From Acidobacteriota bacterium (GTDB lineage Bacteria; Actinomycetota; Acidimicrobiia; Spongiisociales; ZC4RG35): DNA of 64,000 bases. Below, in pieces: positions 1-64,000 of the stretch; the first letter of the stretch is position 1; each line of letters opens with the position of its first letter. The notes below the pieces were generated by a model. That model was not told the DNA's origin. It did not search any database and was given only the letters and a program-made list of their open reading frames with translations. The stretch spans positions 48,883 through 112,882 of the forward strand of contig JACZUI010000001.1 of NCBI GenBank assembly GCA_022573225.1. Reading direction: 5' to 3'. The position numbers and the translations under genes were made by a program.

Positions 1-379
1 CATCGCGGGGGCGAATCATCACCATCACCACGTCTGCTCGCTCACCGACGAATTCGCCGAACCCTTCCAGGTCTTCGAGCGAATCCCTCGAGTCCGATCC
101 GACCAGGAGAAAGACGTCCAGACCACCATCGCTAGGGGGGATGGTGATTCCGGTCTCCGGATCGACCTCTGGTTCGGATTCCCCTTCGGGCTCAGAAGCG
201 GCTTCGACACCGGCTGAGGCTGGGCGGTCGATGGACACCCGGTTCACCTCGCCCCAAGTCGACAACGCAAAAGTAGCCCCTGTTGCCAGGAGCAGGACTG
301 CGATTAGTCCAGCGCCGATTAGGAGTTTTCTGCGCAAGTTTCCACCCGAGGTTGCCCGAATCGAGCATTCTATGTCCAC
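1..379 (-). CDS. LytR-CpsA-Psr (LCP) family protein, N-terminal part only (runs off the left edge)
   Basis: Manual minus-strand translation; the ORF leaves the window and is not in the ORF track. It reads LRRKLLIGAGLIAVLLLATGATFAL (TM anchor), then DVFLLVGSDSRDSLEDLEGFGEFVGERADVVMVMIRPRD, which fits the LCP signature LLxGSDSR...RxDxxM. The start is ambiguous (GTG at 379 or TTG at 337). Confidence 0.6.
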   Translation of the reverse strand, partial: MDIECSIRATSGGNLRRKLLIGAGLIAVLLLATGATFALSTWGEVNRVSIDRPASAGVEAASEPEGESEPEVDPETGITIPPSDGGLDVFLLVGSDSRDSLEDLEGFGEFVGERADVVMVMIRPRD

Positions 380-482
380 CAAAACCCAACGGATCCGTCG
401 CGTCGAATTCTCAACGGTTGTCTCAGCATGGGGGACGTTCCCGGACTCCGGAGGAGAGAGACAAGGAGGGTCTAGCGGGCCA

Positions 483-646
483 GGAGCCCGCTGAATAATG
501 CACGTCACTCATCTCGACGACCAGTTCATCGCCACTCGCGGTGTCCTCTGCTCCGCCATTCCGCCCCAAGGAGTGGCGAAACCTCGTCCTTGCGAGTGTC
601 GCGCCTGACCCCCCGATCTGACCAACGGCATTAATCAGCAGACTCC
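483..646. repeat. Long form (~164 bp) of a palindromic MITE/REP-like element, copy A
   Basis: Colinear over its full length with 52546-52705. The termini GGAGCCCGCTGAATAATGC and GGCATTAATCAGCAGACTCC are inverted repeats. There is also internal inverted symmetry (TCGCCACTC / GGAGTGGCGA). Confidence 0.8.
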
Positions 647-1182
647 TCGGCCAGCCCGAGCATCGTGCGAATCATCCAGGCTGTCGCCCCCCAAAGGGTG
701 TCGCCTTCGAGTTCGTAGTACCAGACCTGACGGCCATCCCAAGGGACAGACCACCACCTCGACTCCTCAGCCAGATCCATGAGAAGCGGCGTGTACACCT
801 TCACGACCTCGCGCTCGGAGAGAACGAGTCCAAGGGGGGTGCTCACCCTGCCAACGACCGGGACGACCAGAGGACTGAACTCGACCGTGTCGATCGCAGG
901 GAGAAAGCCAAGAACCTCGACCTGGTCCCGCTCGATGCCCACCTCCTCGTGCGCCTCGCGAAGTGCAGTGTCTACGGGCCCATCGTCTTCAGGATGGGCG
1001 CGACCACCGGGAAAAGCGATGTGTCCGGCGTGAGTCGGCATGGTGTCAGGGCGCTTGGTGAGTACGACCCTTATTTCGCCGCTGTCGTCCTCGTAGAGGG
1101 GAGCGAGGACTGCCGCCAGGGCCCTTTCATCGGGTGGCGGATACGCGTCGATTAGATGAAGACTGTCCCACATGAGGCCCAC
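631..1182 (-). CDS. NUDIX hydrolase (CoA pyrophosphatase-like)
   Basis: Nudix box GGRAHPEDDGPVDTALREAHEEVGI. The last 16 nt including the TAA stop lie inside the terminal repeat of element copy A. Confidence 0.8.
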   Translation of the reverse strand: MGLMWDSLHLIDAYPPPDERALAAVLAPLYEDDSGEIRVVLTKRPDTMPTHAGHIAFPGGRAHPEDDGPVDTALREAHEEVGIERDQVEVLGFLPAIDTVEFSPLVVPVVGRVSTPLGLVLSEREVVKVYTPLLMDLAEESRWWSVPWDGRQVWYYELEGDTLWGATAWMIRTMLGLAEESAD

Positions 1183-1210
1183 AGGTTAAGGGCGCGGATA
1201 ACCTGGCCGG

Positions 1211-1789
1211 GTGCCAAGATCACAACTAGAGACAGACCGACTCATCCTGCAGCGGTTTTCGCGCCGCGATCACAACACGCTCGACGATGCGATACGGAGC
1301 TCGCTCCCCGACCTGAACCAGTGGCTCCCCTGGGCGCGTCTCGACTACGAGCACGGAGACACCAACGCCTTCATTCGCGACTCCCTTCAGGCTTGGAAGG
1401 AGGATCGGGCCTGGGACTACTCGGTGAGGCTCAAGGAACAACCCGACCGTCACGTCGCCAACGTCTCAATGTGGACGGTGTCACAACTCGGGAAGATCGC
1501 CGAGTTCGGCTATTGGGTGCGAAGCGACGAGATTTCCAAGGGAATCTGCACCGAGGCGGTGGGTCGGCTCCTCGAGGAGGCCTTCACATCCCTGAGTTAT
1601 CACAAAGTGACCCTCAGGATCGCAATCGGAAACGACGCATCCGACCGCGTTGCCAAGAAGCTCGGCTTCATACGGGAAGGGGTACTCCGCGAGGAACTAC
1701 TCATCCGGGGCAACTGGATCGACCACTCGCTTTGGTCTCTCATCGACAGGGAATACCGGTCACTCCATCGGAGCCGTGTTCAGGCCTGA
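1211..1789 (+). CDS. GNAT family N-acetyltransferase (RimJ/RimL-like)
   Basis: 192 aa with an RimJ-like layout: LILQRFSRRDH..., FGYWVRSDEISKGICTEAV..., NDASDRVAKKLGFIREGVLRE. Confidence 0.75.
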   Translation: MPRSQLETDRLILQRFSRRDHNTLDDAIRSSLPDLNQWLPWARLDYEHGDTNAFIRDSLQAWKEDRAWDYSVRLKEQPDRHVANVSMWTVSQLGKIAEFGYWVRSDEISKGICTEAVGRLLEEAFTSLSYHKVTLRIAIGNDASDRVAKKLGFIREGVLREELLIRGNWIDHSLWSLIDREYRSLHRSRVQA

Positions 1790-1849
1790 GCCGAGCGGTT
1801 TCGAGCCCTGCCCCGCAACGAGCCAGGTTGAGATCGGTAGCCTGTTCGT

Positions 1850-2029
1850 ATGCGCCGCGCGCTGACGTTTCTTGTTTTTGCGGTCGTCCTTGTCGTTGCT
1901 TTTGCTCTGATCGGCCCTTCGCTGCCCGAAGGCAATCCTCTGAGAGATGCGGCCGAAGGATTGAGGGAAATCGGCAACAGCATGGCCGACAATTTTGGGG
2001 GCGGATACGGTCAGCTGCCGGCTGGCTAG
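1850..2029 (+). CDS. Possible small secreted/membrane protein (59 aa)
   Basis: ATG ORF below the track length cutoff: MRRALTFLVFAVVLVVAFALIGPSLPEGNPLRDAAEGLREIGNSMADNFGGGYGQLPAG. It has one hydrophobic helix. No clear RBS and codon bias is only moderate, so this is speculative. Confidence 0.3.
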   Translation: MRRALTFLVFAVVLVVAFALIGPSLPEGNPLRDAAEGLREIGNSMADNFGGGYGQLPAG

Positions 2030-3510
2030 CCGCCCACCGCGATGACCCGGGACGCGTCGCCCACGAAGGTGACTAGAGCGGGGAAGAACCCGATGGCAAC
2101 GGTGAGGGCCAGTGAGACCCACAGAGCCAATCGCAGCGAAACGGCCGGTGCCGCCTCCACATCTTCGACGAACTCCCCGGTGGGATCGTCCACCCAGACG
2201 GTCTTGACCACCTTGGCGTAGTAATACAGCGCGATCACTGCGTTGACTGCTGCGATCACCGCCAAGACGACCGTTGTCGTCCCACCGGCGATCATCACGG
2301 AGCGGAACATGGCGAACTTGGCGAACCATCCGGCCAGTGGGGGGATCCCGGCGAGGCTGAAGAAGAACACCGCAACCAGAACACCGAGCCTCGAATCGAC
2401 CTGAGCGAGGCCGGCCCAAGCCGACAGTTCGCCCGAACGCGTCTTACGGGCTCCCGCGATCACCACGGCAAAGGCGCCCAAGTTCATCACGGCGTAGATC
2501 GCGAGGTAGACGACCGTCGCCGCAAAGGCCTCTTCCAGATCGGCCCCGACGACGGCGGCCGCGGCGAACGGGACCAGCATGAATCCGGCTTGGGCCACAG
2601 ACGAGTAGGCCAGTAGCCGAACAATGTTCGTCTGTCGCAACGCCGACAGGTTGCCAACCGTCATCGACAGGGCCGCAAGGATCCACAGGGCAGGCGCCCA
2701 CACCTCCGAAACGCCGGGAAGAGCGATGTACAGCATCAGCAGCAGGGCCACGAAGCCGGCAATCTTGGAGTTGACCGACAGATAGGCGGTAATGGGCGTC
2801 GGTGCGCCCTCATACGTGTCAGGTGCCCAGAAATGGAATGGAACCGCGGCGATCTTGAAGCCGAAACCAACGATCACAAAGAGAATTGCCATGACCATCG
2901 CCGGCTCGTCTCCCCGCCCGGCGGTGGCCTCGGCCAATCCGCTGAAGGTGATCTCGCCGGTCAACCCGTAGAGGAATGACATGCCGTAGAGCAAGATCGC
3001 CGTAGAGAGGACGCCAAGGATGAAGTACTTCAAGGACGCCTCATTGGACTTGGCGTCTCCCTTTCTCCATCCGGTGAGCAGGAACAACGGTGCGGTCGTC
3101 AACTCGAGCCCGATGAAGAGGATGATCAGATCCCGTGAGGACGCCATCACCAGCGAGCCCAGGACCGAGGCCAGGAGGAGGAAGTAGTACTCACCCTGGT
3201 AATAGCGCTCCGACTCGATGTAGTGATGGGACATCAGCAGGACCAGATACGCCGCAACGATGAACAGGCCTTTGAGCACGAGGGCGAACTCATCGACCAC
3301 ATACGAACCGTCGAACATGGATCGGGTTTCCCCCTGGACACCGAGGATCACCAGCGGAATGGCAGCCAGGGCGGTTCCCGCCACGGCGGCGGTCGCGATC
3401 CAGAACTTCTTGGGTCGGGTGAGAACCATGTCCAACGTGAACACAACCAACAACGTCCCGACGATGACCAGCTCGGGCGCCAGAGCCAGGTAGTCGATGG
3501 TGAAGGTCAC
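2026..3510 (-). CDS. nuoN: NADH-quinone oxidoreductase subunit N (operon 1)
   Basis: 494-aa polytopic antiporter-like protein, last gene of a colinear nuo cluster. It carries the NuoN-type stretch FHFWAPDTYEGAPTPITAY. Confidence 0.9.
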   Translation of the reverse strand: MTFTIDYLALAPELVIVGTLLVVFTLDMVLTRPKKFWIATAAVAGTALAAIPLVILGVQGETRSMFDGSYVVDEFALVLKGLFIVAAYLVLLMSHHYIESERYYQGEYYFLLLASVLGSLVMASSRDLIILFIGLELTTAPLFLLTGWRKGDAKSNEASLKYFILGVLSTAILLYGMSFLYGLTGEITFSGLAEATAGRGDEPAMVMAILFVIVGFGFKIAAVPFHFWAPDTYEGAPTPITAYLSVNSKIAGFVALLLMLYIALPGVSEVWAPALWILAALSMTVGNLSALRQTNIVRLLAYSSVAQAGFMLVPFAAAAVVGADLEEAFAATVVYLAIYAVMNLGAFAVVIAGARKTRSGELSAWAGLAQVDSRLGVLVAVFFFSLAGIPPLAGWFAKFAMFRSVMIAGGTTTVVLAVIAAVNAVIALYYYAKVVKTVWVDDPTGEFVEDVEAAPAVSLRLALWVSLALTVAIGFFPALVTFVGDASRVIAVGG

Positions 3511-3513
3511 CGA

Positions 3514-5133
3514 TCAGCCGCCCTTCACACTGGTCAGCGCAGCGGTCGCGTCGCCGTTGAACACCGTGTCTACCAGCGAGGTGACGGTGTCGGTGGTGGC
3601 ACTGAAGACGAGGTTTGGATAGAAGCCAATCACGACGATCAGGACTATGAGCGGCGCCCAGGCCGCCATCTCGAACCGATCCACGTCGTGGAACTCGTGA
3701 CTCTGCCACTCATCGCTCGGCTCACCCAGGTTGACCTTCTGCAACATCCACAACATGTAGCCGGCCGTGAGGACCGTCCCGATCGCAGCCAGGACCATCG
3801 AGGTGCGGAAGACGCCGAGCGGCAGGCCGCCAAGTGGGTTATAGGCACTGAGAAGCGACATGAACTCGCCCCAGAACCCCGCCAGCCCGGGCAGGCCCAG
3901 TGACGCCATCGCGGTGAACGCAAGGATCCCGCCCAACACGGGCATCAGTTTCAGGTTGCCACCGAGACGCGCCATATCCCTGGTGTGGTAGCGATGGTGC
4001 ATCGAGCCGGCAAGGAAGAAGAGCAGACCCGTGATCAGACCGTGGGCAACCATCCCGATGATGGCCGCGTTGATCCCGATGTCGGTCATGGTCGCGATTC
4101 CAAGCATCACAAAGCCCATGTGGCCCACGGACGAGAAGGCGATCAGGCGCTTCAAGTCGGTCTGAGCCAGACAGGCAAGCGATCCGTAGATGATCCCGAT
4201 AACCGCGAGAATTGCGATGGCCGGAGCCCAGTTTTTCGCCTCGTCGGGGAGGATCGGCAGCGCAATTCGAATGAAGCCGTAGGACCCGAGCTTCAGGAGA
4301 ATCGCAGCCAGGAGAACGGAGCCGACTGTCGGCGCAGCCGTGTGAGCGTCTGGGAGCCAGGTGTGGAAAGGCCACATCGGCACCTTGATTGCGAACCCGA
4401 GGAACATCGCCCCAAAAACCCAGAAGGCAAAGCTGCCGGTGAAGGAGCCCAAGGCACCGAGTTCCGTCAACTGCACGATGTCGAAGGTGCGCTCCCCGAA
4501 TCTCGCCGAGTCGAAGTAGAGGGCGAGGAAGCCAAGCAGCATGAATGCCGACCCGAACAAAGTGAACAGGAAGAACTTGATCGAGGCATAGAGCCTCGTC
4601 TCCACCTCCGTACTGAATCCCGGGATCCTTCGCGGGGTGCGGTCGCCCCAGATTCCGATCATGAAGTACATCGGAAGCAACACGACCTCGAAGAAGACAA
4701 AGAACAGAACGAGGTCGAGGGCAACGAAGGTTCCGTTCATCCCGGTCGCCAGGATCATCATGAGGATCAAGAAAGCCTTGGGGTTCTTGGGCTCGTCCCA
4801 GTTGTTCCAGGAGTAGATCACCGCCAGCACCATCACGAATGTGGACAGGACCAGGAGAGGCAGGCTGATTCCGTCTATGCCAACGTGGTAGTTGGCATCT
4901 ATGGCGCCGATCCAACTCTGGTTCACCTCGAACTGATAGGTGTTGTACGGACCGCCGCCGAAGTCGAATTGCCCGATGAGCACCAGCGACAAGGCAAAAA
5001 CGGCCAGCGACACGACCAGGGCCGTCCGCTTCAGGGCGTTCTCGTTGGCTTTGGGTGTCAATCCGAGGACGAGGACCCCCACCACGGGCAAGAACACAAT
5101 CAGTGATACACCCCAACTTTCGAACCATTCCAT
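3514..5133 (-). CDS. nuoM: NADH-quinone oxidoreductase subunit M (operon 1)
   Basis: 539-aa antiporter-like subunit with WPFHTWLPDAHTAAPT and GSVLLAAILLKLG. Confidence 0.9.
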   Translation of the reverse strand: MEWFESWGVSLIVFLPVVGVLVLGLTPKANENALKRTALVVSLAVFALSLVLIGQFDFGGGPYNTYQFEVNQSWIGAIDANYHVGIDGISLPLLVLSTFVMVLAVIYSWNNWDEPKNPKAFLILMMILATGMNGTFVALDLVLFFVFFEVVLLPMYFMIGIWGDRTPRRIPGFSTEVETRLYASIKFFLFTLFGSAFMLLGFLALYFDSARFGERTFDIVQLTELGALGSFTGSFAFWVFGAMFLGFAIKVPMWPFHTWLPDAHTAAPTVGSVLLAAILLKLGSYGFIRIALPILPDEAKNWAPAIAILAVIGIIYGSLACLAQTDLKRLIAFSSVGHMGFVMLGIATMTDIGINAAIIGMVAHGLITGLLFFLAGSMHHRYHTRDMARLGGNLKLMPVLGGILAFTAMASLGLPGLAGFWGEFMSLLSAYNPLGGLPLGVFRTSMVLAAIGTVLTAGYMLWMLQKVNLGEPSDEWQSHEFHDVDRFEMAAWAPLIVLIVVIGFYPNLVFSATTDTVTSLVDTVFNGDATAALTSVKGG

Positions 5134-5148
5134 TGCTGTCAGCCTCTC

Positions 5149-7176
5149 CTATAGGACGAACACGAACACGACTACCAGGATGAGCGCCCCTGCTACGAAG
5201 GAGGCCGCATACTGCTGAACTTGGCCGGTCTGCATCCTGCGCAAAACAGAGCCGGCGCCGTCGGCTATCGCCGACACTCCGTGAACAACCCCATCAACAC
5301 CCCTCTGGTCGATGATGCCGTAGACAAACCCGCCCAGGTACTTGATCGCCATGCCCACCCCGTTGACGATCGCATCAAGTATGTGGGTGTTGGTCCAATC
5401 GACGAAACGGGCGATGGGCCCAATGGTGGCGCCAACGGCGCCAAGGGCGACGTCATCGATGTAATAGCCTCGCCTGAAGAGCGGATAGAAGACGGGGATC
5501 TCGAAAAGGTCGCGATCTTCCTGGCTGTCCCGGTCCTTGGAGAAGATCGCCCAGCCGACGGCAATGCCGGCGACCGCCGCCAGCAGACCGATACCCCCGA
5601 TCAGCCAGTCGATGGACTCGGCATGATGATCACCCATCGGAACGATCCGAACCGCCAGCCACTCGGTGAAGTTTCCTATGACCGGCCAGGAGACGCCGGG
5701 TATGTTGAGCAGGCCGGCGAAGGCAGTCGGTATGGCGAGCAGAATCAGCGGCACCGTCATCACGCTCGGCGACTCATGCGGCTCGCGTTCCCCCTCGTAA
5801 CTGCCGTGAAAAGTGAGAACGGTGGCGCGCGCCATGTAGAAGGCGGTAACGAAGGCTCCCGCGATCGCCACCCACATCACGATCTGGTATCCCTCATTAC
5901 CCAGAGTCGAGAGGATTTCATCCTTCGACCAGAACCCGGAAAGCCCAACACCCGCCAGGGCCAGGGACCCGGCGATCCAGGTCCAGTACGTCCTGGGCAT
6001 GTACTTGCGGAGACCGCCCATGTCGCTCATGTTGTTGGAGTGCACGGCATGAATCACCGAGCCGGCACAGAGGAAGAGGAGAGCCTTGAAGAAGGCATGG
6101 GTGAACAAATGGAACATGCCGGCTGTGTAGCCACCGGCGGCGATCACGGTCATCATGTACCCGAGTTGTGAGACCGTCGAGTACGCCAGGAGCCTCTTGA
6201 TGTCCTTCGCAACCAGGGCCAGCAGGCCGGCTCCGAACAGGGTTATCGCGCCGAGAATGATCATCGGGGTGCGAGCTTCCTGTGCCATGTTCTGATACAG
6301 CGGGAACATCCGGGCCATGAGATACACGCCGGCGGTGACCATGGTCGCCGCATGCATGAGCGCCGAGACTGGAGTCGGCCCCGCCATGGCGTCGGGTAGC
6401 CAGATGTGAAGCGGGAACACGGCACTCTTTCCCATCGCGCCGAAGAAAAGAAGCAGGGCGCCCACTACGGCCACTGCCCCCAGTTCTGCATTCCCCGAGA
6501 TTGCGGCCTCGTTGATGTCGAAGAAGTCGAAGGATCCGACGGCGAGGGCAACGATGATCGCACCGAGAACGAGGCCGACATCCGCCACCTTGTTGACGAG
6601 GAAGGCCTTGTTGCCGGCCTTGACGTTGGCGAGGTCCTCCCAATAGAACCCGATCAGCAAGTAGGAAGCGAGACCGACGCCCTCCCATCCGATAATCAGC
6701 TGCACCAGATTCGGCGCACCAACCAGGACCAACATCGCCCCGGCGAACAGGGAAAAGGCGGCAAAGAACCAGGGCAGCCGACGGTCGCCCTTCATGTAGC
6801 CGACGGCGTAGATGAAGACGAGAAGCCCCACCACCGAGACGAGGAAGTACATCAGGATCGAAAGACCGTCGACGACCCATCCCAGCTCGAAGACAAGGCC
6901 GCTGCCAATGCGCCCGATCACGAATGTGGTCTGGGTGAGGACACCCTCTGTCATGTTGAGGACCATCAGGACGCTGGCCCAGAGAGCATTTATCGCGAGA
7001 GCCCCGATGGCGATCTCCCCACCCTGGTACTTCATCCTCTTTCCAAAGGCCAGGATCAGCAGGAACGCCACCAAAGGAAGCGCCAGCATGATGCCGGCGG
7101 TGTCGGCCCACCAGCCACCGTCACCGGCGTGGATCTCGTGCGCCTCCTGGGCAGCGATGAAAGCAAGGTCAAACAA
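5149..7176 (-). CDS. nuoL: NADH-quinone oxidoreductase subunit L (operon 1)
   Basis: 675 aa with GWEGVGLASYLLIGFW, PLHIWLPDAMAGPTPVSALMHAATMVTAG, and a long C-terminal helix region. Confidence 0.9.
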   Translation of the reverse strand: MFDLAFIAAQEAHEIHAGDGGWWADTAGIMLALPLVAFLLILAFGKRMKYQGGEIAIGALAINALWASVLMVLNMTEGVLTQTTFVIGRIGSGLVFELGWVVDGLSILMYFLVSVVGLLVFIYAVGYMKGDRRLPWFFAAFSLFAGAMLVLVGAPNLVQLIIGWEGVGLASYLLIGFYWEDLANVKAGNKAFLVNKVADVGLVLGAIIVALAVGSFDFFDINEAAISGNAELGAVAVVGALLLFFGAMGKSAVFPLHIWLPDAMAGPTPVSALMHAATMVTAGVYLMARMFPLYQNMAQEARTPMIILGAITLFGAGLLALVAKDIKRLLAYSTVSQLGYMMTVIAAGGYTAGMFHLFTHAFFKALLFLCAGSVIHAVHSNNMSDMGGLRKYMPRTYWTWIAGSLALAGVGLSGFWSKDEILSTLGNEGYQIVMWVAIAGAFVTAFYMARATVLTFHGSYEGEREPHESPSVMTVPLILLAIPTAFAGLLNIPGVSWPVIGNFTEWLAVRIVPMGDHHAESIDWLIGGIGLLAAVAGIAVGWAIFSKDRDSQEDRDLFEIPVFYPLFRRGYYIDDVALGAVGATIGPIARFVDWTNTHILDAIVNGVGMAIKYLGGFVYGIIDQRGVDGVVHGVSAIADGAGSVLRRMQTGQVQQYAASFVAGALILVVVFVFVL

Positions 7177-7230
7177 GGGGCATCACCGCCTCGACGGAGC
7201 GGTAGCCCCCGGTCTCAGAGCTGCGCACCA

Positions 7231-7536
7231 TCAATACCTCATCAGGCTGAGCTCGTCGACATTGGCGGACTTACGGTTTCTGAAGATCATCAACACGATG
7301 GCGAGCCCGATGCCCACCTCGGCGGCAGCGATGGTGATTATGAAGATGGCGAAAACCTGGCCTATGGCGTCGGGGCTGCGGAAGACGGACTCGAAGGCGA
7401 TGAAGTTGATGTTCACCGCGGTGAGCATCAGTTCGACAGAGAGGAGGATCAGCACGATGTTTCTCCGCACCAGCAGGCCATATATGCCGAAAGCGAAAAG
7501 AGCAGCCGCCAGGATGAGGAACTGGCTCAGAATCAT
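7231..7536 (-). CDS. nuoK: NADH-quinone oxidoreductase subunit K (operon 1)
   Basis: 101 aa, 3 TM, with SVELMLTAVNINF and AAAEVGIGLAI. Confidence 0.9.
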   Translation of the reverse strand: MILSQFLILAAALFAFGIYGLLVRRNIVLILLSVELMLTAVNINFIAFESVFRSPDAIGQVFAIFIITIAAAEVGIGLAIVLMIFRNRKSANVDELSLMRY

Positions 7537-8087
7537 CAGACCCGCCGTCCTTCCTCTTCCTCGATTGGCGTGAGGTCTTTTCGGGCAAGAGTGATACTGC
7601 CGATCAGCGCCGCCAACAGGACGAAGGAGACCACCTCGAAGGGGATGACAAATCTGCCCAGCAGAGACTCGCCGATCAGCTCGGTCGAAATCGGATCCCC
7701 CGTCGCGCCCACCAGCGTGGTGCCGAAGGCGTCGATCGATCCCCAGGCCATCAAAACAAAAACGCCAACCGAAAGTAGGGCGGGGACAACCTTCTTCTCG
7801 GAGTCGAGACCCTCATCCTGGCCGGTCGGGGCGCGGGTGATCATGATCCCGAACAGGAACAGGACAATCACCGCTCCGATGTAAACCAGGACCAACACCC
7901 AGGCTACGAACTCGGCCGCGAGCATGAGAAAGAGTCCTGCGGTCCCCGCGAGTGCGGCCACGAGGAGCAGAGCCGCGTGCACGACGTTCTTGGCGGTCAC
8001 GACACGGAATCCTGACGCGAGCACAACCAGCCCCACCAAGAGAAAGATCCAGTTGATCGGCTCGGATATCCAGGCGGAAAAGGTCAA
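7536..8087 (-). CDS. nuoJ: NADH-quinone oxidoreductase subunit J (operon 1)
   Basis: 183-aa membrane protein at the nuoJ position with VLVYIGAVIVLFLFGIM. Confidence 0.85.
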   Translation of the reverse strand: MTFSAWISEPINWIFLLVGLVVLASGFRVVTAKNVVHAALLLVAALAGTAGLFLMLAAEFVAWVLVLVYIGAVIVLFLFGIMITRAPTGQDEGLDSEKKVVPALLSVGVFVLMAWGSIDAFGTTLVGATGDPISTELIGESLLGRFVIPFEVVSFVLLAALIGSITLARKDLTPIEEEEGRRV

Positions 8088-8169
8088 GCCGCCACCTGCT
8101 CAACTTCCATGCGGCAGCAGACACGACTCATCGACTGAAGGGCTGCATCGAACGGCAACTGAACCAGCA

Positions 8170-8670
8170 TCACGGTTCCAGCGCTGGGACCTCGGGGACC
8201 GTCTTCATCCAATCCTGAAGCCGATCCATGTCGTGCAGCATCTCTCCCATCTGGGTCTCCGAGTACTCATACTCGGGTGTCCAGAACAGCGCATCGAACG
8301 GGCAAACTTCGACACAGATCCCGCAGTACATGCATAGGGCGTAGTCGATGTCGAACCGATCCAGCGTCGCCCTCACCTTGATGCGGCCCCCGGGTTTGGA
8401 AGGAGGCTGCTCCTCCTTATGGCCCTCGATGTAGATGCACCAGTCGGGGCATTGCCGGGCACAAAGCATGCAGACCGTGCAGGCGTCCTGATCGAGGGCG
8501 ATGACCCCACGGGCCCGCGGGACCGGGGTCTCCTTGACCTTGGGATAGTTGACTGTCGCCAGGTGCTTCTTCGGGAGAAAGATGGTTTTGAACATCGTCG
8601 TGATGGTCACGGCGAGGCCTTTCACCATCCCCATGCCCAGGAGAGTGCGGGAGTCGTTGCCCTTGGCCAT
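8170..8670 (-). CDS. nuoI: NADH-quinone oxidoreductase subunit I (operon 1)
   Basis: Only the C-terminal 166 aa of track ORF 8170-9507 is taken. The ATG at 8670 overlaps the nuoH TGA (TGATG). Two 4Fe-4S motifs: [12 protein letters not shown] and [12 protein letters not shown]. Confidence 0.9.
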
Positions 8671-9677
8671 CAGAAAAGAACCTTGAAAATGGCGGTTATC
8701 ACGATGTTGGCCAGTGCGATCGGGATCAACCACTTCCACGCCAGAGTCTGAAGCTGATCTTCGCGGAAGCGGGGGAAGGTCCAGCGGAACCAAATCATGA
8801 CGAACGACAGGATGGCGACCTTGCCGATGAGGATCACGGGACCGGCGAACACGAGAACGGACTCGGGGATGCCGGGCAGCCAGTAACCGCCCAGGAACAG
8901 GGTGACAGCGATGGCCGACATCGTGAACATGTTGGCGAACTCGGCGAGGAAGAAGAAGAGAAACCTGAAGCCTGAGTATTCGGTGAGATACCCCATGACC
9001 AGCTCCGACTCGGCGATGGGCATGTCGAACGGGATCCGGGTCAATTCGGCGAGGGCGGCGATCATGAAGATCGCGAAGCCGACGACCTGGAGGATCACAA
9101 AGGGGTAGCCGGCGGCGATCTGCGCCTCGACGATGCCACTCATGCTGAGTGTTCCGGCCATGATCACAGAGCCCACGACGGCGAGCACGAGGGGCAGTTC
9201 GTAGGCAATGAGCTGCCCGGCTGCGCGGAGCCCCCCCATCAGCGAGTACTTGTTGGCCGAGGACCATCCCGCCATGAGGACACCGATCGTGCTTATAGAG
9301 GAAATCGCCAGTGCGTAGAAGATGCCCACGGAAAGGTCGCGGAAGATCAGGCCCGGGCCGAATGGGATGACGACGAAGAGCGCGACGGTTCCCACCAGCA
9401 CCAGAATCGGAGCAGACTTGAATACGGGACGATCTGCGTCTTCGGGTATGAGGTCTTCCTTTTGGAAGAATTTGACGCCGTCCGCAATGAGCTGAGCCCA
9501 TCCCCACCTTCCCCCAGCGAAATAGGGACCAATCCGGGACTGCATCTTCGCCGAGAGCTTCATCTCGGCGAACCCGATCACCATTCCGATCAGCGGGATC
9601 ATCGTGGCGACAAGAGCCAGCTTGGCTGCAAGCGACACCCAGAAGTTGGCGAAAAGATCAGTTGCGAACCCGGTCAT
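8670..9677 (-). CDS. nuoH: NADH-quinone oxidoreductase subunit H (operon 1)
   Basis: 335 aa with [32 protein letters not shown]. Confidence 0.9.
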
Positions 9678-9780
9678 CGCTCTCCCCCCAACGACCGATG
9701 TGAGTGTTGTGGGGAGCGGCTTCCAATGCGCGGAAGAAGGCAGTTGTGGGGAGTGACGCCAAAGGCGCGGAGAGCAGTCA

Positions 9781-10971
9781 TCATCTATCCACGTCCCCGA
9801 GCACGAAGTCGAGACTTCCCATGACGGCGATGATGTCCGGAATCAGGATCCCCTCGAGGATCCAAGGAAGGATCGAAATGTTGGAGAAGCTGGCCGTGCG
9901 AATCTTGAGACGGTAGGGGCCCGAGCCACCGTCGGAGACCAGGTAATAACCCATCTCACCCTTGGGATTCTCGGCCCTGACATAGGTTTGACCTTCGGGA
10001 ACCTTGATCACCTTGGGGACCTTGGCCTGGAGGGGTCCGGACGGGATCCCGTCGACGGCCTGCTGAATGATCGAAGCCGACTGGCGGATCTCGGTCAACC
10101 TCACCCACCACCGGTCCCAGCAGTCGCCGTTCTCCCCGACCGGAACCTCCCAGTCGAATTGGTCATATGGCAGATAGCTCTCCACCTTGCGAATGTCGAA
10201 CTTCACACCCGAAGCACGGATATTTGGCCCGGAGACGCCGTAGGCGGCGGCCACCTCTGGAGGGAGCAGCCCAATGCCCTTGGTCCGAGCCAAGAAGATC
10301 TCGTTGCCGGCAACCAGCGTCTCGAGCTCCTCGCAAACGTCCAGCACCTTGCCCATCGCATCCTTTGTTTGGGTGAAGAACCCGGCGGGCAGGTCCTGGA
10401 TCTGCTTGCGGGTCGTCGAGCCTGACCCGACGGCGGGCTTCACGCCACCGATCCGGTTGAAGTTCGGGTGAAAGCGGCCCCCCGTGACACTCTCGAGAAG
10501 GTCGAGGACACGCTCCCTCTCACGTAGGGCAAAGAAGAGCGGAGTGGCGGCCCCCAACTCGAGAGGGTAGGAGGCCATGAAGATGAGGTGCGACGAGATC
10601 CGGGCCATCTCGGTGAGGATGAGACGGATGTATTGGGCGCGCTCCGGGACTTCTATCTCCATGAGTTTCTCCGCAGCCACTATGAACGGGATCTCGTTGG
10701 CATAGCCGGAGACCCAGTCGATGCGGTTGATGAGCGCGGTGATCTGGGGGTAGGTGCGCACCTCGGAGAGCTTCTCGTACCCGCGGTGCATATACCCGAT
10801 GACCGGCTTGACGTCGAAGGCCCGCTCCCCGGCGATCTTGGCGATCAGCCGGAGGACTCCGTGGGTGGAGGGGTGTTGCGGCCCGATGTTCAAGGTCATG
10901 TCGGGTGTCTCCAACTCAACGGAGACCGCCACTTCGGAGAGGTGGTGGGCGAAATCCTGATCCATTACCAC
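9781..10971 (-). CDS. nuoD: NADH-quinone oxidoreductase subunit D (operon 1)
   Basis: 396 aa with NIGPQHPSTHGVLRL. The C-terminus is DFVLGDVDR with no NiFe cysteine motifs, so this is Nuo rather than a hydrogenase large subunit. Confidence 0.9.
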   Translation of the reverse strand: MVMDQDFAHHLSEVAVSVELETPDMTLNIGPQHPSTHGVLRLIAKIAGERAFDVKPVIGYMHRGYEKLSEVRTYPQITALINRIDWVSGYANEIPFIVAAEKLMEIEVPERAQYIRLILTEMARISSHLIFMASYPLELGAATPLFFALRERERVLDLLESVTGGRFHPNFNRIGGVKPAVGSGSTTRKQIQDLPAGFFTQTKDAMGKVLDVCEELETLVAGNEIFLARTKGIGLLPPEVAAAYGVSGPNIRASGVKFDIRKVESYLPYDQFDWEVPVGENGDCWDRWWVRLTEIRQSASIIQQAVDGIPSGPLQAKVPKVIKVPEGQTYVRAENPKGEMGYYLVSDGGSGPYRLKIRTASFSNISILPWILEGILIPDIIAVMGSLDFVLGDVDR

Positions 10972-10972
10972 G

Positions 10973-11560
10973 TCATGCTTCTGGATTCTCGACCGAGGGG
11001 CCTTCCGGCATGGCCTCGACGTCCACGGTGCCGGGCCACGGCTTGACCTCGCGACTCAGCAACGGAAAGCTCTTCCGGAGCGGGTTCCCGATGAACTCAT
11101 CGGGGAGATACATCTTCGACAGATCCGGGTGTCCGGCGAATTGGATGCCGAACATCTCGGCTGTCTCACGCTCGTGCCAGTTGGCGCCGACGTATACCTC
11201 GACGAGCGAATCGATCTCAGCTTTCTCCTTGGAGATGTCGGTGGAGAATGTCACCCGATTTCCCTCGGTCAGGTCGCCCACTGTCGCCAGCACCTCGAAG
11301 CGTTCCTCCACCTCTTCGCTGAGCGGGTCGCCGGCCGCGACCTCGTTCGACCAGTCGATTGCCGACAGCCAGGAGAAGAACACCAGGTCGAGCCGGTCAC
11401 GCGCAGTTTGAAATGCGGACACCCAATTGGACGGATCCACCACCACCTTGACCGTGTCGAAGTGGATCTCGGCGGTTCCACCGACGGCCTCGGCAACCGA
11501 GTCGGCGTACTCCTGAAGGGGATGGGCGGCGGTATCGGTGTCAGACGGGCTCGTGGTCAC
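10973..11560 (-). CDS. nuoC: NADH-quinone oxidoreductase subunit C (operon 1)
   Basis: 195 aa, 30-kDa subunit family, with [20 protein letters not shown]. Confidence 0.85.
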
Positions 11561-12038
11561 GCCGATTCCACTTCTCTTTGATGTTTTCGCCCTGGATCTT
11601 CTTCTGAAGAAGGACGATTCCGTCCATCAGCGCCTCAGGACGGGGTGGGCAGCCCGGTACGTAGACGTCAACGGGAATCACCTGGTCGACCCCCTTCGTC
11701 ACCGAGTAGGAATCCCAGTAGGGGCCGCCGCAGTTGGCGCATGAGCCCATCGAGATCACATACTTGGGTTCGGGCATCTGGTCGTACAGTCGCTTCACTG
11801 AAGGGGCCATCTTGTCGGTGACAGTGCCGGCGACAATCATGAGATCGGCCTGACGGGGCGAGGCGGGCAGGGGGATGATCCCGAATCGCATGAAGTCATA
11901 CCGTGGCCCGGATGCGGCCATCATCTCGATGGCGCAGCAGGCCAGGCCAAACTGGAACATCCAGAGCGAATACTTCCGGGACCAGTTGAGAAGCCAGCTG
12001 ACTGGCTTTGGGGCCCCGAACTTCTGGACTACTCCCAC
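11541..12038 (-). CDS. nuoB: NADH-quinone oxidoreductase subunit B (operon 1)
   Basis: Motifs [23 protein letters not shown] and [10 protein letters not shown]. The start was moved to the GTG at 12038, just inside the nuoA 3' end. The 202-aa track ORF (to 12149) would overlap nuoA extensively. Confidence 0.85.
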
Positions 12039-12394
12039 TCGAGCACTCCCTTGCGGATTGCGTAGACCAGGCCAAGAACCAGGATAAAGATGAAGATCAT
12101 CATCTCCACCAGCCCGAAGACGCCGAGCCGCTCGAGGATGATCGCCCACGGGAAGATGAAAACGGCCTCCACCTCAAAGATGACAAAGAGAAGCCCGAAC
12201 ACGTAGTAGCGCACGTAGGTCTGGCTCCAGCCCGATCCGACCGGATCGACACCACACTCATAGGTCATCTTCTTGGCCGATGTGGGATTGGTAGGACGCA
12301 AGACGGCTGCGATGCCAAGCATGCCCAGCACCAAAACGGCGCCCAGGCCGGCGAAGGCACCGACTGTCAGATAGCTTTCAAAGTATGGGCTCAT
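12029..12394 (-). CDS. nuoA: NADH-quinone oxidoreductase subunit A (operon 1)
   Basis: 121 aa, 3 TM, with YECGVDP and the [15 protein letters not shown] motif. Confidence 0.9.
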
Positions 12395-12513
12395 GCCTCT
12401 AGGTATCGAAGGGAACGATCGCGGGCGAGTATATGCAGGCCGGTTTGCTGGTCGAATTCAGGTTTCATCAACTGCCATAGGCCCAAACACCAGCACGATC
12501 TAGCCTGCGCCCC

Positions 12514-13587
12514 ATGTCGCTCCGGCCGTCCAACAATCTGAACGACCTGATGGGCGAGTTGGAGCACCGAATGACAGGAGAGGCTTCGCTCTCCGGACTG
12601 CACCCGGATCTTGCAGCGTCGATTCCGGATGCGGACACCTATGTCGTTGTTCTGTTCGATGGGTTGGGCATCGCCCAGTTGGATCACCCCGATGCCACAG
12701 TCTTCCGGGAGTCGAGTCGCGGTGTTCTCCACTCTCCCTTCCCGACGACGACCAGCGTCGCCCTCTCCACCGTGGCCACGGGTCTGGCGCCGGGTGAGCA
12801 TGGCCTCGTCGCACATCTGATGTGGCTGCCCGATCTCGACAAGGTTGTGAACACTCTGAAATGGGTCGACCTGTCAGGGAGGTCGGTTTCCCACGCATAC
12901 GGCTCCGTCCTCCCCAGGCCGAACCTCTGGGAGCGGCTTCGCGACCACGGCATCGAACCGATCACAGTTCAGCCCGCCGCATTCCAGGGGAGCCCCCTGA
13001 CGCGGATGCTATATCGCGGCGCGCGGTTCGAGCCGGCATGGGACGATCGCGACCTGGTCGAGGCGACGGTTCAATTGTCCGGTGAGGGGAAACGATTCAT
13101 CTTCACCTACGTCTGGCAGATCGACTTCGCCGGCCACGTTCACGGCCTCGATTCATCCGAGTTCGCCGAAGCCATGCGGTACGCCGCCGGGGTCTGGCAG
13201 GAGCTGGCCTCCCGTATCCCGCCTGGGGTCGCCCTCATCGGGATCGCCGACCACGGGTTGATCGAATACGGCGACTCGGACAAGTTGCTGGTGCGGGAGC
13301 CTCGGTTCGACTCCCTCCGGTTTGGCGGGGACACCCGCGGTGTCCATCTCTGGGGTTCCCGGGATCTGATCGAGGACTTCGCCTCGCTGACCGGAGGCGA
13401 CCTGATCGATCCGGCCACCCTGTACCAGGGCACGTTGGCCGTCCCGGCTCGCTCGAGAGTCGGAGACGCCCTCGTGATGGCCCCGAAAGGCAAAGTCATC
13501 CTTCCGCCGGGCTTCGACAAGCGTCTCCGCGCCTACCACGGAGGCCTTGATCCCCGAGAGGTGGAGATCCCACTTCTGATCGGGTAG
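12514..13587 (+). CDS. Alkaline-phosphatase-superfamily protein (nucleotide pyrophosphatase/phosphodiesterase-like)
   Basis: VVVLFDGLG, PFPTTTSVALSTVATGLAPGEHG (Thr nucleophile region), DFAGHVHG and IADHG metal-ligand motifs. Confidence 0.7.
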   Translation: MSLRPSNNLNDLMGELEHRMTGEASLSGLHPDLAASIPDADTYVVVLFDGLGIAQLDHPDATVFRESSRGVLHSPFPTTTSVALSTVATGLAPGEHGLVAHLMWLPDLDKVVNTLKWVDLSGRSVSHAYGSVLPRPNLWERLRDHGIEPITVQPAAFQGSPLTRMLYRGARFEPAWDDRDLVEATVQLSGEGKRFIFTYVWQIDFAGHVHGLDSSEFAEAMRYAAGVWQELASRIPPGVALIGIADHGLIEYGDSDKLLVREPRFDSLRFGGDTRGVHLWGSRDLIEDFASLTGGDLIDPATLYQGTLAVPARSRVGDALVMAPKGKVILPPGFDKRLRAYHGGLDPREVEIPLLIG

Positions 13588-13595
13588 GCCTTTGG

Positions 13596-14640
13596 TTGCT
13601 CGTGCCTAACGTCCCGTTAAACGGGACCATCTGCACCACGGTGCTCTCCAACTTCGAGAATGTTGACCAAGCAACGCTCGGGGGTCTTGGTCAACATCGC
13701 GTAGGAGAAACGCAACACTTGTATGCCCTGAGCCGCAAAGCCGTTATCCCGGCGCCGATCGGCTTCGAAATCCGCCTGGCGGGCGTGCCATCGTCGGCTG
13801 TCGGCTTCGACCACCAGCAGCCAGTCGGGAATGAATGCGTCCACACGTCCGGGCGCCCCATTGATCGAGAACGGGTGTTCCTGTGACCATGGCGGGATCC
13901 GATCGTCGGTGAGCACGCGTTGGAGACAACGTTCCAGATAGGTAGCCCCGACCTCGAAAACGTCCGGAAGCCGCTGTTCGACCAATGTGCGCAATCGCCC
14001 CGCTCCTGCGAGCCGAGCCCCCACAATACGATCGAAGATCGGATCGAATTCATCGATCGTCACCTTGCCGGTCAGCAGGCAATCATCGAGCAACGAGGCC
14101 AGGCTGGGTTCTTTCCGGGAGGCCGCAAGCGTCAGCAGGGTCTCCGCAGCCGTGGTGGTGACGAATCCATTCTTCCTCTCGGTGGTCACCGTCAAGAAGA
14201 ACGTCGACCGGATCACTCTGGCGATGGGCGATCTGCCATTCCCGCTCCACGGCACCATGATCACCGGGCGCTGCGTGCTGAAGCCCTGGAATCGGTGTAG
14301 ATAGGCCGCCGAATCCCCGGCGACGACGGCGCGCGGCCTGCTCAGCACGGCCGCCGAAAGCTGACGTTCCCAGATCGGCGGGGACGAAGTGAGTGCGTAT
14401 GCGCCCGGGCACAGCTTCACCCAAGCCCCCGTGGCAATGCGTCGACTCACCGCCCTGCGATCAAGGCCCGCCTCCCTGACCTGGGCGACACTGAACGCCC
14501 CGTACTGACGCGAGGCGAATACATCGATCAGCCGATCATCCCCCACACGCCGACTATTGCCAGCAAACCGGTCCGACTTCAAGCCACTCGTCCACTGTCG
14601 TGCAAGACGTCCCGGATTCCGGGACGCTAAGCACGAGCAA
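13596..14640. mobile_element. Candidate ~1 kb cassette: DUF559 gene bracketed by 32-nt imperfect terminal inverted repeats
   Basis: Left end 13596-13627 is TTGCTCGTGCCTAACGTCCCGTTAAACGGGAC. The reverse complement of the right end 14609-14640 is TTGCTCGTGCTTAGCGTCCCGGAATCCGGGAC. The outer 10 nt are identical, and each end holds its own GTCCCG/CGGGAC hairpin. Confidence 0.35.
13617..14582 (-). CDS. AbiEi-like N-terminal domain / DUF559 (Vsr-like endonuclease fold) protein
   Basis: N-terminus FSVAQVREAGLDRRAVSRRIATGAWVKLCPGAYAL. C-terminus RVDAFIPDWLLVVEADSRRWHARQADFEADRRRDNGFAAQGIQVLRFSY, typical of actinobacterial DUF559 proteins. Confidence 0.7.
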   Translation of the reverse strand: MKSDRFAGNSRRVGDDRLIDVFASRQYGAFSVAQVREAGLDRRAVSRRIATGAWVKLCPGAYALTSSPPIWERQLSAAVLSRPRAVVAGDSAAYLHRFQGFSTQRPVIMVPWSGNGRSPIARVIRSTFFLTVTTERKNGFVTTTAAETLLTLAASRKEPSLASLLDDCLLTGKVTIDEFDPIFDRIVGARLAGAGRLRTLVEQRLPDVFEVGATYLERCLQRVLTDDRIPPWSQEHPFSINGAPGRVDAFIPDWLLVVEADSRRWHARQADFEADRRRDNGFAAQGIQVLRFSYAMLTKTPERCLVNILEVGEHRGADGPV

Positions 14641-14677
14641 CGCAGCTAGAGCGGGCACCGAGAGTCGGCAGAAAATG

Positions 14678-14735
14678 TTGCAGTGCGGTCTCGGTGGTAA
14701 TAGATTTTGAGATCGTTTGGTAACTAACGATCTCA
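14678..14735 (+). promoter_or_regulatory. Putative promoter (TTGCAG-17-TAGATT) followed by a 10-8-10 perfect palindrome operator upstream of the ABC transporter
   Basis: -35 TTGCAG at 14678-14683 and -10 TAGATT at 14701-14706. Palindrome arms TGAGATCGTT (14708-14717) and AACGATCTCA (14726-14735), abutting the AGGAG RBS at 14735-14739. Confidence 0.4.
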
Positions 14736-14743
14736 GGAGCTCT

Positions 14744-15736
14744 GTGTTGAAACGACTGTTTGCGCTGACTCTTCTCGGCGGCCTGATCCTCGCCTCTTGC
14801 TCCGCGAATGATGGGGCCGATGACCCCCTCGTGGTCTATTCGGGGCGGTCGGAGGAGTTGGTCCAGCCGCTGATCGATGACTTCACCGAGGACACCGGGA
14901 TCGATGTCGAAGTCCGGTACGCCGGGTCGACCGAGTTGGCCGCCACACTGATCGAGGAGGGCGAGCGAACAGAAGCAGACATCTTCTTCGCGCAGGACCC
15001 GGCATCGCTTGGCTCGGTCGCGGACATGTTGTCGGTGCTTCCCTCCGACGTCCTCGGCCTGGTGGATGAAAGATTCGCCGACGACGAAGGTCGTTGGGTC
15101 GGCACTTCGGGGCGTGTTCGCACCTTCGTCTACAACACCGGGACCGATCTACCGCTACCGAACACCATCGATGACGTCATCGACCCGATCTGGGCCGGCC
15201 AGGTCGGTGTTGCTCCCACCAATGGGTCATTCCTCGCGTTTGTCTCGGCGATGATCCTGGAAAGGGGGGAAGAGGCGACCCTCGCGTGGCTGGAGGGCCT
15301 TGCCGCCAACGACCCGGTGGACTACCCCAAGAACAGTCCGATAGTGGCCGCCGCCGACTCCGGTGAGATCGAAGGCGGGCTGGTCAACCACTACTACCTG
15401 TTGCGTCTCCGCGCCGAGGGCGAGGGGGACGACTCGGAGAACTGGTTCATACCGGCGGGAGATGTGGGAGCTCTCGTCATGCCGGCCGGAGTCGCCATCC
15501 TCTCTGGAACGAACCTCCCGGCCGAAGCCAGGGAATTCGTCGAGTTCCTGCTCACGCCCGAAGCACAGACATACTTCGCCAACGAGACCTTCGAGTTCCC
15601 CTTGATCGAGGGCGTCGACCCGGTTGAGGGACTCCCCCCGCTCTCGGAGATAAACGCACCGGACATAAACCTCTCGGCTCTGGCGGACGTGCTCGGAGTC
15701 GCCGCCCGACTGGTTGCCGAGGCGGGTCTCGTCTAG
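14744..15736 (+). CDS. ABC transporter substrate-binding lipoprotein, Fe(III)/FbpA-like
   Basis: Start moved to the GTG at 14744 after the AGGAG RBS. Lipobox LILASC. Periplasmic binding-protein pattern VVYSGRSEELVQPLIDDFTEDTGIDVEVRYAGS and FFAQDP. Confidence 0.7.
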   Translation: MLKRLFALTLLGGLILASCSANDGADDPLVVYSGRSEELVQPLIDDFTEDTGIDVEVRYAGSTELAATLIEEGERTEADIFFAQDPASLGSVADMLSVLPSDVLGLVDERFADDEGRWVGTSGRVRTFVYNTGTDLPLPNTIDDVIDPIWAGQVGVAPTNGSFLAFVSAMILERGEEATLAWLEGLAANDPVDYPKNSPIVAAADSGEIEGGLVNHYYLLRLRAEGEGDDSENWFIPAGDVGALVMPAGVAILSGTNLPAEAREFVEFLLTPEAQTYFANETFEFPLIEGVDPVEGLPPLSEINAPDINLSALADVLGVAARLVAEAGLV

Positions 15737-15749
15737 TGAGGAGCTGCTG

Positions 15750-17348
15750 ATGGTCACCGGGCCGTTGGTCGTCTCACCCGGGACGAAGACCACCACCCGG
15801 CGGCAGCGTCGCCCGGGTGGGCGGGGCTGGTGGGCCGCGGCCGGGATCGTCCTTCTGCCGGTGCTGATCCCCCCGATCAGCCTCGTCTGGCAGGTGGTCA
15901 CCAGAGGCACCGGCACACCCGTGCCCCTGGATCGTCTCTGGGAGCTATTCGTGGCGACAGTGGCCTTGACCGTCGCCGTCACCATCACGGCCCTCTCCCT
16001 GGGAACCGCAACGGCATGGCTGACAAGCCGCACCGACGTCCCGGGACGTCGGGTATGGATGATCCTCGCCGCCCTCCCTTTGGTGATGCCGAGCTATGTG
16101 GCCGCTCTCACCATCATCGGCGCCACAGGGCCGACAGGTCTCATCTCGAACTGGCTCGGGTTCGACATCCCGACCCCCTACGGGTTTGTCGGGGCGTGGC
16201 TGGCCTTGTCGGTGTTCCTCGCTCCAATGGCGCATCTCATCGTGACCCCTGGACTGCGTCTGATCGATCCCGCCACCGAAGACGCCGCCACCGGTTTGGG
16301 GGCGAGCCAACGGAGAGTCTTCTTCACGGTGACTCTCCCCCAGCTCCGGCCTGCTCTTGTCTCCGCCGGGCTCATGGTTGGTCTCTACACGATCTCAGAC
16401 TTCGGGGCGGTCTCCCTGCTCAGGTACGACACATTCACACGGGCCATCTTCACTCTCTACGAAGGCCAGATCGACCGTCAGCCGGCAGCGGCGTTGTCGC
16501 TGATTCTCATGGTCCTGGCGCTGGGAATCCTCTTGGTGGAACGCCGGACCAGGAGTCGAGCGAGCTATCACACCTCCCGGGTCAGGCGAATTCGAAAGAT
16601 GTTGTCGCTCAAGAAGGCGGGTCGAATTGGTGCCCTCGCCTTCCTGGGCACCCTCACCACACTCTCGATCGTCATCCCCGTCTCAGTTCTCATCTTCTGG
16701 CTGGCACGCGGACTCGGCGCAGGACAAGAGCTGGGAACTGTGTGGGAAGAGACAATTCGATCAGTGGGCGTCTCGATCGGTGCGGCGACACTTGCCGCCT
16801 TCGCCGCCTTCCCGATTGCGATGATCACAACGCGTCGCAAGGGCAAAATGTCCGACGCCGCGGACACGGCGGTTTGGGCAACATACGCCCTTCCCCATAT
16901 CACCGTCGGCGTCGCCGTTGTCGGGTTTGCCCTCGCCTGGGCCAGACCGCTCTACCAGGGCCTGGGGTTGCTCCTGGTCACCTATGTCGTGATGTTCCTC
17001 GCACAGACCATGAGCTCAACCCAAGACTCGCTGCGTCGAGCGAGCCCCGACCTGGAGGATGCTTCCAGGGGCCTCGGGAGGGGCCCCTTGACGACGTTGC
17101 GACGCGTGACGATCCCTCTTGCGACCCCCGGACTCCTGGCAGGTGCCGCACTGGTCTTTCTGTCGGTGATGAAGGAGCTGCCGGCAACGCTGTTGCTGCG
17201 ACCCAACGGGTTCGAGACCTTGGCGATCAGGATTTGGAGTACGACGGGTGAAGGGTTCTACACGCGGGCGTCCGTGGCGAGTTTGGCCTTGCTTGCCGTG
17301 TCGATCGTGCCACTCTTGGCGCTGATGTTCCGTGACCTCCGCGACTGA
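15750..17348 (+). CDS. ABC transporter permease, duplicated (two-domain) FbpB-like
   Basis: ATG at 15750 preceded by GAGGAG. About 530 aa with two permease halves, each carrying an EAA-like loop (ATGLGASQRRVFFTVTLP and ASRGLGRGPLTTLRRVTIP). Confidence 0.75.
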   Translation: MVTGPLVVSPGTKTTTRRQRRPGGRGWWAAAGIVLLPVLIPPISLVWQVVTRGTGTPVPLDRLWELFVATVALTVAVTITALSLGTATAWLTSRTDVPGRRVWMILAALPLVMPSYVAALTIIGATGPTGLISNWLGFDIPTPYGFVGAWLALSVFLAPMAHLIVTPGLRLIDPATEDAATGLGASQRRVFFTVTLPQLRPALVSAGLMVGLYTISDFGAVSLLRYDTFTRAIFTLYEGQIDRQPAAALSLILMVLALGILLVERRTRSRASYHTSRVRRIRKMLSLKKAGRIGALAFLGTLTTLSIVIPVSVLIFWLARGLGAGQELGTVWEETIRSVGVSIGAATLAAFAAFPIAMITTRRKGKMSDAADTAVWATYALPHITVGVAVVGFALAWARPLYQGLGLLLVTYVVMFLAQTMSSTQDSLRRASPDLEDASRGLGRGPLTTLRRVTIPLATPGLLAGAALVFLSVMKELPATLLLRPNGFETLAIRIWSTTGEGFYTRASVASLALLAVSIVPLLALMFRDLRD

Positions 17349-18357
17349 CCAATTAGCCATCCGAGCCCGCGACCTGTCCAAGTCGTACGACGAGGACATC
17401 GCACTCGACCATTTCAACCTCGACGTCTGGGAGGGTGGTCTCTTGACGCTGCTCGGGCCTTCGGGCTGCGGAAAGACCACCGCACTGCGCATCATCGCCG
17501 GATTCGAGGGCGCCGAGGGAACCGTCGACATCCGGGGCCGGAGGGTTCTCGGCAACGGGACCTTCGTCCCGCCCGAGAGGCGCAAGGTCGGAATGGTCTT
17601 CCAGGATTACGCCCTCTTTCCCCACATGACGGTGCGGGCAAATGTGGCCTATGGAGTGTCTCGAGGGAAAGGGAGTCGCAGGATCGACGCAGTACTCGAG
17701 CTTGTCGGGCTGCAAGGACTCGACGACAGGATGCCCAATGAGCTTTCCGGTGGCGAGCAGCAAAGAGTGGCTCTGGCCCGGGCGCTGGCGCCCAAGCCTG
17801 AAGTGATCCTCCTCGACGAGCCCTTCTCCAACCTGGATGCCGTACTCCGGGATCGGGTCAGACGTGAGCTGCGGGTGATCTTGACCGAAGCAAGGATCAC
17901 CGCCGTGTTCGTGACCCACGACCAGGAGGAAGCACTGGCGACGTCAGATATCGTCGCGGTGATGAAGGATGGGCGAGTTCTCCAGGCGGACACTCCCGCG
18001 GAGCTGTACAGCAACCCGGCCAACCCTTGGATCGCCGAGTTTCTCGGCGATGCCGATGTGATCCCGGCTACCGCCCATCGTGGATACGCCGACACGCCGT
18101 TGGGCCGATTCAAGACCGACCTCAAAGGACCGGTCCTCGTGGTGATCCGCCCCGAGAACGTCCAGATCTCACTTGGCGAGGCATCAAATGCCGTGGTAGC
18201 CAACGTCGAGTTCTTCGGCCACGACCAGCTTGTCACCCTCGCCGTCGGCGGCGGGACGAGGGTCAGATCGCGGATCGGACCACGCCCTGCCTACACCCCA
18301 GGGCAGAAGTGCCGGGCCCGCGCCATCGACGCCCGGGTCTACCCCCGAGGGACGTAG
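17332..18357 (+). CDS. ABC transporter ATP-binding protein (FbpC-like)
   Basis: Walker A GPSGCGKTT, signature LSGGEQQRVALARAL, Walker B ILLDEPFS. Confidence 0.9.
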   Translation: MTSATDQLAIRARDLSKSYDEDIALDHFNLDVWEGGLLTLLGPSGCGKTTALRIIAGFEGAEGTVDIRGRRVLGNGTFVPPERRKVGMVFQDYALFPHMTVRANVAYGVSRGKGSRRIDAVLELVGLQGLDDRMPNELSGGEQQRVALARALAPKPEVILLDEPFSNLDAVLRDRVRRELRVILTEARITAVFVTHDQEEALATSDIVAVMKDGRVLQADTPAELYSNPANPWIAEFLGDADVIPATAHRGYADTPLGRFKTDLKGPVLVVIRPENVQISLGEASNAVVANVEFFGHDQLVTLAVGGGTRVRSRIGPRPAYTPGQKCRARAIDARVYPRGT

Positions 18358-18368
18358 CCTCTCGGATC

Positions 18369-19079
18369 ATGGATTCGGCGCTCGCCCTGATCGCTGCTCT
18401 CGCCGCCACAGCCTTCTCTGCTGACCTCTGGGTGAGTTACCGAAGCCGCCCCCGGCCCCACGTCACCGCCTATGGAATCGGCATGACCATGTTCGCCATC
18501 GCCACCTGGGCGTTCTATGTCGGCCTCACCTTCGGCTGGACCGGGTCGGTTTATCGGGCCTTCTACCTGTTCGGTGCCGTCCTCAATATTCCGTACCTCG
18601 CCCTGGGATCGATGTTCCTCGTCGTCGGCAGACGCTCCGGAAACGTCATGGCCATTGCTCTCGGCGCATTCACTGCAATCGCGACCACCCTCACGACCAC
18701 AGTCCCGTTCGCAAACCCCCTGCCGGCCTCCGGCGTGCCCGATAAAATCTTCGCCCCGGGTTTCGGGCCCCAGCTCTTTGCGATCATCGGCGGGGCGATG
18801 GGAGCCACCATCCTCGTCGTTCTGGCGGTGGTGAGCATCGTTCGTTTCTGGAGAAAGAGCCGACATCTGGTGTGGGGCAACTTTCTCATCGTGGCCGGCA
18901 CCTTCGCCGCCGCGTCCGGCGGGACTGGCCTTGCACTTGGAGAGGGAAGCGCCTTCGCACTGTCCCTTCTCGTGGCGGTCACCCTCATCTGGGCCGGATA
19001 TCGGGTGGCTTCGGGCGGCCGTCATCGCGGGCCACGCGAGGTGGTGGAAGCCGGCAGGGCCCACCAGCCGGAGAGCTAG
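18369..19079 (+). CDS. Hypothetical polytopic membrane protein
   Basis: ATG at 18369 (internal to track ORF 18027-19079), 11 nt after the ATPase stop. About 236 aa with 6-7 hydrophobic helices. No recognisable motif. Confidence 0.55.
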   Translation: MDSALALIAALAATAFSADLWVSYRSRPRPHVTAYGIGMTMFAIATWAFYVGLTFGWTGSVYRAFYLFGAVLNIPYLALGSMFLVVGRRSGNVMAIALGAFTAIATTLTTTVPFANPLPASGVPDKIFAPGFGPQLFAIIGGAMGATILVVLAVVSIVRFWRKSRHLVWGNFLIVAGTFAAASGGTGLALGEGSAFALSLLVAVTLIWAGYRVASGGRHRGPREVVEAGRAHQPES

Positions 19080-19096
19080 AGGGGCACCTTCGAATG

Positions 19097-20116
19097 TCAG
19101 CCGCCGATGTAACTCATCTCCACGGGCGCGCCGATTCGAACCGTCTGCGATGACCTGATCTCCGAGTAGCGGTCGTCACGGTCGGACCACACCCTGTCGA
19201 TGACCTCGCCCACATCGATGCCCGACCTGATCGCCCCCCTCAGGTCCTCGCCCTTCGAAGCGAACAGACAGGTATAGAGCGACCCCTCGGCGGAGACCCG
19301 AGCTCGGGTGCATGATCCGCAGAAGGGTTTGGTGACCGAGGCGATGACGCCGACCTCTCCGTCGCCATCGAGATAGCGGAACCGATTGGCAACTTCTCCG
19401 GGATAGTTGGGTGCAAGTGGCTCGACCGGGTGTATCTCGTGGATCATCTCGATGATCTCGCTCGCCGGAAGGACGTCGTCGAGGCGCCAGCCGTTGGTCG
19501 TTCCCACATCCATGTACTCGATGAATCTCACGATGTGCCCGGTTCCCTTGAAATGGGCCGCCATTTCGGGCACTGCGTGATCGTTGACACCTTTCTGGAC
19601 GACACAATTGATCTTGATTGGTCCCAATCCCGCCGACGCGGCCACCTCGATGGCATCGAGCACAGCCGATACCGGGAAGCCCACATCATTCATCTTCTGG
19701 AACGTCTTCTCATCAACGGCATCGAGGCTCACGGTCACACGGTTCAACCCGGCCGCGGCGAGGGATTCGGCCTTTCGGACGAGCAGAGAGCCGTTGGTGG
19801 TGAGAGTCAGGTCACGAACGCCCTCTATCCCGCTGATCATCGCGATCAGATCCTCGATACCCTTTCTCAGCAGGGGCTCCCCCCCTGTGATGCGGACCTT
19901 CTCGGCCCCCCGCTGCACGAACGCCGCAACGATCACTGCGATCTCCTCGAAGCTCAGCAGGTCGGTCCTGGGCAGAAACTCATGGTCCTTTCCAAAGAGC
20001 TCCTTGGGCATGCAATAGGTGCAACGAAAATTGCAGCGATCCGTGACGGAAACACGGAGATCGCGGATGGGGCGATCGAATCGGTCGGTTGGCGATGGCA
20101 TCAGTCCTCCCCACAA
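19097..20116 (-). CDS. moaA: GTP 3',8-cyclase MoaA (radical SAM)
   Basis: CNFRCTYCMP radical-SAM motif, C-terminal cluster cysteines CGSCTRARVSAEG, and a terminal GG. Confidence 0.9.
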   Translation of the reverse strand: MWGGLMPSPTDRFDRPIRDLRVSVTDRCNFRCTYCMPKELFGKDHEFLPRTDLLSFEEIAVIVAAFVQRGAEKVRITGGEPLLRKGIEDLIAMISGIEGVRDLTLTTNGSLLVRKAESLAAAGLNRVTVSLDAVDEKTFQKMNDVGFPVSAVLDAIEVAASAGLGPIKINCVVQKGVNDHAVPEMAAHFKGTGHIVRFIEYMDVGTTNGWRLDDVLPASEIIEMIHEIHPVEPLAPNYPGEVANRFRYLDGDGEVGVIASVTKPFCGSCTRARVSAEGSLYTCLFASKGEDLRGAIRSGIDVGEVIDRVWSDRDDRYSEIRSSQTVRIGAPVEMSYIGG

Positions 20117-20181
20117 TATTGCCTAAATCCAATCATCGGAACACCGACGCTCGGTTGGATCTGGGCCACCTCTCCACGACA

Positions 20182-20553
20182 ATGACGTCCATGGCCTTTT
20201 TCAAGCGGCGACACAGGGCGGAGCAGCTCAAGACTTTCGACGATTTCGCTGATGTGCTGAGCAGGGGGAAGCCGATACTCATCGACTTCTGGAAGTATGG
20301 GTGCAGCCCCTGCAGAGTCATGGACGGCATCATCGACGAGGTCTCCGAAGAGTTTCAGGAAGAGGCAATCGTCATCAAGGCCAGCCTCGAAGCGGTCCCT
20401 GACTTGTTCTACAAGTTCAAGATCAGGTCGACGCCGACCTTCGTTGTCCTCAACCCCTCCCCGGCCGGCATCCACCAGCGGTGGCGGCATTCCGGCCTTG
20501 TCAAGAAAGACGTGATCGTCGACACCCTCAGTCGGGCGGTCAGCGCGATCTGA
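20182..20553 (+). CDS. Thioredoxin-fold protein (CSPC active site)
   Basis: KPILIDFWKYGCSPCRVMDG and RSTPTFVV. Start chosen at the internal ATG at 20182. Confidence 0.65.
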   Translation: MTSMAFFKRRHRAEQLKTFDDFADVLSRGKPILIDFWKYGCSPCRVMDGIIDEVSEEFQEEAIVIKASLEAVPDLFYKFKIRSTPTFVVLNPSPAGIHQRWRHSGLVKKDVIVDTLSRAVSAI

Positions 20554-20562
20554 AGGAGAAGC

Positions 20563-21714
20563 TCAATCCGGCGTGCTGAGACTGGCCACGATCCAGGACC
20601 CCGCTCCGAGTGGCAGGACGATCAACGGAACGAGCCAACCCACGACGGGGAGAAACCACACCAAGCTCACCACCGCGGAGCCGGCGACGACGGCCCCGTA
20701 TGTCCCCAGGTTCGCTCTGAGGAGCCGGCCGAGCATAAGCACCGAGGGTGCCCCGGCCACCAGCGAGAAAGCCATGACCAGACCTGCCATGACTAGGGCA
20801 ACCGGAATCAGAACCGCCAGCAAAGGCAGCGATGCGGCTGCCGGAGCAAGGCCGACGATCAGCGCGCCGATCCCGATGATCAGGATTGGCGAGAAGATGA
20901 CAAGAGACCCGATGCCGTAGGAGCGAAGCGAATTAGACCTGGCTCGCTTTGCCGCATGCTCCGTTCTCTCCGGCCAACCGAATGCGACCAGGATTGAGGT
21001 AGCGGTGAGCGCGAGCGCAGCGAGAGCTCTCCCCAAGAGGCCAAGGGCGCGCACCCGAATGTTCGGGGCAAGTGGGGTCTTGTGTACCACCACGCCGCCG
21101 ACTTCGACCTGTTCGAGCCCGGTCGCAGACGACTCGGAGCGGTATGCCAGGTCGCCACCCACAGTCAGCGGGCCTGTGATCGTCAGGTGGGTGACAGTGA
21201 CGTCGACCTCGCCTTCCACCGAACCGGCGAGCTCGAGCTGGCGCTGAGTGGTGGTCATGTCGCCTTCGATGGTCCCGGCGAAAGAGGCGCCCAATGCCCA
21301 GATGAGGACGTCGCCTCCGATTTCCGCGTCCTCGGTGACGTCCAACCTCAAACTGGCGACGACCAGGTCCTTTCCCACCGACCCCGAGACTTCGACACTT
21401 GTTGCGCTCACCCGCAATGACTCACCGACTTCACCGCTGACCGAGACCCGTTGGGTCACAGCGAGGACGCTCCCGGTCACCACACCTTCGATGACGACCT
21501 CCTCCGCGGCGAAAGCGATGAGGTCGCCCTCGACCCTTCCCTCGATGACAACCCGGATGCCGGTGGCGTAGAGATCGTCGTCGACGACGACTTCTTCCCG
21601 GATCACGACGACATCTGAGGAAGCGGTTTCAGCCGCCAGGGCCGACTCGGCCGCGGCGGCAGCGAAAGCTAGGACCACAGCGACGAGCAAAAGCGCCATA
21701 GTGGTTTGTCTCAC
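20563..21714 (-). CDS. Secreted bactofilin-like (beta-helical repeat) domain fused to a polytopic membrane domain
   Basis: Signal peptide, then repeats of the type VIEGRVEGDLIAFAAEEVVIEGVVTGSVLAV..VSVSGEVGESL..VEVSGSVGKDLVV, then about 5 TM helices. It starts 15 nt downstream of nuoN (operon 2). Confidence 0.55.
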   Translation of the reverse strand: MRQTTMALLLVAVVLAFAAAAAESALAAETASSDVVVIREEVVVDDDLYATGIRVVIEGRVEGDLIAFAAEEVVIEGVVTGSVLAVTQRVSVSGEVGESLRVSATSVEVSGSVGKDLVVASLRLDVTEDAEIGGDVLIWALGASFAGTIEGDMTTTQRQLELAGSVEGEVDVTVTHLTITGPLTVGGDLAYRSESSATGLEQVEVGGVVVHKTPLAPNIRVRALGLLGRALAALALTATSILVAFGWPERTEHAAKRARSNSLRSYGIGSLVIFSPILIIGIGALIVGLAPAAASLPLLAVLIPVALVMAGLVMAFSLVAGAPSVLMLGRLLRANLGTYGAVVAGSAVVSLVWFLPVVGWLVPLIVLPLGAGSWIVASLSTPD

Positions 21715-21729
21715 GAATACGACAGACCA

Positions 21730-23190
21730 CTAGAGAGCAAGCGCATTGGCAGCCAGGTCGAGAAGCGACCCAGGGAAGATCCCCCAGGCAATCGTGGCCA
21801 CCACGGCGAGGCCGACAACCCAGCGGACGGTGGGCACCAGCGCCGGTGCCTCCTCCTCGGCCTCATCCATGTACATAGCCACGATGATGCGAAGGTAGAA
21901 GGCGAACGCAATCACCGATGCGAGAACGGCGACCACGACCAGCCATTCATATCCGCTGTTCCAGGCATCGGTGAACACACCGAACTTGGCGATGAATCCT
22001 GATGTCAATGGGAGCCCCGCCATGCCCAGCAGCAGCACGGTGAATGACCCCGCCAAACCGGGGCTTCGACGGGCAAGACCCCGATAGTCATCAATGGAGG
22101 AGCGAGCCCCGCTCGCCCCGCTGACAGCCACCACCACGGCAAATGCTCCCAGAAGCTGTACCGCATAGACGGCTAGATAGAACAGAATGCCCTGCGTTTC
22201 GCCCCCCACCACTCCGGTCATGATGAAGCCGGCGTGGGCAACACCCGAGTAGGCCAGCATTCTCCGGACGTCTCCCTGAACCAGCGCGAGAGTCGACCCG
22301 ACGAACATGGAGAGGGCGGCGAGGGCCGCCACGATAGGCAGCCAGATGCTGTCGAGGTCACCCAGAGCGGTGAGTAGAATCCTGGCCATGGCGGCGAATC
22401 CGGCAATCTTCGCCACTGCGGCCATGTACCCCACCACACCTGCCGGAGCGCCCTGATACACGTCTGGCGCCCACGAGTGGAAAGGCGCCGCTGAGACCTT
22501 GAACCCGAGTCCGGCAATGACCAAACCGATGCCGATGTAAATGACGGTGGGGCTGGTCACTATGAACTGGTCGAAGAAGGCCCGGATGTCCAGGATGGCG
22601 AGCTTCCCTGTACCGGCATAGATCAGGGCCACGCCGTACACGAAGAACGCTGAAGCGAACGAACCAAGGAGAAAGTACTTGATGGCCGCTTCATCCGACT
22701 CGGGACGTTCCCTGCTCATCCCTGCCAGCACGTAAAGGGCGATGGATCCCACCTCGAGTCCGAGGAACATCATCACCAGATTGTTCGAAGCCACCATGAT
22801 CGAAAAGCCGACGGTGGCCAGCATGATCAAAGCCAGCGCCTCGGCGCCGCGACGACCCAGACCCTCGATGTAACGCCAACCGGTGAGGACACCAAGAACG
22901 GTGGCGCCAAGCAAGGCGAATCTCGAAAAGACGGCAAACCCGTCCATCAGGATCATTCCTGAGAAGGCCACCAACCGCTCCGGGTCAGCGGCCAGCATCG
23001 CGTCCTCCACAGCCAGTTTCTGAAGTAGAGTGGCCCCGACGGCGAGAACCAGGGAGAAGGCTGTCACCAAACCGAGCACACGGGCGGCAGGTTTCCACTG
23101 GACCTCGACAAGGAGAACCACGGCTGCACCCAGAGCGAGAATCAGGTCGGGAGCAATTGCGATCCAAGAGACCTCGGGTGGGGTGATCAT
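21730..23190 (-). CDS. nuoN: NADH-quinone oxidoreductase subunit N (operon 2)
   Basis: 486-aa antiporter-like subunit with PFHSWAPDVYQGAPAGVVGY. Confidence 0.9.
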   Translation of the reverse strand: MITPPEVSWIAIAPDLILALGAAVVLLVEVQWKPAARVLGLVTAFSLVLAVGATLLQKLAVEDAMLAADPERLVAFSGMILMDGFAVFSRFALLGATVLGVLTGWRYIEGLGRRGAEALALIMLATVGFSIMVASNNLVMMFLGLEVGSIALYVLAGMSRERPESDEAAIKYFLLGSFASAFFVYGVALIYAGTGKLAILDIRAFFDQFIVTSPTVIYIGIGLVIAGLGFKVSAAPFHSWAPDVYQGAPAGVVGYMAAVAKIAGFAAMARILLTALGDLDSIWLPIVAALAALSMFVGSTLALVQGDVRRMLAYSGVAHAGFIMTGVVGGETQGILFYLAVYAVQLLGAFAVVVAVSGASGARSSIDDYRGLARRSPGLAGSFTVLLLGMAGLPLTSGFIAKFGVFTDAWNSGYEWLVVVAVLASVIAFAFYLRIIVAMYMDEAEEEAPALVPTVRWVVGLAVVATIAWGIFPGSLLDLAANALAL

Positions 23191-24719
23191 CAGCGATCCT
23201 CCCCGGCCAGATACACATCGGCCAGTCGGCCCGGCTCAGGCACTACGTAAGCGGTCTGATCTTCGATGTAGTCGAGAACCGCTTCAGTCGACGGCGAGAT
23301 CTTGTCTAGCAGTATCCCGGGGAAGAGGCCCAGGACAAGTACCAAGGCCACTATCGGCGCCAGCAAACTGATCTCCCGAGCAGACAGGTCGGACAGTGCC
23401 TTGTTCTCCTCCTTGTCGGGAACCCCGGTGAACACCCGCTCGTAGGCCCACAGCAAGTAGATGGCGGCGAGAATCACGCCGCCCGCGGCGACCACCGTCA
23501 GCGCCGGCAATGTCGTGTAGCTGCCGATGAGGATCAGAAATTCGCCGACGAAACCGTTGAGACCCGGTAGTCCGATCGAGGCGAAGATCATGAAAAGGAA
23601 GAAGCCGGCGTAGATGGGCATGACTTTCTGGAGGCCGCCAAAGTCCTCGATCTTCTTGGTATGACGACGCTCGTAGATCATGCCCACCAGGAGGAAGAGC
23701 GCCCCGGTTGTCAGCCCGTGGTTCACATTCTGAATGACCGCACCCTGAAGACCACCGGAAGTGAGGGCGAACGTTCCGAGGACGATGAAGCCGAGATGGC
23801 TCACCGACGTGTAGGCAACCAGCTTCTTCAGGTCAGGTTGGACGATGGCCACCACCGCCCCATAGATGATCCCGACGACAGCGAGGGTCCCCATGATGGG
23901 CACGGCCTCCACCGAGGCTTCGGGAAAGAGTGCCAGGTTGAACCGCAGCAGCCCGTACGTTCCCAGTTTCAGCAGCACGCCGGCCAGCAGCACGGAACCT
24001 GCGGTTGGGGCCTCCACATGAGCGTCGGGAAGCCAGGTATGGAAAGGAAACAGCGGCACCTTGATCGCAAAGGCCAGAGCGAACGAAGCGAACAGCCACC
24101 TCTCCGACCCGGGCGACAGATCGACGCTGGCCAGATCCCCGAAGGCAAAGGAAGGCGAGCCGAACTGTGATGAGTAGCTGACCGCCAGGGCGATGATGCC
24201 GCCCAACATGAGCGCCGACCCCAGGGCGGTGTAGATGAAGAACTTCACCGCCGCATAGACCCGCCGCTCGCCACCCCAGATCCCGATAATGAAGTACATC
24301 GGAATCAGAATCGCCTCGAAGAAGACGAAGAACAGAAAGAGGTCGAGAGCGAGGAAAACGCCGATCATTCCCGCCTCGAGGAGGAGGATGTAAACCACGA
24401 ACTCCTTCGTCTTGGTCTTGATCGATGTCGAAGCGGCAAGGGCGATCGGCACTAGGAACGTTGTCAGGACCACCATCGGAAGGGAGATCCCGTCGATCCC
24501 CAGGAACCAATTGATCCCCCACGGCTCGTACCACGACACCAACTCGACTAGTTGAAAGCCCGGGGCCGGCTCGAAAATCCAGAAAACGTACCCGGCAAGA
24601 GCCAGCGGCAGGACCGAAAGGGCGATCCCGAGGGGAAGATGAAGCTCTTGGCGGCGCGCCGGCACCACCATCATCACGACGGCCGCTGCAACCGGAAGAA
24701 GGATCAGCGCGGTCAGCAT
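23190..24719 (-). CDS. nuoM: NADH-quinone oxidoreductase subunit M (operon 2)
   Basis: 509 aa with FPFHTWLPDAHVEAPTAGSVLLAGVLLKLG. Confidence 0.9.
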   Translation of the reverse strand: MLTALILLPVAAAVVMMVVPARRQELHLPLGIALSVLPLALAGYVFWIFEPAPGFQLVELVSWYEPWGINWFLGIDGISLPMVVLTTFLVPIALAASTSIKTKTKEFVVYILLLEAGMIGVFLALDLFLFFVFFEAILIPMYFIIGIWGGERRVYAAVKFFIYTALGSALMLGGIIALAVSYSSQFGSPSFAFGDLASVDLSPGSERWLFASFALAFAIKVPLFPFHTWLPDAHVEAPTAGSVLLAGVLLKLGTYGLLRFNLALFPEASVEAVPIMGTLAVVGIIYGAVVAIVQPDLKKLVAYTSVSHLGFIVLGTFALTSGGLQGAVIQNVNHGLTTGALFLLVGMIYERRHTKKIEDFGGLQKVMPIYAGFFLFMIFASIGLPGLNGFVGEFLILIGSYTTLPALTVVAAGGVILAAIYLLWAYERVFTGVPDKEENKALSDLSAREISLLAPIVALVLVLGLFPGILLDKISPSTEAVLDYIEDQTAYVVPEPGRLADVYLAGEDR

Positions 24720-24726
24720 CGGAAAC

Positions 24727-26628
24727 TCACCGGCCCACCACCAACCAAATCACGATGACCAAGGCTCCGCCAAGGAACAGGACTCCGTAGTTGCGCACAT
24801 ACCCGGTCTGGAGGGAACGGGCCAGCTCGCCAAGACGACGCACCGCCGAGCCGACACCGTTGACGGCACCGTCGATTATGGCCAGGTCGACTCCGAACGC
24901 AGCCACCTCGGCTGCCTTCTTGCCTGGAGCGACGATCGCGGCTCCATAGAGATCGTCCACCCGGTACGCCTGTTCCCAGGTGCCCCAGAGAGGCTCGAAG
25001 CCATCCTCGAAGTCGAGCCATCGCTGTTTCGGCCGGTTATAGGAGACGTACCCGAAACCGCCGCCGACGAGGCTGGCCATCACGGAAAGGCCCGCGAGCA
25101 CAGCAAACATCGCTAACCCCTCAGGGGGATTCTGGAGTGTGACGTACTCGAAACTGGGCTCGAGGAAGCGTTCCAGGCGGAGTGCGAAGGGTGTGTTGAG
25201 CAGGCCCCCCACCACCGACAAGCCGGCCAGGATGATGAGAGGGATCGTCATTACCCGGGGAGCCTCATGGGGCGAGGTGTCCTGGCTCCACCGCGGCTCA
25301 CCAAGAAAGACAAGGACCCACTGACGGGCCATGTAGAAGGCCGTGATCAAGGCGGTGACCAGCCCGACAATCCAGAGAGCCGAGAACCACCCGCCTCGGG
25401 CAAACACCGAACCGAGGATCTCGTCCTTCGACCAGAATCCTGCAAGCGGCGGTATCCCGGCAATCGCCAGGGTTCCGACACCCATGGTGATCGCTGTGGT
25501 CGGCATTTTCTTGAGGAGACCACCCATTTTGTGCATGTCCTGTTCGTCGCTCATCGCGTGGATGACCGAGCCAGCACCCAGGAACAGGAGTGCCTTGAAG
25601 AAGGCGTGAGTCATCAGATGGAAGACTCCCGCCACATACGCGCCGGCGCCCACGGCGAGAAACATGTAGCCCAGCTGCGAAATGGTGGAGTAAGCGAGAA
25701 CCTTCTTGATGTCCCGCTGGGCAAGGGCGATGGTCGCCGCCCAGAGCGCGGTGATGGCTCCGACTGTGGCCACGGTGGTTGACGCGATCGGTGCGATCTC
25801 GAAGATCGCACTCGACCTAGCTATGAGATAGACGCCCGCCGTAACCATGGTGGCGGCATGGATCAGCGCCGAGACCGGCGTTGGGCCCTCCATCGCGTCG
25901 GGCAGCCACACATATAGCGGAACCTGGGCCGACTTTCCGGCCGCCCCAACCAGCATCAGGAGGCCGATCGCCGTCGCCATCCCGACACCCAGGACTTCAT
26001 CGGCTCTCTCAAAGATCCCGGCATAGGAAAGGGTGCCGAACGAAGCGAACACGAGCATCAGGGCGATCATGAACCCGAAGTCGCCGATCCGGTTGACGAC
26101 GAAGGCCTTCTTGGCGGCAGCCGCGGCGGACGGGCGGGTGAACCAGAAGCCGATCAACAGGTACGAACTGAGACCGACCAACTCCCACCCCAGAAATAGC
26201 ATGGCGTAGTTGCCGGCGAGAACCAGCGTCAGCATCGAAGCCATGAAAAGGTTGAGGCTCGTGAAGAATCGGTCGAAGCGGTCGTCGCCATGCATGTATC
26301 CGATGGCGAAGAAATGGATCAGAGATCCGACACCGGTCACGACCAGGACCATCAGCGCTGCAAGCGGATCCCAGAGCAGTTCGAGGTTGGCCCCGATGGC
26401 CGGCATCCATTCCCACAACAACACCGTGGTGGAGTGCTCGCCGCCCTGGATGAACGGCCACGCCGCGACCAGAGCGAAGACAAACGCGGAAGTGCTTGCC
26501 AGGGAGGCCAGCCAGCCACTCAGCGGCTCCCCGACAAAACGTCCCAGGAAGTGGAGCAGCACGGCCCCGGCCAACGGCAGGGCAATGATCAACCAGAGGA
26601 AGTCGGTCACGCGGCGAGATCCCTCCAT
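24727..26628 (-). CDS. nuoL: NADH-quinone oxidoreductase subunit L (operon 2)
   Basis: 633 aa with GWELVGLSSYLLIGFW and PLYVWLPDAMEGPTPVSALIHAATMVTAG. An alternative GTG start at 26613 is possible. Confidence 0.9.
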   Translation of the reverse strand: MEGSRRVTDFLWLIIALPLAGAVLLHFLGRFVGEPLSGWLASLASTSAFVFALVAAWPFIQGGEHSTTVLLWEWMPAIGANLELLWDPLAALMVLVVTGVGSLIHFFAIGYMHGDDRFDRFFTSLNLFMASMLTLVLAGNYAMLFLGWELVGLSSYLLIGFWFTRPSAAAAAKKAFVVNRIGDFGFMIALMLVFASFGTLSYAGIFERADEVLGVGMATAIGLLMLVGAAGKSAQVPLYVWLPDAMEGPTPVSALIHAATMVTAGVYLIARSSAIFEIAPIASTTVATVGAITALWAATIALAQRDIKKVLAYSTISQLGYMFLAVGAGAYVAGVFHLMTHAFFKALLFLGAGSVIHAMSDEQDMHKMGGLLKKMPTTAITMGVGTLAIAGIPPLAGFWSKDEILGSVFARGGWFSALWIVGLVTALITAFYMARQWVLVFLGEPRWSQDTSPHEAPRVMTIPLIILAGLSVVGGLLNTPFALRLERFLEPSFEYVTLQNPPEGLAMFAVLAGLSVMASLVGGGFGYVSYNRPKQRWLDFEDGFEPLWGTWEQAYRVDDLYGAAIVAPGKKAAEVAAFGVDLAIIDGAVNGVGSAVRRLGELARSLQTGYVRNYGVLFLGGALVIVIWLVVGR

Positions 26629-26754
26629 TCATGACCCAAGGAGCACGCGGACCCGGTCGACCGGCGTCTGTTCGGCCCGGGGTGTGAGAGGAGAAACGCG
26701 GCGACCTTCGGAGCAGCGAGGGTTGCCGAGGGCCGAAGTCGGCCGGCAATCAAG

Positions 26755-26809
26755 GGAGTCTGCTGAATAATGCCGTTGGGTGAGTGACACGCATTGTTCA
26801 GCGGGCTCC
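26755..26809. repeat. Short form (55 bp hairpin) of the MITE/REP-like element, copy D, inside the nuo operon
   Basis: GGAGTCTGCTGAATAATGCCGTTGG / GTGAGTGACACGCATTGTTCAGCGGGCTCC is the two termini of the long form joined, in reverse orientation. It lies 3 nt downstream of the nuoK stop. Confidence 0.8.
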
Positions 26810-26812
26810 TAG

Positions 26813-27118
26813 TCATCCTCGCAGCTCGCTCAACTCGTCGATCGACGCGGTGGAACGCCGACGGAAGATGGCAACGATGATGGCCAACCCCACCACTACT
26901 TCAGCCGCAGCGACAACGAGGATGAAAAAAACCGCTACCTGACCATTCAGGTCGTTGAGGGCCCGACCGGCTGAGATCAGCGTCAGGTTGACCGCGTTGA
27001 GCATCAGTTCGATGCACATGAACATGACGAGGACGTTCCGTCGGAGAAGCATCCCGAGCGCACCAATCACGAAGAGCGCGGCGGCGAGCGCCATGTAGTA
27101 CCCGGCGGAAACAATCAC
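26813..27118 (-). CDS. nuoK: NADH-quinone oxidoreductase subunit K (operon 2)
   Basis: Start moved to the GTG at 27118 (GTGA overlap with the nuoJ stop), giving 101 aa with [13 protein letters not shown] and [11 protein letters not shown]. Confidence 0.9.
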
Positions 27119-27636
27119 GTTCGTTGTCCCTTGAAGTGGGCGAGAGCGATCGCACCCGCAGCCGAGATCGTCAGCAGGAGCGCCGTCGCCTCGAATGCCA
27201 GGACCCAATCGGTGAAGAGCGGTTCTGCAATGGCCTGAATCGTCCCATTGGTGGCTTCCGGAATGGTTTCGACCGCGGCGGGCACCCAATCGAAGTTGCC
27301 ACTCAGCGTGATCCCGGCGGCGAGAAGGACGATGACGCCCGCCAAGATGCCGACCCAGAACCGTTGCATCGGGAGTCGCTCGTCTCTGTCGTCGGACGTG
27401 TCGACACCTATGAACATGATGACGAAGAGAAACAGCGTCATTACCGCACCGGCGTAAACGATCACCTGAACTGCGGCTACGAAATGCGCGAGCTGGGCCA
27501 CATACAGAACCGCCACCGAGAACAACGTCCCCAAAAGGCCCATCGCCGAATACACCGGGTTTCTCGCCACGACCACGGTCACGGCGCCGGCGAGGGCAGT
27601 CACCGCCATGAGCACGAAGAGAATTCCCTCAACCAT
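27115..27636 (-). CDS. nuoJ: NADH-quinone oxidoreductase subunit J (operon 2)
   Basis: Start at the ATG at 27636 ([12 protein letters not shown]...), 173 aa, with [17 protein letters not shown]. Confidence 0.85.
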
Positions 27637-28285
27637 CGCCGTCCTCCTCCGATGTCCGCGAGTCACGCACATCCTGGGTCGGTTCCGGATCCCAGTTTCC
27701 CGGACCGGGAGTTCCCCTCCACATCTCGACGCCCTCGTAGGCGGCAACACCTGACGGCGAGGTCGCCTTGAGCCAACCATCCGCGGTATCGAGCTCTCCC
27801 AGATCGGCAAGCTCGTCTTCCGGGAACATGTGCGGAACCTTGCCGACAGGATCCATCAGCAGAGTCTCTCTGGTGTAGATCGCATCCTCGCGATTCGTCG
27901 TGGACATCTCGAAGAGAGAAGTCATGGTGATGGCCTCGGTCGGACAGGCCTCCACACACAACCCGCAGAAGATGCACCTCAACATGTTGATCTCGTATAC
28001 GAATCCGAAGCGCTCGCCAGGCGAGGTGGGATTCGCGGGATCGTTGTCCTGTCCGCGCACGTAGATGCACTTGGCCGGACAAGCGCCCGCGCACAGCTCA
28101 CAACCGATGCACTTCTCCATGCCGTCCGGGTAACGATTGAGAACGTGTCGCCCGTGGAATCGCTGCGGCTTCTCCCTCATCTCTTGGGGGTACCTGGTCG
28201 TGACCAACTCCGAGCCTGTGATGGTCCCGATCATGATTCGGCCGGTGACCCGCAGGCCCTTGAATAGTTCTCTCAATACGCCCAC
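27629..28285 (-). CDS. nuoI: NADH-quinone oxidoreductase subunit I (operon 2), with C-terminal extension
   Basis: GTG start at 28285, 2 nt after the nuoH stop. 4Fe-4S motifs [12 protein letters not shown] and [12 protein letters not shown]. About 70 extra acidic/Gly-Pro-rich C-terminal residues. Confidence 0.9.
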
Positions 28286-28287
28286 GA

Positions 28288-29394
28288 CTAACTCCAGGGT
28301 GGCCCGAATTGGCGGAAACTGATAACCAGCGTCGAAACGATCAACCATCCCAGGGCACCGGGGATCAGTCGCTTCCAGCCAAGCTGCATCAACTGGTCGT
28401 ACCTGAGACGCGGCAGAGTTGCCCTGAGCCAGAAGAAGAGGAACACCAGGAAGTAGGTCTTCGCCAGAAAGTAGATCGTGGGCAAGACAGCTGACACAAA
28501 CCCGGGTAGGACGCCATCAAACGTCGGACCGTTCCACCCCCCCAGGAAAAGGGTGGCTGCGATGGCCGACATCGAGAAGATGTTGATGTACTCGGCGAGG
28601 AAGAACATCGCGAATCTTATCCCGGAGTACTCGGTATGGAACCCGCCGACAATTTCCTGTTCGGCTTCAACGAGGTCGAACGGCGCCCGGTTGGTCTCGG
28701 CCACGATGGCGATGAAGAAAATCACGAAGGCCACGATCTGTGGGAACACATTCCATCGAGGGACGAACTGGAGCACGGGTTGGAGGGCGGGGGATAGATC
28801 ACCCCAGGTCCCGGACTGTCTCTCGACGATCTCGGCAAGGGAAAGGGTGCCGCCATCGCCCTGAGTCGCGCTGAACATGACCACCGCCACCATGGCGAGG
28901 CCCATCGCCGCCTCGTAGGAAATCGCCTGCGCCGTGGCCCGGACTCCCCCGATCAGCGGATACGTGGATCCGGATGACCAGCCGGCGAGGATAACGGCAT
29001 ACACCGCCATCGACGACATCGCCAGGATGAAGAGCAGCCCGACATTCAAGTCTGCCCCCTGGAGTGTCACTTCGTGGTCTCCGATCATGAATGGACGCCC
29101 CCACGGAACCATCATGAAGATGAGGAATGCGGGGATGACAGCCAGGAATGGGGCGAGGACGTACATGCCCAGTTCGACTTTGCGCGGTGTGATCGACTCC
29201 TTGAAGAAGAGCTTCATGCCGTCTGCAAGAGTCTGGAGGATCCCGTACGGCCCGGCGCGGCTCGGGCCGATCCGACTCTGCATCTTGGCAAGGATCTTCC
29301 TCTCGGCCCACACATTGAGAATCGTGACCACCAGAAGAAGCCCGAAAGTCAGAATCACCCTGAGCACGACGATCCAGAACTCCGGCCAGCTCAT
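28288..29394 (-). CDS. nuoH: NADH-quinone oxidoreductase subunit H (operon 2)
   Basis: 368 aa with [32 protein letters not shown]. Confidence 0.9.
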
Positions 29395-31817
29395 CCGCTC
29401 ACCGCAGTGACTCTGACAACCGGATCGGTGCCAAGTGACACCCCGCCGGGCTGATTGAACGGGACGAACACCACGCCCTCAGGCGTGTCTTCATCGATTA
29501 CAGCCGCAAAATCCCCTTCGCCGTGCTTGGTGACGACCCTCATTGGGCGACCTCCCTGAGCGCCAAGCCGACGGGCGTCTTCTGGATTGAGATGGACCAG
29601 CGGACCGGGAGCGAGCCGGTGCAGCGAGGGGCTGTGTCTCATCAACACCCCGTCGTCGTAAAGGGTTCTCGCCACATGCAGGGTCAGGCCTGCCCTCGGT
29701 GCCCGCGGTCCGGCCAGCGACACCGGAATGTGGTTGATCTGCTGGCTTCCTTGGATCGGGACGACCACTCCGTCGCGCTCGTCCCATTCGAGCAGATCCC
29801 AGGTCACACCCTCATATGCAGGGGCAACCTCGGCAATCTCCTTGGCGATGGTCTCAGCCAAAGCCAGCCCAAGGGGCCGGCCGACCCGATCGGCGATGTC
29901 GGCAAGGATCGACCAGTCGGCACGCGCCTGGCCAGGGCCCGGGCTGATCGCGTTGACCTTCTGAACCCGTCCCTCGACGTTGGTGACGAGGCCCTCCTTC
30001 TCGGCGAAGCCGAGCGCCGGGAGGATAACGTCCGCATCCGCGTTCGAATCGTTCAAGAAAAGGTCGATAGAGACCACGTATTCGGCCGCCTCGAGAGCAT
30101 CCCGGGCAATGGCGCCAATCGGGAGATCGTTCACCGGGTCAGCGCCAACGAGAAGCAGGCAACGGATCTCACCGTCGTCTAGTCCTTCGAGAATCGACCT
30201 GGTGTCCTTGCCGGGCGAGGTCGGGAACTCGCCCCAAGACTCAGCGAGGCTGGCACAACCGATCGCACCGACACTCACCCGACCCGGGAGGAGATCGGGT
30301 CCCAGACCCATGTCCAATGCTCCAAACGTGTTGGCCCTTCGGGCCAGGGGCATAATTCGAACCGTGCCGGCCTTGCTTCTGACGAGCGCAGCTACCGACT
30401 CTGCAAGCTTCGGGTCATCGGCAAATGACGTCTGACCTACGATGACGACGACCTTCTGTGCGGCAAGCGCACTCGCTATCTCCGGGTGAACGCCCTCTGC
30501 GATCTCGTCGAGGAGGGCAAAGCCTCCGCCTGGCCGGTAGTGGAGCTTGTGTGTCGCCCGATCGTCGAGACCGGTAGCGCGCGGGTGAACAATGATCAGC
30601 TTGACGCCCAATTCCTGGGCGGCCCGACGGGCCCTGAGATAGAGGTTGGGGTGCTCTTCCTTGAGATCAGCCGCCCAAATCAGGATGGTGTCGGCCGTGT
30701 CGAGATCGGAGATGAGCGCCCGATCAACCGATCCAGCGAGGAAGTGGGACGACAGGGCGTCGTCCATCCGGCAGTCGACGTTGTTGGTTCCGAGAGTGAC
30801 CCGGGCGAATTTGGAGAGAGCGTAAGCATCCTCGTTGGTCCCTCTGGCGCCGCCGATCACCCCAAATGCCGAACCGCCGTCCTCCTCCCAAATGAGGTCT
30901 ATGCGATTGGCCACGATGTCGAGTGCCTCGGCCCAGCCAACCGCAACCAGCTCGCCGCCCCTTTTCACCAACGGCGTCGTGAGCCGATCCTCGGAGCCGA
31001 GATACTCGAAACCGAAACGGTCCTTGTCGGACAGCCAGCCGTGGTTGGTGGCGTCGTTATCGACCCCCACGATGCGAAGAATCTGGTTCTGACTCGAGTG
31101 GATCGAGATTCTCGGATGAGAAGTATCGAACATCCCCGAGCTCTCCACCCGGGACAGATCCCAAGGGCGGGCGCGGAACCGATAAGGCTTGGCCGTGAGT
31201 GCCCCCACCGGACAGATCTGCACTGTGTTGCCTGAGAAATAGGAAGAGAACGGAAGGTCGGGGAAGGTGTTGATCTCGGTTACGTTGCCTCGCTCCTGAA
31301 ACTCGATCAACGGGTCGCCGCTGATCTCATCGGAGAATCTGGTGCAACGGGCGCAGAGGATGCACCGTTCCCGGTCGAGAAGCACCAGATCGGAAATGGG
31401 AATCGGCTTCTCGTAGTTCCGTTTGATCTCGACAAACCGGCTGTCACCAGGACCATGCGACATGGCCTGATCCTGGAGCGGACACTCTCCACCCTTGTCG
31501 CAGACGGGACAGTCGAGCGGGTGATTGGCCAGCAGGAACTCGAGGATCGCCTCCTGCGCCTTCTTCACCGTCGGGCCCTTGGTGTCGACACTCATACCGT
31601 CGGCCACCGTGTCGGTGCACGCGGTCACCAGCATCGGGCCCCGGGGAGATTCGACCTCAACGAGGCACATTCGGCACATGCCCACCGGATTCATCCGCTC
31701 GTGCCAGCAGAAGCGGGGGATATAGGTCCCCTTGTCCTGGGCGGCCTGGATGATCAGCTCGCCTGCCGGGACATCGTGCTCCTGACCGTCGATGGTCATG
31801 CGGACCGACTCGGTCAT
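29391..31817 (-). CDS. nuoG: NADH-quinone oxidoreductase subunit G (operon 2)
   Basis: 808 aa with CWHERMNPVGMCRMCLVEV, HPLDCPVCDKGGECPLQD and CILCARCTRF, followed by a molybdopterin-like domain. Confidence 0.9.
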   Translation of the reverse strand: MTESVRMTIDGQEHDVPAGELIIQAAQDKGTYIPRFCWHERMNPVGMCRMCLVEVESPRGPMLVTACTDTVADGMSVDTKGPTVKKAQEAILEFLLANHPLDCPVCDKGGECPLQDQAMSHGPGDSRFVEIKRNYEKPIPISDLVLLDRERCILCARCTRFSDEISGDPLIEFQERGNVTEINTFPDLPFSSYFSGNTVQICPVGALTAKPYRFRARPWDLSRVESSGMFDTSHPRISIHSSQNQILRIVGVDNDATNHGWLSDKDRFGFEYLGSEDRLTTPLVKRGGELVAVGWAEALDIVANRIDLIWEEDGGSAFGVIGGARGTNEDAYALSKFARVTLGTNNVDCRMDDALSSHFLAGSVDRALISDLDTADTILIWAADLKEEHPNLYLRARRAAQELGVKLIIVHPRATGLDDRATHKLHYRPGGGFALLDEIAEGVHPEIASALAAQKVVVIVGQTSFADDPKLAESVAALVRSKAGTVRIMPLARRANTFGALDMGLGPDLLPGRVSVGAIGCASLAESWGEFPTSPGKDTRSILEGLDDGEIRCLLLVGADPVNDLPIGAIARDALEAAEYVVSIDLFLNDSNADADVILPALGFAEKEGLVTNVEGRVQKVNAISPGPGQARADWSILADIADRVGRPLGLALAETIAKEIAEVAPAYEGVTWDLLEWDERDGVVVPIQGSQQINHIPVSLAGPRAPRAGLTLHVARTLYDDGVLMRHSPSLHRLAPGPLVHLNPEDARRLGAQGGRPMRVVTKHGEGDFAAVIDEDTPEGVVFVPFNQPGGVSLGTDPVVRVTAVSG

Positions 31818-33229
31818 GCGGGGCTGCCTTCTCCTGGGGGACGACCCCCAGATCCCCGCTCGCGCCTCGTCTCGACGGCCAAGACTTCCGGGCGATCAAT
31901 GTCAGTTTCAGAGTTGGAGGCCCCTCGCGCAGCTGTGCCCAGCGGGCACCGGCCGAGACGGACGTGCTCCATGACCTCGTCCCTGAAGTAGTCGCGAAGG
32001 GCAATCACCGGGGATACCGCCGATGGCCCCAGCGGGCAGATGGTCGTCATCTTTGGGGGCCAAGCCAGCCCGATACTGATGCCGTCGGAAACATCGAGGA
32101 GTAGGTCGAGGTCGACTTCACGGCCCTGGCCTTCTTCGATTCGGCGGAGGATCATCTCCATCCAGGTGGTTCCTTCGCGACACGGGGTGCACTGGCCGCA
32201 TGATTCATGTGCGAAGAAACGGACCAGTCTCTCCGCCGCACGAACCGTGCATGTGGTCTCGTCCATGACGATGACGGCGCCAGATCCCAGCATCGAGCCG
32301 GCCCCTTCGGTCGCCTCCTTCGTGATCTCGAGGTCGAGATGCTGCGCAGGCACGAACCACGGCGCCGAGGCGCCGCCCGGTATCCATGCCTTCAATTTCC
32401 TGTCGTCTCTGATGCCGCCGGCCACTTCATAGATCAGCTCCCGCCATGTGATCCCATGTGCCAGCTCGTAGTTGCCAGGCCCGTTGACATGACCCGACAC
32501 CGAGAACAGGAAGGTCCCGGTATCTGTCTCATGGGCAACCTTGCCGTACTCCTCGGCACCCATGTCGAGTATGTGGGGGAGGTTTGACACCGTCTCGACG
32601 TTGTTCACGATCGTCGGCAACATATAGAGGCCCTTGGCCGCCGGGAAGTAGGGCGGCTTGAGCCTCGGCTCGCCCCGCTTGCCTTCGAGCGAGTTGATCA
32701 GTGCGGTCTCCTCGCCACAGATGTAGGCCCCGCCGCCAAGATGGATGGTTACCTCGAGATCGTGATCGGAGCCAAAGATCCCGCTGCCGAGGTAGCCACA
32801 GGCATACGCCTCGTCAACGGCCGCCTGCACCCGCCTGGCCGACTTCGGATACTCCCCGCGGATGTAGATGAAGGCGTGATGAACCTCATTCGCGATAGCG
32901 GTGATGATGATTCCTTCGACCATCTGGTGGGGATCGCGCTCGAGCAGCTGGCGATCCTTGAAGGTCCCGGGCTCCGACTCGTCTGCGTTGATCACGAGAT
33001 AGGCCGGCCGGGCCGGGGCAAGGAAGCTCCACTTGAGGCCCGCCGAGAATGCCGCCCCTCCCCGACCCAGCAGACCGGAGGCCTTTACGGTGTCGACGAG
33101 CTCGTCTCGTGTCATGCCCACGGCTCGACGCGCCTGGACATATCCGCCCGTGTCCTCGTAGACATCGATCCTGTGGGAGTCGGCTGGGTGATCGATCATC
33201 CTCCTGGTGACTATGAGTGCCGCGCTCAC
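31814..33229 (-). CDS. nuoF: NADH-quinone oxidoreductase subunit F (operon 2)
   Basis: GLLGRGGAAFSAGLKW (FMN/NADH site) and ESCGQCTPCREG (N3 cluster). About 45 aa of low-complexity C-terminal tail. Confidence 0.9.
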   Translation of the reverse strand: MSAALIVTRRMIDHPADSHRIDVYEDTGGYVQARRAVGMTRDELVDTVKASGLLGRGGAAFSAGLKWSFLAPARPAYLVINADESEPGTFKDRQLLERDPHQMVEGIIITAIANEVHHAFIYIRGEYPKSARRVQAAVDEAYACGYLGSGIFGSDHDLEVTIHLGGGAYICGEETALINSLEGKRGEPRLKPPYFPAAKGLYMLPTIVNNVETVSNLPHILDMGAEEYGKVAHETDTGTFLFSVSGHVNGPGNYELAHGITWRELIYEVAGGIRDDRKLKAWIPGGASAPWFVPAQHLDLEITKEATEGAGSMLGSGAVIVMDETTCTVRAAERLVRFFAHESCGQCTPCREGTTWMEMILRRIEEGQGREVDLDLLLDVSDGISIGLAWPPKMTTICPLGPSAVSPVIALRDYFRDEVMEHVRLGRCPLGTAARGASNSETDIDRPEVLAVETRRERGSGGRPPGEGSPA

Positions 33230-33849
33230 TCGCCGACCTCGGTTCCCACGGTTCCCAGGGGTTGGAATGCCGGGTAGGGCCCGATTGCCCCGTCAACCTC
33301 GGAGACCGCCCAATCGAAACTCCTCACCCCACCGAAAAGCTCCTGCATCTCGTCGGTGTTCACGACTTCTGGGCGGGCGCTTCTCAGCCAATTGACCAGA
33401 TCTCTGGCCTTCTCCGAGGTCACCCCCTCGATGAGCTCGTAGTTGACTTGCACCGCCGGCGCGCCGCCGCAGGCGCCGATGCACTCGACGTGCTCGACCG
33501 AGAGCAGCCCCTCATCGTCGGTCTCCCCATGGGGAACGCCCGACTCGTCCTCGACTGCATGGAGTATGTCGTCGCCACCGAGAAGCATGCAGGAGATGGA
33601 AGTGCAGCAAGAGACGAGGTAGCGACCTGTCTTCTCCCGCTTGTACATCGTGTAGAAGCTGGCAACCGACCGAACCTGGGCGGGGGTGATGCCCACCCAA
33701 AGAGCGACTTCTTCCATCCCCTCGTCAGTGAGATATCCGTCTTCGGCCATTGCCAGGTACAGCAAGGGCATCACGGCGGACCGCTTCTCCGGATACCGGG
33801 AAATGATCTCTTTGGCCCTGACCTGGGTCTCCTCAGACCAGATGCTCAT
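33226..33849 (-). CDS. nuoE: NADH-quinone oxidoreductase subunit E (operon 2)
   Basis: 2Fe-2S motifs VSCCTSISCMLLGG and CIGACGGAPAVQVN. Confidence 0.9.
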   Translation of the reverse strand: MSIWSEETQVRAKEIISRYPEKRSAVMPLLYLAMAEDGYLTDEGMEEVALWVGITPAQVRSVASFYTMYKREKTGRYLVSCCTSISCMLLGGDDILHAVEDESGVPHGETDDEGLLSVEHVECIGACGGAPAVQVNYELIEGVTSEKARDLVNWLRSARPEVVNTDEMQELFGGVRSFDWAVSEVDGAIGPYPAFQPLGTVGTEVGE

Positions 33850-35195
33850 CTATCGACATCCCCCATCACGGGATCCATCGACGCGATGGTGGCGACCGTG
33901 TCCGCCATGAGGGAATCCGCCATGGTGATCGGCAGCGCCTGGAGATTGGCAAACGACGGTGCCCGGGTGTGCATCCGGTACGGCATGGCGCCACCGTCGG
34001 AAACCAGGTAGCAGCCAAGCTCGCCGCGCGGGGACTCCACCGCAACATAGGTCTCCCCCTCCGGCACCTTGAAACCCTCGGTGAAGAGCTTGAAATGATG
34101 GATCAAGGCCTCCATCGACTCGTCGATCCGAGCTCTGGGCGGCGGAGTGACCTTTCGATCGTCGACCCGGTAGTCGCCCTTCGGCATGGCGTCCATCACC
34201 TGTTCGACGATCTTGAGCGACTCGTGCATTTCGTCCACCCTCACGCGGTAACGGTCGTAGACATCTCCTTTTGACCCCAGCGGAACATCGAACTCGTAGT
34301 TCTCAATGCCCGAGTAAGGGAACGCCTTGCGCAGATCCCAGTCGACTCCGGTCGCGCGAAGCGCCGGCCCGGTGATCGCGTACCCGATGGCCTCCTCGGG
34401 TGTGATCACCCCAACGCCCTTCGTTCGTGAGAGCCAGATGGGGTTATTCCGGAGAAGATCGTCGTATTGGGCGAAACGAATCGGCATCTCCTCGAGAATC
34501 ACGGCGATGTCGTCCTTCCATCCAGGATGAAGGTCGGCCGCCACACCCCCGGGTCGGATGTAGTTGTGGTTCATCCGGAGACCGGTGGTCTTCTCCAGGA
34601 AATCGAGAATCAACTCCCTCTCCCGGAAACCGTAGATCATCATCGACACGGCACCGATGTCCATCCCATTCGTCGCCAGAGCGACAAGGTGGGAGGACAC
34701 CCGGTTCAACTCCGTCATGAGGATCCGAATCGCGTCGGCACGAGGCGGCACCTCGACCCCCATGAGCTCCTCCACGGCAAGGCAATAGGCCAACTCTCCG
34801 TGAAGCGGAGCGAGATAATCCATCCTGGTGACGTTGGTTGTCCCCTGGCTGAACGTGAGCCCCTCCGCTGTCTTCTCCATGCCCGTATGCAGGTACCCGA
34901 TGATCGGCTTGGACCTTCTGATGATCTCGCCCTCGAGTTCGAGCTGAAGCCGAAGGACGCCGTGGGTCGACGGATGCTGGGGCCCCATATTGACGATCAT
35001 TCGCTCGCCGTCATCGACCACTTCATCGAACAAGTAATCGTCCTCGACAACCCGACCGAACTGAGCGTCGAGGCGGCTCTCCGACTCCTCGGCGGAGATC
35101 TCCTGGGCGCCCTCGTCGGTAGGAGCGAACTGGGACTCCTCAGTTCCCGCGATCCAGAGGTCGACGGTCTCGGTCGACTTGGTCTCGTCACTCAT
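33846..35195 (-). CDS. nuoD: NADH-quinone oxidoreductase subunit D (operon 2), with acidic N-terminal extension
   Basis: 449 aa with NMGPQHPSTHGVLRL, C-terminus DPVMGDVDR, and about 55 acidic residues ahead of the conserved core. Confidence 0.9.
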   Translation of the reverse strand: MSDETKSTETVDLWIAGTEESQFAPTDEGAQEISAEESESRLDAQFGRVVEDDYLFDEVVDDGERMIVNMGPQHPSTHGVLRLQLELEGEIIRRSKPIIGYLHTGMEKTAEGLTFSQGTTNVTRMDYLAPLHGELAYCLAVEELMGVEVPPRADAIRILMTELNRVSSHLVALATNGMDIGAVSMMIYGFRERELILDFLEKTTGLRMNHNYIRPGGVAADLHPGWKDDIAVILEEMPIRFAQYDDLLRNNPIWLSRTKGVGVITPEEAIGYAITGPALRATGVDWDLRKAFPYSGIENYEFDVPLGSKGDVYDRYRVRVDEMHESLKIVEQVMDAMPKGDYRVDDRKVTPPPRARIDESMEALIHHFKLFTEGFKVPEGETYVAVESPRGELGCYLVSDGGAMPYRMHTRAPSFANLQALPITMADSLMADTVATIASMDPVMGDVDR

Positions 35196-35196
35196 C

Positions 35197-35667
35197 TCAA
35201 TTCACCTGATGGCTCGCCTTGAACTGAACAGGCACCGAACCCACGCCAAAGTCCTTGCGCAGGGGGTGTCCCTCCCAGTCGTCTGGCATGAGGATCCGGG
35301 TCAGGTCTGGATGCCCCTCGAACACGACACCGAACATGTCGTAGGCCTCCCGCTCTGCGAAATCGGCCCCGGGCCAGAGCGGGACCAGGGACGCCACCAC
35401 CGGCTCCTGGCGGGGGGCTGTGGTGATCATGCGAAGTCTGGCTCGATGCTGCATGGAGAGCAGGTTCGCGACGACCTCGTATCGCTCGGGCCGCGACCGC
35501 ATCCGATCGACAACAGTGACATCAACGCAAACCTCGAAACCCGCTGCCTTCGCCGAACTGGCGAAACCCAACCAGTCGGCGTTTTCGACTCGGGCTACGT
35601 CCTGACCGTGGGAGTCCTCCAGGGTGACCTGCTCGAACTCTGCGACCAGCTTCTCAACAATCCTCAC
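35197..35667 (-). CDS. nuoC: NADH-quinone oxidoreductase subunit C (operon 2)
   Basis: GTG start at 35667 overlapping the nuoB TGA. Contains [20 protein letters not shown]. Confidence 0.85.
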
Positions 35668-36131
35668 CTGACTATCTCCCCGCTCATGATCTTGTCGTGC
35701 AACGTGAGGATGCCGTGCAGGAGGCTTTGCGGTCCTGGCGGGCATCCCGGCACGTAGATATCAACGGGAACAATCTGGTCGACACCCTGCACCAGCGCAT
35801 AGTTGTTGAACATCCCGCCCGTAGAGGCACAGGCGCCCATGGAAACCACCCACTTGGGGTCGGGCATCTGGTCATAGACCTGACGCAGCACCGGCGCCAT
35901 CTTCTGGCTGACCCTGCCTGCGACGATCATCAGATCCGCCTGGCGGGGCGAGGCTCGGAAGACCTCCATCCCAAATCGGGCCATGTCATAGTGCGCGGCG
36001 CCCGTCGCCATCATCTCGATCGCGCAGCACGCCAGACCGAAGGTGGCTGGCCACATCGAACGAGTGCGGGCCCACCGCGCTGCCCTTTCGATGGTGGTCA
36101 TCATCAGATTGCCAGGGGCCGTAATTGGCAC
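35664..36131 (-). CDS. nuoB: NADH-quinone oxidoreductase subunit B (operon 2)
   Basis: [22 protein letters not shown] and [10 protein letters not shown]. Confidence 0.9.
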
Positions 36132-36153
36132 TAGTGCCCCGTCTCAAGAACCA

Positions 36154-36576
36154 CTAGGCCGCCTCATCAACCGCGTCGGATGGCAGGTAACGGGAACGCT
36201 GTCTGACGTTCCAATCGAGCGCGCCACGCTTCCACACGTACGCAAGCGTCTCGAAAACGAAGAAGGTGAAGATGAGGATCGCTCCGACGCCAAACCAGCC
36301 AAGCCTGACGTATATAGAGGCCCACGCGAAGAGGAAGATGATCTCGACGTCGAAAATGACGAAGAGCATGGCCACCAGATAGAACTTCACCGGGAATCGT
36401 TGGATCGGCTCTACCTCGGGAACAATGCCGCATTCGTAGGGATCCAACTTCTCGGGGGTGGGTCGGTCGGGTCGAACGAACCTTGACGCAACCAGGGAGC
36501 CGACCACAAAAAGACCAGCCAGTACCAGCATGAGAGCGATCGGGAGATAGTCGGCGAGCGTCACGCTGTCGAGCAT
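36154..36576 (-). CDS. nuoA: NADH-quinone oxidoreductase subunit A (operon 2)
   Basis: Start at the internal ATG at 36576 (MLDSVTLADYLPIALML...), with YECGIVP and FVIFDVEIIFLFAWA. Confidence 0.85.
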   Translation of the reverse strand: MLDSVTLADYLPIALMLVLAGLFVVGSLVASRFVRPDRPTPEKLDPYECGIVPEVEPIQRFPVKFYLVAMLFVIFDVEIIFLFAWASIYVRLGWFGVGAILIFTFFVFETLAYVWKRGALDWNVRQRSRYLPSDAVDEAA

Positions 36577-36590
36577 AGAACGCACCAACT

Positions 36591-36608
36591 TTGTGAAAGA
36601 AATCGCAA
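36591..36608. promoter_or_regulatory. Candidate Rex operator (ROP-like) upstream of nuoA operon 2
   Basis: TTGTGAAAGAAATCGCAA against the Streptomyces ROP consensus TTGTGAA-N4-TTCACAA. The left half is perfect and the right half matches 5/7. It lies 15 nt upstream of the nuoA ATG, and rex is encoded 3.4 kb away. Confidence 0.35.
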
Positions 36609-36688
36609 AGAGGCCATTTCTGACTAGCCGGCGTGAACCAACTCGTCCCTTCGGGCCGCTGAATAGATCGCCGGGTCGCCAATGGCGC

Positions 36689-37828
36689 TCAGGGCTGGGT
36701 GGGCACCACGCAACTAGAGGTGCTCGGCGATCCAACAGTGCCGGAAAACGGAATTGGCTCAATGACCGGAGTTCCTGATTCGTCGGACGTGAGATAGCGG
36801 ATCAGCCCCCGATAGACCGCGTCGGCATAGGCCATCTGCACGAGGCTGGTCCCAAGGAGCCGTTCCTCCTTCGCCTTGGAGATGTACAGGCCCTCGACGA
36901 TGACGCTCGAGGAATCCGAGCGACGGAGAAGCCCATAGAAATCGTCCCCAGTGCCAGGGTCGACCCGTGCTTTGGGGCCACTGATCTTTTCGCCTTCCCA
37001 GGAACTGGCGAACGGACTGAGGCCGCGAATCAATTCCTCATGGATAAGTGAGGCAAGACGATCCGAGCCAGGCGAGGAGACCGCGTAGAACACCTCGGAA
37101 CCCGGGGTCGACCGGGTCGCTGTAGGCGAGCTGTTGTTGTGAATGGCAACAAGAGCGTCAGCGCCCGCTCCGTTGGCGACTTCGGCGCGATAGGCAAGGC
37201 CAAGCTCGAAATCACCGTCATCCGGCCCTTCGGGACCGCGAGTCATCCACACCGAGGCGACAGCCGGATACTCATCACCGGGACGAACGTGACCGGTCTT
37301 CCAATCGATGTCTTGTGAGCCTGCCAGCCGGTTGCGGAGCAAGATCGAGATCGAGAGGTTGAAATCCTTCTCGTTTGAGCCACTCGGGCCCTTGGCTCCC
37401 TTGTCGCGACCCCCGTGCCCGGGATCGACGACGATCACCGCACTGGATAGGTCGAAGCCAGCGCCCGGACTGGCGGCTGTCGATCGGGCCACGACCTCGA
37501 CGTCCGAGCGACGGACCCACTCCTCCGAGCCGCAGGTCGTGACCACCTGAAGCCAATCGCCGCTGTCGGAGACAATCGGTAGGAGGAGGTTTTCGTGTGA
37601 CCGGTATGAGACCGGTCCGTCGATGACGGAAGAGATATCGGCGCCGCCCTGTGGGACGACAGCCAAGCCGGCCGGCCCGTCTGGAACGGCCACCCGGCTG
37701 GGTGTTGTGGCCGCCACCGTGCTGGAGTTAGATCCGTCACCGCCCTCTGGTGCAGGAGCGCATGCCGCAGCCAGGAGCAGGAGGGCTGTCAGCGCAGCAA
37801 TCTTGGTGGGCGGTTGGCTTTGGGCCAC
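36689..37828 (-). CDS. N-acetylmuramoyl-L-alanine amidase (Amidase_3) lipoprotein
   Basis: Lipobox LLLAAAC. Motifs VVDPGHGGRDKGA, NEKDFNLSISILL and ADALVAIHNNS. Confidence 0.8.
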   Translation of the reverse strand: MAQSQPPTKIAALTALLLLAAACAPAPEGGDGSNSSTVAATTPSRVAVPDGPAGLAVVPQGGADISSVIDGPVSYRSHENLLLPIVSDSGDWLQVVTTCGSEEWVRRSDVEVVARSTAASPGAGFDLSSAVIVVDPGHGGRDKGAKGPSGSNEKDFNLSISILLRNRLAGSQDIDWKTGHVRPGDEYPAVASVWMTRGPEGPDDGDFELGLAYRAEVANGAGADALVAIHNNSSPTATRSTPGSEVFYAVSSPGSDRLASLIHEELIRGLSPFASSWEGEKISGPKARVDPGTGDDFYGLLRRSDSSSVIVEGLYISKAKEERLLGTSLVQMAYADAVYRGLIRYLTSDESGTPVIEPIPFSGTVGSPSTSSCVVPTQP

Positions 37829-37917
37829 GACTCCGTGTGGTTAGGTCGGGTGAGGGGGTGGCGGTCAACATAGACCCCAATCCTGGTTACCGGCGGTTGG
37901 ATGCTCGCCGGTGATCC

Positions 37918-38586
37918 TCACCGAATGAGGAGGTCGGCGATCCCGCCCAGGTCGGTCGCGGTGACTTCTGGAAGATCGTCGGGCAGGCTCCACACCGCAG
38001 ACGGACGACTGACATACGCGGCCTGTGCTCCTGCGTGCAACGCCCCGGCCACATCCCAGTCGTGGGCAGCGATCATCATCGTCTGGTCGATTCCGACATC
38101 CATCAGATCGGCGGCGTGCCGATAGGGAAGCGGATCCGGCTTGAACCTGCCCACCTCCTCCACCGAGATCACCTTCTCGAAGAAGACGCGAAGATCGGCA
38201 TTCTCGATCTGGGCGTTGGCCGCCCTGGTGCTTCCGTTGGTGAGGGTCACGGTTCGGAAACCGGCGTCGACAAGCCTCTCCAACGCCGGGATGACATCGG
38301 GGTGGGCCGGGAGGTCAGCCATGCCGGCCACCACTGCGGCCGCCTGATTCTCGCTGATCTCGACATTCCTCTTCCCGGCGACGATGAGCAGCGCCTCAGC
38401 GCCGATGGCACCGAAAGGCCGATACGAGTCGAGATGGTTCGAGACGAGCGAGCCGTGCAGCATCCGGGCGAACCACTCGCCAAGAGGCTGGGCAGCACCA
38501 AACATTGCTTCGAAATCGGCAGCGAGAGGTGAAAGGTCGAGGAGCGTCTCGTTCACGTCGAACACGAGGACGCTCGGCCGCCTCAT
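37918..38586 (-). CDS. HAD-superfamily hydrolase (haloacid dehalogenase type II-like)
   Basis: VLVFDVNETLLDL (motif I), TLTNGS (motif II) and AAHDWDVAGA (motif IV region). Confidence 0.7.
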   Translation of the reverse strand: MRRPSVLVFDVNETLLDLSPLAADFEAMFGAAQPLGEWFARMLHGSLVSNHLDSYRPFGAIGAEALLIVAGKRNVEISENQAAAVVAGMADLPAHPDVIPALERLVDAGFRTVTLTNGSTRAANAQIENADLRVFFEKVISVEEVGRFKPDPLPYRHAADLMDVGIDQTMMIAAHDWDVAGALHAGAQAAYVSRPSAVWSLPDDLPEVTATDLGGIADLLIR

Positions 38587-39821
38587 TTCACCGGAAGAGC
38601 TCTCACTACTTCCGCCAGAGCGTCATAGGTCCTCTCGCCCATGTGCTTGTCGTCCTCGTCGAGCAGATTGGCCATCACTTTCAGGGTCCAGGACATCAGG
38701 GTGCCATTGCGAAGACCGGTGTGAGCGATGGTGCGCATCACCGATGGGTGCCCGATCAGCTTCACGAATACGCGCGCCATCTTGTAGTAGAGCCCGTATT
38801 CGTCTTCGAGATGTCGGGGATATCTCTGCAGCAGGCCCAGATCGTCGGCGCCCAGCGATTCGCCCACATATCGGGCAGCGATCCTGCCGGTCTCGTATGC
38901 ATAGGAGATCCCCTCGCCGTTCCACGGGTTGATCGCCCCGGCGGCGTCACCAATGGTGAGCCAGTTGGAGCCAACCAGCGGAGCCTTGGAGAAGGACATC
39001 GTCAGCTTCCCGCCAACAGGATTGGTGAGCTTCGTTTCCTCCGAGAGCTCCCAATAATCGGGTGCGATGGCGACGTAGTCGCGCATCATGTGTGTCGTAT
39101 TGACGTGCTTCCAGCGCTTGAAGGTCGACAGGAGCCCGACCCCCACGTTGACCGTGCCATCGCCGAGCGGGAAGACCCACCCATATCCGGGTATTGTCGC
39201 CCCCGATGAATCGCGCAGGTCCAACTGGCTCTCGAGGTAGGGATCCGTGGAACGCGGCGACGAGTAGTAGCCCCGCACCGCCAGGCCCAATGGATAGTCC
39301 TTACGGCGGGCAGTGCCAAGATCCCGTCCAAATCGGTTCATCGACCCGTCCGCAATCACGGTCACCTCGGGCATCACCGTCTCGGTCTGCCCGTTGTGAT
39401 CGAGCGCCACACTGGTCAGCACTCCGTCTTCGATCACCGGAGTCGCCGAGGTCTTCTCCATGATCCGAACGCCCTGTTTCTCGGCCAGCGTGGCCACCTG
39501 ACCATCGAGATCGCTCCTACGGATCATCCCGCCCCAGTTGGGAAACCGGGAGTGGTCCGGCCAGGGCAACTCGATGACCAGATCGTCGCCGGCGTAGGAC
39601 CGAAGCCCGGTGATCCTGTGGAAGGGTGCGATCTCAAAATCAAACTCCATGTCCTGGAGCTGGCGTATCGCCCGAGGCGTGAGCGCATCGCCACACGTCT
39701 TGTCGCGGGGATACTCCTTCTTCTCCACGAGGGTGACGTCATGGCCGTCGCGGGCAAGCCAGTAGGCAGCGGCCGACCCCGCCGGGCCGCCGCCGACCAC
39801 GAGAATCGGGGGTGACTTCAT
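38583..39821 (-). CDS. Geranylgeranyl reductase family FAD-dependent oxidoreductase (MenJ-like)
   Basis: ILVVGGGPAGSAAAYWLARDGHDVTLVEKK dinucleotide fold, KTCGDALTP, and GDAAGAINPWNGEGI. Confidence 0.8.
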   Translation of the reverse strand: MKSPPILVVGGGPAGSAAAYWLARDGHDVTLVEKKEYPRDKTCGDALTPRAIRQLQDMEFDFEIAPFHRITGLRSYAGDDLVIELPWPDHSRFPNWGGMIRRSDLDGQVATLAEKQGVRIMEKTSATPVIEDGVLTSVALDHNGQTETVMPEVTVIADGSMNRFGRDLGTARRKDYPLGLAVRGYYSSPRSTDPYLESQLDLRDSSGATIPGYGWVFPLGDGTVNVGVGLLSTFKRWKHVNTTHMMRDYVAIAPDYWELSEETKLTNPVGGKLTMSFSKAPLVGSNWLTIGDAAGAINPWNGEGISYAYETGRIAARYVGESLGADDLGLLQRYPRHLEDEYGLYYKMARVFVKLIGHPSVMRTIAHTGLRNGTLMSWTLKVMANLLDEDDKHMGERTYDALAEVVRALPVK

Positions 39822-39994
39822 CGGGAGTCAGGTTAGGCAGGACCTCGACCCTTTCCTCCCCCGGAAGCGGAGCGATAGATCTCGTACCCCCGAAGGGCAA
39901 GGCCGAGAGAGAGCCCGCTCCGCGCTATGCCCCCTCCTCCCTCCGGCGCAAGGCCGATGCCGGATTCGAGTTCTCTTGCTCTTAGAGTCGCCCC

Positions 39995-40618
39995 ATGAGC
40001 GAGCTTCCCCGGGCGACGGTCGTCCGCCTGCCCCGGTATCTCCGACTACTCGACGACATCAGCCGGTCCCGAGAGACCGTCAGCTCAGACCAGTTGGCCG
40101 AAGCCGCGGGAGCCAACGCCGCCAATGTGCGGAGGGATCTCTCCTACCTCGACTTCCACGGAGTCAGGGGTGTTGGATATTCGGTGACGGAATTGCGAGA
40201 TCGAATCCGCCGCGAGCTGGGCATTGCATTCCGGCGCAACGTCGCCATTGTCGGCGCCGGCAACCTGGGGCGGGCTCTCGCCAACTACGGAGGGCTGAGC
40301 CGCAGGGGGTTTGATGTCGTCGCCGTCTATGACAAAGACGACGCGGCGATCGGCTCAACGATCGGAAAGCTCTCCGTCAGAAACGTTCAGAAGCTCACCG
40401 ACGACTGTTCCAATGGGGACTTCGACATGGCAATCCTGGCGGTACCCGCGGTGGCCGCGCAACAAGTCACCGACCAGCTGGTCGAGGCGGGCATCGAGAC
40501 GATCCTCAACTTTGCCCCGATCAGGGTCGGTGTGCCCGACACAGTCACAGTCCGACAAGTGGACCTTTCGATGGAACTCCAGGTCCTCAGCTATTACGGA
40601 CGCCGAACTCTCGCTTAG
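39995..40618 (+). CDS. rex: Redox-sensing transcriptional repressor Rex
   Basis: ATVVRLPRYLRLL winged-helix N-terminus, and IVGAGNLGRALANY Rossmann NADH sensor domain. Confidence 0.9.
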   Translation: MSELPRATVVRLPRYLRLLDDISRSRETVSSDQLAEAAGANAANVRRDLSYLDFHGVRGVGYSVTELRDRIRRELGIAFRRNVAIVGAGNLGRALANYGGLSRRGFDVVAVYDKDDAAIGSTIGKLSVRNVQKLTDDCSNGDFDMAILAVPAVAAQQVTDQLVEAGIETILNFAPIRVGVPDTVTVRQVDLSMELQVLSYYGRRTLA

Positions 40619-40995
40619 GCGGTCGACTTCTCTTGGAGCTCCTCGTACTGGTGGAGCGCCACCAAGAAGACGAGGAAGAGCACAAACGTCACCAGCATGT
40701 AAGTGATCGGGATGATCCGAATCTCAAAGGCGTTGAGCCCTTCGATGTCGTCGGGCTTGGGGCCCCGAGGGGCATAGATGACAAACAACATCGAGGTGAT
40801 CGTGAGCCACCCAAAAATTCCGGCCCCGGTCACGAGAAAGCCGAGTTTCTTACCGAGGTTGGTGTAGTTGAAGAGATAGATCGAGCCAAAGAACAACAGC
40901 ACCGCCGCAAGAGTGAGGACCACTCCGGTGATGAAGAGGTTCGCAGAGAACAGTGATCGGAACAGCTCACGGAAGAAATCGCCCTGCATCGTCAA
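40615..40995 (-). CDS. Small membrane protein (126 aa), last gene of the Rieske/cyt b operon
   Basis: 3-4 TM helices. Its ATG overlaps the cytochrome c stop (ATGA). No recognisable motif. Confidence 0.55.
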   Translation of the reverse strand: MTMQGDFFRELFRSLFSANLFITGVVLTLAAVLLFFGSIYLFNYTNLGKKLGFLVTGAGIFGWLTITSMLFVIYAPRGPKPDDIEGLNAFEIRIIPITYMLVTFVLFLVFLVALHQYEELQEKSTA

Positions 40996-42896
40996 CCCTT
41001 CCCATCCATGTTACCGGCGCGTACGTAGGTGGCCAGCAGCCTGATGTCGTCCGCCGGCAAGATTGCGCCGAAGGCCGGCATCCTGCCGGATCCGAACCCG
41101 TTCAGGCCATAGGGCGTCTCAGATCGTGACCCGAGCACCAGGAACTGGATCAGCAAGTCATCCGTATCCGGTGTCACAGCCTCGCCGAATTGGACCAGGG
41201 GCCGACCGTCCCATAGCGCCGGGCCAAACCCTCCGGATCCTGCCTCCTGGGTATAGGAAAGGCCGGCGCTCCACCCGGCAGTGTGACAACGGGCACAGTT
41301 GGCGTTGAACAGGCCGACCGCCCGCGCCGCATCGGCTTCGTCGACGCCCATCGACGCCGCCACTCCCGCGATGTCAATCTCGTACGACTTTGACTCGGCG
41401 GCCGCCTCGAGAAACTCGAGTCCGCTCTCCTCGGCCTCCAGGAGTTGGTCGATGTTCTCCGCCGAGACGCTCAACGACGTCGCCAGAGATTGGAGGTTGC
41501 CGACAAAGGTGCTGGCCGTTCGTTGATCGGGCTGACCTCCAACCGACTCCGGGTTCAGCGGGTCGAGGTCGATCTCGATTATCTGAGGGGGAACGGTCTT
41601 CGCTCCGGCATCGGCTACCTGATTGGTTATGTCATTCTCAGCCGCAGTGGAGAAACCGTCGCCATCGGGATCGGAACCGGCATCTACGATTACAGCCGCA
41701 TCGGTGGCCATTGTCCCCGCGTCGGTCGGGGCATCCTCGGCGGCCGCTGCCTCCTCGAGAGCAGCCACCAGCGACTCCCCCGCTTCAACAGTGTCGTACG
41801 GCCCGCTGGGCACCGATATGCCGGCCTCGGCAGCCTGGTCGGCAATCGTCACCAACCCCGATGCTGCGGTGGAATCGAGCCCACCCGGCTCGACACTTCC
41901 CGTGTCTATCGCCTCATTCACGGCAACCAGATTCGTGACGACGATGGGGTCGGTGTCGAGAGCGGCCTCGAGTGTCGCAACTGCCTCGTCTGCCTTCTCG
42001 GCATCGGCCACCTGTGGATCCATGACAATGGGATCGACCACAGTGAACCCCTCGACCGCCTCCCTGGAGATTGCCGACAACTCGGCTTCTGCCGAGTCGG
42101 AAAGACCATCGTCATCGGTGTCGATCCCCTCTTCGGCCCCATCGAGCACCTCATCGGCCTGTTCTGCCAGCGGTTCCAGGAATTCGGAGTCTTTCGGCGC
42201 CTGCTTGACTTCGGCGACGACCTGAGCCTGAGTCAGGATTGCCGCGGCGACGATTGCGTCGGCATTCTCGAGCTTGGTCAACTCAACGCCCACCGGGCTC
42301 GGAATCTCATTGACGGCCTCAGCCTGCGGGATCTGGATCGTTCCCAGGTAATTGACGACATCGACGACCTGGGCCTCGTTGAGTGGACCGCCACCCGCAA
42401 GGCCCCACGCAGGCATCGGGGTGTTGCCCCGGCCAAAAGTGACCCAGAAGTTGAGCTCGTCATCGTCGTACCGATAGCCGACATCGTTCAGCGAGGGCGC
42501 CGACCAGGCAACATTGACGCCAGACCTCTTCTCGATGTAGGAAGCCGTGCCCCCGACACCCTCAGGACCGTGGCAGCTGAAACAGGCGAACTCTTCGACC
42601 AGATGTGCTCCGCGCTCGACTGACTCCTCATCGAACTGCTCTACGAATCCCTCCTGGCGGGCAGGCTCGGTGAGGAAATAGATCGGAAGCGAAAGAGCGA
42701 GAAAGGCAGAGAATGCGATAGCCGCTTTCTGGCCTGTCTCCAGACGCCGGGTCTCCATTTCCTGGTCGGTCGTTCCCGGACGGAGATTGTGGGGAACTTC
42801 CTCACTGCCGCGATTTCGGATGGCCGAGACGAACAACACGCCAAGCCAAACGATGCCAACGACAACGGCAATAACAGCGACAACGTTTCCGGTCAT
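40992..42896 (-). CDS. Membrane-anchored dihaem cytochrome c with a long acidic linker (QcrC-like role)
   Basis: N-terminal TM helix. Two CxxCH motifs (CFSCHG and CARCHT) separated by an Asp/Glu/Ala-rich segment of about 330 aa. Confidence 0.8.
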
Positions 42897-43798
42897 GCCT
42901 CCGCCTCGGCCGTCGCCGCGATGCAGCTGGGGCCCTGCGGGTAGTCAACGCTTCGAAACGGGGCGCGGGGGGTCTCGATGATGGACCCGGTCTTGATTAT
43001 GAAGTTGTTGCCGCGCAGTTCCACGACGAATCGATCGAGATTTCGCGGGGCGGGACCTGCGAAGTATTCACCGATCGAGTTGTACTTGGAGCCGTGACAG
43101 GGGCACTCGAAACCCTGAGACGGACCACACCAGGGAACTCGGCAGCCAAGGTGGACACATCGCTGAAACAAAGCCATGAGCCCCGCTGCCTCGACTGACT
43201 TTCCCTCGAACTGCTCGCTCAACGAATCCGGCGCCGGGACCAGGTAGGTGCGCGCCTCTGGGATGAACAGCGGCAAGACCGATCCGTCCGGAGCCAATAC
43301 CTTCTTCTGCAGATCCCCCACCGGGCCGGCATCCACGTCGGCGCCAAACCCACCAGTCAACTTGGGCCAGAAGAACGCCAGCGAGTTGAGGCCCATCAGG
43401 GCCAGAAACGATCCGAAGGTGACAGTTATCGCGCGATTGAAGAACTGTCGTCTTGACACTCCCCCTTCTTCTGCGGAGACCTCGACGATGCGCTGGGTCT
43501 CGACGACGTGGACGGCGACAGGCTCGTTGTCCTCCTCCTCGGCGGTGAGGTCTGAGCCGACCTGTTCCTCCGCGGGAGGTGAGTCCTCTGGCTCCGAATC
43601 GGGCACTGATACGGCAATCGGCTCGACCCGGACCCCTGCCATCGACTTGTCGGCGGCCCTGGTTTCTGCAGACACACCGGCCGTGGGGTCTTGCTTCTCC
43701 TGCTGTTGAGAACGACGGAAGGCGACTGCGAACGCGCCAGCCGCCCCAAGGATGGCGATGGCTGCGACAGCGATCAATGCGAGGTTGGCGACGGTCAT
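42893..43798 (-). CDS. Rieske 2Fe-2S subunit
   Basis: [10 protein letters not shown] and CPCHGSKY boxes. Internal twin-arginine motif [10 protein letters not shown] preceded by an extra TM helix and an acidic segment. Confidence 0.9.
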
Positions 43799-44796
43799 TC
43801 GAAATCCACCCAGTCCTTGAGGTCGTCAAAGAAGATCCCGTCCTTCCATGGATAGGTGAAGTTGAAGCCTCTTCCTCTGAACAGGACCCCGATCAAGGTC
43901 AGCGTCCCCGCGCCAACCATGAACATCGAATAGAGAAGGATCGCGAACTTGCGGTCGCTGGGACGCGTCGACGGGTTCTTGTCGACGAATGGGATCATCA
44001 TGAAACCGATGATCCCGGTGATGGTCGGCACCGTGACACCGGCGATCTGCGGATCGAAGTAGGAGAGAAGCTCTTGAAGGCCAAGGAAATACCAAGGCGC
44101 CTTTGACGGATTCGGGGTGGAGTTGACGTTTGCCGGGTCAAGCAACGGGGAAAAGATGATCACCGACATGATGACGAGCAGACCGGTTATGGCGAGCAGG
44201 GCCCCGAACTCCATCAGCATCAAGTGTGGCCACGTGTTGACTTTGTCCGTCGGCTCTGCTTTGACGGTCTGAATCGCCCTGGCCTTGACAACTGTGAGGA
44301 GTCGCGCCGTTCTCACACCTTCGGGTGTGCCCGCCGGCGGCACACTAGGCCGAGGGCTCACCACGGCCGCTAGTTTGTCATTGCCGGATCCATCGACCTC
44401 AGCAAGCGGTTGCTCATCCTCGACGATCGTGGCCACCGCGGCGGGAGGGACAGCTTCCTCGGCCTGCTCCTCCGAGCGGGGCGAGACAGCCTCCTCGGCC
44501 TGCTCCTCCGAGCGGGGCGAGACAGCCTCCTCGGCCTGCTCCTCCGAGCGGGGCGAGACAGCCTCCTCCACCTGCTCATCAGCGGCGTCAGCCGACGCGG
44601 CGTCTGCCTGCCCTGCGGAAGCGCCGGGGCTCGGTTCGTCCGAGAGGGGCGACACAGCCCCCTCATCAGAAGCAGGCACCTCGATTGGGGGGCCTTCCCC
44701 TTTCATCTCGGCAAGAACTTGCTCGACCGGCACTCCGAGCGCCTTGGCCTTGGCTTCTGCAGATCTTCTGAGAAGACTCTCTGGGATCTCTGTCAC
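43795..44796 (-). CDS. Cytochrome b C-terminal domain / subunit IV-like protein with a long N-terminal extension
   Basis: The C-terminal ~170 aa carries the PEWY-type motif ([13 protein letters not shown]). The N-terminus has a ~35-aa module shared with two cytochromes c in the window, plus a 12-aa tandem repeat. Confidence 0.8.
44449..44569. repeat. 36-bp tandem repeat, 3.3 copies, in-frame within the subunit IV-like gene
   Basis: GACAGC(C/T)TCCTCGGCCTGCTCCTCCGAGCGGGGCGA x3 plus a partial unit. It encodes ([12 protein letters not shown])n. Confidence 0.9.
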
Positions 44797-44864
44797 AACT
44801 TCTCCCTAGTGGCCCGTCTCATATGTGTCTCCGGCGTCTCTCGTTGCACTCATTCGACAGACCA

Positions 44865-45641
44865 TCAGAGCGGCCCTGAGATGCCGCCGTCCTTGCGCAC
44901 TCGCCAGAAGTGGACTGCAAGGAATAGCACTAAAATGAAGGGAAACGCGAGCACATGAAGCACATAGAACCTGAGAAGTGTCGCCCCTGATACCTCTAAC
45001 GAGCCCAGCAGAGCGAACTTGACCTGACCACCGACGACGGGGATGAACCCGGCCATGTTGGTGCCCACAGTGACCGCCCACAGAGCCAACTGATCCCAAG
45101 GGAGCAGATACCCGGAGAAGGAGAGGAAGAGGGTCAGGAAGAGGAGCAGGACCCCAATCACCCAGTTGAACTCGCGGGGGGGCTTGTACGCGCCGTGATA
45201 GAAGACCCGGCTCATGTGGAGGAACACGGACAACACCATCAGGTGTGCTCCCCAACGATGCAGGTTCCTCACCAGCGTCCCGAAGGCCACATTGGTCGAG
45301 AGCGCCTGAATATCGGTGTAGGCGGCCTCCGCCGACGGCGTGTAATAGAACATGAGAAAGATGCCGGTGATGGTCAGAAGGATGAACAGGAAAAAAGACA
45401 GGCCTCCCAGACACAGGGTGTAGGAGAGCTTGACCCCGTGCCGCTTCACTTTCACCGGGTGGAGGTGATAGAGCACGTTGTTCATCACCACGTACGAGCG
45501 GTTCCTGGGGCTGTCGGAGTACCCCTTCTTAAAGGGTGAGCCCGGCCTGAGGATCGCCTCGACCACCTGGGAGCCCCAGAGCTTCTCGTTCGTCTCCTTG
45601 ATCTTGTCCTTCAAACCGGTCTTGCCGTCGCCGTCAGCCAA
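44865..45641 (-). CDS. Cytochrome b6-type (N-terminal domain only) cytochrome b
   Basis: Four haem-ligand His in two pairs: [11 protein letters not shown] and [23 protein letters not shown]. 258 aa, ending before the PEWY region. Confidence 0.85.
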
Positions 45642-45649
45642 GACGCCTC

Positions 45650-46099
45650 CTACCAGCGCATTCCATATGAATAGCCATTCTTGAAGTCACGTTGCCCGGT
45701 GTCGAAATCCCAGGGCCGTCGATCGAGGCCCAGCTCGACCGACTGGTCGGCCAAGGAGCCTTCGAACTTCCCGAGAGTGATGACATTGGTGGGACATCGG
45801 TCGATGCAGAGAGCGCACCTGGTGCACTCGTCCTCATCAACGATGAAGAACCCGAAATTCTGAGAGTCATCCCCCGGATGGTCGACGTTGACGCCTTCAT
45901 CGATCGCATCGAGAGAGAGGTAGTGGATGCACTTCCACGGGCAAATGTCGACGCATCCCTCGCAAATGATGCACTCGGACTGATCGATGTGGAGAAACTG
46001 CTTGGGACGAAGCTTGTCCTTGAAGTAATCGCCATCCACAACGGCGAGCTGATAATCGTCTCTGACCGGTGGGGTCTCATCCACAACTCCGCGCGGCAT
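45650..46099 (-). CDS. 2x[4Fe-4S] ferredoxin-domain protein
   Basis: [12 protein letters not shown] and [12 protein letters not shown]. Its start overlaps the stop of the upstream membrane protein gene. Confidence 0.8.
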
Positions 46100-46779
46100 C
46101 AGGTGTCACCCTTGACCAGCGGACGTCCGTAGGGAGACTTGGGTTGAGGCTTCTCGGCGGACGGCGGCCGACCCTGGTACATCTTCTGAAGCTGTAGGGC
46201 GAAAATCCCGCCGCCGGCCAGGATGGCGATGTGGTACCCCATCGAGATCGAGTCCTTTAGGGCGGCGTAGCTGAGGTCGACCTCGTTGCCAAGGACGAGG
46301 AATGGGGGAATCACGATGGCAACTCGTTGGCTGGACCAATCGAGATCGGTCTGAGCAAAGTTGAGCCACTCCGACGGAACCATGGCGAACAGCATCACCA
46401 GCTCGATCCAGGTGATGAATGAGGCAAAAGCGGCACGTGCCCAGGTCATCTTCTGGTTGAGCACCCAAACGAAGAGCGCGCCCAGGAGCAGCATCTGCGA
46501 AGCAGCAAAGGCTGCCAGGTATCCGATGCCCTTCCAGATCGCTCCGCGGGGAACCCAGTTGAAACTGTCGAGTACGACGGGAACGATCTCACCATCGACG
46601 ATCTCGTTTTCCGGGAAACTGGAGAAGTGAATCCACCAGACAGCCAGGATCAAGGTCACGAATCCAGTCAACAGAAGACCCCAGCCTATGGTCTTCCGTC
46701 TTCTGTCCTTTAGCTCTGCGAGGCGGTACATCTCTTCCTGTTCGGGCGCGACGGTGTGAGTGCAGGACCGTTTTACCAC
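46099..46779 (-). CDS. Hypothetical 4-TM membrane protein, first gene of the Rieske/cyt b operon
   Basis: 226-aa ORF (an alternative start at Met17 is possible). Hydrophobic helices, no recognisable motif. Confidence 0.5.
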   Translation of the reverse strand: MVKRSCTHTVAPEQEEMYRLAELKDRRRKTIGWGLLLTGFVTLILAVWWIHFSSFPENEIVDGEIVPVVLDSFNWVPRGAIWKGIGYLAAFAASQMLLLGALFVWVLNQKMTWARAAFASFITWIELVMLFAMVPSEWLNFAQTDLDWSSQRVAIVIPPFLVLGNEVDLSYAALKDSISMGYHIAILAGGGIFALQLQKMYQGRPPSAEKPQPKSPYGRPLVKGDT

Positions 46780-46896
46780 AACCTGGGTCGCCTAAGTGAA
46801 CCGACGACGCCAAAAAACCTGGCAAAGCGTGACGACCGACCGATTCACCGAAGCAGTTATGCTCCCGCCGTCGCGTCCGCGAAGCGAGGAAGCCCC

Positions 46897-48333
46897 GTGG
46901 CAGCTAGGCAATCTGGAGACATTCGAACCCTTCTCGGAGGGGGTACGGAAGAGGATCGCGTCTCCATCGCACACTTTCTGGTCGGCGCGGCCTTTCTAGC
47001 CATCGGCGGGCTGATCGAAGTGATCGCGATGTTCTCGCTTCGCTTCGCCGACATATTTCCGGTGAGCTTTGGCCGCCTCGAGTCGATGGCCAATCTCACT
47101 CTCATGATGGGCTTCGCCGTGATCTCCTTGCTGGGTGGGATCTACTATGTCCTTCCCCGGTTGACGGGAACCAGACTCTGGAGCGTCCGTCTGGCCCGGG
47201 TGTCGCTCTTCTTGATTTCGGTCGTCGTATTGGGCGGGCTCCTGACAATCGGGTTTGGCTTGGGAGCAGGCCGACAGCCGTTCGGGTTGCCGTGGTGGAT
47301 CCACCTTCCCTTGGTTTTCGCACTCGCCGTACCGGCCATCATCACCATCGGCACAATCTCGAGACGGCAGGAGACTCGTAGCTTCGTGACTCTCTGGTTC
47401 GTGATCGGCGGGGTTGTCTGGCTGCCTCTCCTATACCTGGCCTATTTTGCCGGCGATCTCCCCGGACTCGGTTCTGTCGCCGTCGCATACTCAGATCTCT
47501 TCTTCACGGCCGGTTTCCTGACAATGTTCGTCTTCACCGTCGGCACAGGGCTGACCTATTACACCGTGGTCAAGGAGATCGACATACCTCTTGCTTCCCG
47601 GCAACTCGCGGTGGTCGGGTTCTGGTCGTTGGGCTTCGCAGGGGTGTGGTGGGGTGTCGCCCAGCTCGTATTCGGCCCGGGCCCGACCTGGGTTGCCGGA
47701 GTCGCAGCCGCCTTGGGCCTCGCATTCCCCATTGGCGCGTTGGCCAATGCCTCCAACCTGTCGCTGACTCTCGAAGGGCACTGGGAGAAGCTCAGCGACA
47801 AGCCCGGGGTCACGGCCGGAGTTCTTGGCGCGTACATGGCCGTGGTTGTTGCCCTCATGGCCAGCTTCGCATCATTTCCGACCATCGGATCCGTCACGGC
47901 GCTCACTGCCTACTGGGAGGCCGTGGAGTATGCCGCCCTTCTCGGCGTGGGGACTCTGCTGGTCGCGGGAATCTCGTTCGAGGCGCTCCCCCGTGCCGCC
48001 GGGCGTCGTCTGCCCACAACCGACCGGGCACGATCCTTCAACCGACTCACGGTAATCGGAGTTGGCGGTGTCCTCGTGAGCCTCACCGCCGCGGGTCTCA
48101 TCAGTGGCTACTCATGGCTTGGCGGTTCCAACAGCGCTGCGTACATCGACGTCGGTGACGGATGGGCAGCCGGGTCGGGCGCGACAGAAGCCCTCACGCT
48201 GATTGCGCTTGGATTTGCCCTCGTCACCTTCCTCGGCCAGCTCGCCTATGTCTCTGTTGTCGCCGGCACCGTGTTCTCCGGTCGGGCGGTCACCCAAGAT
48301 CTACTGGTTGAGGTGAGCGCGACCGATGAGTGA
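46897..48333 (+). CDS. cbb3-type haem-copper oxidase subunit I (CcoN)-like protein lacking the metal-ligand histidines
   Basis: About 12 TM helices. It aligns by eye with CcoN/FixN blocks: FGRLESMANLTLMMGFA against FGRLRPLHTxAVIFAFG; DLFFTAGFLTMF against GHNAVGFFLTAGFLGM; LAVVGFWSL against LSIVHFWAL. The His positions are replaced, and there are only 3 His in about 478 aa. Start set at the GTG at 46897. Confidence 0.6.
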   Translation: MAARQSGDIRTLLGGGTEEDRVSIAHFLVGAAFLAIGGLIEVIAMFSLRFADIFPVSFGRLESMANLTLMMGFAVISLLGGIYYVLPRLTGTRLWSVRLARVSLFLISVVVLGGLLTIGFGLGAGRQPFGLPWWIHLPLVFALAVPAIITIGTISRRQETRSFVTLWFVIGGVVWLPLLYLAYFAGDLPGLGSVAVAYSDLFFTAGFLTMFVFTVGTGLTYYTVVKEIDIPLASRQLAVVGFWSLGFAGVWWGVAQLVFGPGPTWVAGVAAALGLAFPIGALANASNLSLTLEGHWEKLSDKPGVTAGVLGAYMAVVVALMASFASFPTIGSVTALTAYWEAVEYAALLGVGTLLVAGISFEALPRAAGRRLPTTDRARSFNRLTVIGVGGVLVSLTAAGLISGYSWLGGSNSAAYIDVGDGWAAGSGATEALTLIALGFALVTFLGQLAYVSVVAGTVFSGRAVTQDLLVEVSATDE

Positions 48334-49084
48334 TCTGCTCACGGCTGCCGCCACCGCACTCGGAACACCGGAAACCCTTGTACAGAGGTCGGCAGAGGCC
48401 CGAGCGGCAGCGACCGGTGGCACCGTCGATGAGATCCTTTCGGCGTGGGCCGGCGGCGAAACAATCGCAACTCCCAGCCCGGAGCCAGTCGAAACCCCTG
48501 CCGAAGCGCCAGCCGTGGAGCCCGCTACTGCCGAGCCGACACCTGAGCCCGAGGCGGCGGTCGCGGTAATCGAGGCCCCCGTGGTCGCGGCGGCTCGCCC
48601 GGTGGAGGCCCCCGCCGTGCCCGGGCAACCGCCGGTCCTGGTGGGCACATCCGACAACCCGATGAACATTCTCGTGGCTGCGATAGGCCTGTTTGTCGCC
48701 ATCTTGCTGCTTGGATTGGTGGGACCGTCTGTCCCCTTGGACAACCCCGGTGCCAGGTCGTCGGAGATCGCACACTCGGAGGCCGGCGAAGCCGGGCAAA
48801 CCCTCTACGCGAGCGTGGGTTGTGCAGCCTGTCATACCCAAATGGTTCGCCCGATAGTCTCTGACGTCGGTCTCGGCGCGGTTTCGCTCAACGACTCCAA
48901 CCAGATCCTTGGAACCCGCAGATTTGGGCCTGATCTCTCTGACATAGGCAGTCGTAAAACCGGAACCGAGATCGAAGCGATCATCGGTGGGTTCGGAGGC
49001 CACAGTGATCTCGGTCTCTCCTCGACTGACATGGACAACCTCGTTACCTATCTGCTCGAATCGTCCACCTCGGAGTCCAGATGA
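48326..49084 (+). CDS. CcoO/FixO-like monohaem cytochrome c
   Basis: GQTLYASVGCAACHTQMVRP ... RRFGPDLSDIGSRK matches the CcoO pattern (CxxCHSQxxRP ... GPDL..xG.R). One TM helix, an Ala/Pro/Glu linker, and the shared N-terminal module. Confidence 0.65.
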   Translation: MSDLLTAAATALGTPETLVQRSAEARAAATGGTVDEILSAWAGGETIATPSPEPVETPAEAPAVEPATAEPTPEPEAAVAVIEAPVVAAARPVEAPAVPGQPPVLVGTSDNPMNILVAAIGLFVAILLLGLVGPSVPLDNPGARSSEIAHSEAGEAGQTLYASVGCAACHTQMVRPIVSDVGLGAVSLNDSNQILGTRRFGPDLSDIGSRKTGTEIEAIIGGFGGHSDLGLSSTDMDNLVTYLLESSTSESR

Positions 49085-50121
49085 GCGAAGCACTATCGGC
49101 AGCCAGTGCCGCTCTTGGTATTCCGGAAGACCTGGTGCAACGCTCGGCGGCCGCACGAGCCACCGAGACAGGGATGTCAGTCGACGAGGTTCTCGCCGCC
49201 TGGGCCGGTGGCGGAGCGATCGCTGCCGCGCCGGTCACTCCCCCTGCCGAGTCACCCGAGCCCGAGGCTCAACCCGACATTGAAACATCCGACGATCCCA
49301 CACCTGCCTCCGCGACGGTTACCGAACCTGCTCCGACCGAACCTGTTGTCGCCACCAGGGCCCCAGTGCCCTCTGAGGTCAGCGCGGCGGAGGCGGCGAC
49401 CCTTGCTGAGGTCATCACCGTGCCGACGGCGGGTATAAGGGAACGAACCAACTTCGCCATTCCCAGGTGGCTGACGGCCGTGATGCTGATCATTCCGGCC
49501 TTCGCTCTCTTCGCTCTGGGCGGTGCTGCAACCGGAACCTGCGGAGAGGCAACTGAGCTCGATGCCAACATCGTGACAGGCCAGATCGTCAACTGCGACG
49601 GGTCGGAGTTCACCGGCTCGGGAGTCAGCGGAGGATCGACTGATTTCATTGCCGAAGGCGAGGCCATCTACATGGGGACAGGTGTCAGCGGAGTCAACTG
49701 CTCCGGGTGTCACGGCGTCAGCGGCGGCGGCGGCGGAGCAGGCCCACCGTTGACCGCAGTCGTAATCACATTCGGATCCTGCCTGGACCAGGTCGAGTGG
49801 GTCACCATCGGCACTCCCGGATTCCAGGCGGCAGGACGATCAACCTATGGCGATACCGGCAAACCGGTGGGCGGCGCGGGAGTCATGCCGCCGCACCAGT
49901 CGCTGAGCGCCGAGCAGGTGGCATCCGTCGCTGCCTTTGAGCGAGTTCGATTTGACGGGGCCGACCCCGAGACCACCCTCACAGATTGCGGTCTGGCACC
50001 CGAAGAAGAGTCGGAGGGTGGCGAATCCGAAGGTGAGGGCGGCGACAGCGAACCGGGGACGACCGACGAGACCCCAGAAACCGACGAATCGACTGCGGCA
50101 AACGTTGCCGCGATGCACTAG
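49081..50121 (+). CDS. Membrane-anchored monohaem cytochrome c with acidic C-terminal tail
   Basis: CSGCHGVSGGG haem motif, one TM helix (WLTAVMLIIPAFALFALGG), and the shared N-terminal module MSEALSAASAALGIPEDLVQRSAAARATETGMSVDEVLAAWAGG. Confidence 0.75.
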   Translation: MSEALSAASAALGIPEDLVQRSAAARATETGMSVDEVLAAWAGGGAIAAAPVTPPAESPEPEAQPDIETSDDPTPASATVTEPAPTEPVVATRAPVPSEVSAAEAATLAEVITVPTAGIRERTNFAIPRWLTAVMLIIPAFALFALGGAATGTCGEATELDANIVTGQIVNCDGSEFTGSGVSGGSTDFIAEGEAIYMGTGVSGVNCSGCHGVSGGGGGAGPPLTAVVITFGSCLDQVEWVTIGTPGFQAAGRSTYGDTGKPVGGAGVMPPHQSLSAEQVASVAAFERVRFDGADPETTLTDCGLAPEEESEGGESEGEGGDSEPGTTDETPETDESTAANVAAMH

Positions 50122-50372
50122 CCGCCCAACCGCCGAAGCGCCCTCCGCAGGGCTCGCCGATCGATTCTTCCCTCGGCTAGCACCTCGCCCGAAGGCCCCA
50201 ACACGACAGGGACCCGGGTTCCATATTCATCACGAAGAGTGGCAATTTGATCGATATCGACATCGACGATCTCCGCACCGGTCACAGCGGTCTCCAGTTC
50301 GAGAATCTGGCGAGCGCTTTCGCAAAGAGAACAACCCTGACGGGTGAGAAACGTGATCATGAAACCGCTCAA
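50118..50372 (-). CDS. Glutaredoxin-like small protein (DUF836-type)
   Basis: ITFLTRQGCSLCESA CxxC motif, about 80 aa. Confidence 0.6.
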   Translation of the reverse strand: MSGFMITFLTRQGCSLCESARQILELETAVTGAEIVDVDIDQIATLRDEYGTRVPVVLGPSGEVLAEGRIDRRALRRALRRLGG

Positions 50373-50761
50373 GCTGCCACTCTTCGTGGTCGATAATCGC
50401 GGCGCACAGAAGAAGGGTAACCCGTTTCCCTCATGCCATGGGCACGTTCGTCCAAGGTGTGAACGGATAGCCTCCCAGCCCGCCCCACGGTGACGGGAAT
50501 CCCTGCTTCATGTAGTCGGGGCCTCCGTGATGCGGGGGCCTCGACAAGGTTTGCAACCGATGGAGCCGCCCATCGCTCTCAGACCCTCGTTGGGGATGCC
50601 TTTCGAAGGGGTCACGGCAGATCCGCCCAGAATGAGGAAAAAGCACTCCGACGTTGCGGCCGGAATCGGGGAACGACGTTTTGGGATACGATCGTCGGTC
50701 GTGCGACCCGGAACCGCCATCATCATCATCGTCCTACTGGCGACGATTGCCATCGCCGGAG

Positions 50762-51586
50762 TCATTCAGCTGTGGCAGCTCCTGGCCCCAGCAGGGTGAT
50801 TGCCACGCCCTCTTCGAGGTTGAGGAAGTCGCTGGCTCGTCCGCCTCGCTGAGCCAGGGCCATCAGACCAGCCGAATCCACATGGAGCATCAACTCGCCT
50901 TCTTCGACGTCCGCGTAGGTCGCAACCCAAGGCACGCTGTGGATGACCGCTCCGATCTTTGCCGTCACGACATCGCCCGGAGACAGCCCGAGGAGGCCAA
51001 GCTCGTCCGGTCCGATGTTGGATTCAACATTCCCGAACCAGTCGATCCACCAGGCTTCGCCCACGACCGACCCATCTCTGACGTCGGGAAGCGGCAGCAA
51101 CAACGGTCGAATCCGGTCTGAGGCCAAATCGGGACCGAGGTCGCCGAGGGAAGCCTCGCCCGAGGCTAGGAGAGCAGCCGCAGGGGCGAAGACATCCCTG
51201 CCTTGAAATGTCGCACCGGGTGAAGGGATCATGGCTTCCGGGTTCTCGATCGCGACGATCTGCGTTGCGCCACCGACCATCGCCACCGCAGGCGAAAGGA
51301 CGCCATTGTCGGGACCGACGAAATAGCCCCACTCGGTGGTCAGGGCAAGGGCGTGGCGTTCCGAGCCGACTCCAGGATCGACGACGACGAGGGCGACGCC
51401 CTCCGGGAGGTATTGGATCGCCCGCGTCAGCGAGAGTGCGGCGTGCCTCAAGTTGCCGGGTGGGACCTCGTGGGCGATGTCGATGACCCGAGACTCAGGT
51501 GCGAGCTTTGCCAGCACACCATGCACAACGCCGACAAACTCGTCCTTGTGGCCGAAATCGGAGAGAAAGCTGATCGGAAGGCTCAT
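50762..51586 (-). CDS. SAM hydrolase / SAM-dependent halogenase family protein (DUF62)
   Basis: Start at the internal ATG at 51586: MSLPISFLSDFGHKDEFVGVVHGV, VVVDPGVGSER, and FGNVESN near the C-terminal barrel. Confidence 0.8.
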   Translation of the reverse strand: MSLPISFLSDFGHKDEFVGVVHGVLAKLAPESRVIDIAHEVPPGNLRHAALSLTRAIQYLPEGVALVVVDPGVGSERHALALTTEWGYFVGPDNGVLSPAVAMVGGATQIVAIENPEAMIPSPGATFQGRDVFAPAAALLASGEASLGDLGPDLASDRIRPLLLPLPDVRDGSVVGEAWWIDWFGNVESNIGPDELGLLGLSPGDVVTAKIGAVIHSVPWVATYADVEEGELMLHVDSAGLMALAQRGGRASDFLNLEEGVAITLLGPGAATAE

Positions 51587-51664
51587 TGGGCCCGACGGTA
51601 GACCCCGATGAGTGCTGTTACGAGGCGACGCAGGCTTTCCGACGGAAGGCTTATATTCCGGGCT

Positions 51665-52546
51665 ATGAACGAGCCCGACTTTGAGGCACTGGCACTGGAG
51701 GTTTCCCGCGCTCGCCTCGCCATGCTCATGGGCGGGACCGACACTGGAAAGACCACCCTCGCCCTTCAGGCCGCGCGCCTCGCCGTCAAGGCGGGCCGGA
51801 CCGTGGCGCTGGTCGATGCCGATGTCGCCAACTCCACCGTCGGCCCGCCGGCCTGCGTCGGCTTGAAGGAGATTCACAGCGAGGCCGACCTCGAAACCGT
51901 CTCAGAACCCGACCTTCTCCATTTCGTCGGCACTATCATGCCGGCCCGTTTGGTTCTCCAGCAGGTTGTGGCCACGGTGGCCATGGTCGATCAGGCGCGG
52001 AATCTGGCTGATCTGGTCATCCTCGACACAACCGCCGTCGTTTCCGGCGTCGCAGGAGAGACTCTGAAGTATCACAAGGCAGAACTATGTCGGCCCGACA
52101 AGGTCGTGGCCCTGCAACGAGGAGGAGAGATGGAGCCCGTGGTGGGGATGCTCCGCCGGTTTCTCGGCATGGACATCACTGTCGCCCCCGCAGGCTCCAA
52201 TATCGTCCCGCGGTCGCCAGACGACCAGGCATCTCTCCGCACCGAGGCGTTCCAGCGGGCTCTGGCGCTCCCACTCGATAGGTGGAAGGTGCGGCCAACC
52301 GTGTTTGCTCCCACCCTGCCGATGGGGCTCAACTTGGATCGGTTGAATCAGGTACTCGTCGGCGTCCAGGACGCCGCCGGGAACTGTGTAGGTCTGGGCG
52401 TACTCGAGCATGGGGAAGGGGCGCTGCGAGTTCTGACCAATGTAGGGGAAGGCATGAAGGGACTGAGGCTGGGCTCGATGACGATCAATCCGGAGACATT
52501 CACATCGACTGTCGTCAACCTCCGCGAAGTGATGTTCGGGGTTTAG
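51665..52546 (+). CDS. Clp1/Grc3-like P-loop protein (putative polynucleotide 5'-kinase)
   Basis: Start at the ATG at 51665. MLMGGTDTGKTTLALQAARLAVKAGRTVALVDADVANSTVGPP, LHFVGTIMP and LVILDTTAVVSG follow the Clp1 P-loop domain layout. Confidence 0.55.
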   Translation: MNEPDFEALALEVSRARLAMLMGGTDTGKTTLALQAARLAVKAGRTVALVDADVANSTVGPPACVGLKEIHSEADLETVSEPDLLHFVGTIMPARLVLQQVVATVAMVDQARNLADLVILDTTAVVSGVAGETLKYHKAELCRPDKVVALQRGGEMEPVVGMLRRFLGMDITVAPAGSNIVPRSPDDQASLRTEAFQRALALPLDRWKVRPTVFAPTLPMGLNLDRLNQVLVGVQDAAGNCVGLGVLEHGEGALRVLTNVGEGMKGLRLGSMTINPETFTSTVVNLREVMFGV

Positions 52547-52705
52547 GAACCCGCTAAACAATGCATGTCACCATCTCAAAACCAGATCATCGCCACGACC
52601 GGTGTCCTCGGCCTCGCCAATCCGCCACAAGGAGTGGCGACACCTCGTCCCTGCGGATGATGCGCCCGGGCGCCGATCTGACCAGCGGCATCATTCAGCG
52701 ACTCC
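52546..52705. repeat. Long form of the MITE/REP-like element, copy B
   Basis: GGAACCCGCTAAACAATGCATGTCACC...GACCAGCGGCATCATTCAGCGACTCC, colinear with copy A (483-646). It begins at the last base of the Clp1-like TAG stop. Confidence 0.8.
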
Positions 52706-52707
52706 TC

Positions 52708-52758
52708 GGAGCCCATTGAACAATGCGTGTCACCCAACGACATTGTTCAACAGACTCC
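52708..52758. repeat. Short form (51 bp hairpin) of the element, copy C, directly abutting copy B
   Basis: GGAGCCCATTGAACAATGCGTGTCACCCAACGACATTGTTCAACAGACTCC is the two termini without the internal segment. Confidence 0.8.
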
Positions 52759-52801
52759 TGGCAAATTCAAGGAATAGACCCTATCTGCCGATAACCGGCG
52801 G

Positions 52802-53503
52802 ATGCTGGGAAAACGACGTTGGATGTCCATTGCTCTGGCGGCCTCGCTGGCCACGGTTGGCCTGGGCCTGTCGGCCAGTGCCGACGCGGCCACGGAGGGC
52901 GAGTTTCTGTCGCTTATCAACTCCACCCGTGCCACCAACGGGCTGGGCCAGCTGACCGTCGACGGTGGTCTCCGCTCACATGCTCGAAATCACACCCAAG
53001 CGATGATCGACGCCGACGAGATCTTCCATTCCACCAGTGCCGAACTCACGGCGGCCGCTGGAACAGGATGGTCGCAGCTGGCCGAGAACGTCGGTCGTGG
53101 CGGCTCTCCCTCGAGCCTTCACACCGCCTTCATGAACTCATCCGGGCACAAGGCGAACATTCTCGGTGATTACAACTACGTCGGAATCGGAACCGGGTCC
53201 ATCGAGGGCAGGCTCTATGTCACGGTCGTCTTCATGAAGAAGGGGACCACATCCAACCCACCCCCGACAACGACTGCTCCCCCGACGGCAACGACCTCGC
53301 CTCCGGCCCCGACGACAACTTCTGCCTCCACGCCGGCCACTACCAAATCTCCGGCTCCGGCTCCGGCCACGACCACGACCACGACCACGACCACGATTCC
53401 CCCCACCACGACGACAACCCTCATCGTCGGACCCGACAAGGCGGTTACGCCAGGCATCGCATGTATCGAGGCCACCAGGTTCTGGCAGCTCTGTCACGAT
53501 TGA
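52802..53503 (+). CDS. Secreted CAP/SCP (PR-1-like) domain protein with Pro/Thr-rich C-terminal region
   Basis: Signal peptide MSIALAASLATVGLGLSASADA. CAP-domain motifs FLSLINSTRATNGL, HARNHTQAM and GHKANILGDYNYVGIG. PT-rich tail includes (CCACGA)x5 at 53367-53396. Confidence 0.75.
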   Translation: MLGKRRWMSIALAASLATVGLGLSASADAATEGEFLSLINSTRATNGLGQLTVDGGLRSHARNHTQAMIDADEIFHSTSAELTAAAGTGWSQLAENVGRGGSPSSLHTAFMNSSGHKANILGDYNYVGIGTGSIEGRLYVTVVFMKKGTTSNPPPTTTAPPTATTSPPAPTTTSASTPATTKSPAPAPATTTTTTTTTIPPTTTTTLIVGPDKAVTPGIACIEATRFWQLCHD

Positions 53504-53778
53504 ATTGCCGGCGACTCCGGCCAAGAGCTCCAACCGGTAAACCGCAAGGATCGATACAAAGCAATACGCCCGAGTGACCCCCCGGAGCCTCCTCCGCACT
53601 TCCCCGAACGGACGGTTCTCCGATTTGCCTCTCGGGCGCTTGCAACGCCGAACCTACGCAAAGTCGAGCCTGTAATCAACGACCTCGACATGAACGCTAT
53701 ATGCCGTTAACCGATGCCCTACAATATGGGAAGGCCAGCAGAAGGCTCGGCTGGACGGGTTACCAACAGGAATCGGGG

Positions 53779-53814
53779 TTGTCCACAGGCTTTGTCCACA
53801 CCGTCGTGTTCACA
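53779..53814 (+). promoter_or_regulatory. Cluster of DnaA boxes (2 perfect, 1 degenerate, same orientation)
   Basis: TTGTCCACA at 53779-53787 and 53792-53800, matching the actinobacterial DnaA box consensus, plus GTGTTCACA at 53806-53814 (7/9). Spacing is 13-14 bp, inside a 348-bp non-coding gap between convergent genes. Confidence 0.4.
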
Positions 53815-53851
53815 AGTTTCTAACCCGAAGTTTCGCGACGTGGTCTGTCTA

Positions 53852-54256
53852 TCAGACGGGCCGCTGGGCCCGCAACATCGCTTTGAAGGCGACGTCGACC
53901 ATCTCCACGATCTCGCCGAGTATCAAGTCGAGTACCTCGAGGGTCACCTCGGTGGCGGCGACCCGCCCCCGGAGCACCAACCCTCCCTCCGAATCGAGGG
54001 CGAAGAACGCTCTCCAGGCTCGCCCATTTCGCAGCAGCGCCTGACGCAGCACCTCGCTCGACCCAACCTCAACCGGCATGAAATACGCCTCGTACTCGAG
54101 ACTTCTCTCCCTGGGCCAGAACCAGACCGTGGTCGCCTCCCGCGACTCCTGTGCCACCCGGACAGCCCACTTCCCTTCGAGCTGTTCGGCATATGCAACC
54201 GAAGAGTCCGGGTCGGCCAGCCAGATTCGGATCCGCTCTTCGAGGATCGACCTCAT
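53852..54256 (-). CDS. YbjN-domain protein (T3SS-chaperone-like fold)
   Basis: 134 aa with a pattern typical of actinobacterial YbjN proteins: W.VR...RE.T.V.F....SLEYEAYF......EVLRQALLRNGRAWRAFFALDSEGGLVLRGRV. Family call is from memory only. Confidence 0.55.
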   Translation of the reverse strand: MRSILEERIRIWLADPDSSVAYAEQLEGKWAVRVAQESREATTVWFWPRERSLEYEAYFMPVEVGSSEVLRQALLRNGRAWRAFFALDSEGGLVLRGRVAATEVTLEVLDLILGEIVEMVDVAFKAMLRAQRPV

Positions 54257-54543
54257 GACATCAGAAGCTCGAGCCGGGGTTCCACTTTCCCGACGATCCG
54301 GACGCCGCCACTGACCGGCGGCCGTTCATGTGATGCCGAGGCCAGCGCCAGCTCGACCGACCGCAACGGTGCACCCTCCTGCTGGGCCACCATCGCCTGG
54401 AATGGCTTGGCCGAGGATCTCAAATAGAAGGGCCGGTCGATCTCACCAAACCATGCGATCAACTCGCCGTCAGCGCGGACGACGGCGACTGCTCCATCGT
54501 GGACTGTCTCAACCAAGCCGGAGCGAATCCCCGCGGCAAGCAA
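54253..54543 (-). pseudogene. Remnant of an asparaginase-II family (PF06089-like) gene; only about 97 N-terminal codons remain
   Basis: IRSGLVETVHDGAVAVVRADGELIAWFGEIDRPFYLRSSAKPFQAMV...LALASASHE matches the N-terminus of a ~330-aa family. The frame stops at 54253, where the YbjN gene starts (ATGA overlap). Confidence 0.5.
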
Positions 54544-54547
54544 CGTA

Positions 54548-55078
54548 TTACCCCGAGACCTGGGCCTCGCCCTGTTGGGTCCGATAGCGGGCAACGATCT
54601 CGTCCTGGAGGGCATCTATCACGATGTGGAGCCTCTTGCGCTGCGCCGAAAGCTGATTCTCGACCTCACGAAGACGGTCGATGGCCTCGTGAACTTCGTC
54701 ATCGGACAGGTCGGGCAACTCGGTGAGCACGCCGTCGTCCATGATCTTGTCGATGAGGCGGCGGCCCGTGATCGTCGGGAGCGGAGGCATCGTCTCGATG
54801 TAGCGCAGATTCGGCTCAGTGCCAAAGACCATCTCCGATGCCAGGATCTCAGGAAGCGCCTCGAGGAGAGTGCGCTCCTCCTCTCCGCTCCGTCGGCTCA
54901 GCTCAAAGTTGATCAAATCCATGCGACCGTGAAGCAGACGGCGGTAGTACGAAATCTGAGCCTCGACATCCTCTGCGGTGACCCGCCGCTCACGGAGATC
55001 ATTTAGGTCAATTGAGGCAATGTCCTCGAGATACTCGGGCTCGAGAACTATGTCTATACGACGACGTTGGGCGTTCAC
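54548..55078 (-). CDS. RsiG-like protein (candidate c-di-GMP-binding anti-sigma factor)
   Basis: GTG start at 55078, the C-terminal 176 aa of track ORF 54548-55537. Two copies of an E-x3-S-x2-R-x3-H-x3-D motif: EAQISYYRRLLHGRMD and ENQLSAQRKRLHIVID. The RsiG signature is E-x3-S-x2-R-x3-Q-x3-D. Confidence 0.6.
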   Translation of the reverse strand: MNAQRRRIDIVLEPEYLEDIASIDLNDLRERRVTAEDVEAQISYYRRLLHGRMDLINFELSRRSGEEERTLLEALPEILASEMVFGTEPNLRYIETMPPLPTITGRRLIDKIMDDGVLTELPDLSDDEVHEAIDRLREVENQLSAQRKRLHIVIDALQDEIVARYRTQQGEAQVSG

Positions 55079-55088
55079 CCGGCCAAGG

Positions 55089-56222
55089 TTACCTGCACGC
55101 GCCTGCCACGGTTGGATACGGATTGATAGCACCCGAGCTTCTCCCACCGGGATGGATCTCGAAGTGGACGTGAGGAGCTGCGCCGCTGGCATTACCGGAG
55201 CTGCCGTTGAAAGCGATCGTCTTCCCCTGGGCGACGCTCTGTCCGCTGGAGACGTTGTAGCCGGCAAGGTGGGCGTAGTAGTACGCGACCCCGTTGTTGG
55301 CCACCAGGTAGATGGTGTTTCCGCCGAGTGCACTGGACCTGGTGATGATTGTTCCGGCAGCGACCGCGTAGACCGGCTCGTTGAAGGCCGCCATGAGATC
55401 GACGCCTTTGTGAGCTCGACCGCCTGAGCGCGGGGCACCCCACGTGTCGCTGAACGAGGTTCGACCCGGCGTAAGGGGGCAGATGAAGGACCCGACTTGG
55501 ATCGAGCCGCTGGCACGTTGACCGGCGGCGCTGGCACGTCGTTTGGCAGCAGCCGCTTTGGCTGCCTGCTCGCTGTCGTACTTGGCGGAAAGCACCCTGC
55601 AATTCTCGCTGAGCTTCGAGTGCGCGGCCTGCTCGGAATTCATCGCACTCTCCTGGGCGTTCTTGGCACCAAGCCTTTGGTCCTCGAGGACTTCGAGCTC
55701 ACCGCGGGTCTCATCCAGGTCGAGGTTGAAACGATCAAGCTCATTTCGAGCCGCCACCAGATCATCGACTGATTGCTTGCCCCCGGTCGCGGCGGCGGTC
55801 AAGAACTCGGACGTGGTCATTATCTCATCTACAGAAGAGGCGGACAGGATGATTCCCGGGGTGGTAAAACCGCCCCGCATGTAGAGCTCGACCGCCTGCG
55901 CCTCGATTTCCGACTGGATTCTGGCCAGCGTCTCACTCTGACTGTCGATGGATCCCGAGACCCTCACCTGCTTGGCTTCGACCCTCTCGACGTCGTTGAC
56001 AGCCACCCAATACTCGGTGCTCGCGGTCTCGAAAGCGGCCTGCGCCGCACGGTATTCGTCGTACTGGGCGCGCGAGTCGGCACAGGCCCTATCGACCTGG
56101 GATTTGGTGACCGCCTGGGAGGCAAGGGGAAAGAGAGGGGCCACCAGTGCGATCAGTGTTACGAGGACAATGGCGCGGTAACGCGCCTTGGCGGCAGCCA
56201 TGTGACGTGGAAGCGTAATCAA
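55089..56222 (-). CDS. M23 family metallopeptidase with N-terminal coiled-coil
   Basis: HKGVDLMA (HxxxD) and HVHFEI (HxH). TM/signal anchor and a long heptad-rich region. Confidence 0.85.
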
Positions 56223-56337
56223 GGCTGAATCTTTGGTGTAGTTGAGCCTGCGCGCTTCTCTGGCGATGACCCCGGAAATAGCTGTTGCGCTTGGCGGCGT
56301 GCTACCAGGCCAGAGGCCCGCAAGCTGACCGAAATGG

Positions 56338-57336
56338 TCAAAGAATCAGAAGCAGGAGCGGGTAGTAGATAGCCGCCGCGAGGGCCACGCCATCCAGCGA
56401 GGACAGGACTCCGGGGGCCCTTTCGGTCAGGGACATCCCGCCAGTCCTCAGCATCGAAGAGAACCCTCTCCCGGCAACCAAGGCAACGGCGACCCCCAGT
56501 CCGACGAGGAGATATCCGACAACGTCGAGATCCCAGAGCACGGCAGCTCCCACGGCCGCCAGAATCGAGCCGATGGCCGTCACGGAGAAAGGATCCAGGA
56601 GCGGAATAGCCGGCATCCGTTCCACTATCGCCCCGAGGGCCACCCCGGCGATGACGACAACGAGGAAAACGTCGACCGCTGCCTCGTCGGGGCTATGGGA
56701 CGAACTAGCGAGGATCATGGACGCCGAGCCCAACCCCGATACAAGCGATACGAGAAGGACCGGGCTGAACACCGAGACGTCCCGATACTCAGGGACGAAC
56801 ACCGCCCACCCGAGACCGACGATCACCGCGATGGCGATACTCAGCCCGTAGCCGGAGCCACCCATGACATGGGCAGCCATAACGCTGCCGGCGGAAGTGA
56901 CCGCGACCGCCAGGGGAGCGAAGAGGCGCCCGCGGGCCTCGAAGGCAGCGTTCAAATCAACCGCCCAAACCGCAGCAATCGCAACCAGGGCCGCGGCCCA
57001 CAGCTCCTGCCCCTGAAGACCGGCGAAGACCGCAACGGCTGCGACGGCGAGCGGCGCGAATCTCATCAGATCGGCCGGTGCTATCGCGGAAGTCTGCTGG
57101 CTGCCACCCGACACAGGCGGAATCAACACAACTTCGTCGCCGGCGACCACCCGGTCATCCATTGAAGCCGCCACCCCGTTGACCCATACCCGAGACGACT
57201 CGACGCCCTTCTCGAAGTCGGGCCCGTATCGCTCGGAAGCGGTCTTGATCATTCCACCGACCGTGTCCGACGGGATCTCGACGCGAGACACCCCGGCGAT
57301 CTCTCTCAAATTGGCGAACAATCGAAGCTCGGGCAC
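56338..57336 (-). CDS. MoaD/ThiS-like ubiquitin-fold domain (ending in an internal Gly-Gly) fused to a polytopic membrane domain
   Basis: Residues 1-78, [15 protein letters not shown]...[12 protein letters not shown], are a complete MoaD/ThiS-type domain. Residues 79-332 form about 8 hydrophobic helices. GTG start. Confidence 0.6.
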
Positions 57337-57370
57337 GGACAGAGCGTAAAGCGTATCGGTCGTCGGGGCG

Positions 57371-57820
57371 ATGCAAGTCCGCGATGCCTACGCTCGTCTT
57401 ATGGACGACGTGGTTCTGGTTGCGGTCGAAATACCACAGGTCGGCGACGAACGGCATAAGAACTGGGCCAAGGTCGTCGATGCGGTCGACACCTCCAAGG
57501 CTTCCGGATGGGCATACGACGGCCCGTTCATTGCCACCGGTGGCATCCAGGATGTCCCAATCGGCTCGGTGGTTCTGGTGTATGGGGAACGCGGGTCGCG
57601 GGCCAATCCGCAGATCACCGCTCGCGTATACACAGTCAACCCCGATTCCACCCTGAGCCTCGAAGCAGAGGCCAAGGGCAAGGCGTGGGCCAGAACCTTG
57701 CGTGATCCTGTGGAGAAGTGCCTCGGAGTGGAGACACCGGCAGTCGATCTGTCCTACCTGACCGATGACCTCCTGGTGGCCGAAATGAAAGAGCGAGGTT
57801 GGAGAGTGGAGCGTCAATGA
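57371..57820 (+). CDS. Hypothetical protein (149 aa)
   Basis: ATG ORF translationally coupled (ATGA) to the downstream quinone oxidoreductase. No recognisable motif. Confidence 0.45.
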   Translation: MQVRDAYARLMDDVVLVAVEIPQVGDERHKNWAKVVDAVDTSKASGWAYDGPFIATGGIQDVPIGSVVLVYGERGSRANPQITARVYTVNPDSTLSLEAEAKGKAWARTLRDPVEKCLGVETPAVDLSYLTDDLLVAEMKERGWRVERQ

Positions 57821-58785
57821 AGGCGGTATTAGTGGAGAGGCTTGGCGGGCCTGAGGTCCTCGAGACGTCGGAGATCCCCGTCCCTACGCCGGGCGCGGGA
57901 GAGCTGCTCGTATCGGTCGAGGCATCAGGCCTGAATTACATCGACACGTACCACCGGAGTGGCGCTTATCCGATGCGCCTTCCCTTCACACCCGGCGTAG
58001 AAGGGGCGGGAACCGTCACCGCGATTGGCGACGGAGTCGAAGCCTTCAAGCTCGGCGACCGTGTTGGATGGGTCGACGTTCCCGGCAGCTATGCCGAGAG
58101 TCATGTGATCCCGGTTGATCGAACAGTCCTTCTCCCCGATGGCATCGACACCGCGACCGCGGCGGCATTGCTTCTTCAGGGGATCACCTCTCATTATCTG
58201 GCGACGGACACTTTCCCGCTCTCTCCCGGCGATCGCTGTGTGATTCACGCCGGCGCCGGCGGTGTTGGCCTGCTGCTCACACAAATCGCCAAGAAGATGG
58301 GGGCCACGGTCTTCGCCACGGTGGGCACCGAGGAGAAGGCAGTTCTGGCGCGCGAAGCGGGCGCCGACCATGTGATCGAGTACACCCGGGAGGACTTTCA
58401 GACCGTGATCGAGAGAATCATCGGAGCCAAAGAGATCGACGTCGTCTATGACGGCGTAGGAGCAGCCACCTTCGAGAAGGGGCTCGATCTGCTCCGGCCT
58501 CGGGGGATGATGGTGACCTTTGGCAATGCCTCCGGACCACCGCCGGAGATATCCCCATTGACTCTCTCCCAGAAAGGGTCCCTCTTTTTGACCCGCCCGA
58601 CTCTTCTCCACTACATATCGACGCCGGACGAACTGGTGCGGAGGGTGACAGAGTTGTTCGGGTGGGTCAGAGACGGGTCGCTCCAGGTGCGGATCGGCGC
58701 CGAGTTCTCCCTCGACCAGGCGGCCGATGCCCATCGGGCACTCGAAGGCAGATCGACGACTGGCAAAGTTCTCATTCGCCCATGA
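57817..58785 (+). CDS. NADPH:quinone oxidoreductase (zeta-crystallin/MDR family)
   Basis: MKAVLVERLGGPEVLE, GLNYIDTYHRSG and HAGAGGVGLLLTQIAK. Confidence 0.85.
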   Translation: MKAVLVERLGGPEVLETSEIPVPTPGAGELLVSVEASGLNYIDTYHRSGAYPMRLPFTPGVEGAGTVTAIGDGVEAFKLGDRVGWVDVPGSYAESHVIPVDRTVLLPDGIDTATAAALLLQGITSHYLATDTFPLSPGDRCVIHAGAGGVGLLLTQIAKKMGATVFATVGTEEKAVLAREAGADHVIEYTREDFQTVIERIIGAKEIDVVYDGVGAATFEKGLDLLRPRGMMVTFGNASGPPPEISPLTLSQKGSLFLTRPTLLHYISTPDELVRRVTELFGWVRDGSLQVRIGAEFSLDQAADAHRALEGRSTTGKVLIRP

Positions 58786-59798
58786 GCGACCTCTACGTCC
58801 TCACAACGGAACCACCAAACCTCGGAATGCGGCTCGCGAACCAGGACGGTCGACTGCTCAGCCAGACCGAGATGTACATGAGGAACAACTTTCCCATCCC
58901 GGATGTCGCCCCCACCTCAATCGACGTGGTCGTTCCGGGGAGGCCTGCCCGAAAACTCGATGCGGCCGAACTCGCCCAATATCGACAGCACACAATCCAG
59001 ACGGTTCTCGAGTGCGCCGGGAACGGACGGAGGCTGATGGATCCGGTTCCGTCGGGGGCGCCTTGGCACCTAGGCGCGGCCTCAGCCATCGAGATCCGCG
59101 GAGCGCGCCTCAACGAGGTGCTCGCTCCGTTGCCACCCGACATCTCCGAGGTGGTGTTCACCGGTGCCGACAGCGGGACCGTCGAACCGGAGGGCCAAAT
59201 CCCTTACCAGTTCTCCCTGAGCCGCTCTCTCGCCGAGTCGGATGCTCCCCTCCTGGTGACTCACATAGGCGGAGAGCCCTTGACCAGGGATCACGGGGCA
59301 CCCGTCCGACTAGTGGTCCCAGGCCACTACGCGATGAAGTCGGTCAAATGGTTGACGCGGATCGAAGCCGTGATCGAGCCATTCCGTGGCCATTTCGTCG
59401 CGAAGTACCGGTATTACGAGGACTCCTCCGTGGAAGATGGTGCGCCGGTAGGCCTTATTCAGGTTCGGTCGGTCATCTCAGACCCGGGGGACCGCGATCG
59501 TCTGTCCCCTGGCATGACCACGGTGCGGGGATCGGCATGGACCGGGACCGGGAAGATCGACAAGGTCGAAGTCTCTTTGGACGACGGAGCAACCTGGCAG
59601 GAAGCCGCCCTCGACGGCGCGGAAGGGGACGCAGCGCCGGTCCGGTGGTCTTACGAGGCTGAGCTCAAGGTCGGTGCGCGGTCAATTGTGGCCAGAGCGA
59701 TCGACTCCACAGGAGCCCGCCAGCCAATGGCCTCCCGGTGGAATCGAAACGGGTACGGGAACAACGTCGCCCACCGGGTGGCGATCACCGTCGACTGA
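58782..59798 (+). CDS. Sulfite-oxidase-family molybdopterin oxidoreductase
   Basis: Start at the ATG at 58782 (ATGA overlap). LECAGNGRR (Moco Cys), GAPVRLVVPGHYAMKSVKWLTRIE, and a C-terminal Ig-like dimerisation domain. Confidence 0.8.
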   Translation: MSDLYVLTTEPPNLGMRLANQDGRLLSQTEMYMRNNFPIPDVAPTSIDVVVPGRPARKLDAAELAQYRQHTIQTVLECAGNGRRLMDPVPSGAPWHLGAASAIEIRGARLNEVLAPLPPDISEVVFTGADSGTVEPEGQIPYQFSLSRSLAESDAPLLVTHIGGEPLTRDHGAPVRLVVPGHYAMKSVKWLTRIEAVIEPFRGHFVAKYRYYEDSSVEDGAPVGLIQVRSVISDPGDRDRLSPGMTTVRGSAWTGTGKIDKVEVSLDDGATWQEAALDGAEGDAAPVRWSYEAELKVGARSIVARAIDSTGARQPMASRWNRNGYGNNVAHRVAITVD

Positions 59799-59832
59799 TT
59801 CCGCCCTTTCCGTAGCTCCGCTCGCGGGGAGG

Positions 59833-60813
59833 TCAGGAGCCCTCAGGGAGAGACAGGACCGCGGCTGCCACCACATCCGCTCTCTCGAGGTGCGCCTTCC
59901 AGACATCAACCTCGATGACCTCCACCCCGGGAATCGCGTCCGTCACCAGATCGACTCCTTCACGAGGGACCACCCCTTCGGTGCTCCAGATGTAGACGGT
60001 TGGAGCGATGACCTCGTCGAGATTGGAGGGAACGAACGAAGAGGGCGGGGTCCGCCTGAAAGCGCGGAGCGAGTCTGTGGTGTCCCTAATCCGGGAGGCC
60101 TTATCCCTTGCTTCGCTCTGGGCTGGAGTCGGGCACCAGCCTCCTTCCGTGCAGTTCGGCGCCCATGTGCTCGAAGACTGCGACCCGCCGCCCTCCAAGG
60201 TGAAGGTTGCCGCTACGCCGACGATGGGCAGCCGCTCCACTGTTTCGATCCAGCCGGCACTCCTGTCGAAGTCGACGTCTATCAGCACTAGGCCCAATAC
60301 GACATCTGGGTCCGTTACCGCGATTTCGGCGGCCACCTCGCCGCCCAGGCCTACCCCAACGAACAGCACAGGTTGGTCTGCGAACCGTTGAGCGACGATC
60401 TCACGAACGGTGGCAGCCATCGAGGCCACTGTGTGCTCCGGGCCCTCGGCGGGAAGTCGGCTGCTGAGGCCGAGACCGGGAAGGTCGATGCGGACCGCCG
60501 TCACGTCGCCGCCAAGTTCAGCAACAACGGCATCCCAGAGAACACCACCTGCGACGTCGAAATCGTGTAACAGGATGACCGGCTGGCTGCCCAGACCGTC
60601 ATGGACGACGTTGATGGTCATCCCGTCGATCAAAGCGGGACCGGCCAACTCGACATCCTCGTGAGGTGTCGTCTCTGTCAGGCGAATGCGCTGGTTGGTC
60701 ACAACCGACCAGACCACGACACCAACAGCCAGCAGGAGAAGCAGAAGAACGAGCATCCGCACGACCACACGCGAGGGGGCGTCACTGGTCGGCGGTGGTC
60801 GAAGGCCGGTCAT
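59833..60813 (-). CDS. Alpha/beta-fold hydrolase with N-terminal TM anchor
   Basis: PVILLHDFDVAGGVLWD and FVGVGLGGEVA (nucleophile-elbow-like region). Its start overlaps the lutC stop. Confidence 0.65.
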   Translation of the reverse strand: MTGLRPPPTSDAPSRVVVRMLVLLLLLLAVGVVVWSVVTNQRIRLTETTPHEDVELAGPALIDGMTINVVHDGLGSQPVILLHDFDVAGGVLWDAVVAELGGDVTAVRIDLPGLGLSSRLPAEGPEHTVASMAATVREIVAQRFADQPVLFVGVGLGGEVAAEIAVTDPDVVLGLVLIDVDFDRSAGWIETVERLPIVGVAATFTLEGGGSQSSSTWAPNCTEGGWCPTPAQSEARDKASRIRDTTDSLRAFRRTPPSSFVPSNLDEVIAPTVYIWSTEGVVPREGVDLVTDAIPGVEVIEVDVWKAHLERADVVAAAVLSLPEGS

Positions 60814-61463
60814 CTGATCAGTATCACATGTACGTGTCTCGGCCCGTGAACACCGAGGTTGAGCTCCAGCTCGATGTCTCCGGTTCGACTTGGCCCAGTG
60901 ACGATCACCAGATTGGCGGTCTGGCGGGTCATCTCGGGGTGCCGGGCCGCCCAGAAGGCGAGGGTGCGGTCGATGTTTGCAACCTCCAGCAAGACGACAT
61001 GAACCTCCGGGGACAACGAGACCATCCGTGCCTTTCCCGGGCCGTGGGTGAGAACGACGCTTCCGGACTCGGCCAGGCCCGCTACGGAGCCGGTTACGCC
61101 CAGATCGAGGCCGGCGTACTCCATCTGGTGGGCCTTGCGGCCGTCTGAAGGCACAACGTGGCCGACTCGGGTCAGCCCGGCAACCGTCAAAGCGGTAGGT
61201 ATCCCGCTGACCGGAAGGTCATCCCATGAGGCAAAGGTCTCACACTCATGTCCTGCGGCAATACCGATGATGGCGCGGGGAACACCATGCCGGGTCACCG
61301 GACCGTGGACCACCGCATCGACGGTCTGAGCGCGCAACCTGAACATTGCCAGGTGGTCGACCGGGTCGAGATCAGGAAGTCGCTCGGCCACGATTGGGGG
61401 CGGCGGTGCGTCAGACGCCATCACAGCTGAAGAAACCCGAGACAGGAACTGATCACGGTTCAC
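60810..61463 (-). CDS. lutC: Lactate utilization protein C (LUD domain)
   Basis: GTG start at 61463 after GGAGG, the C-terminal 217 aa of track ORF 60810-61907. Contains GVTGSVAGLAESGSVVL and TGPSRTGDIE. Confidence 0.75.
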   Translation of the reverse strand: MNRDQFLSRVSSAVMASDAPPPPIVAERLPDLDPVDHLAMFRLRAQTVDAVVHGPVTRHGVPRAIIGIAAGHECETFASWDDLPVSGIPTALTVAGLTRVGHVVPSDGRKAHQMEYAGLDLGVTGSVAGLAESGSVVLTHGPGKARMVSLSPEVHVVLLEVANIDRTLAFWAARHPEMTRQTANLVIVTGPSRTGDIELELNLGVHGPRHVHVILIR

Positions 61464-62856
61464 GATTGTCCCTCCACCAGTCACCGAAGGACTCCTTAGC
61501 AGGACGCGGCAAGTCGCGATGTTGAGTCCATCCCCGAGCCGGGCCGGGAGCCCGACGAATCCAGCCCCTGGAGGAGAGCGGTGCGGAGAGTGCCGATGCC
61601 CACCTCTTGGCGCGTGCCCAGCGCCCCGCGTCCTCGGCCGTGCGGGCGTATCGGGACATCCCTTTCTCCAACCATCCGGGCAGCCGACCTTCTGAGGCCG
61701 CTCGCTCTCGAAGTTTGAGCAGCATCGACGGAATCTGGATGCCGACCGGACAGACCTCCTCGCAGGCGCCGCAAAGCGTGGAGGCGTATGGCAACTCCCA
61801 CCAGGGCTCCATCCCTTGCAATCCCGGAGTGACGATGGACCCCATTGGGCCCGAGTAGACGGTGCCGTAGGCGTGCCCCCCGACGGTGCGGAACACCGGA
61901 CACACATTGAGACAAGCCCCGCATCGGATGCAGGCGAGTATCTCCGCGGTGTCGCCCGCGAGGATGTCGGAACGACCGTTGTCCAAAATCACGACGTGTA
62001 GCTCGTCCGGGCCATCGGGATCGCCAGGACGTCTCGGGCCGGTGATGACATTTGTGTAGACAGACAGCCTTTGTCCGGTTGCCGAGCGGGCGAGTACCTC
62101 GAGTACCACCGCGGCATCCTCCCAGCGTGAGACGATTCGCTCCATCCCCATGAGAGCGATGTGAACCCGAGGGGCGGTGGTGGTGAGCCTTCCATTCCCT
62201 TCGTTGGTGACCACGACGATCGACCCCGACTCGGCGACGGCCAGGTTGACGCCCGAGATCCCGGCGTCGGCCCTCAGGAAGATCTCGCGCAGATGATCAC
62301 GTGCGATCTGATTCAGCCGAACTGGGTCGGCGGTCTCCTCGACTCCCAGCTTCTCAGCAAATAGAGCACCGATGCTCTCCTTCGTCATGTGCAGAACCGG
62401 GGCGATGATGTGGCTCGGAGTATCACCGGCGAGTTGGATGATGAACTCACCCAGGTCGGTCTCGACTACCTCCACACCGGACGCCTCGAGGTGCGCGTTG
62501 AGCTCGATCTCCTCGGACACCATCGATTTCGCCTTGACCACAAGCTCCGACCCGGTGTCCTCGAGAATCTCGGCAACGATGCGATTGGCCTCGTCGGCGT
62601 CACCTGCGAAGTGAACCCGACCACCAGCCTCCGCTACCTGGTCGGCAAACTTGGCGATCAGTCGATCAAGATGGGCGAGCGCATGGAGCCGGATGGCACG
62701 GGTTCGATCCCGAAGCTCCTTGGCGATGGGAAACTCGTCAACGGCGGCTTCGCGCATCGCCGTCATGAGACGCATCCCCCGGTCGACAGCTGCGGCCTCG
62801 TCGGTTCCCAGGATCCTCTCTGCTCGACTCAAAAAGGTGACCGGCTGGACGCTCAT
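61453..62856 (-). CDS. lutB: Lactate utilization iron-sulfur protein LutB
   Basis: ATG start at 62856 (467 aa). CIRCGACLNVCP and CGACEEVCP ferredoxin motifs plus a LUD domain. Confidence 0.85.
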   Translation of the reverse strand: MSVQPVTFLSRAERILGTDEAAAVDRGMRLMTAMREAAVDEFPIAKELRDRTRAIRLHALAHLDRLIAKFADQVAEAGGRVHFAGDADEANRIVAEILEDTGSELVVKAKSMVSEEIELNAHLEASGVEVVETDLGEFIIQLAGDTPSHIIAPVLHMTKESIGALFAEKLGVEETADPVRLNQIARDHLREIFLRADAGISGVNLAVAESGSIVVVTNEGNGRLTTTAPRVHIALMGMERIVSRWEDAAVVLEVLARSATGQRLSVYTNVITGPRRPGDPDGPDELHVVILDNGRSDILAGDTAEILACIRCGACLNVCPVFRTVGGHAYGTVYSGPMGSIVTPGLQGMEPWWELPYASTLCGACEEVCPVGIQIPSMLLKLRERAASEGRLPGWLEKGMSRYARTAEDAGRWARAKRWASALSAPLSSRGWIRRAPGPARGWTQHRDLPRPAKESFGDWWRDNREP

Positions 62857-62859
62857 TGT

Positions 62860-62932
62860 GAGTGGCGATGATCTGGTCGTCGAGATGAGTGACATGCATT
62901 GTTCAGCGGGCTCCTGGGCATCAGCGGGCTCC
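62860..62932. repeat. Truncated copy E of the MITE/REP-like element, plus a 12-nt duplicate of its terminus forming the lutA stop
   Basis: On the minus strand, GGAGCCCGCTGAACAATGCATGTCACTCATCTCGACGACCAGATCATCGCCACTC (62914-62860) matches the left ~55 nt of copy A. GGAGCCCGCTGA recurs at 62932-62921 and encodes GAR-stop of lutA. Confidence 0.75.
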
Positions 62933-63643
62933 TGCGAGCAGCTCAGCGATGTGGCGGACCTTGATGTCGGACCCGCGGCGTCGCAGGCCGCCCTCGAGAT
63001 GAAGAAGGCAGGACACATCGCCACCGACCAGCGTGTCGGCTCCCGAGGCCTCGACTCGATTGAGCTTCTCGTCCATGATCGCCGCAGACACTGCCGCCAT
63101 CTCCACCGAGAACAGCCCTCCAAACCCACAGCACTCCTCGGCGCCCTCCAAATCAACCCGGTCAACACCTTCGAGGAGACGATCGGCCTGAGCACCCAGT
63201 CCTAGTCCTCGCAGCCCATGACAGGAATGGTGGTAGGCAACCACGCATCCCCCGCAGTCGACCGCGACTGTGGCGTCGAGGTCATCAACCAGAAACTGGG
63301 TCAGTTCCCTTGTCCTGGCTGCTACCCGGTTCGCCTGCGCCTCCCTATCGGTTCCGGCGAAAAGCTCGGGATAGTGGTGCACGATCATCTGGGCACAAGA
63401 ACCGGAAGGGACCACCACCGGCCCCTCCGTCGCATCAAGTACGTCGAGGGTGTGCATCGCCATCCGCCTCGCCTCCTTGTTGAGCCCTACGTTGAACGCG
63501 GGCTGGCCACAGCAGGTCTGATCAGCCGGATACATGACATCACAGCCCTGGCCTTCCAAGACGGCGAGCGTGGCCCTTCCTACCTCGGGAGCGAGACCGT
63601 CGACGAGGCAAGTGGCTAGAAGCTGGACTCTCGGCCCCTCCAT
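62921..63643 (-). CDS. lutA: Lactate utilization protein A ((Fe-S) oxidoreductase, CCG domains)
   Basis: LLATCLVD and DQTCCGQPAFNVG, with a second CCG-type motif EECCGFGG. Confidence 0.85.
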   Translation of the reverse strand: MEGPRVQLLATCLVDGLAPEVGRATLAVLEGQGCDVMYPADQTCCGQPAFNVGLNKEARRMAMHTLDVLDATEGPVVVPSGSCAQMIVHHYPELFAGTDREAQANRVAARTRELTQFLVDDLDATVAVDCGGCVVAYHHSCHGLRGLGLGAQADRLLEGVDRVDLEGAEECCGFGGLFSVEMAAVSAAIMDEKLNRVEASGADTLVGGDVSCLLHLEGGLRRRGSDIKVRHIAELLAGAR

Positions 63644-63655
63644 AGGGGCCTCACG

Positions 63656-64000
63656 TTACGCCTTGCGCTCCTCAACGGCAGTCAATGCCTCCAGGTATCG
63701 CTCCACTCTCTGGACGTACGACTTCGTGTCGTCCTTGAACTCCACACCAACGGAGCGGTGACGACCCCGAAGGGCGAGGACGGCGAATTTGGCACCCCTG
63801 AGATAGTGAGGCAACCCCTCGATCGGCATCGCCATCTCCCCGGGAACCGCCTCTCCGATGGCAGGCACGTCTTGGGTGGTGGGACTCAGGCCGAACTTTG
63901 AAACCTCGGCCAGCAGGATGTCCTCGTGGGGGCGGTCGGCGTAGTCACGACCGGTATGTCGCCAAACCTCTTCGCCTCCCGGCGCCAGAACCACCACTCC
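63656..64000 (-). CDS. Hypothetical protein, C-terminal part (possibly redoxin-fold); runs off the right edge
   Basis: The frame is open to the window end. VVLAPGGEEVWRH resembles the last strand of a thioredoxin-fold peroxiredoxin, but the evidence is weak. Confidence 0.3.
   Translation of the reverse strand, partial: GVVVLAPGGEEVWRHTGRDYADRPHEDILLAEVSKFGLSPTTQDVPAIGEAVPGEMAMPIEGLPHYLRGAKFAVLALRGRHRSVGVEFKDDTKSYVQRVERYLEALTAVEERKA

Follow-up and report, generated by a model that had tools for sequence, protein, structure and literature searches.

Haem-copper oxidases and their nearest relatives

Subunit I of the haem-copper oxidases (HCO) is defined by six invariant histidines. The nitric oxide reductases (NORs) retain all the haem ligands together with the FeB ligands (three His and one Glu), and cNOR (NorB/NorC) and qNOR stand in the same superfamily branch as the protein described here, their cytochrome c subunit II being a homologue of CcoO. 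Enzyme folds kept without their chemistry occur in electron-transfer complexes, such as the core 1/2 MPP-like proteins of the mitochondrial bc1 complex and the cofactor-less subunits of the NrfD/PsrC type, while we know of no dead structural homologue within the HCO superfamily itself. In the bc1-cbb3 supercomplexes of P. aeruginosa (8SMR), R. capsulatus (6XKW) and alphaproteobacterial origin (9G83), the cbb3 oxidase is joined to the Rieske/cytochrome b part via membrane-anchored c cytochromes. The split b6/subunit IV, the H-x14-H spacing and the ci Cys are the hallmarks of the b6 type; the nearest Rieske/cytochrome b6 complexes with a ferredoxin subunit are those of the Geobacter Ext cluster (ExtP/ExtQ), b6f and the Bacillus b6c.

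The 64,000-nucleotide stretch of DNA analysed here (the window) carries three genes on the forward strand, at 46897-48333, 48326-49084 and 49081-50121, which overlap successively by 8 nt and 4 nt (the latter being ATGA). The intact open reading frame, the ccoN-ccoO-cytochrome c order and the translational coupling described in the earlier note all stand. As in a cbb3 operon, the CcoO gene lies directly downstream of the gene for the subunit I homologue, designated here as pseudo-CcoN, and is followed by another cytochrome c gene. Unlike cbb3, the system has a truncated CcoO, a monohaem third subunit and a Rieske/b6/ferredoxin operon alongside. It differs from the bc1-cbb3 supercomplexes too, which contain a working CcoN oxidase and a bc1 complex with cytochrome c1 instead of a b6 type with ferredoxin, the comparison being one of genes on the side of the locus.

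Family and fold of pseudo-CcoN

Pseudo-CcoN (46897-48333, forward strand) is a 478-aa, 12-TM homologue of the C-family HCO subunit I. Its reading frame is open from 46756, and the GTG at 46897 was taken as the start because most homologues have 478 aa and a GAGGAAG ribosome-binding site is located 5 nt before this codon, within the divergent intergenic region 46780-46896 that separates the two operons. The protein matches Pfam COX1 with E=3.8e-19 and 69.3 bits (cutoff 34.8), and it scores 96.6 bits with the NCBIfam equivalog TIGR00780 for ccoN, below the cutoff of 583.15. The profile-profile comparison of the pseudo-CcoN family with canonical CcoN by hhalign gave a probability of 100 and E=1.2e-45; with such E-values, the matches at this locus are not due to chance. 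The AlphaFold2 model (pLDDT 85, pTM 0.88) was superimposed by Foldseek on the P. stutzeri CcoN structure 3MK7 with a TM-score of 0.85-0.87 and E=1e-17, while the NORs are clearly more distant than cbb3 (E about 3e-9, TM 0.75-0.8). Besides the 12-TM fold, pseudo-CcoN shares with the canonical protein the blocks FGRL, YYxxPR, TIxxRxE, YYxVPK...GFW, PxPxW and TLxGxW. Judged by these profiles and by the predicted fold, it is clearly a C-family HCO subunit I by descent.

Loss of the haem and CuB ligands

The ligand columns were mapped in three independent ways, namely by phmmer against 3MK7, by MAFFT alignment with 103 representatives and by hhalign profile-profile alignment, and all were concordant. 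In comparison with P. stutzeri CcoN, the axial histidines of the low-spin haem b, H60 and H347, are replaced in pseudo-CcoN by A65 and Y345, the haem b3 histidine H345 by V343, the CuB histidines H207, H257 and H258 by A205, A255 and Q256, and the cross-linked tyrosine Y251 by G249, which leaves none of the six His ligands and no cross-link Tyr. Thus, both the homology to HCO subunit I and the absence of the haem and CuB histidines, which the earlier note had read from the sequence, were borne out by the profiles and the structural comparison. The whole protein contains exactly three histidines (H26, H136 and H295), the number counted before, and only H26 is conserved throughout the family. 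One substitution listed previously as a ligand loss, the His to Gly exchange in LAVVGFWSL, has to be withdrawn: this position corresponds to the non-ligand H243 of P. stutzeri, and most canonical CcoN likewise have Gly there. The genuine HH pair is found 12-13 residues beyond it in the alignment, at GVAQLVF. The haem and FeB ligands typical of NorB are likewise missing, these same columns being non-His in pseudo-CcoN. Since all the haem and CuB ligands are absent, pseudo-CcoN cannot be a conventional O2 or NO reductase, as the earlier note had concluded, and the profile, structural and population evidence agree on this point.

The partner proteins keep all their cofactor ligands, i.e., CxxCH in both cytochromes c, the four His and the ci Cys of b6, the Rieske motifs and the eight Cys of the ferredoxin; judged by these motifs, the ligand loss is selective and confined to pseudo-CcoN. 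Across the His-less clades, the conserved positions are G, P, W, Y and T only, and the former ligand positions differ from clade to clade (A/F/V/S, A/G/S/T, W/F/A, R/A/S, D/S/N/F, etc.). No polar residue conserved across these clades was found in the alignment at or near the former ligand positions, and this, together with the variable substitutions, disfavours a conserved alternative cofactor site. Accordingly, of the two functions suggested in the earlier note, the dead scaffold fits better, whereas the new mode of cofactor binding finds no conserved polar residue at the old ligand sites. The ligands have mostly been swapped for small residues (A/G), which could serve tight helix packing or leave room for a non-ligated cofactor or lipid. 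The Glu of the EYAE motif, invariant in canonical CcoN and which we take to be a Ca2+ ligand in 3MK7, is lost in the pseudo-CcoN subclade of the window.

In this subclade, at least 95% of the sequences share E62, N66, Q256, E341, E344 and Y345. These residues lie on TM2, TM7 and TM10, level with the lost haem ligands, and form a protonatable cluster that occupies the former haem b site. Lying beneath the CcoO-like haem c, and with the low dN/dS of the gene given below, these residues speak for another explanation, according to which quinone, an ion or a metal might be bound in the old haem b site by residues other than His, either in a cofactor-less quinol- or ion-handling subunit by the logic of NrfD/PsrC or with a haem or metal held through Tyr/Glu. 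If true, the b6c-ferredoxin/pseudo-cbb3 assembly would represent a new kind of energy-converting respiratory complex on an oxidase scaffold. However, the residues of the cluster are not conserved in relatives of 38-45% identity or in the fused clades, although the gene context is no different there; the adjacent genes already specify a complete Rieske/b6 quinol oxidase, so that a further quinol site would be superfluous; and no ccoGHIS-like assembly genes for metal insertion were found in the locus neighbourhoods compared. Such an active module is therefore considered quite improbable.

Distribution and selection of the His-less state

About 120 close homologues of pseudo-CcoN are His-less as well, and none of the six ligand histidines is present in 63 of the 103 full-length representative clusters (50% identity), most of the His-less clusters grouping as one clade in a rough NJ tree. 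The state has been seen in hundreds of sequences from independent projects. The dN/dS of pseudo-CcoN is 0.04-0.16 (0.063 for the window versus the homologue L004), being tighter than in the two cytochrome c partners (0.1-0.3) and looser than in b6 and the ferredoxin (0-0.04). As close and distant homologues share the His-less state with such dN/dS values, pseudo-CcoN is not decaying, and the survey of homologues suggested in advance thus returned intact genes, a dN/dS of about 0.06 and no general decay. By these estimates, a His-less CcoN is kept under strong selection across a class, the Acidimicrobiia.

A decaying pseudogene or an artefact of assembly or frame was also considered. It may draw on one Nanopore-derived locus (L077), where the match is broken at residue 376, but it is refuted by the intact copies (full-length single HSPs in 81 of the 84), the dN/dS, the wide His-less state and the confident AlphaFold model, and its probability is practically negligible.

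The cytochromes c of the trio and the CcoN-CcoO fusions

The second gene of the trio (48326-49084, forward strand) encodes a CcoO-like monohaem cytochrome c of 252 aa, with FixO PF02433 matched at 34.6 bits (cutoff 29.6) and TIGR00781 for ccoO at 33 bits, far under the cutoff of 200. It is built from a cytoplasmic N-terminal module, a P/E/A-rich linker, one TM helix (about residues 110-140) and a haem c domain with CAACH followed by the CHTQMVRP/GxRRFGPDL motifs, and ends early after the haem motifs, with GGH instead of the canonical SxMPSY Met region; 79 of its 82 orthologues retain CxxCH. The third gene (49081-50121, forward strand) encodes a membrane-anchored monohaem class-I cytochrome c of 346 aa, matched by Pfam Cytochrom_C and Cytochrome_CBB3, with an N-terminal module as in the CcoO-like protein, a TM helix at about 125-154, the haem motif CSGCH, and conserved MP (axial Met) and four Cys. 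The two CxxCH motifs expected of the coupled cytochromes are hence both in place. The cytoplasmic N-terminal module is common to these two proteins and to subunit IV of the divergent operon.

Natural fusions of CcoN with FixO (CcoN-CcoO) are common among the His-less relatives, and the AlphaFold model of one of them forms a single rigid unit (pLDDT 90, pTM 0.93). Both the fusions and this model suggest that the surface holding CcoO has been retained in pseudo-CcoN. A FixP_N remnant found after FixO in the locus L091 and the CcoP-type domains of the dihaem cytochrome c described below point to a probable descent of the trio from ccoNOP.

The divergent b6/Rieske operon and its neighbourhood

Six genes are transcribed from the reverse strand on the other side of the intergenic region. 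The first of them (46099-46779) encodes a membrane protein of 226 aa with 3-4 TM, without known family (no Pfam, NCBIfam or PDB match), which adjoins the ferredoxin gene in 80 of the 83 loci and carries the conserved motifs MVPSEWLNFAQTDLDW and SPYGRPL; its start may be the Met at residue 17, giving a wider intergenic region. It is followed by a soluble 2x[4Fe-4S] ferredoxin-like subunit of 149 aa (45650-46099; Pfam Fer4 families), almost invariant, with most residues conserved in at least 95% of sequences, an identity of 84-97% across the loci and still 72% where pseudo-CcoN falls to 30%. The cytochrome b6 type protein (44865-45641; Pfam Cytochrome_B, E=3.9e-47) has all four haem b histidines (H-x13-H, H-x14-H) and the CLGG Cys of haem ci; in PDB the photosynthetic b6 is its best match (E=1.5e-46), with the actinobacterial QcrB behind (1e-23), and the NCBIfam ExtP score of 297.9 bits is above the cutoff of 290. 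The PetD/ExtQ-like subunit IV of cytochrome b (43795-44796; Pfam Cytochrom_B_C, NCBIfam ExtQ) has a linker encoded with a 36-bp tandem repeat in 3.6 copies at 44449-44577. The Rieske [2Fe-2S] protein (42893-43798) retains CVHLGC and CPCHGS and is matched by Pfam Rieske and by the b6f-type Rieske models of NCBIfam. The last gene (40992-42896) encodes a dihaem cytochrome c of 634 aa, with two CcoP-like haem domains and a long acidic linker between them (Cytochrome_CBB3, E=2.7e-15 over two stretches; ccoP TIGR00782, E=2.9e-9). The divergent link to a Rieske/cytochrome b operon is thereby confirmed from the Pfam and NCBIfam matches. Unlike this locus, the Geobacter Ext cluster contains no CcoN homologue, judged by NCBIfam names, the pseudo-cbb3 trio being an addition in Acidimicrobiia.

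A Rex-type redox-sensing repressor gene with Put_DNA-bind_N and CoA_binding domains (39995-40618, forward strand) is a conserved neighbour of the cluster, likewise found in the loci L001, L002 and L092. Matches to the Rex operator TGTGAA-N6-TTCACA with up to 3 mismatches were 8 versus 13 expected by chance, with none in 46780-46896, and so, the rex neighbour notwithstanding, they give no support for Rex control of the cluster. Six-frame translations of all the loci were screened for GHPEVY (subunit I of the A type), for the CuA signature and for GPHH, and no real match to a terminal oxidase was detected within 10 kb on either side.

The trio is divergent to the six-gene operon wherever the contig extends that far (64-81 of the 83 loci, depending on the gene), and the same nine-gene layout is found in distant subclades at 30-35% identity (L001-L003, L086 and L092). 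The genes could nevertheless specify a stand-alone membrane-anchored cytochrome c complex, with pseudo-CcoN as a platform only and the whole unit separate from the b6 complex, carrying electrons, as a diffusing or an independent unit, between the b6c complex and either the oxidases or further reductases of the periplasm. The two sets of genes do form separate divergent operons, about 8 kb of unrelated genes lie between the trio-type and b6-type sets in the fused-form locus L084, and to our knowledge Actinobacteria are without soluble cytochrome c, so that membrane-bound carriers are needed. However, the near-universal adjacency across subclades and the N-terminal module common to the trio cytochromes and subunit IV count against such a separate unit, making it possible but unlikely.

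A probable platform for c-type cytochromes

Being strongly selected and located beside the b6/Rieske genes, pseudo-CcoN probably serves c-type cytochromes as a platform without catalytic activity of its own. The account that we favour on balance, with rather modest confidence, is that of a cofactor-less cbb3 relic retained as the membrane platform for the c-type cytochromes of a b6c-ferredoxin complex. Pseudo-CcoN would keep the 12-helix fold and the CcoO-binding surface while binding no haem b, haem b3 or CuB and performing no O2 or NO chemistry, and its task would be to anchor and position both the CcoO-like cytochrome and the monohaem c encoded after it. The trio would probably work with products of the divergent operon, namely the Rieske protein, cytochrome b6, subunit IV, dihaem c and ferredoxin, as a single quinol:cytochrome c module whose ancestor was a bc-cbb3 supercomplex. 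In this module, electrons would pass from quinol to the Rieske centre and the c haems, ending at haem c, and from there to a separate terminal oxidase, e.g., of the aa3 type. That no cofactor is bound, that the unit associates with the b6 complex and that electrons take this route is our inference. Physical joining of the pseudo-CcoN unit to the b6 complex is suggested by the synteny and the shared N-terminal module, and the solved bc1-cbb3 structures may serve as a precedent by analogy. The mitochondrial core 1/2 proteins and the NrfD/PsrC subunits would follow the same logic in unrelated folds. Purifying selection without catalytic residues, along with the near-universal genomic linkage with the b6 partner, would characterise pseudo-CcoN as a pseudoenzyme. 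On the other side, its dN/dS is rather low for a mere spacer and counts against a pure platform role, and so does the protonatable cluster at the old haem b site for an inert platform.

It appears that the main quinol-oxidising complex of Acidimicrobiia contains pseudo-CcoN as a constant component, and its combination with a b6-type cytochrome and a ferredoxin that hardly varies points to an undescribed complex III architecture. A large selected clade that lacks all six His but keeps the fold and the partner cytochromes c would be, as far as we could find, the first clear pseudo-oxidase of the superfamily, and a natural experiment on the role of the scaffold without redox centres.

Annotation of the family

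No prior description of a ligand-less CcoN or of an acidimicrobial pseudo-cbb3 was found in the literature searched, which left subscription journals largely outside, so that this absence is no proof; the paper on HCO diversity (PMC11214002) makes no mention of such a family. PGAP and IMG label the pseudo-CcoN proteins as 'cbb3-type cytochrome c oxidase subunit I', and MAG studies attribute cbb3 oxidases to Acidimicrobiia (e.g., PMC8357290). If such calls rest on the pseudo-CcoN family, the inferences of high-affinity, microaerobic respiration made for Acidimicrobiia are wrong. MAG surveys have met Acidimicrobiia in many habitats, and what is known of their respiratory chain comes almost entirely from annotation.

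Assignment to the cbb3 family and loss of the ligands

The gene of the histidine-less CcoN homologue (pseudo-CcoN) occupies positions 46897-48333 of the window on the + strand and encodes 478 aa. Its open reading frame opens at 46756, while the GTG at 46897 is preceded by a GAGGAAG ribosome-binding site with 5 nt spacing, and most homologues have the same length of 478 aa as the product from this GTG. The affiliation with subunit I of the cbb3-type haem-copper oxidases (HCO), which the earlier note had proposed from the sequence alone, was borne out by the Pfam, NCBIfam, phmmer, profile-profile and AlphaFold2 comparisons. The Pfam COX1 model matched above its gathering score (E=3.8e-19), the NCBIfam ccoN model matched with E=1.6e-27 at 96.6 bits, below its equivalog cutoff of 583 bits, and the PDB matches by phmmer were cbb3 CcoN chains only (3MK7, E=3.5e-12). 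The profile-profile alignment, made from 58 sequences of the family and 18 canonical CcoN, covered 439 columns (E=1.2e-45, probability 100%). The AlphaFold2 model, comprising twelve long helices (pTM 0.88, pLDDT 85), was superposed on the P. stutzeri CcoN with a TM-score of 0.85-0.87, the cbb3 enzymes (E about 1e-17) being clearly nearer to it than cNOR (E about 3e-9) or the A/B-type oxidases.

The absence of the catalytic ligands, also claimed in that note, was confirmed by three concordant independent alignments, in which the P. stutzeri residues H60, H207, Y251, H257, H258, H345 and H347 correspond to A65, A205, G249, A255, Q256, V343 and Y345 of pseudo-CcoN, respectively. The whole protein indeed contains only three histidines, H26, H136 and H295, none of which is at a ligand position. 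The segment LAVVGFWSL, however, had been wrongly taken for a lost ligand: it aligns with P. stutzeri H243, a residue that binds no metal and is replaced by Gly in most genuine CcoN, too. The relatives are named in the databases as 'cbb3-type cytochrome c oxidase subunit I' or 'I/II'; they appear to form a pseudo-oxidase branch of the C-family. The full-text literature search, most subscription journals being outside its reach, turned up no account of a CcoN family without ligands, and the HCO diversity survey PMC11214002 does not mention one. The cbb3-type oxidases are listed for the Acidimicrobiia MAGs of PMC8357290, and the genes concerned may belong to the His-less family.

Breadth of the family and selection

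The word-indexed search gave 389 relatives; the best 120 of them, with 61-99% identity and similar length, all lack the ligands and share H26 as the sole invariant histidine. The exhaustive search, run on cluster representatives at 50% identity, gave 603 clusters at E<=1e-3, and ligand scoring of the 103 full-length representatives among the best 150 showed none of the six histidines in 63 and all six in 23. Most of the His-less clusters group in one large clade of a rough neighbour-joining tree, and this clade comprises unfused forms (450-500 aa) as well as fusions to a FixO domain (610-750 aa). The scan of genomes, one per species, yielded 136 relatives, and the 80 kept were all from MAGs labelled nearly always as Acidimicrobiia or Actinomycetota. 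Some relatives are labelled Acidobacteriota, Gammaproteobacteria or Boseongicola, their contigs nonetheless carrying the Acidimicrobiia-type cluster, which is probably due to mis-binning or mis-labelling; such cases include the loci L004 (Gammaproteobacteria, 96% identical to the window), L032 (Boseongicola) and L006, as well as many MFD bins (Acidobacteriota). Two bins contain two near-identical copies each, on separate contigs (L027/L030 and L035/L037).

The pairwise Nei-Gojobori dN/dS, calculated for the pairs with >95% amino-acid identity, was 0.04-0.16 for pseudo-CcoN (0.063 between the window and L004), 0.1-0.3 for both cytochrome c partners, and 0-0.04 for cytochrome b6 and the ferredoxin. 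Pseudogene decay or an artefact is excluded by these pseudo-CcoN values together with the full-length single HSP found in 81/84 of the copies. In the long-read MAG locus L077 (CAWACX010000002.1), the match is broken at residue 376, probably by a frameshift error and not by decay; the cluster representative P0122 has a similarly truncated match.

Gene order and its conservation

The pseudo-CcoN gene is overlapped by 8 nt by the gene of a CcoO-like monohaem cytochrome c (48326-49084, +, 252 aa), which in turn shares 4 nt (ATGA) with the third gene, encoding another monohaem cytochrome c (49081-50121, +, 346 aa). Divergently from this trio, on the - strand, runs a six-gene operon for a 226-aa membrane protein without family match (46099-46779), a 2x[4Fe-4S] ferredoxin of 149 aa (45650-46099), cytochrome b6 (44865-45641), subunit IV (43795-44796), a Rieske protein, and a dihaem cytochrome c of 634 aa. 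According to tblastn with the nine window proteins, the divergent nine-gene order is present at every locus with a sufficiently long contig, including the distant subclades with pseudo-CcoN identity of only 30-35%: L001/L002 (fused form), L003, L086 (ResB/CcsA cytochrome c biogenesis genes and nuo alongside), and L092. At L084, the two halves of the cluster are about 8 kb apart, with the haem A synthesis genes ctaA/ctaB following; at L091, FixO is followed by a FixP_N remnant; and in the L085 subclade the neighbouring genes differ, encoding multihaem cytochrome, Fe-S proteins and flavoproteins.

A Rex-type redox regulator, a glutaredoxin-like protein and a SAM hydroxide adenosyltransferase are kept near the cluster even in a distant subclade (L001, L002 and L092, the last with these neighbours as in the window). 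Their window genes are located at 39995-40618 (+), farther out from the cluster, 50118-50372 (-) and 50762-51877 (-), respectively; the promoter region between the two divergent operons showed no Rex-box-like operator. The same 64-kb window holds two complex-I-related gene sets: a presumably full nuo operon (about 20500-36200, -), as judged from ORF sizes and the nuo genes beside related loci, and a second complex-I-like set (2026-11000, -) with three Proton_antipo_M subunits, a 49-kDa subunit and a Fer4 protein.

Cofactor sites and a shared module in the partner proteins

The CcoO-like protein scores above the FixO/CcoO Pfam threshold and retains the CxxCH, CHTQxVRP and GxRRFGPDL motifs, and the third gene product, a class-I cytochrome c, shows CxxCH together with a conserved Met-Pro. 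As read from the translations, cytochrome b6 has intact H-x13-H, H-x14-H and the CLGG cysteine of haem ci, the Rieske protein CVHLGC and CPCHGS, and the ferredoxin its eight Cys. Since the partner proteins retain all cofactor ligands, the ligand loss is specific to the oxidase subunit. The canonical Met-ligand segment SxMPSY of CcoO is retained in the fused clade and replaced by a GGH segment in the window subclade, which hints, speculatively, at His/His ligation with a lower potential.

For the window cytochrome b, photosynthetic b6 with E about 1e-46 is a closer match than actinobacterial QcrB with E about 1e-23. It also scores 297.9 bits, over the cutoff of 290, with NCBIfam NF040969 'selenite/tellurite reduction operon b-type cytochrome ExtP' and, therefore, probably receives the Geobacter Ext name in automatic annotation, a name unlikely to describe its role here. 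The ferredoxin is almost invariant (84-97% identity over 80 loci, and 72% where pseudo-CcoN is down to 30%) and more conserved than cytochrome b. Such a cytoplasmic Fe-S subunit beside a haem-ci-type b6 suggests electron exchange on the n-side; no solved structure of a b6 complex with a ferredoxin subunit was found. The 226-aa protein, with 3-4 TM, is always first in the b6 operon, adjoining the ferredoxin gene, and has the invariant motifs MVPSEWLNFAQTDLDW and SPYGRPL without any match in Pfam, NCBIfam or PDB; its annotated start may be too early, because the conservation starts at Met17. The cytoplasmic linker of subunit IV contains a 36-bp unit repeated 3.6 times with 96% matches (44449-44577), which encodes 12-residue repeats.

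A cytoplasmic module of about 35 aa, PExL(V/L)xRSAEA(R/K)A...G..V(D/E)(E/Q)(I/V)LA, forms the N-terminus of three proteins from the two operons, namely the CcoO-like protein, the third cytochrome and, on the opposite strand, subunit IV. In each of them a Pro/Glu/Ala-rich tether follows; the corresponding positions in the window are 48326-48470 (+), 49081-49225 (+) and 44660-44796 (-). The module, which has no Pfam match, is kept across the loci, 47 of which have three copies; it also occurs at L075, L080, L081 and L003, the subunit IV of L081 bearing two tandem copies. It ties together what the two operons encode and suggests a shared docking partner in the cytoplasm. The trio could alternatively be a free-standing membrane cytochrome c carrier and not a supercomplex subunit.

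Constraints on pseudo-CcoN and the proposed role

Across the diverse His-less clades, the positions conserved in >=90% are Gly, Pro, Trp, Tyr and Thr only. Within the Acidimicrobiia subfamily, most of the conserved polar residues belong to cbb3 motifs that were inherited at the cytoplasmic ends of helices (R88/T90, T153/R157/E159, R235). Small, variable residues have taken the former ligand positions (A/F/V/S, A/G/S/T, W/F/A, R/A/S, D/S/N/F/R/E, F/L/T/V and V/L/Y/A), with no conserved substitute ligand set at these positions across the clades, a pattern that speaks against a common alternative cofactor site and in favour of a structural role. Pseudo-CcoN could still be active in an unconventional way, as E62, N66, Q256, E341, E344 and Y345 are conserved in the window subclade at the height of the former haem b; the other His-less clades of the same context, however, do not share this conservation.

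CcoN and CcoO form the core in cbb3 assembly, and the interface between them seems intact here. Natural CcoN-FixO fusions are frequent, and AlphaFold predicts one of them, P0165, confidently as one unit that includes a thirteenth helix and the cytochrome c domain (pLDDT 90, pTM 0.93). The structural role would be explained most likely by an ancestor that combined a Rieske/b complex with a cbb3 oxidase unit and then lost the oxidase chemistry, the solved bc1-cbb3 supercomplexes 8SMR, 6XKW and 9G83 being a precedent for the ancestral architecture. The 12-helix subunit would have been kept because the CcoO and CcoP-like cytochromes need a membrane platform. Quinol electrons would pass from the Rieske protein to the dihaem cytochrome c with its CcoP-like domains, and further, by way of the CcoO-like protein and the monohaem cytochrome c, to a terminal oxidase that is a separate enzyme, while pseudo-CcoN itself would reduce neither O2 nor NO.

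Other degenerate CcoN lineages

Partly degenerate CcoN lineages were also observed outside the main His-less clade: L097/L098 (P0195), P0168 and L096 (P0242). One of them, from a sporulating Firmicute-like genome, has H60 and H345 both replaced by Y, in an operon of ccoN-like, FixO-dihaem c, cytochrome c, full-length cytochrome b and cytochrome b-Fer4 fusion genes, with ctaA/ctaB upstream; in another, H60 and H207 remain, but the HH pair and the histidines of TM10 are gone. These lineages may represent independent oxidase remodelling linked to cytochrome b/Fe-S modules.
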